Source: Mobula hypostoma (Eukaryota). Taken from it: 64,000 bases of DNA. The notes under the pieces were generated by a model. It had not been told where the DNA came from. It made no database searches and saw nothing but the letters and a program-made list of their open reading frames with translations. Within the stretch, counting starts at the first letter, position 1; the number at the start of each line of letters is the position of its first letter. The stretch spans positions 70,310,001-70,374,000 of the forward strand of contig NC_086097.1 in NCBI RefSeq assembly GCF_963921235.1, given 5' to 3'. The translations under genes were made by a program, and so were the position numbers. Below are positions 1 through 64,000 of the stretch, in pieces.

Positions 1-719
1 ATCTGTTAAGTTGAATAAATATTTATGCCTCTAATATTCATTTACATTTAGAAATAAATTTAAAAAAAATTAAATAACAAGGACATTAAAAAATAATTAA
101 ATGTAAGTAAATTAAGTACATGATATAAATGATCTTGTAACTGGTTTTCTCTCCATATGTTCCACCCCCCCCCCCCCATTAAGATGAACAAGACACACCT
201 AGTGCAACACTAGCAGGCAGGTTTTCTGGTCTAAGTGCTATGGAATCTGTGGATATTATCACCAACCGCCAATGGACTCCAGGAGTCCAATGTTGGAACG
301 CAACTGCCCAAGGATTATAATCAATTATGTGGGTATTCAAGACACTAGTCTTCCACTTAGTAGTCCTAAACTTCTGCAGTTACCTGGGTAAAAGTCTGCA
401 GCTCAGAGTAGAATTCCTGGATTTTTGATAGACATTCCAAGTAAATATTTCATAATCCAGAGGCATTAACCATTTGAGAAGGAACAGTTAGGCACGGATT
501 TAAAAAAACAGATCACTTCAACTTCATACTTACAGCAAGCTTCCATATGTAGTGTGTATACACTGAGATTTAATTAGAGACCTCATCAGAAAATAACAGT
601 TTTACTCAAAACCCTATTTTATTTTGTTTTAAGGAATTCAGTGTTGTGACTTTTTAAAATTAATTTCATCTGGTTAATTTCATCAGATATTTTAAAATGC
701 AAAATAAACAGGATATTAC

Positions 720-836
720 CCTTCAGGTTCTGTATATTCTCGTCCATCTTTACAGAGGCATCTTCTTGCGTCACATCGGTGATAACGGTGCAGCAATTCC
801 GCAAATGCATTTTCTTCAAGTTCCCAGGAAGCATCC
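720..836 (-). CDS. G2E3: G2E3 exon ([38 protein letters not shown])
   Basis: 117 nt with gcag|...|gtaata. Contains the hallmark [10 protein letters not shown] motif. The gene continues beyond the window start. Confidence 0.96.
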
Positions 837-1239
837 CTGCATAGAATGAAATGAAACAGTTGGTAATAGAGGAAGAAGTATTGCTGCATAAAGAGTGGAA
901 ATGAGGACAGGCTTTCTGCAATGAGCAATACAAGTTCATAAAATATCTAAAATCAACACTTTCTGGATTCAAAACTGCAATACTGTTTTCATCTCCAGGC
1001 ATTCAAATTGGAAAATCAAAAAAAAAACCTAAATTCTCCCAGTGGAATAAAGGGCCGAGTCAAATTATTATTGTAAAGTGAGGGAAATGATGCAACATAA
1101 TTAAAATAATGGGAACTAAAAGAGGAAGGATCACTATAAATTAAAGTCAGTGCTGTGCAATCACGCCTATTCCTCTTAAATTTTCTTGTGTTGTATTTAT
1201 TTATTTCTTTCATCCAAGGGAGTAAAAAATTTTTATGCT

Positions 1240-2265
1240 GCGTCTTCATCACAATGTACAAGTAATAAATTGGGGAAATGTGGGAGGATATTGCCCAAAC
1301 ACTAAGATTGTATACATATATGTACAGTCAAATATGCAATCAGATCAATGTGTATTGATCTATCTGATGGCCTGGTGAAAGAAGCTGTCCCAGAGCCTGG
1401 TGGTCCTGGCCTTAATGCTGCAGTACTGTTTGGCAGACAGTAGCAGCTGTACACTTTGTGGTTGGGGGTGGCTGGAGACCCTGATGATTCTCTGGGCCCT
1501 TTTTACGCAGCTGCTGCTGTAAATGTCCTGAACAGAGGAAAGTTCACATCCATTCTCTGCAGTGCCCAGTGATTGAGAGTAGTACAGTTCTGGTACCAGA
1601 AAGTGACACAGCCAGTCAGGATGCTCTCGATGGTGCCTCTGTAGGAAGTCCTGAGAATATGGGTACCCATGTCGAACTTTATCAGCTGTCTGAGGTGAAA
1701 GAGGCACTGTTGTGCTTTTTTCACCACACAGCTGGTATGTACAGTCCAGGTGAGATCCTTGGTGATCTGTATACTGAGGAACCTGAAACTACTCATCCCC
1801 TCAACTACAGTCCCACTGATGTCAATCGGAGCTAGTCTGTCTCTGTTCCTCCTGTATTCCATGATCAACTCCTTCGTTTTTCGACATTGAGGGAGAGGTT
1901 GTTTTCTTGGCACCACTGTCAGGACGTTGACTTCTTCTCAGTAGGCTGTCTTATCATTGTTGGAAATAAAGCCCATCAATGTCATGTCATCTGCAAAGTT
2001 GATCAGCAGATTGGAGCTGTGTTTGGCAACACAGTCACGGGTGTATAGGGAGTAGAGGAAGGGGCTCAGGAAATAGCCCTGCAGGGCTCCTGTGTTGAGG
2101 ATCAGAGGGGTAGAGGTGAGGGTGCCCATCTTTACCACCCATTGGCAATCCAACAAGGTGGGGTATAGGCCAAGGTCTCTGAGCTTCTTGTCGAGCCTAG
2201 GGGGAAATTATGATGTTGAATGCTGAACTTAGTCCAAGAACAGCATTCTAACATAAGCATCAATT
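1240..2265 (-). mobile_element. Rex1/Babar-type LINE, 5'-truncated and degenerate
   Basis: ORF fragments LNTGALQG.FLSPFLYSLYT.DC...FADD and KTKELI.....APIDISGTVVE..SSFRFL. Confidence 0.85.
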
Positions 2266-2337
2266 ATCATTGATAGAGAATTATCCCTAATAATTAATAA
2301 GCACAACAAAAACTTTAACTGATAAATGCAAACATAC

Positions 2338-2444
2338 CTTTCTGGTACATGGATCCCCAATCGCAACATCTCCTTTTGGAAGTCTTCCTTATTACTGCAG
2401 ATGGTGCACTTGAAGAAGAACACTCCAGCACTCAGTGCCTGATG
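2338..2444 (-). CDS. G2E3: G2E3 exon ([36 protein letters not shown])
   Basis: 107 nt with canonical splice sites. Overlaps ORF 2229..2423 and matches G2E3 AGVFFF.CTIC.N...FQKEMLR.GIH.PE. Confidence 0.96.
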
Positions 2445-2989
2445 CTACCAAAAAAAAACAATTACATTCAGCAACAAATAATAAAAATTACAGGTAAAGA
2501 CAGCACTTTTTCAGGTCGCAATTATAACTTTAAGGGAACGTGACAAGGCTGGTAGCTTAGTATACCATGTGATAGAGGAGAATAATAGGTAAACTAATTA
2601 AGAATAATAGGTAAATTAAGTATACCTTGGTGGGGCATACTGCAACACGAGTGAAAATTCATCGCAAGTCAGAAGAATGTTGCAGTGGGAAAGGATACAC
2701 GTTGGTAAAAGGCTTTGGTCCATATTAACGAGGTACAAATATTGGAAAGCAAAAAGCAAGTTGGGGAATGGAAAAGCATAAAGATGTAAAAAAGCAACAA
2801 AGGATATTGGTTTGAAAAGGAGTCAGAAACAACCAGGTTGCAATAATGCACAAGACTCAATGAAAATGCCTTCAGTACTGAATGATATATTTGACGTACT
2901 GAGAAAAACAATTGAACTATTCTCAACTTGACTTCATTTTAGGACAGATTAACAGCCAATATCCATTACAAATTTGTAGACCACAATAA

Positions 2990-3500
2990 CTATTTTGAAC
3001 ACATCCCCTTCTGCGCTCGCTCATGCAAGGACTCTGCTTCATTTTCCAGTTTCTGCCACTCCAACATATCCTCTCTGATGACAATTTCATCCACAACAGT
3101 ACTTATGAGATAAATTCTTTTGTCCTACACTATAGTTTCCCCTCCACAATAATCAGCAGGGCTCTCAATCATGCTTAATTTCCTAGCTCTCACTACTTTC
3201 TGTACTCCCCTTCCCCTCCCAGAACAAAAACAGGATCCCTTCAAGCCTCTTCCTCCACCTTACATGCTTCCAATTCAATAGATCATCTTCTCCAATACCG
3301 GTGAGATGTTTTTCACTCTTAACATTCCCAAAGGAGTGTTACCCTCCATCATTTTTAAACTTTATCCTGGTTCTGATCAAAGGCTATCAACCCAAAATAG
3401 TCTCTCCATTTTTGCCTCCACATGTATTGCTAACCTGCAAAGTACCTTCCTCAATTTCCTGTTTTTCTTCCAATTTCCAGAATCAGCAGTATTTTGAAAA
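2990..3500 (+). mobile_element. Degenerate Penelope-like element remnant (RT C-terminal region plus pLTR tail)
   Basis: Decayed SCKDS..FSQF...SDD..FH....EI.SF....FPSTII.RAL-like coding, followed by a pLTR-like tail. Confidence 0.55.
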
Positions 3501-3545
3501 TAATACCAAGAACAGATCACGATTTTCTTTTTAACTTTCACTCAC

Positions 3546-3717
3546 CTGCAAACATTGCCTGTGAAACCATGTATTTTTACAGCAAGGACTCTTTAAGACA
3601 TCATAGGAAGGAAGAGGGTCAATGGACTCTAAACAGACAGCACATGTATTAGAACCGCCTGACCATATGGATGCACATGGTATCTTTTGAACAGGTTTAT
3701 GTTCCCAACAGTAAGAC
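3546..3717 (-). CDS. G2E3: G2E3 exon (SYCWEHKPVQ...CAVCLESIDPLPSYDVLKSPCCKNTWFHRQCLQ)
   Basis: 172 nt with ccag|...|gtgag. Second PHD/RING-like finger. Confidence 0.95.
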
Positions 3718-3769
3718 CTGGAAGGTTAAAGGAACAGGAACACTATTAATTCAATTTACAAGGTTTGCA

Positions 3770-4150
3770 TAAAGGATTTTCCCACACAAGCACAGGAGAA
3801 GTAAAAACTTTCCTTTTACATCATCTCTTCCACCACTTGGGGACCCACCAATCCTACCAAATAAAGCAACTTGCCTTGTTTGTATTTTAGTGCACTACAT
3901 TCAGAGTTAATAATGTGGTATCTCTATCCTGGAGAAAAATTTGATAACCACTGATAGAACATCTGCATTGAGTCCACTAGAATGACTTTCATCTCCCTGT
4001 TATTTGCCAGTTTAATTTTCCATCTCTCTCTTACCCTGACATGTTTGTAGCTTCCTGTACTGTTAAAAGGCCCAATTCAAGCTCAAGGAACAAATCCTCA
4101 TCTGGTGAATGAGCACTTTGCAGTCTTCTGAACTCCATATCTAATTCTCT
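3770..4150 (+). mobile_element. Degenerate Penelope-like GIY-YIG endonuclease remnant
   Basis: Decayed similarity to the GIY-YIG region at 11713-11970 (CG.LY.GE...EHL....LPV...F, KLKEQ.LI). Confidence 0.5.
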
Positions 4151-5405
4151 AATATCTAATTCTAATTCAGAGCGAGTCATTTCTCCAGTAAGTTTTCTTT
4201 TAATTTCAGGTTGAAATTATTTGAATTGAAATTTGTCAGATGCCCTGAATTCAAACTCTGGTCTCTGGCTGCAAATCAAGTAAGCTGGGTAATCAACACT
4301 GTATAATTCGTGTGCAATTATCCTCTACTCATTCTTTTCTTACTGGAATAATCTGTTTTTGTTTTTTCCCCTGCCTGTCAAAATATCTTAGCTCTTTAAA
4401 AAGACTGCTATTTCAGTAAATTGACTTTTTATTGAGTTCTACAAGTGATCCAAACTCACATGATCACACTTGTCAATATTGTTCCTTTAAATTATTTAAT
4501 ATTGTTTCTCGCCAACTAATCATTATTGAAATTATTTTATATATATATATATAAAAAAATAATTGAACAAGAATAGTTAAAAAACATGGAAAGGGTTCTT
4601 GAGTTCACGTTGCAATTTTAAGGGTGACTAATATGATACCCAGGGGAAAACTTGTTCTATTTGAAGCAAACATTCTCAAGAAAAGGCAATAAATGCCGCC
4701 ATGCTGGTGTAATTCAAAGAGACACCCCTCCCCCAAACAAAAAACTTTAAAATTAATAGCCTTGTCCACATAGCAAGTTGCATTTATTTGCTTTTCAGTA
4801 AAATGACACTGCATAGAATTACACAATTTTTAAGAAACAAGAACAATTAGAACAAAGAAAAGGTCAATTTTAGTGCAAAGTGGTCATAGCATTGCTAAAC
4901 TAACAATTAGGGTTTTGCCAGTTAGTTCAAGACACACATGGTTGAAGGGAAGGAGCTGCTTTGGAATCTGGTGACATGGGACTTGAAGCCTTTATACCTT
5001 CTGCTCAAAGAAGACAACACGTGACGATATTTGTGACAGTGTCTTGGGCTACTTTAATGTTGAAATCTGGAATTCAAATTGATCTGTAGAAAAGATGAAC
5101 ATCAGTTTGTGAAGCAAAAAAAAAATTAAAAGACAAAAGAGGAAATGTTGTGATGGGGCTTCTGTTTTCAAAGAAGCAAAGAGCTGGATATCATTTGAAA
5201 AGAATAAGGACAGCAGGTTTGTAAAGCAGTCAAGGAAGAATTTTGAAAAAACGTGGTGCCATGAAAAATACTAGATAAAATAGGCGACAGAAAATAAGTA
5301 GGGTTTTCAGTAAGTAGATTGGAATAAGTTTGAGAAGCGGGCGTAACTGCAAAAGATGATTGCAATTAAGTTGTACCTGTTCATTTGGAAAACGTTTAAA
5401 CTTAC

Positions 5406-5530
5406 GGAAACTGTCCTGTAAACTGGAAAATACATTGATTCTCCACACCACAAGGAAAATGAAAGCTCCTCCGACATTTTCTAATGGCACAGCCTATTGA
5501 TGCCCCACGCATCTTGCACACCCGACATTT
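5406..5530 (-). CDS. G2E3: G2E3 exon ([41 protein letters not shown])
   Basis: 125 nt with canonical splice sites. Contains the ePHD motif GASIGC...C.RS.HFPCG....CIFQFTG. Confidence 0.95.
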
Positions 5531-6103
5531 CTACAAAAATAAATTGGAAATGAAGCATTTGATCCCATATATCTTTGAAATAAAATCCAATAACCTGAGC
5601 AAATATAAAATGCAAATAGGCTGACCCCACCTCATGACTGAGAAGAACAACATAGGAGGAGGGGGAAGAGGCAGTGGGTGAAGTAATCAACCACAAATTA
5701 TAAATAATAAATAGCTGCTAACAATTTCAGAATTCCTGTGGTTTAAATACATGATTATATTTGTCAAAGCAAACAAATCAACTGCTGCAATTTACCAATC
5801 ACTGGATCCTGTAATTTTATATTAATTAATTTTATAGGCAGAAAAGTAAATTCAATCCTACTAAATTAAACTTTGTAAAGCCCAGGACTTCATGGAAAGC
5901 CTGATTAAATGTTACATTCAACAATAACGTACATTTATATTTACATTTCAGTGTCAGGAGGCTGATGAAAATTAAAAGATGCTGGTAGGATGAATAAGTT
6001 TTGGGGAGTGAGACAATGAGGTCACCACACAAGGAGATGTTTGAAAGGATGAGAAATGATCAATTAAAAAGGGAGGAATGACAAAGAACAACTTTTCATT
6101 AGC

Positions 6104-6266
6104 AAACAACAGGAATTCTGCAGATGCTGGAAATTCAAGCAACACACATAAAAGTTGCTGGTGAACGCAGCAGGCCAGGCCAGGGTCTCGGCCTGAAACG
6201 TCGACTGCACCTCTTCCTAGAGATGCTGCCTGGCCTGCTGCGTTCACCAGCAACTTTTATGTGTGT
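6104..6266. mobile_element. Miniature inverted Penelope-end insertion (hairpin)
   Basis: Perfect 39-bp inverted arms at 6142-6180 and 6228-6266, with the same sequence as the ends of the 11.3-12.6 kb element. TSD aacttttcatta(g/a)c at 6090-6103 and 6267-6280. Confidence 0.85.
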
Positions 6267-7065
6267 AACTTTTCATTAACTAAGTTTTAGCAAAGCCCTC
6301 AATGAGATGAGGTTTCTGGTTGTGGTCAACGGAGAAAATCATCTAGGAGAGTTTTATAATTGTCAAATGAAGCTGAAAGACCTTCGGTAAGAGTTTCAGA
6401 TGCATACAGACTGTGCAGAAGCAGAAATAAAGGACATCATGAAGTAGAGGTTGGTGCTTACTGTTACAGAGAAAATAAAAGTTCAGAAGCTGAGCTCACA
6501 GTTGGTAGAACACTGAAATTTACCCAAAGTAATGCAGAATTTGGGATTGAATCAGTTAAAGATTGAGAAAAGGAACACCAAGACTGTTAATATTAATTTT
6601 TCACCTAAAAGTGGACAGAACCACAAATACCATAAAATGGGTGCCAAAATCCTATTCTACATAATCAAGAATGGAAGCACCCTATTAATTTACTGAAAAC
6701 TTCAAAACAGAATGTAATTACTCCCTGCATCATCATTTGATGGTGACACTTCACTATTTAACTAAATTTTCCTTATGATGCTTATGCCATCTGCCTTGTA
6801 CAAACTGCAAGTGGCAGCGTGGCCTCTCATTACTATATCACACTTTAGCTGATTGCTATTCAAATTGTACCTACTCCATGTGTTCTTCTATGTTTCTATC
6901 TGTTAGAAATCTCAAAAACCAGTATGACCAAAATGCCATACCATGATTTTGTTAACATAACTACTGTTTTTACTGCCCTTGACTGTTGCCCTCTACAATT
7001 TTGGAATTTCAATTGAAATGGAGCATTGTGGAAACCAGTTTAATAAAATTGTGCATTATACTTAC

Positions 7066-7167
7066 CATTCTTGAAGCTCTAGAAATTTCCTTTTTGATAT
7101 CATGAGCCAGAAATCCATAAATTCCTTCATTCTCTTCTCCACGTTGATACAAGCCACTTGACATAAT
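7066..7167 (-). CDS. G2E3: G2E3 exon ([34 protein letters not shown])
   Basis: 102 nt with ag|...|gtaagt. Matches G2E3 MSSG..QRG...EG.YGFL..DI.KE..RAS. Confidence 0.95.
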
Positions 7168-10100
7168 CTACAAAGTCAAATTTAACAATCGTTTTGATTT
7201 GGAGACCACAAGATAAAATTCAATACAAATTATAACTTTTCAAAAATCTTATTAAAAGAACTATCAATGGTACCCAATGCCTTTTTAAAAGGATGACTAC
7301 AACATCTTCAGAAACACAGTTATCATAGTTATAAGGGATCCTATGCAACAAAATACCCTCATCCAAAATATGGTTTACCATACCCATCCTCCAATAATGG
7401 CTTGCCAGCATCATCCTGATCTGTGGGTTTATACTAGCCATGTTTCATTCTTAATCAGATGATCATCCACAATGCTATCTCTTCCAACTCCTACAATGCT
7501 ACCTATCATCGACAATCCACGTGCTAAAGCAATAACTTAGCATGAGGAAATGAATATTCAAATCAAAACATGTAAATATGAACAGAAACATTTACCCATC
7601 TAAAAAAAATTTTATTAATTTTTTTATTGCAACACCCAACAAATTACATTCAATACAACCAATTGCCAATTACACTTTGACTGTTTATCCCAGCCACCCC
7701 CCCTCCCCTCCACCAACCAACTGAATAGTAGTACATACACAGACAATGCATTCCTATTTTAACAAAACATCTCTTAAGTTAGATATCAAATTTGTCCACA
7801 TTGTGTTTGGTCGTGCATCATTTACTCTTGCTGATGAAAGTTCCAGGTATGAAATGTCCAAAAAGCTCCGAAGCCAGTGAGTATTTGAAATATCATGGGG
7901 AGGTTTCCAACGCTGAACTACAATCTTCTTAGCTGCAGTCAGGCCTGCCAGCTAGATTTTGCGTGTTTTTTCCATAAGGGAAAGGTGGGAGTCATCATTT
8001 AGAAGATGTACAGTTGGGTCCATTGGTAATTGTACCCCTGTTAGTTCTGTAAGAGTACTGATAATCTTCCCCCACAAACCAAAAACCCCTGGACATTCCC
8101 ATACAACATGTATAAAAGAGCCAATGGCTCCATGGGGGCAAAATGAGCAATATGGGCCAGGAACCAGTCCCATTTGATGTCTAATTCTCGGTGTTAAATA
8201 TGGTCTATGACAAAATTTCAAGTGTATATATCGATGATTTGGGTTTTTCGAAGCACCGGCATCATTATCCCAAATCGCATCCCAGTCTAAGTCTTGTCCC
8301 AATTCAGATATGTCCCTATCCCAGGCTTTCATTCCTGATGTGGGCATATATTTCTGGGAGTTTAATTTATCATAGGTAAATGACACTACCTGTCCTGGAG
8401 CACTCTGTATCCAACTTAAAATGGGATGGACCTTTAAATCTGACCCCCAGGGAACGCTGTAGACTTTACAAGCTGATCTTACTCAAAAGTAGAAGAAAAG
8501 AGAGTGTTTATCAATATCATATCGAGATATCAGTTCTTGAAAGCTAAGGATAGTACTTGCCCCATTAATATCTTGAAGAGTAGTAATACCTTTATCCTCC
8601 CAAGTGAATGGTTTCCCCCCAGAGAGAAAACGATTATAGTTCCATAATGGAGATGATTTGCACCATACGCTTTTAAGTTTTAGGAATTTTTCTGCTGCTC
8701 TAAACACTTGTAGCATATGGGTTAAAATTGGACCGTAATACAAATCAGATTCTTTGGTAGACATACCTATCAGGAGAAAGTCTTTCAACTTTATTGGCGC
8801 TATTAGCTCTTGTTCTATATTTTTCCATGATGAAACTTCATCTTCCTCCATCCAATAGCTAAGACTTTTTAATACAAATGCCCAGTGATACAATTTAAAA
8901 TTTGGACATGCCAATCCCCCATCTGACTTTTTGAATTGTAGAGCTGACCATTTTTTATTGGGTCATTTATCATTCCAAACTTACCATTCCTTACCATTCG
9001 TAGTAAGGAGTCCAGTTTTTGCCAATATCCTGCTAGAGGTGCAAGTGGGATCATTAAGCTGATAAAATTAATGCGGGGTAAGATGTTCATTTTAATGACC
9101 AATATACGGGCTGGGACTGATGCTGGCAGGTGTCTCCATCTATTAATATCTTCTATTTTTTTTTTCAAAATTAAACAGTAATTTGTTTTAGCCACAGATG
9201 ATAGAGAAGTATTAACTTTAATACCCAAGTAGAGGACCTTATTTGTAATCTTAATCTGGGGAGGGAGAGACACCTTACTTTTATCCGTATTAATCAGCAT
9301 CAGTGCTGATTTTGACAAATTAACTTTGTATCCTGAAAGAAATCCAAATTGCTCCAGTGTTTTTAAAACATAGGGGAGAGTTTGTTGAACATTTGCCATA
9401 TAAACTAGCGTGTCATCCATGTAGATATCGAATGTGATGTTGTACCTATTGTAATAGGGGAGATCTGAGAAGAGTTTCTAATTAAATGTGCGAGTGGTTT
9501 AATAGATATAGTAAAAGTTAAAGGAGACAAAGGGTCCCCTTGTCGTGTGTCCCATCCTATGTCAAATAATTCTGAGAAACCTCCTCCCACACATACCCGG
9601 GCTGAAAGGTTAGCATACGGTGTTTGAATCATATTGATAAGTTTATCGCCGAACTTAAATTCTTTTAGAACTCTCCAAAGCTATGGCCATTCAAGGCAAT
9701 CGAACGCTTTTTCAGCATCTAGAAATAGCAGGCCACAGGCAGGCGGGATTTTATGTGTTGCACTCAGTATGTGTAAGAGCCGGTGAATATTATCAGATGT
9801 GAGACGCCCCCTGATAAAGCCAGTTTGATCTGGGCTAATTATTTTCCCAACTACTGTCTCAAGTCTACTGGCTAAGACTTTGGGAAATATCTTGAGGTTG
9901 GCATTTATCAAGGAGATTGGACGGTAATTGGCACACTGCAAGGGGTCCTTACTGGGCTTAGGTATAACTGTGATCAGGGCTGTGTTTAGATCTCTATGGA
10001 AAGCGCCATTTCCAAAAGCATAATTTAATGTTTCTAACCATACTGGTCCAAGAATATCCCGAAGTGCTAAAGTTCCACAGGTATGCCATCTAAACCTGGC

Positions 10101-11368
10101 GTATGGCCCTTATTTGTATCTTTGACTGCTTTAAGTAGCTCATCCAGTGTAATAGGAGAGTCTAGAGTTTTGGTGTTCTCTAATGACAATGTAGGGAGGT
10201 CTAATCCACTAAAAAAATCTGTGAAGTCATTCTCAGAAGGAACTGAACCACTTGTATACAGCTCTTTAAAGTAATTCTTGAATGTCTCGTTTATTTCCTC
10301 TGTTGAAGATACTACTCCACATTCAGGACATCTACTCGCTGGTATAGACCTTTTAGCTTCCTGTTGTTTGAGCGTTAGAGCTAAAAGATGGCTCCGTTTG
10401 CTGCCTTCTGCGTAATACTTATGTTTAGTTATATGGATCATATATTTTGCCCTGCTTCTCAATAAATCATTTAATTCTGCTCGTTTTGTTTTGAGCTCGT
10501 TTTCTTTTGTTAAAACCTTACATTCTTCTTCTAGGGTGGAAATCTTTTGAAGCTGGCTTTTATGTAGGTGGGAACTAAAATATATGGCATTATTTCTTAA
10601 GAAACCCTCGATGGAGGCCCAAATCACTGTCACATCTGAGACATTATTTTTATTTAAATTTATAAATTCTGTCAGTTTTGTTCTCCGTTGTGATAGAAAT
10701 TAGTCTTTTTTTTTAGAAGGGTGGAGTTAAACCTCCACCTAGTAGCTTCATTTTCAATTTTGGCATAATTAAAAGTAGATATGACTGGGTTGTGATCAGA
10801 TAGATGTCTGGGCAAAAATTCTATTGAGTGCACTAAAGGCAGCACACCGGAGGATATAAGAATGTAATCCATCTGAGAGAAAGTTTTTAATGTCTTATGG
10901 AGAAGAAGGTATAGTCTTTAGCAGATGGATTATTCACCTTCCACACATCAGTTAAATTTAAATCCGTTAGAGAAAGGTTAAGTGCTTTGGAAGCAGATTC
11001 TTGAGAGCTTGATATAGTTGAGCAAGGTTTATCGAAATTAATGTTTACCAAAGCATTCGTGTCCGAACCAACATATAGTTGGTAGTCTCTTAACTTCAGT
11101 AGTTGTGAGGTAATTGAGGGAAAAAATTCAACCCCGAATATAGTTGGGGCATATAGGCTAATGAATGCAACTTTCTCTTAAAAAGCTAGACGTCCTTTAT
11201 TGACTGCGCCAGTCCTTTCAATTCATACATTAATATTACGTCTCATTAATATCATAACTCCTTTTGTACGAGTACCATCAGCTGATGCAACAACGGGTTT
11301 ATAAAGCAACACACATAAAAGTTGCTGGTGAACGCAGCAGGCCAGGCAGTATCTCTGGGAAGAGGTGC

Positions 11369-11404
11369 AGTCGACGTTTCAGGCCGAGACCCTTCGTCAG
11401 GACT
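11369..11404 (-). ncRNA. Minimal type I hammerhead ribozyme motif (PLE pLTR), sense to G2E3
   Basis: Reverse complement reads AGTC-CTGACGA-AGG gtctcgg CCT-GAAAC-GTC-GACT. Confidence 0.8.
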
Positions 11405-12435
11405 AACTGAAGGAAGAGCTAGTAAGAGATTTGAAAGTTGGAGGGGGAGGGGGAGGGGGAGGGGGAGATCCAAAATGATAGGAGAAGACAGGAGGGGGAG
11501 GGATGGAGCCAAGAGCTGGACAGGTGATAGGCAAAAGGGATACGAGAGGATCATGGGACAGGGAGTCTGGGAAGAAAGACAAGGGGGAGGGGGGGACCCA
11601 GAGGATGGGCAAGGGGTATATGCAGAGGGACAGAGGGAGAAAAAGGAGAGTAAGAGAAAGAATGTGTGTATAAAAATAAGTAACAGATGGGGTACGAGGG
11701 GGAGGTGGGGCATTAGCGGAAGTTAGAGAAGTCGATGTTCATGCCATCAGGTTGGAGGCTACCCAGACGGAATATAAGGTGTTGTTCCTCTAACCTGAGT
11801 GTGGCTTCATCTTTACAGTAGAGGAGGCCGTGGATAGACATATCAGAATGGGAATGGGATGTGGAATTAAAATGTGTGGCCACTGGGAGATCCTGCTTTC
11901 TCTGGCGGACAGAGCGTAGGTGTTCAGCAAAGCGGTCTCCCAGTCTGTGTCGGGTCTCGCCAATATATAAAAGGCCACACATTTTAATTCCACATCCCAT
12001 TCCCATTCTGACATGTCTATCCACGGCCTCCTCTACTGTAAAGATGAAGCCACACTCAGGTTGGAGGAACAACACCTTATATTCCATCTAGGTAGCCTCC
12101 AACCTGATGGCATGAACATCGACTTCTCTAACTTCCGCTAATGCCCCACCTCCCCCTCGTACCCCATCTGTTACTTATTTTTATACACACATTCTTTCTC
12201 TCACTCTCCTTTTTTCTCCTTCTGTCCCTCTGAATATACCCCTTGCCCATCCTCTGGGTCCCCCCCCCCTTGTCTTTCTTCCCGGACCTCCTGTCCCATG
12301 ATCCTCTCGTATCCCTTTTGCCTATCACCTGTCCAGCTCTTGGCTCCATCCCTCCCCCTCCTGTCTTCTCCTATCATTTTGGATCTCCCCCTCCCCCTCC
12401 CACTTTCAAATCCCTTACTCACTCTTCCTTCAGTT

Positions 12436-12471
12436 AGTCCTGACGAAGGGTCTTGGCCTGAAACGTCGACT
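12436..12471 (+). ncRNA. Minimal type I hammerhead ribozyme motif (PLE pLTR)
   Basis: AGTC-CTGACGA-AGG gtcttgg CCT-GAAAC-GTC-GACT. This gives stem I, the conserved CUGANGA and GAAA core, stem II, a palindromic ACGU stem III and a GUC cleavage triplet. Confidence 0.8.
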
Positions 12472-14664
12472 GCACCTCTCCTAGAGATGCTGCCTGCCCT
12501 GCTGCGTTCACCAGCAACTTTTATGTGTGTTGCTTGAATTTCCAGCATCTGCAGAATTCCTGTTGTGTACGGATTTATAAAAGCGGTTTTGAACCCTGGG
12601 AATGTCATTAGGTGTAAGATGTATTTTCTGTAACAGCACGATATCTATTTTCTTTCTGCGTAAGAAATCTAAAACCTTTGAACCCTTGTAGGGAGAGTTT
12701 AATCCTCTAACATTAAATGATACAATAGTAAAATTTTCTAATTTATCTGTGTTGCTCATCTTCCCCTGGATCTGTTGTTGTAAGTTGGTGGTGGAGCCCT
12801 GAGTTACCCACTTCCCACCCCCCTCCCATCACTCCTTGCTTTGTAACATCTGTGAGTGTTACTTAGCAATGTCAGACACTGAACATTGACATTAACTGCC
12901 CCCCTCTAGCACCAACAAATTAGAAAGGCAAAGCAGTTCTCATAGACAATCATATCAAAGAGACAAGAAAAAAGAAACCTGGACAAACTCCTTAACCTAT
13001 ATAATTAAAACCATTTCCGTCTCAAATACAGTGTAAAACAATCAAGATCCCAACAGCTATCTTGCAAGAAACTGTAGCTTTAATAGACTGGCGCTTAGCG
13101 ATGGCGCCAGTGACGTCTTATCTGGTGCCCAGGAACATAAACAAGTCTACTGGAGACATAACGTTCTAAAGTTATTCAGAACAACCTGCTGTTTTTCAGC
13201 TTCATTCTTGATGAAGTATTACATTTGGGTATATTGAATATCACCTTAAAACTCTGACCTGCAATACTCAGAAACAAATTGGACCCTTAATTAACTGAAT
13301 ACAAAAGTGCAACGATTGACTTTCCAATAAAAGAATAACCAGAAAACTTCACACCCAGGACGTTAACTTGTCCATGCCTGTTAGATTGCACATACAGGCT
13401 GGTCCGAGCCTGTTAATGCAGTTCCATCTCCTCCCGAGGGATGAGTGGACTTTACCCAGGGTCTTCTACCTTATCTCCCAGCACCAATGACTTCAGAGCT
13501 TCTTTCGCTTCCTCTGCCGAGTTAAACGACATCTTCATGCCCTTGATATTTACTCTCAAAATCGCTGGATAGGGGTAGATCCCCTTCTGTTGAAGCTTAG
13601 CACGAATCTCCTTGCATCCCTGCCGTTCTTGCATCGTGCTGGGGCTGTAGTCGGCTAAGAACTGCAGCTGGGTGCCATCAGGGAGAGTAGGTTTGGCTTT
13701 CCTCGTGCCCCCCAGGATAGCCTGCCAGTCGGTGTACCATAGAAGCCTAAAATCTATGGTCTGCGGTCTTGAGGTGTTGTTGGAAAAGATCCTATGTGCT
13801 CTATCGATCTCCAATGGAGTGCTGTGGGAATTCTTGAGCGCTGGAATCCAATTAGGCAGCATCTTCTGGAGGTAACCTCTTGGATCATTGCCCTCAGCAC
13901 CTGTCAGTAAGTTGACCAGCCGCACATTGTTTCTCCTGGATCTGTCCTCCAAGTCGTTTAGCTTCTTCCATATCTTAGTCACCTCCGCAAGACAGGAGTT
14001 AGTAACTTTCTCATTCTTGCGTAAACAAACCTGAACATTGTCTATTTTGTTGAAGACCGTGCTAAATTTTTTTTTAGCATGGATGTCCGCTTGCTCCTTT
14101 AACGACTGGAGAATGTTGCCATTCTCTGCCATATGCTTCTGTACGGGGTCGAGAGCCTTTTCCAGCGACTCCTTAGCATGTGGGCTACCGTTTTTTGCAG
14201 CGATTCCATCTCCGTTGCCATTGTTTGCTTAATTAGCATAGCTATTTCCTCGGATGAATTGCTAGCTTGGTGTTGTCTGCTAGTATCTTGTTTCCTGGTT
14301 GAATTTGGATCTTTTTTTGAAGTCATGTCTTTAGATAGACCTTTCTCCAACTCAACCTTGTATTAAGACCGTCTATGAGCCCTAAAGAACTTGAAAAAGA
14401 AAGGTTATATGTCAGCGCTCAGTGCTGTGCTGCCATCTTGCCTCATGCCTCACCAGAAGTCCCTAAAAAAAATCTTATGTTTAAAAATCTTACTGTTTCT
14501 ACAGATTATACAGCAATTGACTTGCATATATTTGACAATACCATTTCATCTGAAGATCCACAATCAAAGAAACCAGATAATTCAGTTACAATCTGAGTGG
14601 CTGATGAAATAAAATCAACATTTCTGTTCAAAGGCTTTTATTGTATTTACATAAATGTTTGGTA

Positions 14665-14960
14665 CTGCACAGTAGCTAGTAGAATAGGCACGTTAAAGCT
14701 CCAGCAATCCAGGTTCATCCCTAGCCTCCAGTGCTGTTTGTATACAGAGTATGCACATGTTTTTCATTTTCTTGTGGGTTTCCTCCGAGGCTTCCAGTTG
14801 ACACCCACATACAAAAAAAAAAGAGGATTGGTGGGTTATTGCCACTGAAAATTGTCTACAAGTGTATGAACTGTTAGAGTAAAATGGGATTAGCATAAAA
14901 GTAGTGCAGGTAAGGAACTGATCTTCAATGCAGACTTGGTGAAACTCAGGGCTGCTTTTG
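14665..14960 (+). mobile_element. tRNA-derived V-SINE-like element, decayed
   Basis: tRNA-like head (gcacagtagctagt...ccaggttcatccc) plus a V-domain-like gtgggtttcctccgaggcttccagtt. Confidence 0.55.
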
Positions 14961-15000
14961 GGCTGCGTGACTCAGAGTATTGTATTAATAGTGAGAACAC

Positions 15001-16497
15001 GTGAGAAGACAGCTGAAACGCCTCAACCCAAGCAAGGCTGCAGGACCGGATGGTGTCAGTACCAGGGTGCTCAAAGCCTGTGCCCCTCAGCTATGTGGAG
15101 TACTTCGCCATGTCTTCAACCTCAGCCTGAGGCTCTGGAGGGTTCCTGTGCTGTGGAAGACGTCCTGCCTCGTCCCTGTGCCGAGGACGCCGCGCCCCAG
15201 CGGCCTCAATGACTACAGACCGGTGGCATTGACCTCCCATATCATGAAGACTCTGGAGAGACTTGTTCTGGAGCTGCTCCGACCTATGGTCAGGCCACAC
15301 TTAGATCCCCTCCAGTTCGCCTACCAGCCCCAACTAGGAGTTGAGGATGCCATCGTCTACCTGCTGAACCGTGTCTGTGCCCACCTGGACAAGCCAGCGA
15401 GCACTGTGACGGTCATGTTTTTTGACTTCTCCAGTGCGTTCAACACCATCCGCCCTGCTCTGCTGGGGGAGAAGCTGACAGCGATGCAGGTGGATGCTTT
15501 CCTGGTGTCATGGATTCTTGATTACCTGCTTGCAACACTGTGTGTCCGACAGAGTGATCAGCAGCACTGGGGCTCCACAGGGGACTGTCTTGTCTCCCTT
15601 TCTCTTCACCATTTACACCTCGGACTTCAACTACTGCACAGAGTCTTGCCATCTTCAGAAGTTTTCTGATGACTCTGCCATAGTTGGATGCATCAGCAAG
15701 GGAGATGAGGCTGAGTACAGGGCTACAGTAGAAAACTTTGTCACATGGTGTGAGCAGAATTATCTGCAGCATAATGTGAAAAAGACTAAGGAGCTGGTGG
15801 TAGACCTGAGGAGAGCTAAGGTACTGGTGACCACTGTTTCCATCCAGGGGGTCAGGGTGGACATGGTGGAGGATTACAAATACCTGGGGATACGAATTGA
15901 CAATAAACTGGACTGGTCAAAGAACATTGAGGCTGTCTATAAGAAGGGTCAGAGCCGTCTCTATTTCCTGAGGAGACTTGACGTCCTTTAACATCTGCCA
16001 GACGATGCTGAGGATGTTCTACGAGTCTGTGGTGGCCAGTGCGATCATGATTGCTGTTGTGTGCTGGGGCAGCAGACACCAACAGAATCAACAAACTCAT
16101 TCGTAAGGCCAGTGATGTTGTGGGGATGGAACTGGACTCTCTCACGGTGGTGTCTGAAAAGAGGATGCTGTCCAAGTTGCATGCCATCTTGGACAATGTC
16201 TCCCATCCACTACATAATGTACTGGTTGGGCACAGCACTACATTCAGCCAGAGACTCATTCCACCGAGATGCAACACAGAGCGCCATAGGAAATCATTCC
16301 TGCCTGTGGCCATCAAACTTTACAACTCCTCCCTTGGAGGGTCAGACACCCTGAGCCAATAGGCTGGTCCTGGACTTATTTCCTGGCATAATTTACATAT
16401 TATTATTTAACTATTTATGGTGTTATTACTATTTATTTATGGTGCAATTGTAACGAAAACCAATTTCCCCCGGGATCAATAAAGTATGACTATGACT
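15001..16497 (+). mobile_element. Rex1/Babar-type LINE, 5'-truncated
   Basis: KAAGPDG, DYRPVALTSHIMK, LDPLQFAY, DFSSAFNTI, GAPQGTVLSP, KFSDD. 3' end AATAAA followed by (TATGAC)2. Confidence 0.92.
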
Positions 16498-16659
16498 AAT
16501 CACAGAAATAGTGAATGAGGCATGCAAAATTATCTTCTTTCAATATTGGGCCAAATGTCCGGTTCCAAAAGAATAACCGGAGAATGGATCACTTTTCATA
16601 ATAGAAAAAAAACTAGGCACCCCAATAAAAATAATCAAGGAATAATAGGAAAGGACCTT

Positions 16660-16850
16660 CCACCATCCTCCTCCTCCTTTCCATCCTCCACCTATTTATT
16701 TTGGCATCTTCCCCCTTCCCTTCAGTTCTGAAGAAGGGCCTTTGGCCCACAACACTGATTCATTTCCACGGATGCTGCCTTACCTGCTGAGTTCCTCCAG
16801 CATTTTTGTATGTTATTGAAAATTTCCAGCAGATTTTCTTGTGTTTACAA
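16660..16850 (+). mobile_element. Decayed Penelope pLTR fragment with degenerate hammerhead motif
   Basis: cagttCTGAAGAagggcctttggcccACAAC...gatgctgcc..acctgctgagttcctccagcatttt. Confidence 0.6.
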
Positions 16851-19572
16851 TTGGAAAGGAACTACTTAGAACATCACTAAACACCAAACATATCAATGAC
16901 CTGTCATAAAATTCTCTGGATCAGATAGATATCCAGCATCATAGAGTCTTCTTGGAAACAGCTGGAGACAGTGGATGCATTGTTGTAATCAATTAAAAAT
17001 TCTCTCTATTCCGGGCATGATTGAAAAGCTATAAATGCAAGGCCATAATATAAGGAAGAAAGGGGATGCAAAGCCTGAAAGTTCAAGCCAGCTACCTTGA
17101 CACCTGTCATTGGGAATATACTGAATTCACTGAGGTGGGAATGAGGCCATTTAGAAATTAAAAAGATGATCAAAGTCAATATTGTTTCGAGAGGGGAATA
17201 GTGTTCCACAAATCTGCTCACATTCCTTCAGAATGTATTAAACAGTGCAGGAAGGAAAACCAATGTTTTAATTTTTAGAAGGCATTTGATAAGGGACCAC
17301 ATAAAAGATTATTTTAGAAGGTTAGGGAACCAACTACATAAAAATTCTGAGCAACTGGAGTGATTCTCCTAACAGAAAGGAAGCTTAAGGATAGCAAGAG
17401 ATGTTCAAAAATCACGTAGAAATAATGGGAAAAACTGTTTCTAATGACAGAAAAATCTCAATCTTTAATAAAGCTCCAATAATTCATGATTATTCCAGTG
17501 AACATAAAAACAAGGGATTTTTTTTGGACATGGCAAACTTTGAAGATAAATGTTTTAAATGCTTTAAACATAACCATCCACATTGTGAAGATGTACATTC
17601 ATATTCTACCAGAACTGTGGGTGTAGTTACATCTACCAATTCTATCGTGGATAGACATTTCTGCCACAGGATGAAATCAAGATGGCTGTGCTGGTTTCCA
17701 CACTACCTGCTAAAGACCCAGTCTGGCAACTACTGTATATCCTTCAGTCAGCACTGTTATAACCAACCCATTCCCATTGGGAGTACATTCTGTAGCCTTG
17801 CTATAATTTAATTGGCCAAAGGAGGACAACGGATGGTAATCCAGAGGAAGTTTTGCCTTGATTCTCTAAGAATGGAATCAAAGGACTCCACATCTGTACA
17901 CCATTCATTGCTTTTGGTGGGTCCTATTTGCTAAAAGGATAGAATAAACCAGAATTATTATAGAAAAGTCTGTTGTATTGTCTGCAAAGCAAGTTTCTGT
18001 GACTACAACGAGATCAGGCTATGAGACAGACGTTAATCCTAGATATTTGATAAGGTTAGCTGGATGGCGAAAAACTCAAATCCAGTTTTTAGGATTAATG
18101 CCAAGTAGTCCACCTGGTTTTATTCATGTTCTGTGAGTTGAGTAATGGTACGAGCCAGTTAAGAGTCAATCACATGGGGCACCTAAAGTCTAAACCAGGT
18201 AAGGATGGCAGATTGCATCCTAATTCTGAATTCAAATTCCACAGTTGGTTTGGTGGCATTTCAATCAAGAGTTCTGGATTGTTATTCAGTCCAAACATAC
18301 GGTTTCCTATTCCAGTAACTGCAGCACTGATCAAGTGGCAAAGTCCTAAAATCAGAACTGGCAGCCACCATCTTAGCCCAGACTCTTACCTAAAGGAATG
18401 TGGCTTATTGTGGACTAGATTTTGGAGTCAGCTGACACAGAAAAGCACCCTCATGTCTTTGATATCCCAGGACAATTTGTACTGGGAATGGAGTGAAAAA
18501 TAAAATCCTTGCAAGTCTCATCACATGAACTTAATCAATTCCCACAATTTTTGTTTCGATAATTGCAGGAAGTTGGAACTAGAGGGGCCAATGTGATTGA
18601 GCTGAACAAAGTATGAGGGGTACTGGAGCAGTAAAGTACATTTGCTGTAATAATCGCTGGTGTACACACTAGCTCTATAGTCACTGATACCTTTTACATC
18701 CTCAGGGGTTCACTACAAGAGTTGCCTCAATTTGGAGCAATTCACAAATAACAACCAGATTTCAAGTGGCACAATCATAAAGCCTGTTCCCAGACCACTG
18801 ACGGCCAATTGTACTATTAAAGACCTATAAAGACCCTTTCTACCCTCTCAAGATATCCCTGATGAGATCAAATCTATGTCCCATTCTGCACTTCAAAGGC
18901 TTGTACACATTGTAGGCAGCCAACAGTTCTTCATGGAACTGACAGATGGCCACCAATGTGATCTGGCCCATTAGATGCTCATGGAAAATCCAAACTTGAA
19001 ATACTTGTTTTTCCTAGTACCCAATTGTTATGCTGCTTTACCCACTGCTTTAAACAGGTAACACAACTGCCTCTCAGCTCCAGTAGTGCAGGATCAATGC
19101 TGACCTTGGGTGCTGTGTAGACATTTGCATGTTTTTCTTGAGAGTGCAAGGATACTTCGATTTCATCCCAAAGTGCTGGTTGCTAGCTAAGTCACTACCA
19201 GAATAGGGGTTGTTATCAGGCATGCAAGACAGAATATATTATAGTGAACAGAATAGATTACATGGGATTCCTGGCAGCTGGTAGTCTTGATACCGAAAGC
19301 CTCCCATGTCATATGCTGTTGTAGAAAAAAAGAATGTTTCCTACCTGTCCTAATGTAGTAAACTCACGCTGGAAGAATATAATTGATGCCATTCATATGT
19401 TGGTAACTTGCTTAAATATGCATTTTATTACACTAATTTGAAGCACAGCAAAGCATAGAATAGCGGACACCAGTCAGCCTGATCCAGTCCTCCTTTCATT
19501 GGACACTTTCTGGCAAAGCATACAACTGAGCATCATAACAGATTCTCTTGGCAAGTGTTTTTAAAGTAAATA

Positions 19573-19726
19573 CAGGTCAACCTTCACTAATCCGACTACC
19601 TGTAATCCGGTTCCTTCGATAATCTGGCACTGATTATGCTTAATGTGATCCTTCTGTAATTCGGAATTTTCACTAATCCGGCACTCCTCAGTTCCCAATG
19701 GTGCTGAATTAGTGAAGGTCGGCCTG
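19573..19726. mobile_element. Tc1-mariner (Tigger/pogo-like) MITE, 154 bp
   Basis: TA|CAGGTCAACCTTCACTAAT...ATTAGTGAAGGTCGGCCTG|TA, giving terminal inverted repeats and a TA duplication. Confidence 0.9.
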
Positions 19727-19914
19727 TAGTAGGATAACAATTCATCTCACTCATTCAAGGCTAACAATCAAACATAGGATGTTTTGGCCTAAATTTTCAA
19801 CTTCAAAAATACTTTTTAGAAACAAAATCCCCTAGGAGTATAATAACCATTTAAGTTCAGTTAATTCATTATACTGAAAATAGGAAAATAAATTAAAAGG
19901 TGGCTTAAACCTAC

Positions 19915-20009
19915 TAAGCAGTAGTAATGCACAGTTATCCCACCATCACAGGTCTTCTTCTCGCCATACTTTTCTGGGCAGTCATCATTCCGTCGACAAA
20001 ATGCACAGG
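19915..20009 (-). CDS. G2E3: G2E3 exon, start of extended PHD ([31 protein letters not shown])
   Basis: Bounded by tttttgtag| and |gtaggt. The translation matches the G2E3 motif CxFC..DDCP.KYGEKK...TVHYYCL. Confidence 0.93.
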
Positions 20010-21599
20010 CTACAAAAAAATAAATCCTCAATTATCTGAGTTAAAACAGTGTAAATTAATGATTGAAAATGTTTCAAATGAAAAGAACAAATCTGCGTCA
20101 GAAAAATCACTTTGGAAGATTTTCACTATTCCGGCTTTATTTTTCTAGCTAACTTTTTCCAAGCAGCAATTCAATTTCAATGAGGAGAGTTTATGGAATA
20201 AAACTGAAGAATTTCTTTTTTTGGAGGTTCAAGAATCTTTTTAATACTCTATCCACAGTTGTTGTTGAGACTCAACCATTGAATATATTAAAGGACAAAA
20301 GGCAGATTGTTGCTTTACAGAAGTTTAAAGTTATGGGGAATAGGTAGGAAAATGAAAATGAAGTGCAGATCAGGTAAGAGCCAACACAGGGGGTCATATG
20401 ACTACTGCTACTTATGGCTTATTCCAGCATCTGCATTATTTTACTTCCTTATGCTGGGTTAGACAAGCTTGTGATACTTATCACATTCAAATATTTTCAC
20501 AGCATTTACAACAAACAATATAGAAATGATCTAATCAATGAGGAAGTAAAGATACAGGTGAATCTGAACAGTACTTTAGTTTCTTGCCACTGGTTCAAAG
20601 CAATAACAATACAACTTTTCTCAAACAATCCCAAAGAGAAAACAGATGAGAAAATAACTGAAATAGTCCAAATGAAAATTGCAAATGAAATTGCACATAT
20701 GCATTTCTCAAACAAGAGTCAACAACCCTTCAAATTTAGTGGCATTACTAACATCTGTTTCAATATCATAAATTCGTGATCATCACTTCCAAAATTACAA
20801 CTGAACCTATCAATAAATACCATCCCTAGAAATTCAGCTCATGGGCTGAAAACAGTTCAGTGAATCACTTCTGGCCGAAGACTTTCCACTATCTAGAAGG
20901 AACAAGTCCAGAGCGCGAGGAGATGCTCTCCACTTGACAAAGATGAAAGCAGCTCTAAATGCATGTAAATAGGAAGAGCATAGATTGGCATCTTGGTCAG
21001 CGTGGACAATTTGGGACAAAAGGCTGTTAGCATGCTGAATAACTCTTATGAATTGCTTTGAATTATCAAGTTACCAGTTACTAAACTCATAGGCCTCAAT
21101 TTTGCTAATCAACATTTGAGACATATGAATTAGCAGAAACTGTATTCTTAGCCTTTCAAGCCGACTCCATAATTCAGTAAGATCACAAGCTGACCCAACA
21201 GAAATCTTAACTCTACATTCCTCTATTTACACAAACCTTTCATAAAAAATCTCTGCCTTAATAATCAAACACTATAATTCCACAGTACCTTAGAGAAGAG
21301 CTCCAAGTCTCAAAATTCCAAAAGGATTGCTTGCTTCACCCATGTTTCAAATAAGTAGCCTCTAACTCTCTCTCCATGTTGCCCATGTCAAAACCACTCA
21401 AGTTTATATGTTTCAACAAAATCCCTTTGTACTCTTCTAAACTCCAGTAGATACAACCCCCAGCCTAATCAAACTTCCTTCGTAAGAATACTCCAGGTTT
21501 TTGGCTAGTAAGTCTCCAGTAAACACCTTCCAGAATATTAGTGTTCTTTCTTAAATACTGTACTGTCCTATAAATATAATTTCACTGATGTTCTATATA

Positions 21600-22405
21600 C
21601 AGCGGATTCCAGTCAACTGGGAAACATCAGGACCTGTACATTTTGAACCAATTAAGCGGCTGTTCTAATTAGCCAAAGTTTCATGAAAATAGTTTTAAAA
21701 GTATTTTAAAAAATGAATAAATTATGTATTTAAATGAAATACAAAACAAATTAGAACACTTATCAATACTACCATAGTGCTATAAAACAGCGTCTTAGTT
21801 CCTAGTAGTTCTCGATGGAGAAATTCATCCAGTGTAACTGCCATGTTCTTTTGATTGACTGTAAGTGAACAAAATCAGTGCAATCACCTAGTGCAGATAA
21901 TGGACTGCCTTCATACAATCCTTTTGAAGATTACATCCTCCAAATCTTCACTTTCTTTGTAGCATTCAAGATGATTGTCAATGCCTACAAATTCAGTATA
22001 TTACTTAACTCGAAGTACTGAAATTTTCACTCTCAGCCGGTTCTGACATCTCCAAGACTGAATGCCTGAAACCTCAGTGAGCAAGACAGTTCTGAACTTT
22101 CTTACTACTTATTTCTCACGAACTATCAGTGACAAAAATCATAAATCACAAACACATGAAACTGACACTATTTAAAAACTACTCGCTCTAAGAATGTTGT
22201 CATGTCTAACTGCCTCAAAAGTGCCTGTGACTGGCGCAGGTTAAAAATCGCTCGGCAACAGTCTCCTGTCCTAATTAAGTGGCACAGTGTCCCAAATAAA
22301 TGAAGAGAACCCTGGCTATTTTCTTGATTAGATTTTGTTCTTTAGGAGTTGTCCCAAATATGTGGCTACCCTGATTAACTGATGGCCTAATTAACTGATC
22401 AACTG
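21600..22405. mobile_element. Tigger/pogo-like non-autonomous DNA transposon
   Basis: TA|CAGCGGATTCCAGTCAACTGGG...CCTAATTAACTGATCAACTG|TA, imperfect TIRs with subterminal CCAATTA repeats. Confidence 0.7.
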
Positions 22406-22491
22406 TAACTGAAAGATAACCCTCCAACTTTTGTATTAAATTCCACGAGTAATTCTCATCACATTTAATACATTTCCTAATACTTGCTATA

Positions 22492-23336
22492 CAGGTTTCC
22501 CCCACTATCTGAAAGTAGAGCATTCCTATGAAACCTTTCGTAAGCCGAAATGGCGTAAAGCGAAGAAGCAATTACCATTAACTTATATGGGAAAAATTTT
22601 TGAGCATTCCAAGACCCAAAAAATAACCTACCAAATCAAACCAAATAACACATAATACCTAAAATACCACTAACATGTAGTAGAAGCAGGAAGGATATGA
22701 TAAATACAAAGCCTTTATGAAGTAGAAATAACAGAGGCAAATTCAACGCATGCACAATGTCTTTATTTTGTTCACCACGATTGAAACACTTAATTACGTC
22801 TTGCTGCTTGGGGCGCTCCGCTCCGCTCGGGGCGCTGCGCTCAGCTCAGCTCCGCTCCGCTCGGGGCGCTGCACTCAGCTCCGCTCCGCTCGGGGTATGC
22901 GCTCAGCTCAGCTCCGCTCGGGGCGCTGCGCTCAGCTCAGCTCCGCTCGGGGCGCTGCGCTCAGCTCAGCTCCGCTCTGCTCTGCTCGGGGCGCTGCGCT
23001 CAGCTCCGCTCCGCTCGGGGCGCTCCACTCCGACCGGGGCGCTGCGCTCAGCTCCGCTCCGGGCGCTGCGCTCAGCTCCGCTCGGGGTGCTGTGCTCAGC
23101 TCCGCTCCGCTCGGGGCACTGCGCTCAGCTCCGCTCTGGCTGCTCGGGGTACGCGCTACCTCTATAATGGCTCACTGCAAAACAAACGCTGAACGCTATT
23201 TTCGCGTTTCGCCTTTTTTCATAAAAGCGAAAATTCTCTTCAGATTTCTTTCGGTTAGCGAAAACAGGTACTAATGTAGGTCTTTCGTAAAAGCGAAGTG
23301 GCGTAAAGCGAACTTTCATAAAGCGGGGGATACCTG
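22492..23336. mobile_element. Tigger-like MITE carrying a GC-rich minisatellite
   Basis: 25-bp TIRs CAGGT(T/A)TCCCCC(A/G)CT..TGAAAGT, with TA on both flanks. Confidence 0.85.
22809..23148. repeat. CpG-rich tandem repeat built from GCTCC/GCTCA/GGGGC/GCTGC pentamers (~25-30 bp higher-order unit)
   Basis: Repeated ggggcgctgcgctcagctccgctccgctc. Confidence 0.95.
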
Positions 23337-23777
23337 TATCTGCGTAATAGTCTTTTGGAAAGCAATCATCCAGGACACCCTATCCCTCTCAGATTTTGAA
23401 TTCCCCTATCATTTAGATTTTGTGCTTCATTTTTCATGCCAACATAAAAATACTCTCCAGAGTGTCCCACAGCATATTCTCACCGCCAGATCTTCGTTCA
23501 CTCACTTAACTCAGCTCTGCAGCACCCGAGGTCTGAAACTTAGTTTCCCACTCAGCTTTGTATCACCAGTAACTGAACCAATTTATCATATCTTAACCTG
23601 AATAGAAGATCATTGAAAATACATTTATGGAAAAACTCCTCCTCTATGAAGGCCACTTAAGAACCTCAAGGCTTAAAGATATTGCTCCAACTATTTGATG
23701 ATTTCCAATACTACCTATCAACTTTGAGATAGAAATAAAAAAATGAAGATAGTAGGTTCAATATCAGCAATACTCAC

Positions 23778-23854
23778 GAGGATTTTGTATCAGCTGCTGC
23801 TGCTGTTCTGCCTTTGTAACATAGTTAAATGTAGTTCTGGATTTAGAAATCTTC
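23778..23854 (-). CDS. G2E3: G2E3 putative coding exon 2 (KISKSRTTFNYVTKAEQQQQLIQNP)
   Basis: Acceptor ttttttttatctag| and donor |gtgagt. The 77-nt exon is open and joins exon 1 (phase 2) to the first PHD exon (phase 1). Confidence 0.65.
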
Positions 23855-23984
23855 CTAGATAAAAAAAAAAGATATAAATAATTATGAATCAACAAAATAA
23901 AGATTATACACCTACCTGAATAAAAACCTCTATGAAGAGAGGGACATAAAAAAGTGATAAAGTAGAATGACACAACCATGGCTA

Positions 23985-25935
23985 ACAAGAAAACTCACAG
24001 CCAGCATATAAGCCAAAGAGAGAGCATATAACGGAGCAAAAATTAGAGGAACGTTAGAGGATTGGAAAGATTTTAAAAACCAACAGAAGGCAAATAAAAA
24101 GGCATTAAAGTAAAGATGGAATACAAAAAAAAGCTAGTCAATAATATTAAAGAGGATACCAAATTTCTTTTTTAAAGTGTAAAAAAGAGGTGAGAGTGGA
24201 TATCAGACTGCTGGAAAATGATGCTGGAGAGGTAGTAATGGGGGACAACAAAATGGCAGACGAACTGAATAGTATTCCGCATCAGTCTTCACTATGGAAG
24301 ACACGAGCAGTATGGTAGAAGCTCCAGGTGTCAAGCGCATGAAGTGCATCAGGTTACCATAACTAGAGAAATGGTTCTTGGGAAACTGAAAGAACTTAAG
24401 GTAGACAAATCACCTAGTCTAGATAATGTACAAAACAGAGTTCTGTAAGAGGTGGCTGAAGGATTGTGGAGGCATTAGTAATGATCTTTCAAGAAACAGT
24501 AGATTCTGGAATGGTTCTGGAAGACTGGAAAATTGCAATGTCACTCCACTCTTCAAGGGAGAGAGGTAGAAGAAAGGAAACTGTAGGCCAGTTTGTCTGA
24601 TCTCAGTGGTTGGGAAGATACTGGAATTGCTCATTTAGGATGAGGTCTCAGGGTACTTGGCGCACAGGATAAAATAGGCCACAGTCAGCATGGTTTCCTT
24701 AAGGGCAAATCCTGCCTGACAAATCTGTTGGAATTCTTTGAAGAAATAACAAGCAGGATAGATAAAGGAGAATCGCTTGATGTTGTGTACTTGGGTTTTC
24801 AGAAGGCCCTTGACAAGACCCTACATACAATGTTGCTTAACAAACTATGAGCCCATGGTACACAGGAAAGATTCTAGCAAAGATAAAGCAGTGGCTGATT
24901 GACAGGAGACAAGCAGTGGGAATAAGGGGAGCCTTTTCTGGCTGGTTGCTGGTGACTAGTGATGTTCCACAGCAGTCTGTGTTGCGTCAGATTCTTTTTA
25001 CATTATATTTCAAAGATTTGGACAATGGAATTGATGGCTTTATTGAAAAATTTGCAGATGATCTGAAGATGGGTGGAGGGGAGGCTACAAAAGGTCTTGA
25101 CATATTAGGAGAATGGGCAAAGAAATGGCAGATGGAAAACAGTGTCAGAAAGTATATGGTCATGGACTTTGGTAGAAGAAAGAAAAGTGTAGACTATTTT
25201 CTAAATAGAGAAATATAAAATAACTGATGTGCAAGGGTACTTGGGAGTCCTTGTGCAAGATTTCCTAAAGGTTAATTTGCAGGTTGAATCTGTGGTGAGG
25301 AAGGCAAATGCAATGTTAGCATTAATTGCAAGAGGACTAGAATATAAAAGCAAGGATGTAACATTGGAACTTTATAAAGCACTGGTGAGGCCTCATTTAC
25401 AGTATTGTGCACAGTTCTGGGTCCCTTACATTAGACAGGTTGTGCTGAGACTGGAGCAGGTTCAAAGGTTCATAAAAATGACTCCAGGATCGAATGGCTT
25501 GTCATATGAAGAGCGTTTGATGGCTCTGGGCCTATATTCAGTAGAATTCAGAATGAGGGGTGACCTCATTGAAACCTATCAAATGGTGAAAAGCCTTGAT
25601 AAAGTGGATGTGGATAGGATGTTTCCCAAGGTGGGAGAGTCTAAGATTAGAGGACACAGCCTCAGAATAGAGGAGCATCCTTTTAGAATAGAGTTGAGGA
25701 ATTCCTTCAATAGAAGTGGTAAATCTGTGGAATTCTTCACCACAGGCAGCTGTGGAGGCCAAGTCTTTATGTATATTTAAGGCAGGGGTTGATAAATTCT
25801 TGATTGGGCATGAAGGGATACGGGGAGAAGACAGTAGATTGGGGCTGTGATGAAAATTGGATCAGTCGTGATGAAATGGCAGAGCAGACGATATAGGCCA
25901 AATGGCCGAATTCTGCTCCTGTATCTTATGACCCT
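23985..25935 (+). mobile_element. CR1 LINE, 5'-truncated and decayed
   Basis: QHGF.KGKSCLTNLLEFF, FADD, LYKALVRPHLQYC, RGDLIETY, RGHSLRI. CR1 tail tctgctcct..atcttatg. Confidence 0.9.
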
Positions 25936-26292
25936 ATAGGTTATTCTAATAGGGTTAGATGAAGAATGATGAGATTTATAAGATTATAAACACTGGCATG
26001 GACCTCGTCTACTCTGATTCCAAGTTGGATATATTAGATTCCCATTTAACTTCTCACTGACACATTATAGGCCTCCTCTTTGTCTAAGTTTTTGGTCACC
26101 TGGTTTCAAAGTGGCACAGTATAAAATTCTGATTTGAGAACTAACTTCTTTGAAGTGCACTAGGATTTTTGCTTCAATATATTAAAGGTTATGCAGTAAT
26201 GTAAACACCGGAGTGCAAAAAATATCAATCAAGATTGAATCTGATTCAGTAAGTCCTCAAAAGGTTGGCAGGAAGCAGAATTCTCTTATTTG

Positions 26293-27237
26293 CGGTGCCT
26301 TGTAAAAGTAATCAACCCCCAACCCTACGTTCACATAAAACAGTATTACAACAGGGATTTTGATCAATTCAACTGAGATTTTTTAAAATTGTGAATCAGG
26401 TGCTCCTTTCTTCACAGCAGAGACCCCCCCCCAAAAAAAACAGGGAAAACTGTAAAGCTTGAAAAACTAAATCGTAATATCAGCAGTTCAAAGTATTCAT
26501 CTCCCTTTGTTCAGTACTTAGTTGAACTACTTCTTGTAGCTATTACAGTCTTTTTGGATAAGTCTCTGCACATCTTCATGGAACAAGATTTGCCCATTCC
26601 TCCTTGCAAAATTGTTCAAGCTGGGCCAATTTTCAGGTTAGTTGGGGAGTAGCAGTGGAGGGCAATCTTGAAATCTTGAAAACCATTTGGGTTAAGGTCA
26701 GGACCTTGACTGGGCCAGTCAAGGGCATCAGTTTTCTTCATTTGAAGGCACTCTATGGCCGCTCTGGCAGTGTGCTTTAGGTCATCATCCTACTGAAAGA
26801 TGAACTTCCTCTCCAATTTAAGCACTCTGGCAGAGGCTAGCAGGCTTTTAATCCAATATCTCTCTATATTTAGCAGCATTCATCTTTCCATCAATCCTGA
26901 CCAAATTTCCAATCCCCCCCCCCGCCCCCACCGCTGAAAAGCAGCCCCATAGCATGATGCTACCTCCACCATACTTCACAGCAGGGATGGTGTTACCTGC
27001 CTGAAGCACCACATGTACGGCTGAGTGTTAAGGCTGAAAAATTCTACTTTAGTCTCATGCGACCACAAGACATTCTTTCACATCTTTACAGCAATCTTCT
27101 AAGCGATGCTTTGCAGTCTTTATGGGCAAGGATATGCTTTTTTTTTAAAAGAAAAGCCAGGGTTTCTTCCTTGCCACTCTTCCATAAATAAATATGTGAA
27201 AATAGTTGTGGGGATTGAGCACTTTTTCAAGGCACTG
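26293..27237 (-). mobile_element. Internally deleted Tc1-like transposon
   Basis: TIRs C(G/A)GTGCCTTG.AAAAGT ... ACTTTTTCAAGGCACTG|TA. Minus-strand remnants of [11 protein letters not shown] and FQ.DDD.KH. Confidence 0.75.
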
Positions 27238-28124
27238 TACATCAATAGCAGAGCTCAATTTCAGTTAGTCAAAGTATAATAATTAAAATGTGTTCAGCTA
27301 TACAAAGAAAGGACAGAGCAAATTGATGAACCAATCTAGATACTTCCCTGCAATTTCTCAATTTGCAATTTAGACTACTTTGGTTGTGTTTTGTAAGTTA
27401 TTCTATCTTATAAATGGATTTTCCTATCCATAGTTACCCAAACCGATGCTCAAAGCCAGCAGGAAAAGATCAATATAATTATTGACCGGTAAGATGCTGC
27501 AATATATTCATGGACATCTTTCTAATTGTAGGAATTTTATTTTATTGTTGTGGCTCCTTTGTGAAATTATTTATTAAGTCGGTGCTATGTTGTTAAGTGC
27601 CAAAACAAAATAAGTCTTAGAATACTTCAAAAGGTACATTTTTCCCTTTCTTAAAAATGGGACTGTGTCTACAATTAAAGCAACAAATCTAGTTGTTTAA
27701 CAAAACTGCTGACAGCTGAACTAGACATCAAATTTAACAGCTAATATGCAAAACACAGTAAACCATTTATTTATATTTACACATATGAGTAATTGCTAGC
27801 TATTTAAAGCAGACCCGGTTTCTCTTCAAAAAAAAATCTTGAAAGTAGCACTATTCTATTGATCAAATTGTAGCAAAGTTATTTGAAAAGTTCATCGCTC
27901 ACATACCAAGGTTCCTTCTGGGAGTTCCAAAGGTCTGTTTCTACTTATTTTAATGCAAATTTATTTAGTTCATATCTTTCGATTTGTCCTATGCGAGATA
28001 TACATTGTTCCATCCATTGATCCATCCATTGATACAAGAATTTTTTGGGCTGGAGTATCAAAGGGTTAAAGAGAACAACTGAAGCAGCAGTGTTTGCACA
28101 ATGCAACAGCAGGATATCTATTTA

Positions 28125-28380
28125 TTTATTGAGACACAGTGTGGGACAGGCCCTTTTGGCCCATTGAGCCATGCCACCCAGCAATCCCCCGATTTAATCC
28201 ATGGGACAATTTATAATGACCTGTAGGTCTTTGGACTGTGGGGAGAAACAGGAGTACCAGAAGGAAACCCATGAGGTTACAGGGAGAACATACGTCATCT
28301 TTACAGGCAGCGGCAGGAATTGCACCCGTGTTGCTTATACTGTAAAGCGTTGTGCTAACCACTACGCTACCGTGCCCACA
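28125..28380 (-). mobile_element. tRNA-derived V-SINE-like element
   Basis: Minus strand has GGCACGGTAGCGTAGTGGTTAGCAC (A box), GGGTGCAATTCC (B box) and a V-domain-like gggtttcc..ctggtactcctgtttctccccacagtccaaaga. Confidence 0.75.
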
Positions 28381-29740
28381 TGAAGCCAAGATCAATCCAG
28401 CAACTCCAAATTAATTCCCTAGCTCTTTAGCTACAGTTGAAAAACCTAGTTACAAGCCCAACCTGTAGACAGTAATAAACAATGTAATCATGGGGTGTTT
28501 CAATTGATCCAAGTTAGACATATACTGTATCTCCATTTAAATTACTACTGATGACAAATTATAAATCTCTTCTTTGCCCAAGCAGAGCATCAATCACTTA
28601 CACTCGTCATTCAATCTCAACTCAATCTTCTTCCTACATCTTCTGGCTATAAGATATCCAGGCCAGACAGGCAGTGGCAAATCCTCTGAAACATCTCAGC
28701 AACTTTCCACTGCCTATAAATTCAGCAGTATGATGAAATATCACAGTACTTCACAGAAAAAATAAACAATTCTCAATGAGTTTGAAAATATCTGGAACAA
28801 AGCAGCCCACTTTATTGCTCTGCAAACTAGCGATTATTTCACTGCAACTACATAGCTGTTACAATATACACATCCCAAAACAGTTACTCCAACAGTACCT
28901 TCCTAAGCCACAACCTACCATGCTTTTTATGCACACTTTGAAAGGGAGAATAAAACTCTCTTGTTCTGTGCAAATCCCTGCAGCATCCAGTCACCTTGTG
29001 ATCTCTGTCTCGGAGGCCAACATCAGAACATTTTTCAAGAGGGTGAACCCTTGCAAGACACCTGGCCCTGATGGTGTACCTAGTAGGGTTTGGAAAACCC
29101 GTGCCATTTACAACTGATGAAACTGTTCAGGACATCTTCAATCTTTCACTATTGCAGTCAGAGATTCTCACCTGCTTCAAAACGGTGACAATCATATCAG
29201 TACCCAAGAAGTTGAGGATGATCTGTCTCAACGACTATTGCCCAGTGGCACTCACAGCTACAGTGGCTGGTCATCAATTCCTGCTTAAGCAAGTATCTGG
29301 ATATCTGGACCAGCTACTTTTTGCCCATTGCCACAATAGGTCTACAGCAGATGCAATCTCAATGGCTCTCTACGCGGCCTTGGTAATACAGGTCCAGGTT
29401 GACCTTCTATAATCCGGCACCATTGGGACCTGAGAAGTGCCGGATTAGTGAAAATGCCAAATTACAGAAGGATCACATTAAGCAATAGCTAACCGCCTCA
29501 TCATACCATTAAAATATAAAAAGATTCAAAGTTTCATTTAATGTCAGAGAAATGTATACAATATACATCCTGAAACCCCCAAGATCCCCCCCACTCCCCT
29601 CCCTCCTGTGCGTAAACAGCAGCGAGCAACAATCCCGCCTCCCCACCGGCAAAAAATAAAGTGCACCCACTACCAGCACTCAGGCGTGAGCTAAGCAATA
29701 GCAAGGACACAGACTTGCGGTTATCCCGAAGACTACATTG

Positions 29741-29835
29741 CACTCGCAGTTACTGAAGGAATCCTTGTTAGTCTCTTTTCCTCCACTTAGTAATATGCTT
29801 AAATTCAGCGGGTCACCACGTCTGATCTGAGGTTG
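29741..29835 (-). pseudogene. 28S rRNA 5'-end fragment (dispersed pseudogene)
   Basis: Minus strand reads CAACCTCAGATCAGACGTGGTGACCCGCTGAATTTAAGCATATTACTAAGTGGAGGAAAAGAGACTAACAAGGATTCCTTCAGTAACTGCGAGTG. This is the universal LSU 5' end (LR0R/ITS4 primer region) with CpG-decay substitutions. Confidence 0.93.
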
Positions 29836-29988
29836 TAGGCAGAAGAGAACGGAGCGCCGGCCAGGCGCCGCCGGAGGGTAGTGAGCGACTGCCGGCAGGC
29901 GGGTGAGAAGGCAGACCGTCCCAGCGCGCGCCAGCTCCCCTGCCGTTGGCGGGTGAGATGGGCGGGTGCCAGGCAGCCATGTCTCACG
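29836..29988 (-). other. Probable 3' part of rDNA ITS2
   Basis: Very GC- and CpG-rich stretch directly 5' of the 28S start on the same strand. Confidence 0.7.
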
Positions 29989-31157
29989 TAAATATTAAGA
30001 AATGCAGGAAAACAAGCAGGAATCACCTGTCTGTGCTTACAAGAGTGTGCCAATATGTGAACAGATCTAGCGCAACCAAAACAATGAGCAGCAGTTTGGT
30101 ATGGTGGCCCATAAAATTTGAAATTACGGTTGCACAGAAAATTTGAAATCAGTGCGGATTATTGAAGGAACTGGATTACAGGTAGTCGGATTAGTGAAGG
30201 TCGACCTGCACCTACATCAAGCTGCTGTTTATTGACTACAGCTCAGCGTTCAACACAATCATACCCTCTGTTCTAAGATCTGGGCCTCTATACCTTCCTC
30301 TGAAACTGGATCCTTGACTTCTTCACAGGGAGACCACAGTCTGTGCAGATCAGAAATAACATCTCCTCCTCACTGACAATTAACACTGGCACACTTCAAG
30401 GATGCATGCTTAGCCCATTGCTCTACTCTCTCTACACCATCAATTGTGTGTCTAGGCACAGCTCAAAACCATCTATAAATTTGTTGACAACACAATTACG
30501 TTGGCAGAATTTCAGACGTTTTACAAGGAGGCATATAGGAGTGAGCCAGACCAGCTGGTTGAGAGGTGTCGCAGCAACGACCTTGTAGTCGATGTCAGTA
30601 AGACTAAGGAATTGACTGTGGACTTCAGGAGGGGCAAGTTGGGAACACACAAGAGTCCTTATCGAAGAATCAGCAATGGAAAGGGTGAGCAGTTTCAAGT
30701 TCCTGGCTGTCAACATCTGAGGATCTATCCTGGACCCAGTATATTGATGCAATTACAAAGGCGGCATGATGGCATCTATATTTCATTTGGAGTTTGAGGA
30801 GAATTGGTATATCACCAAAGGCACTCGCAAATTTCCACAGATGTATTGTGGAGAGCATTTCAACTGGTTGCATCACCGTCTGGTATGGAGGGGCCGTTGC
30901 ACAGGATTGGAAAAAGCTCAGCCAGCTCCATCATGGGCGCTGGCCTCCTCAGCATCCAGGACACATTCAAAAGGCGAAGCCTCAAAAAGGCGGCATGCAT
31001 CACTAAGGACCCCTATCACCCCGTAGATGCCTTCTTCACATTGCTATCATCAAAAAGGTGGGTGACAGGAGCCTGAAGACACACACTCAACATTTTAGGA
31101 GCAACTTCTTCCCCTCTGCCTTCAGATTTCTGAATGGACAATGAAACCATGAACCAT

Positions 31158-33954
31158 CTCCAGTGTGACCAGGGATGGGAGCTCAACGTTCAGGGATATT
31201 CAATATTCAGGAGGGATAGACATGAAGGAAGGGGAGGTGGGGTGGCGTTGCTGGTTAAAGGAGAGATTAACACAATAGAAAGGAAGGACATAAGCCGGGA
31301 AGATGTGGAATCGATATGGGTAGAGCTGCGTAACACTAAGGGGCAGAAGACGCTGGTGGGAGTTGTGTACAGGCCACCTAACAGTAGTAGTGAGGTTGGA
31401 GATGGTATTAAACAGGAAATTAGAAATGTGTGCAATAAAGGAACAGCAGTTATAATGGGTGACTTCAATCTACATGTAGATTGGATGAACCAAATTGGTA
31501 AAGGTGCTGAGGAAGAGGATTTCTTGGAATGTATGCGGGATGGTTTTTTGAACCAACATGTCGAGGAACCAACTAGAGAGCAGGCTATTCTGGACTGGGT
31601 TTTGCGCAATGAGGAAGGGTTAATTAGCGATCTTGTCGTGAGAGGCCCCTTGGGTAAGAGTGACCATAATATGGTGGAATTCTTCATTAAGATGGAGAGT
31701 GACATAGTTAATTCAGAAACAAAGGTTCTGAACTTAAAGAGGGGTAACTTTGAAGGTATGAGACGTGAATTAGCTAAGATAGACTGGCAAATGACACTTA
31801 AAGGATTGACGGTGGATATGCAATGGCAAGCATTTAAAGGTTGCATGGATGAACTACAACAATTGTTCATCCCAGTTTGGCAAAAGAATAAATCAAGGAA
31901 GGTAGTGCACCCGTGGCTGACAAGAGAAATTAGGGATAGTATCAATTCCAAAGAAGAAGCATACAAATTAGCCAGAGAAAGTGGCTCACCTGAGGACTGG
32001 GAGAAATTCAAAGTTCAGCAGAGGAGGACGAAGGGCTTAATTAGGAAGGGGAAAAAAGATTATGAGAGAAAACTGGCAGGGAACATAAAAACGGACTGTA
32101 AAAGCTTCTATAGATATGTAAAAAGGAAAAGACTGGTAAAGACAAATGTAGGTCCCCTGCAGACAGAAACAGGTGAATTGATTATGGGGAGCAAGGACAT
32201 GGCAGACCAATTGAATAATTACTTTGGTTCTGTCTTCACTAAGGAGGACATAAATAATCTTCCAGAAATAGTAGGGGACAGACGGTCCAGTGAGATGGAT
32301 GAACTAAGCGAAATACATGTTAGTAGGGAAGTGGTGTTAGGTAAATTGAAGGGATTGAAGGCAGATAAATCCCCAGGGCCAGATGGTCTGCATCCTAGAG
32401 TGCTTAAGGAAGTAGCCCAAGAAATAGTGGATGCATTAGTGATACTTTTTCAAAACTCGTTAGATTCTGGACTAGTTCCTGAAGATTGGAGGGTGGCTAA
32501 TGTAACTCCACTTTTTAAAAAAGGAGGGAGAGAGAAACCGGGGAATTATAGACCGGTTAGCCTAACGTCGGTGGTGGGGAAACTGCTGGAGTCAGTTATC
32601 AAGGATGTGATAACAGCACATTTGGAAAGCGGTGAAATCATCGGACAAAGTCAGCACGGATTTGTGAAAGGAAAATCATGTCTGACGAATCTCAGAATTT
32701 TTTGAGGATGTAACTAGTAGAGTGGATAGGGGAGAACCAGTGGATGTGGTATATTTGGATTTTCAAAAGGCTTTTGACAAGGTCCCACACAGGAGATTAG
32801 TGTGCAACCTTAAAGCACACGGTATTGGGGGTAAGGTATTGGTGTGGGTGGAGAATTGGTTAGCAGACAGGAAGCAAAGAGTGGGAATAAACGGGACCTT
32901 TTCAGAATGGCAGGCGGTGACTAGTGGGGTACCGCAAGGCTCAGTGCTGGGACCCCAGTTGTTTACAATATATATTAATGACTTGGATGAGGGAATTAAA
33001 TGCAGCATCTCCAAGTTTGCGGATGACATGAAGCTGGGTGGCAGTGTTAGCTGTGAGGAGGATGCTAAGAGGATGCAGGGTGACTTGGATAGGTTGGGTG
33101 AGTGGGCAAATTCATGGCAGATGCACTTTAATGTGGATAAATGTGAGGTTATCCACTTTGGTGGCATAAACAGGAAAACAGATTATTATCTGAATGGTGG
33201 CCGATTAGGAAAAGGGGAGGTGCAACGAGACCTGGGTGTCATTATACACCAGTCATTGAAAGTGGGCATGCAGGTACAGCAGGTGGTGAAAAAGGCAAAT
33301 GGTATGCTGGCATTTATAGCAAGAGGATTCAAGTACAGGAGCAGGGAGGTACTACTGCAGTTGTACAAGGCCTTGGTGAGACCATACCTGGAGTATTGTG
33401 CGCAGTTTTGGTCCCCTAATCTGAGGAAAGACATCCTTGCCATAGAGGGAGTACAAAGAAGGTTCACCAGATTGATTCCTGGGATGGCAGGACTTTCATA
33501 TGAAGAAAGACTGGATGAACTGGGCTTGTACTCGTTGGAATTTAGAAGATTTGAGGGGGGATCTGATTGAAACGTATAAAATCCTAAAGGGATTGGACAG
33601 GCTAGATGCAGGAAGATTGTTCCCGATGTTGGGGAAGTCCAGAACAAGGGGCCACAGTTTGAGGATAGAGGGGAAGCCTTTTAGGACCGAGATGAGGAAA
33701 AACTTCTTCACACAGAGAGTGGTGAATCTGTGGAATTCTCTGCCACAGGAAACAGTTGAGGCCAGTTCATTGGCTACATTTAAGAGGGAGTTAGATATGG
33801 CCCTTGTGGCTACGGGGGTCAGGGGGTATGGAGGGAAGGCTGGGGCGGGGTTCTGAGTTGGATGATCAGCCATGATCATAATAAATAGCGGTGCAGGCTT
33901 GAAGGGCTGAATGGCCTGCTCCTGCACCTATTTTCTATGTTTCTATTTTTCTAT
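31158..33954 (+). mobile_element. Young CR1 LINE (EN-RT ORF2 with two frameshifts), 5'-truncated
   Basis: ORFs of 523, 282 and 118 aa with RGGGVAL, YRPP, GDFN, SDH, KSPGPDG, YRPVSLTS, DFQKAFDKV, GVPQGSVLGP, FADD. (TTCTAT)n-type tail. Confidence 0.96.
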
Positions 33955-35411
33955 ATCCTCACTACTTTTCCTCTCTCTTTTTGCACTACTTATTATGTAA
34001 ATACTTATCGTAATTTAGTTTTTATTATTATGCATTGAAATATATTGCTGCTGCAAATCAACAAACTTCACAAAAACATGCCAGTGATATTAAACCTGAT
34101 TTTGATTCGGAAAAGGGCAAGGACTTCAGGTGCATGGGAGCAGTACCACTCGGAGGTTTCCCTCCAACTCTTACAACATCTTGACAGGAAAAATTCAGAC
34201 CAGTCCTTCATCATTACCCAAATTTAAGAGACATGATCCCCAGTAATACTGCAGAGGCACCATGAAGAGATATAGCAGCTCACTACCAGCTTCTCAAAGA
34301 AAACCAAGGACAAACAATCCACACTAGCTTGACAGTTGTGCCCCATGTTGCCATACCCTGTGAGGTTAACAGATCACCAAAAGAAAATTCGCAATACTAG
34401 TCAGAAGAATGATCAAAAGCAGTATTTTATGAAAACAAAATCCTATTTCCATAATCTTGGCAACACTGGCAAACTTAATCTTAATTTTCCCAGGAAGGTG
34501 GTGGCAAGCAGCCTTCAGCAGCCCACTTAGCCTTTGTAATAAAGGAACTCACACAATGCTTTCGGGTAGGATGTTTCATGATTCACATCCCATGAAATGA
34601 AGGACCAATGATACATTTCCAAGGAAGGATCTTGGGAGGGGAACCTGCAGGTGGTGGAGCTAACCATGTCTACTTGGTAGTAGAGGTCATTGGTTTGAAA
34701 TGAGCTGTTAGAGTACTCTGAGCAATTAACTGTGTGCATTTTGTAAAGGCACACCCTATACTGGAGTGGAGGCAATGAACATCAAGGTTGATGTATGGGA
34801 TGCCAATTAAACAGACTGTCAGTAGTTAGACCCAGTTATTAAAGATAGTCACTAGCTGACATGCTTGTGACATGAATATTCCTTGCCACAAATCAGCTCA
34901 CATCTGAATACTGCTGGGCTCTAACTACATGCAGCATGAAAAAACAATCTGAACAACACTGAACATTCATCAGCCAACCATCAACAAAGATTACAACTTC
35001 TGACCTTATAGCAGTCATGTGGGGTGAGGATGGCCAATGAAGAAACCTTTCCCAAGGAATTCCTAGAGTGATATTCCATGGCTAAGATTATAGATCTCTG
35101 AATACCATGACTCTAACCATTCGAGTGTTTCCTGTTGATGGCACATTCAGCCAGATGCCATCTTCATGTCAAAGAGAATTGCTCACAATTTAACACTGAT
35201 TTCCTTGCCCTTAGAAATGGGGGATCCAATTTATGAATCCAACACAAAAATATTTATCATTTTATATTCACTATACAGTAATTTCATTTGAATATTTAGC
35301 CTTATTTTATGGACATTTGCTTGACAAAGTGTGCAAGGTAACTTGAGAATAAACTTGGACTTCACATGTGCCACTTTCCAAAGCCAGAATCTGCCAATTA
35401 TTGGATAGTTA

Positions 35412-36915
35412 CAGTTGCAAGAAAAAAAATTGTGAACCCCTTGCATTTAGCAGGTTTTCTTCAATAATTACTCATAAAATATGGTCCGATCTTCATCTAA
35501 TTCATAATAATAGATAAACACAATCTATCTAACCTAATAACACCCAAACAATTATACTTCTTCTTGTCAATATTGAGTACACCATTTAAACATCACAGTC
35601 TAGGTTCAAAAGAGTATGTGAACCTCTTTTCAAAAGTTTTTTGGAGTCAGGTGTTCCAATCAATGCGATGAGATTGGAAGTGTGGGTTGTAGAGCTGCCC
35701 TGCCCTATAAAAAAGACACACCAAGTCAGATTAATGACAGAGCCTTCTCTTCTCAAGAAAGATCTGTTTATGTACACCATGCCTTGACCAAAACAACTTT
35801 CACAGGACCCAAGAACTGTAGAGCTGCGTGAAGCAGGAAAAGGCTACAAAAGCATTTCTAAAGACCTGAGTGTTCATTTGTCCACAGTAAGAGAAATTAT
35901 CTACAAATAGAGGAAATTCAGTACTGTTGCTAGTCTCCCTAGGAGTGGCCGTGAAGGAGGTGAGAAAGAACCTAAGGGTAACAGCAAAAGACCTGCAGGT
36001 ATCTCTAGAACTAGCTAAAAAAAACTGTTCATGTGTCCACTAGAAGAAAAACACTGAACAAGAATGCTGTACACGGAGACACCATGGAGGAAACACTGCT
36101 CACCAAAAGAAAACATTGCTGCACATCTCAAGGTTGCAAAAGACCACCTGGATGTTCTACAATGCTTTGGGGACAATATTCTGTGTACAGATGAGACAGA
36201 AGTTGAAATTTTTGGCAGAAATGCACACTGCTACATTTGGAGGAAAACGGGCACTGCATACCAACACCAATACCTCATCTCAACTATGAAGTATAGTGGA
36301 AGGAGCATCATGGTTTGGGGCTGCTTTGCAGCTTCAGGGCCTGGACAGCTTGCAATCATTGAGGGAATGTCAGAGAAGCTTAATAGAAGTTGGATAATGC
36401 AATAAGACAATGATCCAAAAGACAAGAGTAAATCAACAACAGAATAATTTTTTTTAAAAAAGATGTTTTGGAATGGCTGAGTGAAAGTCCAGACCTTAAA
36501 ACAATTGAGAAGATGTAGCTTGACCTGAAGAGGGCTGTTCATTCAAGGTATCCCAAAAATATTGTGAACTGAAACAGTTTTGAATGGAGGAATGGTCTAA
36601 AATTCCTCGTCGTTGTTGTGTAAGTCTGATCAGCAGCTACAAGAAACATTTGGTGGAGGTTATTGTTGCTAAATGTGGTTCTACCAGTTATTAAATACTA
36701 GGGTTCACGTATTTTTTCCAGCCTGGACTGTGAATGATTAAACAATGTCTTCAATAAAGACATGGAAAGTACAATTTGTTTCTATGTTATTAGTTTATAC
36801 AGATTGTGTTTGTCTATTATTGTGCCTTAGATGAAGACTAGATCACATTTTAAGAGTAATTAATACAGAAAACCAGGTAATTGCAAAGGGTCCACAAACT
36901 TTTTTCTTGCAAATA
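35412..36915 (+). mobile_element. Near full-length Tc1-like transposon with long (~210 bp) TIRs, decayed transposase
   Basis: TA|CAGTTGCAAGAAAA...GTGAACCCC at the left end and GGGTCCACAAACTTTTTTCTTGCAA at the right. Transposase remnants GKGYKSISKDL, L.TDET.VE.FG, GRSIMVWGCFAASGPG, Q.DNDPK. Confidence 0.9.
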
Positions 36916-39900
36916 CATGCATAAGTAACATTATGCCTGGCAAAGAAACATAATATTACTTATCAAAGTCTATTAATAGCACACTAATCTTGGTGATGTT
37001 CCAGATCAAATTTAATCCAAAGTCCAAAGACATCTTGATTATTTAATGCTTATCATGCAAGAAGCAACTAACATTCAAGTAATTCAATGCAAGTGAAACA
37101 CTGCAAATTATTACCAAATCAAATATTTAAGATCCAAGTTCCTTATTAAACATTTTCAATTCCACTTCCCTTTAAAATGTCTAGTCTAAAAATTTTAGTT
37201 TCAATTTTTATTTTTCCACACTTCGAAATGGCCCCACTACAAAATCTATTATTAAAGATGGACACCACCAAAGTTAGCTAACTTGCTAAATTTAATTCCT
37301 TATATTACTGATGAAATTGTGGTTCTTTAGCTAAACAGCTTTTTCAGCCTCTGGGAAATCAGCCAACATGATCTTCTCACTTCCTGCACTAGAACTGGTT
37401 ATGCCATGAACTCAATAACAAAATCAAAGAAACTAACAATAAGAACAGAACATTTATCGCTGAAGTGAAAAATAAATTATGCCACTACTTTGGTCTAATT
37501 ATTCATGCACTTGAACAATCCTTGTCTAACTATCAGGTGTTTTGTACTCTCCATGTAAACCACAGAAAATCATCTAGTACAGTAAGATAATACACAATTC
37601 TCTGCTCATCATCTTTAATCGGCATCCTCTCTACAGACATTAGAAACCTACAAATCATAAACATTAAATCACCATGTAATATTCTGTTAAAATAAAATCT
37701 GGGGTATTAAAGCTACATTTTTTTCTGCAGCTCATCTGGTAATACCACAATGCAGCAAGAAAATGAACATAATGGTGTAAAATATTATTGCAAAGACAAG
37801 GTGAAAATCAAAGCATGATTACAACATACAAGTAATAGGCAAGTTGAGGATTGTGTTGTTAACTACAGCTTCTGGGTCAAACTTTTTTAAAGAAACTGCA
37901 ATCAATGCTTTGGCAATTTCTTGATACTGCTTTGAAAAATTTTACCATCTATATGTGTTGACCTTCTTAAGTAAAACAGCTGCTTCTTTATAAAAAAGAT
38001 TGATGAAAGAATGTATAACAGAATCATTTTTTCTTAAAACCAATATTGACTGGTAAGCCTTTGTTCTTCATGAGGAACAAAGTGGAAAATTCCCACGATA
38101 CACAAGTCAAGAAAACAATGAAAAGTAATAGGAAAAAAAAATCTACCTCACTATGTCAAAAGTTTGTGCATAATTTTGAAGCACAAAGAACCTAAGCTGC
38201 GTGATATGTGCAACAAAATTAGCAAGGCTGGTGATTAGAGACAGTATCTGAAATTTTAAAACTGGAAGTCTGCAGCGGACAGCCTCCCACCACCAATTTC
38301 TAGTACTGAATTAAGTTCAGCATGCCTATAATTTAACCCACTTTCTCTTTTGTATTTATGAATGCTAGCAATTTTCACAATAAATAAAAATTCAAGAATT
38401 TCAGATTGCATAATGCATACATTCTCTGATATCAAATGGAACCATTTGAAAATATAATTTAGAAACAGCAGATTACACAGCAAGTTCAGGAACACAAATG
38501 TAAAAAAAAAACAAGAGAGCCCACATGTGAATGAAAAATTAGAAAAAAATGTAAATGATGGAAATCTAAAATAAAAGCAAAAAATGTCAGAAATAATCAC
38601 CAGGTTAAGCCATATCTGTGGGAAGGCAAACCAACATCTGACAAAAGATTTTTAACCCCAAACACTGTTTCTCTTCCCACAGATGCAGCCTAATCTATTG
38701 AGAATTTCTAGCATTTTCTGATTGATGTCAAATAGCACCACAACTTAAAGTGGAATATTAAAAAATACAACAGGTCCTGGATGTTTAAAAAAAAATCACC
38801 TTTATAAAATTTCAGGGTGGAGGAAAGGCCTTTCATACAAGAGTACAAGACAACTGTTGCAAGGGCCAACATTCCTTTACTATCATGAATGAAGATTGTA
38901 ATATTTAATACAATACAGGTTTGGCAACTGGTAGGAAGAAACCTGTGATGATAAATGATATCATTTTATGATAATCAAATTACCCAAGAATATAGCACTA
39001 GCAGTTCTGAACTTTTAGAAAACAGATCTACATACAAAATGTTGTTTCCAGAAAAGCTTGACCTTGCATGCAAATCAAATACTTTAAGTGGAAACTTCAG
39101 AAATCTCAGTGGCTGATATAAAACCATCTACACCAAAATGAAATAATGCTTATGGTTATTACTGGGGCACGGAGAGAATGTTGAGTCAAAGAACAAAATG
39201 TAACACAACCATGGCCAGTTTAACAAAGGTAAATTGACTTCCTACAAGATTTAGATACTTGTAAACAGTCAATAATTGGAACAGCATACATAGGAGGCAT
39301 AGGGGTGATGTTTTAGAGATTGATAAAATCATGAAGGGAACAGGTAAAGTGAATAAGCAGCTTTTACCCCACAGTAAGGAAGTTCAAAACTTGAGGGTAC
39401 GTTTAAACTGACAGGAAAATATTTAAAAGGGGCACAAGTGGAAACTTTTTCCACACAGTATGAGCATATATGGAATGTGCTGTAAGCGGAAGCAGTAGAG
39501 GCTGATACGATTACGACACTTTTGACAGGTACAGGAGTTGTAAAGGTTTGGAATAGGAGTGTAACACGGGCAAATGGGACTAGCTCCGGTAGGTAACTGG
39601 GTCAACCTTGATGAGTTAGGGTGAGTTTCCGTGCTGTAATTGTTTCCATAACTCCAAATGATGTGATGCCTTAAGGTCAAACAATGGTGGGATAGTGACT
39701 GATACTGAGAAAAATAGCACAAGGTGAAGAAAAATGTAAACCAGAATCACGATGACAAACTCACCGGAAAAGATACAGATTATTTATTCATGAAAAACAC
39801 GCAGAATGGACTGTCACCTATGATTTAGGAATAAATCCCCTTAGTATGGGTGCGCAGTTTTTAAACAACCTCTAGGAACACAATTAGACACGTCATTGGC

Positions 39901-39974
39901 TTTGAAACAGAAGGCAGGCTTCAGTTCTTCTTAAATCTTGAAAATAATTATACGAATCGCAATACAGGTTTGAC

Positions 39975-40625
39975 AACTGGTCCGACGTCATGTCATCACC
40001 GGGACTGGGGGGCGGGGGGACAGAAGTGTACTGGACGCCGTGTGTTACACCGAACTCTCAGGGCTACGGATTCCTACACTAACTGGGCACACCAGGTCTG
40101 CTGTTCCTCCTTCCATCCATCACACACTCTCTCTATTCTTGCGTCTCTCTTTCCCTCTGCTTCCTTTTCCCATCCATGCCCACCTCTCTCTCTCTCACCC
40201 CCCCCCCCTTGTCTCTCACGCACCGACCCACCCACATATCGGCGTCTGGGCCTCTCAGGCTCCGCTCTAATGCCCGTTTATCATTCCGATCCACATATGG
40301 CGATATGTAAGTATCCGCCCTCTACAGCTTAATCAGCATAGGCAACTCACCGTCGAACCGGCTTCATGGCCTGTGCCCACCGCTTCAACAACAACCCTTC
40401 CCTCGTCCCTTTTGTTACTCTTAATGGCGCTCAGATTCAAATTCCCGGCTTCCGGCACAATCCCGGAAGTGATCCCTAACGTTCTGACCCGTAGCCGGGT
40501 TAGTGATGTCATCCGTCAATCAGCCGCCCCTTCTGAGTGTCTTCCCTGGGCTTCTCCGCTCTGTGCAAACTCACTTAGTTCTGTTTCTTGAGCTTCCCTT
40601 AAATTTGGCGGCCCTCCGTTTACAC
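39975..40625 (-). promoter_or_regulatory. CpG-island promoter of G2E3 with CHR, ETS, CRE-like and E2F-like sites
   Basis: Locally CpG-rich and not repeat-derived. TTTGAA (CHR) on the minus strand at 40436-40441, CCGGAAG(T) at 40449-40455 (-) and 40463-40470 (+), TGATGTCA at 40504-40511, TTTGGCGG near 40604. Confidence 0.75.
40351..40367 (-). CDS. G2E3: G2E3 putative first coding exon (MKPVR-R)
   Basis: Minus strand reads GCC ATG AAG CCG GTT CGA CG|gtgagt, a good Kozak context and a strong donor, inside the CpG island. Its phase-2 end matches the phase of the 23778-23854 exon. Confidence 0.7.
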
Positions 40626-40829
40626 GTTTCCCTGAAACTTGCAGGGTTCGCTGAACGTTTTATTTATGTTGCATCTATATAAAAAAGTAAATTTAAACTT
40701 TTTGGGAGTATTAATTGAAATGACATCCTATAATCTGGAAAATCAACCAATCCAGCATCATCAAAGCCAATCCAACATAATGTTTGACATCATTCTTCTT
40801 CCTCTGTGCAAGATCAAATTCCAATATCA

Positions 40830-41170
40830 GAATCTGGTTTAATATCACTGACGTATGTTGGGAAATTTATTGAATTGCGGTACTTGTACAGCGCAATACG
40901 TAAGTATACTATAAGTTACAATAAGAAATATATATTTAAAAATAAATTAGTGCAAAAAGAGAGCAACAATAGTGAGGTGGTGTTCATGGGCCAATTCATT
41001 GTCCGTTCAGAAATCTGATGACAGAGGGGAAGTAGCTGTTGCTAAAACATTGAGTGTGTGTCTTCAGACTCCTGTACCTCCTCTCTGATGGTATAATACG
41101 AAGGGAGCCTGTCCTAGGTGATAGGAGTCTATAATGATGGGTGCTGCCTTTTCGAGGATTCACCTTCTGA
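40830..41170 (-). mobile_element. Rex1/Babar-type LINE 3' end fragment
   Basis: PSERRYRSLKTHTQCFSNSYFPSVIRFLN plus an A/T-rich tail ending tattaaaccagattctgat. Confidence 0.7.
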
Positions 41171-42666
41171 AGATATATTTGATGCAATCTCATTTTTAAT
41201 TTGTTCTGTCTAGTGTTCCCCAATCATTTTCATTCCCTCCCTTCAACTTAGAACTTCCTTTCATGTCATTTTAACACTAACACTTTAAACCAACTCGACT
41301 CCCTCCTCCAATCTCCTGCAAAACACTGGTCACAGCACCGCTGCTGCTTCTTTCTGCATTGTTCTCCAGTCTCCCTTCCGTCTCGTCACCCCGAACATGG
41401 AAGTAATTCAGTTTGTTGCATCAGCGGAGGAAGTGGAAACACCCCTTCTGTCAGAAATTGCTAACAACTGTATTCAGCAGCAGGATCATTATAGAGGTCA
41501 TAGAGCCATACAGCACAGAAGCAGACCACCAAGTCCATGCCAACCACCAAGCGCCCTCTGATCCTACAGTAATCTCATTTTGTTCTTCCCGCATTCCCAT
41601 CAACTCTTTACCATCTCTATGCTGACATTTTTTTTGATGGGTAGTGCCCCAAATCAGATACAATACCCTTGTGTCCTGAATGAGGACTTTGGACCCTAGA
41701 TCTTCAGTTATAAAATCAAAGATGCTGAAGGCCTTTTAAACATCCTTTTTCATATGTCTTATCAACTTTAGATACTTACATAGTCTGAAAGGTCTCTGTT
41801 TCTCCATCCTTTTCAAATTGAGCCATTTAATTGACTTCTCTCAACCTTCGAATCAAACCTAACTGCAATATAATTTTCTTGTGTTAAATTTTATCTAATT
41901 AGTTTGTGCATTTTATCAATTTTACCATCCTCACTAGTTTGAAAAGTAACTTCTCACTTCTCTGTGCTCAGCCAATTTTGTATTAATGTGCACATTTGAT
42001 AATTATGTAAAGATATATTATGCTTCTAGTAATACAGACTAATTATTACTTGTTGAAGCTACTCATGAACTTGAGCTCCAGCTGGCACCAGGAACCCCTG
42101 ACTGTCCAGACAAGGAAAACTCCAGTGAGTGGCAGTAAGAACACAAACAGTCTCTATGAATGCTTGCACTTTTGGAAGTGCTGAAGTGTAGCCAAATGCC
42201 CCTTCCAAGTGCGAATGAAAATATCCTATTTATCGAAAATATATTTTCCCCCTTCGAGCTTACCTTGAATTCTGCAGCTGAAGTAAGCAGCAAAGGGCTG
42301 GTGTTTCTCAGCAAAGATCCTGAGGAAAGGTTTTGGAGAGTGAGGAGACCCTGACATACCCTTTTGTTTGTGTGCCCCTTGATGTTTGTCTGTTTGAGAT
42401 TGGCTCAGTCCACTCTCATAACAAGTACAGAAAATTTTACCCACCGAAACATCTGCCTCTAAAGATGACTAATGCTCACATTGTGCAAAATGGATTGATA
42501 CCATGTGATTGCAATTTTCATCTGCACAACACATTTTTTTCTGAGGTTGTGTGAATTAATTTCTGGGCCTTTAATTGTCATTGCTGTTTGTTCAGGGCAT
42601 TTTATAACTTTTGTTTCTGACAGCCTTTCACTTTGTGACATATGACATACTGTAGCAGCAGAATTA

Positions 42667-44810
42667 CATAGAACATAGAATAGTACAGCAAAGTACAGGC
42701 CCTTCGGCCCACAATATTGTGCCTTCCCTTAAACCCTGCCTCCCATATAACCCCCCACCTTAAATTCCTCCATATACCTGTCTAGTAGTCTCTTAAATTT
42801 CACGAGTGTATCTGCCTCCACCACTGACTCAGGCAGTGCATTCCACGCACCAACCACTCTCTGAGTAAAAAACCTTCCTCTAATATCCCCCTTGAACTTC
42901 CCACCCCTTACCTTAAAGCCATGTCCTCTTGTATTGAGAAGTGGTGCCCTGGGGAAGAGGCTCTGGCTATCCATTCTATCTATTCCTCTTATTATCTTGT
43001 ACACCTCTATCACGTCTCCTCTCATCCTCCTTCTCTCCAAAGAGTAAAGCCCTAGCTCCCTTAATCTCTGATCATAATGCATACTTTCTAAACCAGGCAG
43101 CATCCTGGTAAATCTCCTCTGTACCCTTTCCAATGCTTCCACATCCTTCCTATAGTGAGGTGACCAGAACTGGACACAGTACTCCAAGTGTGGCCTAACC
43201 AGGGTTTAATAGAGCTGCATAATTACCTCACGACTCTTAAACTCTGTCCCCCAACTTATGAAAGCTAACACCCCATAAGCTTTCTTAACTACCCTATCTA
43301 CCTGTGAGGCAACTTTCCGGGATCTATGGACATGTATCCCCAGATCTCTCTTCTCCTCCACACCACCAAGTATCTTGCCATTTACTTTGTACTCTGCCTT
43401 GGAGTTTGTCCTTCCAAAGTGTACCACTTCACACTTCTCCGGGTTGAACTCCATCTGCCAATTCTCAGCCCACTTCTGCATTCTATCAATGTTTCTCTGC
43501 AATCTTCAACAATCCTCTACACTATCTACAACACCACCAACCTTTGTGTCGTCTGCAAACTTGCCAACCCACCCTTCTACCCCCACATCCAAGTCGTTAA
43601 TAAAAATCACGAAAAGTAGAGGTTCCAGAACCAATCCTTGTGGGACACCACTAGTCACAACCCTCCAATCTGAATGTACTCCCTCCGCCACGACCCTCTG
43701 CCTTCTGTAGGCAAGCCAATTCTGAATCCACCTGGCCAAACTTCCCTCGATCCCATGCCTTCTGACTTTCTGAATAAGCCTACCATGTGGAACCTTGTCA
43801 AATGCCTTACTAAAATCACATCCACTGCACTACCCTCATCTATATGCCTGGTCACCTCCTCAAAGAACTCTATCAGGCTTGTTAGGCACAATCACAAAGC
43901 TATGCTGACTGTCCCTGATCAGACCACGATTCTCTAAATGCCCATAGATCCTATCTCTAAGAATCTTTTCCAACAGCTTTCCCACCACAGACGTAAGGCT
44001 CACTGGTCTATAATTACCCGAACTATCCCTACTACCTTTTTTGAACAAGGGGACAACATTTTCCTCCCTCCATTCCTCTGGTACCATTCCAGTGGACAAC
44101 GAGGACATAAAGATCCTAGCCAGAGGCTCAGCAATCCCTTCTCTCACCTCGTGGAGCAGCCTGGGGAATATTCCGTGAGGCCCCGGGAACTTATCCGTCC
44201 TAATGTATTTTAACAACTCCAACACCTCCTTTCCCTTAATATCAACATGCTCCAGAACATCAACTTCACTCATATTGTCCTCACCGTCATCAAGTTCCCT
44301 CTCATTGGTGAATACCGAAGAAAAGTATTCATTGAGGACCTCGCTCACTTCCACAGCCTCCAGGCACATCTTCCCACCTTTATCTCTAATCGGTCCTACT
44401 TTCACTCCTGTCATCCTTTTGTTCTTCACATAATTGAAGAATGCCTTGAAGTTTTCCTTTACCCTACTCACCAAGGCCTTCTCATGCCCCCTTCTTGCTC
44501 TCCTCAGCCCCTTCTTAAACTCCTTTCTTGCTGCCCTATATTCCTCGATAGACCCATCTGATCCCTGCTTCCTAAACCTCATGTATGCTGCCTTCTTCCA
44601 CCTGACTAGATTTTCCACCTCACTAGTCACCCATGGTTCCTTCTCCCTACCATTCTTTATCTTCCTCACCGGGACAAATTTATCCCTAACATCCTGCAAG
44701 AGATCTCTAAGCATCGACCACATGTCCATAGTACATTTCCCTGCAAAAACATCATCCCAATTCACACCCGCAAGTTCTAGCCTTATAGCTTCATAATTTG
44801 CCCTCCCCCC
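42667..44810 (-). mobile_element. CR1 LINE (second subfamily), 5'-truncated
   Basis: ORFs 43860..44819, 43506..43739, 43206..43502 and 42729..43187 carry CR1 RT motifs. (TTCTATG)n tail at 42667. Confidence 0.93.
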
Positions 44811-45172
44811 AATTACCATCGAGTCTTCACTACCATTCCATCATGGCTTCGTTAGTATGCCTCTCAACACCATTCTTCTTCCTTCTCCCCAGAACCTTTG
44901 ATGCCTTGACTAATCAACAAGTTATCAGACTCCTCGTTAAATATATTCAATGTCTTCACCTCCACAGCCATCTATGGCAATGAATTCCACAGATTCACCA
45001 CCCTCTGGCTAAAGAAATTCCTCTTCATTTCTGTTGCTTCTAGACTCATGCACTACAGAAAACATCTTCTCCCCATCTACTCTGCTTAGGCCTTTTGATA
45101 TTTAATAGGTTTCATTGAGATTTCTGGGCCCTCCCCCATTTTTTGAAATTCCAGTGAGTACAGGCCCAGAGC

Positions 45173-47087
45173 TGTAATGTATGGACCTATTTCTTTTAGA
45201 TCAATGACACCCCCCTATTAGCACTACGTATTGATATGTTGTCTGCACATGCACATTTCTTCCCCTCTCCCCCCCTCTCCCCCCTCTCCCCCCATCTCCC
45301 CCCATCTCCCCCCCTCTTCCCCCCCTTCCCCCCTCTTCCCCCCCTCTCCCCCCCTTCCCCCTCTCTCCCTCCCCCCCTCTCTCTTTCTCTCCAACTATGC
45401 AGAGATTGACCTTCAGTCTAGTATGGGGAATAAAGACCTTCCACCACCATCAGCCCCCTATGTCCAAGGAAGGGAATTCCAGTGATGACTGCTACCCAGT
45501 TACAACATTAAGCATTATTCCTAGGAGCCGACTCTTATGACATCGAGTTCAAGGGTACCAAACAACAGAGCAACACAGGTGGCAACTGAAGAAGGAAAGT
45601 CTTCGTACTGTGACCCAGCCAAAGTGTTTCACACCACATTGGTGGATCAGTTGCTTGTAACAAATTACAATATACAAAGGGAAGCAAAGAATTACCTGGC
45701 AATGTCAAAAGTCTATGAAATCACCATGCAAGGATAACCAGCTCATGGTAATCCTATGTTTTCAGAGTTCTCAGCGAGATGAGACCAACTGTTGGTATGT
45801 CAAAGGACACTGATTTGTGGATCTCCTGTTGTGGTTCCATCTAAACTGCACACTGGAGTGTTAGAAAATCTGCTGAAGGACACTTGGGTACAGATAAGAT
45901 GAAGGGTCTCGCCTGGAGCTAAGTGTGGTGGCTGGGAATAGGTAAACCAATTGCAGACTTGGCCAAAAGCTGTTTGGGTTGAAACAAAGTTCAAAATGCA
46001 CTCCTACTGGCACTGTTATATCTGTACACCACTTCACCATGGCAAAGAGTACGTATTGACTTTGCTGGGCTATTCATGGACTCGATATTTTTGATTGCTG
46101 TGGATGCTCATTGGAAGTGGTTGGAGGTTATACCAATGAAGTCAACCATGTCATCAAAGTCTGTCTCCGCTCTGAGGACTATCTTCACCAGAAATGGCTT
46201 ACCAGAACAAAGTGTGAGTGACAACGGACCACAATACACGTCCCAAGAATTCCAACTGTTCATGAAGAAAAATGGCGTCAGGCATTTCAAGTCAGCTCCT
46301 CACTACCCAGCAACAGATGGGTTAGCTGAAAGGTTGATCCAGACCTTCAAGAACTCCATTAAAGTGATGGACAATGAGGACATTTACAGCACAAGGTGGA
46401 CAACTTCCTTTTTTGTGTATTGGAACTCTGTTCATGCAACAATAAATCAAACACCTGCAATGCTATTCATGAGCAGGAATCTGAGATCTCGCACAAACCT
46501 CCTGAAACCAGACCTCTGGAGGGAAGTGCAGAATAAACAGTTCAGCCTGTTAGTGAAGCAGCAAGGAGCTTTGAGATTGGACAGGAAGTCCTCGTGCTTG
46601 ATTATGGAGAAGACAAGCTGACACCTGGCAGGATAGCTACAAGAACGGGATGCCGATGTACACAGTGGATGTTGGAGATCAAACATGGAGACATCATGTG
46701 GACCAAATTCTGAATGCTCAACTGAAGAACATACCTGAGTTGACTGGATTCAACAAGACGGACACATTAGAGTTACCGGATTTACCTTTCAGTGATGATC
46801 AGGTCACTGACAGCAACATGACACCAGAAACTGGTTGCATTGTCTTAGACAAGACACCTATCAAACCTGATACCACTTCACAGGTCCAGAGATGCAACAA
46901 GAACATTATCGTTGACAAGACACTGGACAAACTTGATGCCACTCGATAGGGCCAGAGAAGTTACTGATCTGTTGTCTGTACATACACCTTTTTCTCCCCC
47001 CTCCCCCCTCCTCCCCTCTCTCCCTCCACACCAGTTATAGCCATCTCCCATGTGCATGCTTTTATTTAATCAATATGTAATGGTACA
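45173..47087 (+). mobile_element. Internally deleted Gypsy-type LTR retrotransposon remnant (RNase H end plus integrase)
   Basis: Starts TGTAAT and ends ...GTACA. SYDIEFKGTKQ, then integrase VDAH.KW.EV, F.RNGLPEQ.VSDNGPQYTS.EF, SAP.YPAT.GLAER.IQTFK. Similar C-rich LTR-like segments at 45237 and 46968. Confidence 0.8.
45258..45392. repeat. C/T-rich low-complexity tract
   Basis: (CCCCCCTCT)n-like array. Confidence 0.9.
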
Positions 47088-50000
47088 CTTTTCATATGTT
47101 AATCCTTTCATTCCTGGAATCATTCTTGTGAACCTCCTCTGAACTCTCTCCGGTGCCAGCACATCTTATTTTTAGAAGGGGCCCAAAACTGTTTACAATT
47201 CTCCAAGTGCAGTCTGACCAATGCTTTATAAAGCCTCAGCACTAACATGCTTGCTCTTATCTTCCAGTCCTCTCGAAATGAAAGCTAACATTGCATTTGC
47301 TTTCTTTACCGCTGAGTCAACCTGCAAGTTAACCCTTAGGGAATTTTGCACAATGACTCACAAGTCCCTTTGCACCTCCAATTTTTGAACTTTCCATTTA
47401 GAAAATAATCTATGCCTTTCTTGCTTCTAACAAGTGCATGGCCATGCACTTTGCGACACTATATTCCATCTGCCACTTCTTTACCCATTCTCCCAATCTG
47501 TCAAAGTCCGTCTACAGGCTCCCTGCTTCCTCAACACCACCTGCCCCTCCACCTATCTTCGTATTATCTGCAAACTTGGCCAAAAGCCCATCAATTCCGT
47601 CATTGAAATTATTGACGTATAAAGTGAAAAGAATCAGTCCCGATACTGACCCCTGTGGAACAACACTCGTCACCGGTAGCCAGCCAGAAAAAGCCCCCTT
47701 TATTCCCACTCTTTGCCTTCTATTAGTCACTAATCTTCTAACTACAGAAGGTTCATCTTTCCTGTAATACCATGGGCTCTTATCTTGTTAAGCAGCCTCA
47801 TGTGTGGTACCTTGTCAAAGGCCTTCTGAAAATCAAGTAAACAACATCCACTGACTTTCCTTTGTCTATCCTGCCTGTTATTTCCTTAAAGAACTCCAAC
47901 AGGTTTGTTAGGCAAGATTTACCCTTTAGGAAATCATCCTGACTTTGGCCTATTTTATCATGTGACTCCAAGTACCCCGAAACCTCATCCTTCATATTGG
48001 ACTCCATCATCTTTCCAACAACTGAAGTCAAGCTAACTGGCCTATAATTTCCTTTCTTCTGCCTCACTCCCTTTTTAAAGAGTGGAGTGACATTTGCTAT
48101 TTTCCAGTTCTTCAGAACTGTTCCAGAATCTAGTAATTCTTGAAAGATCATTACTAATCTCTTCATCTACTTCTTTCAGAACACTGGAGTGTACACCATC
48201 AGGTCCGGGTGACTGATCTATCTTCAGACCTTTCAGCTTCCCAAGTCCTGTTATACTCCTGAATTTCCATCATACTGCTAATATCTTCCATGATGAAGAC
48301 TGATGCTAAATACTTATTAAGTTTGTCTGCCATTTCTTTGTTTCCTTTTGCTCCCTCTCCAGCATCATTTTCCAGTGGTCTGATATCTACTCCTGCTTCT
48401 CTTTATAAATCTGAAAAAAAATTTAGGATCCTCTTTTATAGTATTGGCTAGCTCATCTTCATATTTAATATTTTCTCTCCCTATGTCTTTTTTAGTTACC
48501 TCTGTTGGTTTTTAAAAGCTTTCCAATCCTCTAACTTCCCTCTAATTTTTGCTATATTATATGCCCTCTCTTTATCTTTTACGTTGCCTCTGACTTCCCT
48601 TGTCATCTGTGGTTGCCTCATCCTCCCTTAAGAATAATTCTTATTCTTTAGGATGTATATATCCTGCTTCTTCTGTATTGCCCCCAGAAGCTCCAGCCAT
48701 TGATGTTATTCCGTCATCCTTGCTAGTGTCCCCTTCCAATCAACTTTGGACAGCTCCTCTCTCATGCCTCTGTAATACCCTTTTATCCACTGTAATACTG
48801 ATTCATCTGACTTTATCTTCTCCCTCTCAAACTGCGGAGTGAATTCTATCATATTATGATCACTGCCTCCTAAAGGTTCCTTTACCTTAAGCTTCATTAC
48901 AAGTATAGTTCTTCACACAATACCCAATCCAGATTTGCCTTTCCCCTAGTGGGCTCAACCACAAGCTGTTCTAAAAAGACATTAAGTAGGCATTCTACAA
49001 ATTCCACCTTTTGGGATTCAGCACCAACCTGATTTTCCCAATCTACCTGCATATCGAAATCCTCTATAACCATCCACGAACCTTTGTACATGCCTTTTCT
49101 ATCTCCTATTGTAATTTGTATCCCACATTCTGGCTACTGTTTGGAGGTCTGTATGTAACTCTCATCAGGGTCATTTTATCCTTGCAATTTCTTAACTCTA
49201 CCCACACGCACCCTACATTTTCTGACCGTATGTCACCTCTTTCTTATGCTTTGATTTTTTTTCCAACAGGGCCACCCACCCTCTTTGCCTGCCTGCCTAT
49301 CCTTTCAATACAATGTGTATCCTTGGATGTTCAGCTTCAACCATGACCACCTTCAGCCATGTTTCAGTGATGCCCATAATGACATCTCTCACTGCACTGT
49401 AAGATCATCTACCATATTCCATTTACTGCATGCATTCAAATGTACCACTTTCGGTCCTATATTCATTACAGTTTTTGATTTTGCTCACATGTTACATTTG
49501 AACTCATCCCACTGACTGCAGTTTTGCACTTATCATGTGTCTGTCCCTCCTCACAGTCTCACTACACACTGCCTCCGCTTGTATATAGTACCAACTGCTC
49601 CACCCTCAACCCTATCACTCTGGTTCCTATCCCCCTGTCAAATTAGTTTGAACCGTTCCCAGCAGCTCTGGCAAACCAGCCCGCAAGGAAATTGGTCCCC
49701 TTGGCTTCAGGAGTAACCTGTCCCTTTCGTACAGATCATACCTTCCCCAGAAGAGATCCCAATGATTCAGAAATCTGAAACCCTGTCACCTACACCACTT
49801 CCTCAGCCACACATTCTTCTGTACTATCATGGTGGTACTGGGAGTAATCCAGAGATCACTACCTTGGAGGACCTGCCCTTCAGCCTCTTCCCGAACTCCC
49901 TATGCTCATTGTGCAGGACCTCTTTTCCCTCTTTACCTATGTCAATGTGCACCATGACCTCTGGCTGATTACCCTCCCTCTTGAAAATATTTTGCAGCCA

Positions 50001-50559
50001 CTCCGAGATATCCTTAACCCTAGCCCCTGGGAGGCAACACACCATCCCAGTGTCTCTTTTGCAGACACAGGATCTCCACTAACTATCAAGTCTCCTATCA
50101 CTATTGCTCCACCTGACCTTATTCCTCCCTGCTGAGCCTTAGAGCCAGTGGCGTGGCTGCTGCTGCTGTGCTCCGATGCAGTATCCAAAAGGGCATACGT
50201 GTTTCTGAGGGGAATGGCCACAGGGGAGCCCCGCACTAACTGTTTACTCCTCTTACTTCTTCTGGTGGTCACCCATTTTCTACCTGAAGTCTCCCCTCTG
50301 GGTGTGACCACCTCAATAAAAGTCTCATCCCTGAGGTTTCATCCTCCTACATGGTCCTGAATACATCCAGCTCCAGTTATTTGACCTTGTCAGTCAGAAA
50401 CTGAAGTTAGATGCACTTCTTGCCGATGTAGTCTTCAGGGAGACCTTTAGGTATCCTGCAATCCTACAGACGAAGCATTCCACTGCTTTAACTACCATTC
50501 TGCCTACACTTGTTATACCTTTGGCTCTAATTTCTTAAGCTTAAGTTCTACAATCAACT

Positions 50560-51360
50560 AAAGGTTCAATGGTTCATTTATTTTCAAAGAATTTTTCCAT
50601 ACACTACTCTGAAATTTGTCTTCTCCAAATAGCCACGAGGCAAAGAAAGAACATGAAAGTCGTTCAGTGAGAAACATCTATACCACCCCTCCCCTGCAGT
50701 AAAAAGAATGGCATCCTGATCATCAATCACCACCCCCACACACACACAAAGCAGAATAGGGGCATCGACACCCAATAAACAACCCCTCCTCCATGCAAAA
50801 AAACTAACAGAACACAATAGAGCATCAACCCATAAACATCCTCCCTTCACATAACAAAATGGAAAAGGAACAAGTGATAAAAACACAGAACATAAAAACT
50901 GTAATTCTGTAGAAGTCTACAATCTTAAATGCAATAATCCAATCCCTAAATGCAGAACCACGATATCATCATACGATATCAATGACATTCATCAAAAGAC
51001 TGGCATTACGTGAGGCAGAGAGGCCCACTCGCCTGCCATGGCGAGCCTTACGGTGATAGGCCGCTGACAGATTACTTCTCCAGCAGCGATCGAAAGGAAC
51101 GCAGTAGGCTTTGAACTCCCTCACCTTCTGCATTTGCCTCAATGTCTCAATCTTCCTCAAAGCTTTAAGCAGCAATGAAATAGCAATTTAAGCAGCAAAT
51201 ACTGGCTTGCGCCTGTCTTGAAGTTTCTTCATATTGAGGCCTTCCGAGTATGCTCTCACTTCCCAGAATCTTCTGTGACGCAGCAAAATGCTAGATCACT
51301 CAATCTCCAAACTATAAATTGCAGGGTCTAACAGTTCCAAAAACAAATTTAAGGTGAAAA
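50560..51360 (-). mobile_element. Unclassified non-coding retroposon-like insertion
   Basis: Minus-strand 3' end ...gtgtatggaaaaattctttgaaaataaatgaaccattgaacc resembles the tail at 29523-29740. It interrupts the CR1 5' region. Confidence 0.5.
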
Positions 51361-51755
51361 ACTGAATGACTCAACACCTTTAGCTTCTACCTATTCTCGC
51401 CTGTTGAGCCAAAGCTGACCACTCTTAACACTGGCCCACTCCAACAATGGCTGCTCTATTAACCCCTTGCCTGTCTCCAACTCACTCCACAATTTCTCGC
51501 TCTGCAGACACGTCCCACTAGGCCACAGTCATCTTTTAAACCTGACACGTAAAGTCCACATGTGAGGAATATGTTTTTCTTTTAGAGCCAGTACTTATGA
51601 TTGGCCAGTGAAGTACCATGGCTTCACAGTAATAACTTTAATCATTATAACCAGTTTAATAGTTTAATATTCTCTCAATTGCACCAATAATCAATTGCAA
51701 TGTAAAAAGTTGTAATATGCACTATCAAATAAGAAAGCACTCAAGCAGATAGACT

Positions 51756-52997
51756 ATTAGATTGGATTCAACTTTATTGTCATTGTGCGGAGTACAGATA
51801 CAAAGCCAATGAAATGCAGTTAGCATCTAACCAGAAATGCAAAGAATAGTGTTATTTACAAAATAACTGCAAATAAAAAGTAAGTGCTACAGCACACAAA
51901 TATAGAAGTACTGAGACAGTACAATATGGGTGCAATACTGCTTAGCGCTGTGATGTGAGGTTCAGCAGGGTCACAGCCTCAGGGAAGAAGCTCTTCTTGT
52001 GCCTGCTGGTGTGGGAGCGGAGGCTGCTGTAGTGCCTACCAGATGGGAGGAGAGTAAAAAGTCCATGGTTAGGGTGAGATGCATCCTTGATAATGCTTTT
52101 CGCCTTGCCCAGGCAGCGTTTATGGTAGAAGTTCTCAATGGTGGGCAATTGGGTGCCAATAATCTGCTGGGCAGTTTTCACCACACACTGGAGTGCTTTG
52201 CAGTCTGATACGGGACAATTGCCATACCACACTGAGATACAGTTGGTGAGTATGCTCTCAATGGTACAGCGGTAAAAGTCCATCAGTATCCTGGGACAGA
52301 GGTGAGCTTTCTTGATGCTCCACAGGAAATAAAGGTGCTGTTGTGCCTTTTTGATCAGGATGGAGGAGTTCAGGGACCAGGTGAGATCCTCGGAAATGTG
52401 GACACCGAGGAATTTGAAGCTTGATACACGCTCCACTACAGCTCTGTTGATGTAGATGGGGATGTGAGTGTGGCTCCTAGCATGCCTGAAGTCCACAATG
52501 ATCTCCTTGGTCTTCTGCGTGTTAAGGTCCAGGTTGCTGTCTGCACACCACGCGGCCAGGTGCTGGACCTCATCCCTGTAGGCCATCTCGTCATCCCCTC
52601 TGATCAGGCCAACCACCGTGGTGTCGTCTGCGAACTTGATTATGGAGTTAGAACCATGTATAGGAATGCAGTCATAGGTGAAAAGGGAGTACAGAAGAGG
52701 GCTCAGCACACAGCCTTGAGGCATGTTCGTGTTCAGGGTGAGAGTGGAGGAGGAGAGGTTGTCTAACTTAACTGATTGGGGTCTGTTAGTCAGAAAGTCC
52801 AAGGTCCAACTGCAGAGGGATGAGCTGATACCAAGCTGGCGAAGTTTGGCGATCAGCTTGGAGAGGATCACAGTATTGAATGCTGAACTTAAGTCAATGA
52901 ACAGCATTCTGATGTAAGAGTTGGGGCTGTCCAGGTGGGTCAGGGCAGAGTGAAGTGTCGTGGAGATGGCATCCTCTGTTGACTTGTTAGGGAACAC
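51756..52997 (-). mobile_element. Rex1/Babar-type LINE, 5'-truncated, with an uninterrupted 351-aa RT C-terminal ORF
   Basis: [52 protein letters not shown]. Tail ...ataaagttgaatccaatctaat. Confidence 0.93.
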
Positions 52998-53499
52998 TTA
53001 AACAGATCATTACAAAATGGACGTTTTATAACAATGGCTCATTTTTATTTTCACATTACATTTGTTGTTAGGTCAGATCTGTTATGTGAATTCTGGTATT
53101 AATAGTTATTTTCCTGCAGGAAAACTACATGCAATCTTTTTACTAAATTTTGTGTTATCCATTTAGAAATCATCTAACAAGGAATAAAAAGTGGAAACAC
53201 GAGGAATAATTTAGTCATTACCTTTTGTATTCACATATCCGTGTTGAGTTTGGGAATAGCTGGAGAGTTTAGATTACATGCTGTCCTCCTCTATTGGGGA
53301 AAAAAATCAGTTGATAATCAATAATATCCAGCATTCTGTGCATGTTGATGACCAGCAGAGGACTGGACTGGGTTCAGTTGTGATGTTTCTGAAATGAAAG
53401 AACTCAATCCAATAGTCCACATGGAAAATGCTCATTTACCGGGGGCCCTGGAGAATCACTAGTATAGATGATGCTTCAGTATCACTTGTGATTTACTTC

Positions 53500-53895
53500 T
53501 TTGCAGTTTTGCCTTCTAGCTGCAAGAGAGTTTACTCAAGTCCAGTCTCAGAGACACGAGTACAAAAATTTTGATCCATGCTTCCCAAGGAAATCTTCAC
53601 TTTTGAAACTCCAGATCTTTTAAGTTGCCATTTGGAAGAGAGCACTGGCGTTATCTCTGGGGTCATGACTGACGTTCATTCCTTTTTCAGCATCACCTGC
53701 ACAGATTCTCTAATTATCTAATTAATAATTAACACAATGCCATTTGTGGGAGCTTGCTGTGTATAAATAGACTGCCATTTTTGCTTCGTTTCATTAGTGA
53801 CAGTGTTTCAAAAGTATTTAATTAGTATACAGTGCTTTGTATTATCTAAAGAGCAATTTGAAAGGCACTTCATAAATATATGTTTTGTTCTTTTT
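53500..53895 (+). mobile_element. Deu-SINE-like (AmnSINE1/SacSINE1 superfamily) remnant
   Basis: ggaagagagcactggcgttatctctggggtc... (Deu-domain-like), then tgtgggagcttgctgtgtataaatagactgcc...gtttcaaaagtatttaattag...tgaaaggcacttcataaat (tail-like). Recognised from memory of the consensus. Confidence 0.6.
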
Positions 53896-54394
53896 TATCA
53901 CTCAGGAGACACCAACTATAAAAGCAAAGGGGATGTTAAGGAGTTATTGGAAAAAGAAACAGTTTAATAGAAGTGGCACATGAGGAGGAATGCTGTACTC
54001 TGATTGAAATCGGGGCAGACTACTTCAGTGCAACATCTAAACTCATTTTCTCTATTAGCAATGCAATTTTTTTCTCTGTCAGCAGAATTATTTTTGCCCA
54101 CAAGTGGCTGTGGATTCAGAAACGATAAGGTGTTAATCACATTTATGTGCTGTCAATTAAGTTATTTACAAAATAAGTATTTCTTTGCATCTGAAAGTAT
54201 TATTATTTTATCAACACCATAAGACCAATGGAATTAACAGTAGTTTTAGCACTGCAAGTTTCCACTGTGCCCAATTAGTTTTCTCCTGTGCCAGTATGAT
54301 TTTACAGGATTTTTTCTGTCAGTTTTCATTACCATGTTACAGATTATAGGATTTTTCAGTCAAAATGCATTACCGTTATGAAACAGGTAATAGT

Positions 54395-54500
54395 GGATGC
54401 CCAGTCCTGAAGAAGGATCTCGTCCTGAAACATTACTGTTTATTCCTTTCCATAAATGCTGCCTGACCTGCTGAGTTCCTACAGCATTTTGTGTGCGTCA
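54395..54500 (+). mobile_element. Penelope pLTR fragment with hammerhead-like motif
   Basis: CAGTC CTGAAGA AGGA tctcg TCCT GAAAC ATT ACTG, followed by the family tail gctgcctgacctgctgagttcc. Confidence 0.65.
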
Positions 54501-56023
54501 CTTTGTAATGAATGGGAATGGGATAGCAACATGAACATAGGTGTGTCTGTAAGCCTCCAGGAAGGAATAGAAAGTATGGGCTTGAGGACATCTAAATATT
54601 CTCTTTTGAGCCCAAGGAAGCACTTGTGAACCAGGCAAAGTAAAGCAAAGTAAAAATTCCTACCGTTCAATCTCTTCACAGCCCCATCTCACTTAGTTCT
54701 CCTTAGCAGTAAATCCAGCAATGAGTTGAAATGCTATAAGGGTCTGATTATTATCTTGGTGCTTTGATTACCATATTTAACAAAAGGCCTTGCCAACTTC
54801 AGAAGAACATGTTTAAATGACAGGATGAATAGAGCTTTCCATCAGGAAAGTAACCTAGAGCATTTTAATTGCTCAGCTGACCGATTTCCGCTGTTAAGTG
54901 GGTGGGATAAAAATCCATTCTTCCACCCACAGCCCCTACCAAATCTATCCACCCACCAGTCAGTGATGAAGTTTAGTTTTAAAAAAAGCTGGATAATAAG
55001 CAGCTCTAGGGGCAAACTAACAACAGGAACAAAACAGAAATGGTTCATTTGGCTGGTTTTGGACCACATTAGTCTGTTGATGGATGGTATAATTTCTGAT
55101 GTGCTGTTGCCAGTTAATGTAGAGCAGATAGCAATGACATTGTTTGTCAAAGGGATACGTGCATATAGTTGGACAGAGATGTGTAGTTTGGAAAGGGACA
55201 ATTGAAGAACTATATATGTGCAATTTCATGTTCAAAGGCACAATTAGACCAGCAATTTGAGTAACTGTCCATTACTTTCAACAGCTAATTAGCATAAACT
55301 TGGGTTTTAAAGCAGGTCACAGGATGAAGCCAAATAAAAACTTACAGTGATTGCAATTAGTTGGAAAATGTTTGTGCTGCTGTGCATGCATGTGCGCGTG
55401 TGTATGAATAGCTCCAACTATGAAATCTGACCCCGCCGCTGAAAATACTGAGCAGTACAGGCATCACACGTGCAGAGACATTTCAGGTTAATATCCTGTG
55501 CTCAGCTATGAAGGGCAGTTATCTTAGTGTGGTCCATTAGCTAATCGCGCTACCAGACTTGCTGGTACTGTTAACACCGCAACCACTGTAATTAATGATT
55601 AAGTTTGGCCACTCTTGTGCAAGTTACATACTGGAAGCCTATTAGATTATATCTAAACAAGCACTACCAAAGGATAATCGAAATAGTGAAAATCTTCAGT
55701 CAGTTTTTGCTTCATCCATGATTCTGATAAATTTAGTGCAAATCTTTCAAAAGTTTCATGTTAAGTTCGGTGGATCAATTCCATAACCTTTAATTTATAT
55801 TTTTGGGTATTAAAGAATTATGTTAAAAAATATTTGTTTTCAAGAGGTAAGAATAAAATAAAGAAAAATATTCACAAATGATTATACTGAATGAAATTAA
55901 TATTTAAATGCTAGTTTGATGGGAAAGCTAAAACCCCTGCATTCTTTAGAAACAATACAGGGTTGCTTTCTGCAATTTTTAAGAATGCATAATATTCACT
56001 TATAAATTAGGAATGAACATTTA

Positions 56024-56936
56024 CAGTGCCTATAAAAAGTATTCACCCCCCCCCCCAGAAGTTTTCATGTTTTATTGTTTTACAACATTGAATCATAGTG
56101 GATTTAATTTAGCTTTTTTGACACTGATCAACAGAAGGAGACTTTTTCATGTCAAAGTGAAAACAGGTCTCTACAAAGAGATCTAAATTAATCACAAATA
56201 TAAAACACAAAATAATTGATTGCTTAAGTATTCATCCCCTTCAAGTCAGTATTTAGCAGATGCACCTTTGGCAGCAATTACAGCCTTGGGTCTGTGTGGA
56301 TAGATCTTTATCAGCTTTGCACATCTGGAGACTGCAATTTTTCCCCATTCTCTTTACAAAACAGCTCAAGCTCTGGCAAATTGCATGGGGGTCGTGAGTG
56401 AACAGCCCTTTTCCAGTCCAGCCACAAATTCTCGATTGGATTGAGGTTTGAACTCTGACTTGGCTACTCCAGTTTTTAAGCCATTCCTGTGTAGCTTTGG
56501 TTTTATGCTTGGGGTCATTGACTTGCTGGAAAACAAATCTTCTCCCAAGTCAGAGTTCTCTTGCAGATTGTATCAGGTTTTCCTCCAGATTCCTCTGTAT
56601 TTTGCTGCATTCATTTTACCTTCACAAGCCTTCCAGGGCTTGCTGTAGTGAAGCATCCCCACGCACGATGCAACCACCACCATGCTTTACCATATCATTG
56701 GTGTGTTTCGGATGATGTGCGGAGTTTGGCTTTTGCTGAACATTGCGTATATTTTGTATTTCGTATTTGTAATTAATTTAGATCACTTTGTAGACATCTG
56801 TTTTCACTGACACAGAAGAGACTTTTTCTGTTGATCAGTGTTAAAAAAGACTGCTTATATCCACTGTGATTCAATGTTGTAAAACAATAAAACATGAACA
56901 CTTATGGGGGGGGGAGAATACATTTTATAGGCACTG
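56024..56936 (-). mobile_element. Internally deleted Tc1-like transposon with long TIRs
   Basis: TA|CAGTGCCTATAAAAAGTATTCACCCCC ... GGGGAGAATACATTTTATAGGCACTG|TA. Minus-strand remnants of HGGGCIVRGCF and FQQVNDPKH. Confidence 0.88.
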
Positions 56937-57611
56937 TATATTACCAAGCATAATTTTGATAATAAAAGATTACTCAAATTATTTATACTGTTACTCTGTA
57001 ATATAGAGTTGGTATTTTTACAGGAATATAATCTTCATTGCACAATAGTTCCAGGTACAGGGGGCAAAACCAAGTATTCCACATGATCTTCTTCAAAAAG
57101 CCTTTGACATCATCAAGTGAGAGAGACTGTGAAGTAACTCCAAAAATTTAGCTGTCCACAGAATTCATCTACATCTAACATTAGCTTTATGATAGCATGT
57201 GACCCAGGATCCTAGTGACAAAGGGACAAAAACAGAGCCGATGCAAGTAAGCATTGATGTAAAATTGTCATTGTCCCAACATTTCCTTCAATCTTTCTTG
57301 CATCCACCCTTCATCAAATCCTAAGGGAAATTAAACCAATCTTCCCTACTTAGAGGAAAGAGTTCAGTCTACAGGAACAATCAAAGATCAGTCAGTTGCA
57401 CCTCAGTACAATTACAGTTCTGGTGTCAGCAGATCTCGGCCCCTCATTCGAGTAATCATCCTTCATGTCTGAGCCTGTACCACCTGACTTGGAGAAAGTG
57501 CAGCTAATGTTAACAGTCACTAGATTCAGGGAAGGACATTGTCACATGAGCAAAAATTGAGCAGTTTGGGCCTATACTTTCTGAAGTTTAGAAGCATGTT
57601 TCATGTTGGAG

Positions 57612-57930
57612 AGGCACAGTGGTGCAAGCTACTGGAGGTGCTGCTTCTTAGCTTCAGCAGTCTGGGTTCAATCCTGACCTCTGGTGCTTTCAGTGTGGAG
57701 CTAGCACTTTCTTCCTCTGGGAGCCCCGTTTTCCTCCCATATCCGAAAGGTATACTGTTTTTTTTTGGGGGGGTTAAATAACCACTATTAAATTCCCCCT
57801 AGTGTTATGTACATGATAGAACTTGGGGGGAGCTGATGGCAACACTGGGAAAATAAGTTACGTGGAAAGTTAGTGAGGTATTGGGATTGCTCTGTGTGAC
57901 AATGTTGACTTGACTAATGGCTTCCTCTTA
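57612..57930 (+). mobile_element. tRNA-derived V-SINE-like element
   Basis: ggcacagtggtgcaagct...ctgggttcaatcctgacc (A and B boxes), then cctctgggagccccgttttcctcccatatcc. Confidence 0.6.
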
Positions 57931-59299
57931 TGTCATAAGGTAACTTCATTGAAACATGTAGATATCTGAAGGGGCCTTATAAGAACAATGACTCTGTTGG
58001 TAAGAGAGACTAAACCTAGGGTGCTTAGGCTAAGAAATATGGACTGATCCCTTAAGAGTGAAATGAGGAGGAACTTTTTTCTCCCCAAAGGTTGGAATTC
58101 CCAATCCCCGAGCTGTGTGGATGAGACAGTAAATATATATTCAAGGCTTGACAGATAAATTATGGACTGGACAGGAATCAAAGGTTACAAGGAGCATGCA
58201 GGAAAGTGGAGTTGAGCACAGGTTTAGAATGCTTTCACATTCAGATTGGTTTATTGTCACAATACACCCAGTGAGCAATGGAATTCCTTGCTTGAATGAA
58301 GCACAAAGTATAAACTGTACACAGTAATAATAAATAGAATGAATATAGTAATGACCTCAAAAAATGATGGAATGGTACAAAAAATAGTATTGCAAACCAG
58401 GGGAGTGCAAAAAATACTCAAGTAACGTAATGGAAGATGGGTTGTAGGATTAAGGGTTTGAGAATGGGGCAGCACCATTGGGAAGGGGATCTAAAAGGGA
58501 CAATTGGTTCCGAAATTTGTTAACGGGGGAAGAAGCTGCTTCTAAATGTGGTTGCCCAAGCTTTGATGCTCCTTTGTCTTCTCTCAGCAGGTAGAAGAGA
58601 GAAAAAGGAATGGCCAAGGTGGCATGCAACCTTGAAACTAGAGTTTGCGACTAATTTGAGCAACTGTGATTTCCTTCTATGGTGTAGCAGAATTAAGGAG
58701 CTGGAACGTCTACTAGTTCTCTTCGTTCTGAATTTCTTATTGAATTTTACAAGTGGTCATGATCTTATTTTTAAATAATGATCATGTACTGTACATAGAC
58801 ACAACCCAAGGTATATGGGAAAAATAACCGGAAGCAGAAATAATATTAGAAAAAATTGAAAACTGCAAGTTACTTACAGTACCTTTCTTCCTCAGGTACA
58901 TCCCTCTCCGATTGAAATAAATGGAGTTTATGTTTGGCCCAATGCAGGTTCAAAGAACACGTTTCCTAGTACTTGAGGGAGAACTTCTGGATCTTTGGTT
59001 CCACTCCTGGACTCCAAGAGAATTTCAGTGATATGTGGATTGGTGAGAAATTATCTCAGGAAGTTGGGAGGTTTCTTTTGTGGAGCAACCCTTAACTTGA
59101 TGCAGTAAATGCCAGAGATCCTACATGGAACTCATGTCATTTCCTCCAAATCCACACCAATCTATTACTTAAACATTTTAATTAAAATCAGTTAATGAAT
59201 TGCATTAATTTTATATCTACATGTGACAATAGACAGAAGAATGTTAATTCGGTGGTAAAATAGCTTAAAACAGATGACTAAAATCATCAACTCTGTGAT

Positions 59300-59560
59300 C
59301 TATGCTGCCCATGTACTCACCTCCTCTACTATCAGGTTCCGTCCTCTCCAGCTATTTATCTTTCCTACCCAGCAGGCTTCATCTATCACTTTCTAGTTGT
59401 CCTCCTTCCCCTCCCCCCCCCCCCATACCTTTTTATTCTGGTATCTTCCCCCTTCCTTTCCAGTCCTGTAGAGGGATCTCGACCCAAAACATCAACTCTT
59501 TATTCGTTTTCATAGAAGCTGCCTGGCCTGCTGAGTTCTGCCAGCATTTTTTATGTGTGA
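59300..59560 (+). mobile_element. Penelope pLTR fragment, decayed hammerhead motif
   Basis: cagtcCTGTAGAgggatctcgaccCAAAACatc...gctgcctggcctgctgagttc. Confidence 0.6.
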
Positions 59561-60299
59561 TTAAAATCCATTTGTTACATATTTTGTTTGCATCATATAT
59601 TCATCTCAAGCCTCTTACCATTAAATAAAGGAAAGAGAGTGCATTTTTCTTTCTTAAAAATTCAAGTGAAAGGGAGTAGAAAACTCAAATTGAGTCATTT
59701 CTGGAACCTTTTTCTAATTTTTGGAAAAAACATCAAGTATTAGATATATCAAAATTGAATAAAAAAGTCTATTTAAAATCCTTTAGGTTTTATTCTTTTT
59801 GAAGTATTAAATGGTAATCCAAATGTTCATTTTCAACCCTATTGATGGCCAATGAAGTATGTGATTTTTCTAACCAATCACCTGAACAGCAAGTTGGGAA
59901 CTTACCTAAATGCAGCTAATTACATTTGGCCAAGCTTTGTCCAGAGTGTAATTATCCTGCCAGCTCCACATTCATTTTCTACTAATCAGTTATTACTGTG
60001 GGGCCATGAGCATACAAACTTCATACTCCAATTACAAGGTCCACAGTCCTCCAGTTTGTAATGCATGTTTGTATCCAGCTAAAGAGATGGGATTGTAAAA
60101 CCTTTTTCCCTCACTGGAAAAATATAAATAAATAAAATTGAGGAATATTGAAAAGAATAATTCAGACTGTGTCTATTTTTCTTGTTCTTGAATTATTTTC
60201 TCTGCAATTAACACAATAAAAGTAAATAAAAGGAGTCCAAATTAGTTTTGGTATATTTTAACATTCCGATACATATTTTCTTTTCAAACAAAGATATTT

Positions 60300-60480
60300 A
60301 TCATAAACCCAGAGATTCTGCAGGTTCTGGAAATCTTGAGCAACGTGCAAGTTAGGCAGCATTTATGGAGGGGGATAAACGGTTGACTTTTTGGGCCGAG
60401 ACCCTTCATCAGGACTGGAAAGGAAGGAGGAAGAAGCCGGAATAAGTGTTGCGGGAGGGAAAAGGAGTACAAGGCAGGCA
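60300..60480 (-). mobile_element. Penelope pLTR fragment, decayed hammerhead motif
   Basis: Minus strand reads ccagtcCTGATGAagggtctcggcccAAAAAGTCaaccg. Confidence 0.65.
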
Positions 60481-62399
60481 GCAACTTTTTTAAATAAATT
60501 GGTTTTTGTCACGTTCAGTGGGTAAATTGTTTCCAATAATAAATGAGATAAAATTTTTATGCACAACGTTGTTTATATATTTATATGCAGCGAGCATCAA
60601 TTGTTTGCCAAGCTACACCTGTACTCTTGACTTTCATCCAAATTCAGTAAACAGGTTCATAGATTTAAAGGGAAAAATATTCTCATACAGATGTTTTATA
60701 TGAAGCCTCGAGGCTTACTGCTGCAAGTACAACATCAAATACTCTTAAGAAAAAGATATTAAAGTTGTATAAATGCTAAAAAAAAATAGACATAAACATC
60801 ATGCAGGTTGGGTCACCTTTATTCTCTTAGTGATACTCAGTTCCAAGTTGAATGTTCCCAAGCAACTTAATTAAATATGAACTTTTAATGCAGAGCCCTT
60901 AGTATTATTAAAGATCCCACCCATCCATCAGGCAGGAGACTCCGATGCATAAAAAGAAGAACAGTCAGGATGGGGAACAGTTTCTTCCTCAGGCCATTCG
61001 GCTTCTGAACTCCCAGCCATATTATATTCTGTGTCACTGGTTAATCTGTTCCATACCTTACAGTATCTAATTCATACACTTTAGTTTGTTATTTATGTAT
61101 GATTCATTTGTAGATTTTATCCTTACCTTCCTAAGTTGTGTGTGTTATATGTGCTACTGTGCTTTACTCCCTGGTTTGGAGAAACATTGTCTCATTTCTA
61201 TATACATTAAATGATTATATACATTATATGCATGTATATAGTTAAATGACAATAAACTTGACTAAATTGTCAAATTTTTATATTGAATTTCACAATATCA
61301 CTCTCCATAAGCTAATGTAACTTTAGATAAGTAAAAATTGTGCAGAATTGCATCAGTGGCCAAAAGAAATCATTCCTCAATTAATTTGAAGGTAATTTAT
61401 GCTCTTTCATGCCTTTGGATCCATTTTAACTTGAGGCACAGAATGAGGGATTGTGTTCAAAAATGGTGGCTTCAGTGCCAGACTAACAGAGAGTGCCTGA
61501 ATTCATAATCTGTTATGTTTGCATGCTGTTAGTGGTCACTAGGTATGTGCCCAAACTAATTTGCCAATATAACTGGCATCTACTGTTCACAAAGCAGGTA
61601 AGTATTAACAGCCCACTTAAAGAATTTAACTTCCCCGTGTGGCTTCTAATTCTTCCGTAAAAATACTTATTACTAAATGTTTCATCAGTTTTGGGCAGAT
61701 TAAACTTCAGGTATATAAACAGTTAATATAAATATTTTTAAAAATTGTGTGTGGATCATAAAAATTTATTTCAAAATTAATTCAAATGACCAGTCTCTCT
61801 GGCATTTTTACATAGGCTCACAGTGGAAGGTTCTAAACCAGTGTATGTGACCTCAAACCAGGGTTGCCAAAACTTCCATATAAGAAGCATTGTTGAGAGG
61901 AACAGAAAATGAGTTGCCTTGTGCTCAATTAAGGACTGAGCGGTCTTTATCTTAAATGGATACATTAGCCCAGAATTTGTGGCTGTTTGCCACTGACCTA
62001 CAAATAAATGATTCTGCTTACCTTTTTCACTGCCTTGTTGAGAACTTACATATGTAGAATAAAGGTCATGACAACAGACTATTTTACTCAACCAGTACAT
62101 GCTGGCATTAGTGCTCAACTCCAGCTTCATCCTCTCACCTAAATCTTTCTGTGCAGTATTTTATTCCACTCTTACTTATGTTCTAGTCCAAACTTCTGTT
62201 TAAATGAATCATTGGTATTTCTGCTTCTACATTTTCCCAATTAGATGAAGTACTTTTCTTGACGACATTCTTACGTTGGTGGTCTCTTGGGACTTCCCGG
62301 GAACTGGCAGCTCCATGCTTGGTGAAAAGATCCTGTATGGTTCCATCTGAAAATGCCACTTTGTGCGTTTTGGGAATTTGGCATGAAAATATTTAGAAA

Positions 62400-62625
62400 T
62401 GCAGCACTGTAACAGGCCCATCCACCACAACAAGCCCATTTTGCCCAATTACACACATGTGGCCAATTAATCTACAAACCCATGCATCTTTGCAACATGG
62501 GAGGAAACTGGAGCACCCAGAGGAAACATACGCAGGTCACAGAGAGAGCATACAAGCTGCTTACAGACAGGGGGCAGAACTGAAGCCATGTCACTGGCAC
62601 TGTAGTAGAATTACGCTAACCAATG
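62400..62625 (-). mobile_element. V-SINE-like element
   Basis: Minus strand has gtttcctctgggtgctccagtttcctcccatg (V domain) with a tRNA-like head near 62620. Confidence 0.6.
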
Positions 62626-63534
62626 TCTCAACAGGAGGCTAAGCCCTACCCCCCGATATAGTTGGCTACCAAAGTTGTCAAATCGTACGAGTGACATTCA
62701 GAAAAATTCAAAAACATTTCAAAGCAAAAATGTCATGCATTTATAAATTGAATTAATATTATACATTAAAGAAAAGATTCACTAATACAACCCTAAAAGT
62801 ACTTCAGAGGAATTGAATTAATTCAAATTATTAAAAGAATCTAAAAATACTGAAAAATAAAAATTCATATTCCATTATAATCAATGAGAAAAGTTAAGCA
62901 CCAGGTCTAATTTGACAATGGTTCTTCAAGTGGATTCCCAGTGTAGATGCCAGTTGATCACTATTCTGCATCTGAACCTGATTGGGCAATCAGCGGACAT
63001 TATCTGCTGGCAAATTCTGGTCTTCTGTGCTCATGAACACATGCAGGAAATCCCAAACTTTCTGGCACTTGCACAGGGAAATGCTGGCAGTTATGAACAG
63101 AAACACTGGCATTTCACTGTAAACTTCCCAGCATTATGTAGTGTTATGAAAAGTGATAAAAATGGGCAAATATAACACCAAAGTTGTAAATGGTCTGGTT
63201 CGGATTCAGATGGTTATCAGGAAGAAGTTTCAATGGTGACTACGTTATGGGTATGGCAGATTCCTGAACAAATTCTGCTGCTGGAAGGCTAAATTATGCA
63301 AGTTTTGGCCACTAGGTGATGTCATATTCAAGTCTAAGCTTTTGAATGCTTTGTCGTATCAGTCATGTTTATAAACAAATAGAGTACAGTGAAAAAGAAA
63401 ACGATGAAAATTATAAAGGAAAAACTAAATGAACTGTAGAATGTCATTCTCCACATCCACTCCACCACCTCAATCCTAGCACATCCCTGGTCATTACTCA
63501 GAGAACATGGTAAACTTCTGTTCAGATTGAGATT

Positions 63535-64000
63535 AGATTAAAGAGTCGTAGAGAAGTACAGCACAAAAGCAGACCCTTTGGCCCATCTCGTCGATGCCAA
63601 ACCATTTAAATTGCCTACCTCCATCAGCCTGTACTGGGACTATAGCCTTCCATACCCCTACTATCCATGTGCCTATCTAAACTTCACTTAAACGTTGAAA
63701 TCGAGATTGCATGCACCACTTGTGCTGGCAGCTCATTCCATACTCTATGATCTTTTGAGTAAAGAAGTTTCCTCTCATGTTCCCCTTAAACTTCCCAGCT
63801 TTCTCCCTTAACCTATGACCTCTAGTTGTAGTCCCACCCAAAGGAGGTTTGCGAAAATGATTCCAGGGTTGAAAGGCTTGTCGTATGAAGGGCAATTGAT
63901 AGCTCTGGGCCTCTACTCACTGGAATTTGAAAGAATGAAGGGTGACATTATTGAAACCTATTGAATGTTGAAAGTCTATGATAGTGTGGATGTGGAAAGG
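63535..64000. mobile_element. Two CR1 3' fragments in opposite orientations
   Basis: 63535-63840 (-) reads TRGHRL...FKGNMRGNFFTQ. 63843-64000 (+) reads MIPGLKGLSYE...LGLYSLEF.RM.GD.IETY. Confidence 0.75.

Follow-up and report, generated by a model that had tools for sequence, protein, structure and literature searches.

Minimal hammerhead ribozymes reside in the pLTRs of metazoan Penelope-like elements (PLEs), including Xena, Poseidon, and Neptune of fish, and loci with two motifs, one per strand and about 100-700 bp from each other, have already been published (Cervera & De la Pena, 2014; PMC4209133). The G10.1-C11.1 pair of these minimal motifs is highly conserved, not invariant; in vitro, the monomers showed no detectable cleavage and the dimers cleaved weakly (PMC4209133). 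PLE insertions typically have an inverted 5'-truncated partner copy and a one-sided tail of 30-40 bp, and a CX2-5CxxC linker precedes the endonuclease in the Neptune and Nematis groups and is absent from Penelope and Poseidon (Craig et al., 2021; PMC8557442). In Poseidon_Ac of the green anole, both target strands are cleaved and extended, and two adjacent reverse transcription start sites define the tail; cleavage by its hammerhead needs protein and is dispensable for insertion in vitro, and RNA ends were not found at its cleavage position in the anole data (Frangieh et al., 2024; PMC11167929). Retrozymes, which derive from PLEs, have been reported in one chondrichthyan genome, and more than 40% of the Xenopus retrozymes overlap introns, yet they are under-represented there (bioRxiv 10.64898/2026.07.22.740005).

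We analyzed two minimal hammerhead motifs, one on each strand, in a 64,000-nucleotide stretch of the genome of the ray Mobula hypostoma (contig NC_086097.1; hereafter the window), the features of which are collected in Table 1. In our reading, to which we give a probability of roughly 0.87, the locus is a single insertion of a Neptune-type PLE into a broken LINE, with two head-to-head arms inside a target-site duplication, which probably arose in one event and the ribozymes of which are probably inert in the host pre-mRNA.

Table 1. Features of the PLE insertion and of the surrounding G2E3 intron (positions in the window)
Feature	Position	Strand	Basis or remark
Minimal type I hammerhead motif	11369..11404 (11404-11369)	-	Predicted cut after 11373; sense in G2E3 pre-mRNA
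Minimal type I hammerhead motif	12436..12471	+	Predicted cut after 12467; antisense in G2E3 pre-mRNA
Left arm, 5'-truncated PLE copy	11304..11979	-	End of GIY-YIG ORF and 3' repeat with hammerhead; tail absent
Right arm, shorter 5'-truncated PLE copy	11973..12568	+	Begins within the endonuclease; 3' end complete
C-terminal 87 aa of PLE GIY-YIG endonuclease	11716..11976	-	87/87 residues match the C-terminal end of an RT+EN frame of 728 aa at another genomic site
Inversion junction	11973..11979	.	7-nt microhomology common to both arms
PLE "tail", 33 nt	12536..12568	+	Right arm only; for such tails, see PMC8557442 and PMC11167929
Left target-site duplication, 13 bp	11293..11305	+	Final 2 bases overlap the end of the arm
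Right target-site duplication	12569..12581	+	12/13 identical to left
Broken two-ORF LINE (AP endonuclease and RT pieces)	7950..14228 (about)	-	RVT_1 E 4.5e-14; Exo_endo_phos weak, E 0.0075
Coding exon of G2E3 preceding the intron	19915..20009 (homology 20007-19915)	-	Homology, GT/AG ends
Coding exon of G2E3 following the intron	7066..7167	-	Homology, GT/AG ends
G2E3 intron, 12.7 kb, phase 0, GT...AG	7168..19914	-	Residues 64/65 flank the intron; encloses PLE unit and LINE

Both motifs were found where the first-pass annotation had placed them. They are 36 nt long, differ by a single loop base, and have a complete core (C3 U4 G5 A6 N7 G8 A9 / G12 A13 A14 A15.1 / U16.1 C17), a stem I of AGUC/GACU, a stem II hairpin, and a loopless ACGU palindrome. 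The CUGANGA / GAAA / UH core of PLE minimal hammerheads was thus present in both copies, and so were the other published traits of these type I motifs: a short, open stem I of 4-5 bp, an extra 5' base in stem II between positions 9 and 10.1, the absence of helix III, and a palindrome at 15.1-16.1 (PMC4209133). The ray locus differs from those described in the same report in its spacing, 1,031 nt as opposed to about 100-700 bp, and in its host, as the main text of the report names no cartilaginous fish. Stem I and the palindrome were as first annotated, whereas stem II more probably contains a bulged A followed by G10.1·U11.1 and a 4-nt loop. We preferred this register to an A-U pair with a 7-nt loop because its predicted energy was lower (-6.0 vs -4.6 kcal/mol), because 7,757 exact copies in the genome carry G-C at this position, and because the published consensus has an extra base after A9 (PMC4209133). 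In both window copies, as in 41,158 exact copies of the genome, the position is G·U, for which the A-U register is also possible. The covariance-model check proposed at first pass was negative in that an Rfam scan of the window gave no hammerhead family (canonical, with helix III) at E ≤ 1, and the monomer folds were not more stable than those of shuffled sequences (z -0.8 to +0.3). A loose hammerhead pattern matched the window 13 times against an expected 7.0 ± 2.8, and therefore proves little by itself.

Pfam recognized neither the 88-aa PLE endonuclease fragment nor the first ORF of the LINE, and the fragment was identified through long copies. Two parent frames elsewhere in the genome, of 790 aa (L081) and 728 aa (L082), are single ORFs with a reverse transcriptase followed by a C-terminal GIY-YIG domain (RVT_1, E 2e-5; GIY-YIG, E 0.009; both under the Pfam cut-off). 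Each has a C-x4-C-xx-C linker upstream of GIY and, when the sequence was read directly, two cysteines between GIY and YIG (the CCHH motif of PMC8557442). The inverted 5'-truncated partner and the tail of 30-40 bp at one end, which are expected of an EN+ PLE, were found as well. By the sequence criteria of PMC8557442, the element is of the Neptune/Nematis type, which it resembles in the reverse transcriptase, the linker, the GIY-YIG domain with internal cysteines, the heavy 5' truncation, and the adjoining inverted copy with a tail at one end; from the vertebrate distribution given in bioRxiv 10.64898/2026.07.22.740005, we infer Neptune rather than Nematis. It differs from the insertions of PMC8557442 in that both arms are truncated and the full-length body is absent, and in that it entered the coding region of a LINE, not a microsatellite, and is flanked by a clear duplication of 13 bp. 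Taken with the GIY-YIG ends, the parent frames, and the traits listed in PMC4209133, the initial assignment of the motifs to minimal type I hammerheads of a PLE was borne out. The nearest database relatives came from rays, and a literature search, in which subscription journals were thinly covered, found no paper that, judged by title or abstract, describes this PLE family in sharks or rays.

The hammerhead in the repeat and the tail are also shared with Poseidon_Ac, which, however, belongs to another clade (Poseidon, without the Zn-finger linker) and has a hammerhead overlapping the start of its ORF; its cleavage was assayed, whereas the ray motif is known from sequence and predicted folds (PMC11167929). 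Non-LTR retrozymes likewise have a type I hammerhead of PLE origin but are non-coding head-to-tail tandems (bioRxiv 10.64898/2026.07.22.740005), and we rejected a retrozyme since the G2E3 unit is head-to-head and contains endonuclease coding sequence.

The host gene was identified by homology. The exon peptide was 96% identical to sawfish G2E3, all top matches were chondrichthyan G2E3 proteins, and a zf-HC5HC2H match was located at about 5417-5563 on the minus strand. Sawfish G2E3 mapped exon by exon, always on the minus strand, to 23856-23779, 20007-19915 (residues 34-64), 7167-7066 (residues 65-98), 5530-5405, about 3717-3546, 2444-2337, and 838-719, and the exons of residues 34-64 and 65-98 have GT/AG ends. 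Because residues 64 and 65 lie on either side of a GT...AG intron, homology confirms that both motifs are within one G2E3 intron and that the minus-strand copy is in sense, in agreement with the first-pass annotation on both points. The 19915-7167 splice was not among the joints listed (15 of 248) from contigs of four public sequencing runs, in which repeat-derived joints dominate. Between the first two mapped coding exons, at about 22720-23270, there is a GC-rich short tandem repeat with repetitive open frames.

Each motif is just part of an inverted repeat of about 580 bp (94% identity with gaps over 579 columns). The minimum-energy fold of the corresponding G2E3 pre-mRNA was predicted to be one hairpin, a near-perfect duplex of -1180 kcal/mol over 1321 nt, in which 35 of the 36 bases of the sense hammerhead are paired with the antisense twin. 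This pairing held at every length of growing transcript tried, and freeing the motif was calculated to cost 76 kcal/mol. In the pre-mRNA, the antisense arm would be made first, the sense arm would zip onto it while emerging, and a hairpin of about 580 bp would leave with the intron. Masking by the antisense arm, as proposed at first pass, is therefore predicted to be physically sound. The same duplex could itself affect G2E3 processing, by A-to-I editing or through splicing kinetics as with inverted Alu pairs of primates, while the ribozymes remain inert; such roles are known for inverted intronic repeats (PMC11263572). However, the hairpin encloses no exon, the splice sites are 4.1 kb and 7.3 kb away, and thousands of similar hairpins are expected in the genome, among which this one has no special feature, so we regard an effect of this kind as unlikely.

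We consider it very unlikely that the intron RNA is a self-cleaving one that is held by its antisense twin and regulates G2E3, cutting once editing or a helicase opens the duplex and a trans partner or the PLE protein is supplied. The intact core, the sense orientation, and the predicted masking would suit such a switch, the genome offers plenty of potential trans partners, the anole PLE hammerhead cleaves on addition of PLE protein (PMC11167929), and domesticated intronic hammerheads exist in amniotes (PMC6155905). Against it, the insertion is young and has the standard shape of its family, the conserved G10.1-C11.1 pair is replaced with G·U, the published monomers were inactive and the dimers weak (PMC4209133), and the anole data come without RNA ends at the cut site (PMC11167929). 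Unmasked, the motif would still be unlikely to cut, because it has no helix III, because its stem I probability in the local context without the twin was 0.003, and because the G2E3 intron lacks another sense-oriented family motif with which to form a dimer. In terms of secondary-structure energies, which exclude tertiary terms, a forced dimer hammerhead reached -9.5 kcal/mol, whereas the best alternative dimer fold reached -28.3 kcal/mol. Dimer cleavage has reportedly been described by Lunse and colleagues (2017; summarized in PMC6765202). There is probably little to mask, and the potentially self-cleaving intron of the first-pass annotation was not supported. Nor was its built-in ribozyme/anti-ribozyme pair, since head-to-head copies are the usual insertion product of the family and the sense/antisense order follows from geometry alone. 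We conclude that the motifs are likely inactive passengers and no switch for G2E3; the hammerhead probably serves the element's own cycle in tandem transcripts, assisted by a dimer or by protein, and not the host gene.

Intronic hammerheads of amniotes (RECK and others) resemble the ray copy in having a type I core inside a host intron, but they are conserved across birds and mammals and have tertiary contacts, whereas the ray copy is young, minimal, and one among tens of thousands (PMC6155905). A domesticated ribozyme of the RECK type was rejected given the lack of helix III, the stem I probability, and the low arm divergence, which suggests a young insertion.

The two motifs are the 3' repeats, at the outer ends, of a single head-to-head PLE insertion and not separate elements. 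What appeared to be a spacer between the arms is also filled by the left arm, and the right arm begins further inside the GIY-YIG domain than the left one. The insertion site is in the endonuclease region of the broken LINE, which we take to be L1-like. A public contig joins 12569 straight to 11292 with no insert between them; it shows the host LINE as an empty site and probably derives from another copy of that LINE. Over 562 positions, 17 substitutions separate the arms, in addition to indels, corresponding to a change of about 1.5% per arm. The arms also have 7 minority variants in common, as copies of one template would. Both findings argue for one event and a young insertion. An assembly fold-back artefact or two independent adjacent insertions would explain the inverted pair too, as long inverted repeats can trouble assemblers (PMC8557442) and the family has about one intact motif per 71 kb, but the differences and the common variants of the arms, their unequal ends, the clean junction, and the one target-site duplication around the whole unit led us to reject the artefact and make either origin hardly credible.

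For the single insertion that we favor, the architecture of the locus and the in vitro behavior of a Poseidon element lead us to infer two-nick priming. Nicks made by the element's endonuclease in the two target strands would be separated by about 13 bp, and each would prime a cDNA on the element RNA, starting at either of two sites that are about 33 nt from each other; both cDNAs would stop early and be joined at their ends via the 7-nt microhomology.

Across the genome, exact 34-letter patterns of the motif matched 48,915 times (the 41,158 copies with U at 11.1 and the 7,757 with C), while the reversed patterns used as controls gave 0 matches, and hence the motif is not due to chance. About 4,000 motifs were reported for coelacanth and about 9,000 for Xenopus (PMC4209133), with counting methods that differ from ours. 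Among the first 100 exact matches listed, which cover one 7-Mb stretch, neighbors within 3.5 kb formed 9 head-to-head pairs and 1 pair in each of the three other arrangements, compared with a random expectation of about 4.9 neighbors in all and about 1.2 per arrangement; inverted pairs hold 18 of these 100 matches. Extrapolated from this one stretch, fold-back PLE insertions with two intact motifs probably number several thousand in the genome. In a sample of 400 kb taken as four arbitrary blocks of 100 kb, head-to-head pairs accounted for 30 of the 50 element ends, a few old ones possibly by coincidence, and for 17 of the 21 young ones. Two head-to-head pairs of this sample have long arms like those of the G2E3 locus. 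Candidate target-site duplications of 10-15 bp were found at 7 of 8 young pairs by a search with wide offsets and without a shuffled control. The loci examined, a biased sample, contained 43 inverted junctions, of which 18 were split or ran off the edge of the locus; in 24 of the 25 scoreable inverted pairs, as at the G2E3 locus, one end was short and the other carried the tail. Microhomology of at least 6 nt was present at just 2 of the 43 other inverted junctions, indicating that end joining mostly needs little or none. The head-to-head pair is thus the usual insertion product of this PLE family. With this geometry, transcription of either strand yields the antisense arm before the sense hammerhead, and therefore the pair is uninformative about G2E3. 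In one inverted pair (G000:C1:187307604 / 187308707), both arms carry an identical rare variant of stem II, pointing to one template.

The state of the motif in the family was examined in 44 copies, the loci of which were chosen by endonuclease identity and not by the motif. All 12 core bases were kept in 36 of them, and the intactness of the motif therefore reflects youth. Non-CpG mismatches to the majority amounted to 3/435 in the core, 6/566 in the stems, and 93/6570 in the flanks, and CpG positions decayed alike. No significant extra conservation of the core over the flanks was detected in this small sample (Fisher p = 0.28); nominally, core positions mismatch half as often as flank positions, and weak selection on the core may exist. 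The stem changes were one-sided (G-C/G·U, U-A/U·G, and C-G/U·G). G10.3 was changed in 1,782 copies, with the pair restored, as judged by eye, in 5 of the first 100 listed. Covariation of stems I and II, also put forward at first pass as a check, was therefore essentially not seen within this genome, the family being young and uniform, and the variation of stems and core resembles what neutral decay would produce in copies derived from few templates, in a test that is weak for so young a family. U at 11.1, where a C is conserved in the published motifs (PMC4209133), was found in 84% of the exact motifs and in 41 of the 44 copies picked by endonuclease identity, while decay at other CpG sites was limited to 2-7%; the conserved G10.1-C11.1 pair seems to be missing already from the dominant template.

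The G2E3 locus itself is of little weight, being one among many fold-back PLE insertions, and its value lies in the family. The recurring pattern of a short end and a tailed end fits two-nick, two-start-site priming and would carry over to a Neptune-type element what was observed in vitro for the anole one. Given the 48,915 exact motifs, in vivo cutting by PLE minimal hammerheads becomes testable by statistics alone. One improbable scenario is genome-wide self-muting, in which intronic sense motifs of different nascent transcripts would dimerize in trans, or act with the aid of the PLE protein, and cut host pre-mRNAs; lone sense copies would be purged and fold-backs would survive, their ribozyme being silenced by the first-made antisense arm. 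If this were true, the G·U at 10.1-11.1 of the dominant subfamily would be a second attenuation.

Other relatives of the element were also present in the window. The next G2E3 intron contains a small fold-back of the same PLE family at 6106-6272, the plus arm of which starts inside the hammerhead and therefore lacks the CUGANGA box. A weak Rfam match to mir-1288 at 6152-6256 (E 0.22, 27 bits vs a 70-bit cut-off) was rejected, as it falls on this small PLE fold-back. Older, decayed ends of the same PLE with damaged hammerheads are located at 16666-16813, 54401-54498, 59400-59559, and 60347-60445. Several ray protein annotations (kinase-domain 1C, mucin-2, ATP synthase C3-like, and ABHD14A isoforms) include the PLE endonuclease fragment, reflecting either exonization or an annotation artefact. 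Elsewhere in the window, a fragment of the 28S rRNA 5' end at 29734-29812 on the minus strand (Rfam LSU, 69 bits) and related pieces near 19573-19726 are possibly an rRNA-derived repeat. Finally, long retroelement frames were found at 31134-33570 (+), 51942-52997 (-), and 45983-46621 (-), which we take to be LINE pieces with endonuclease/RT (523 and 294 aa), an RT of 351 aa, and a relic resembling an integrase.
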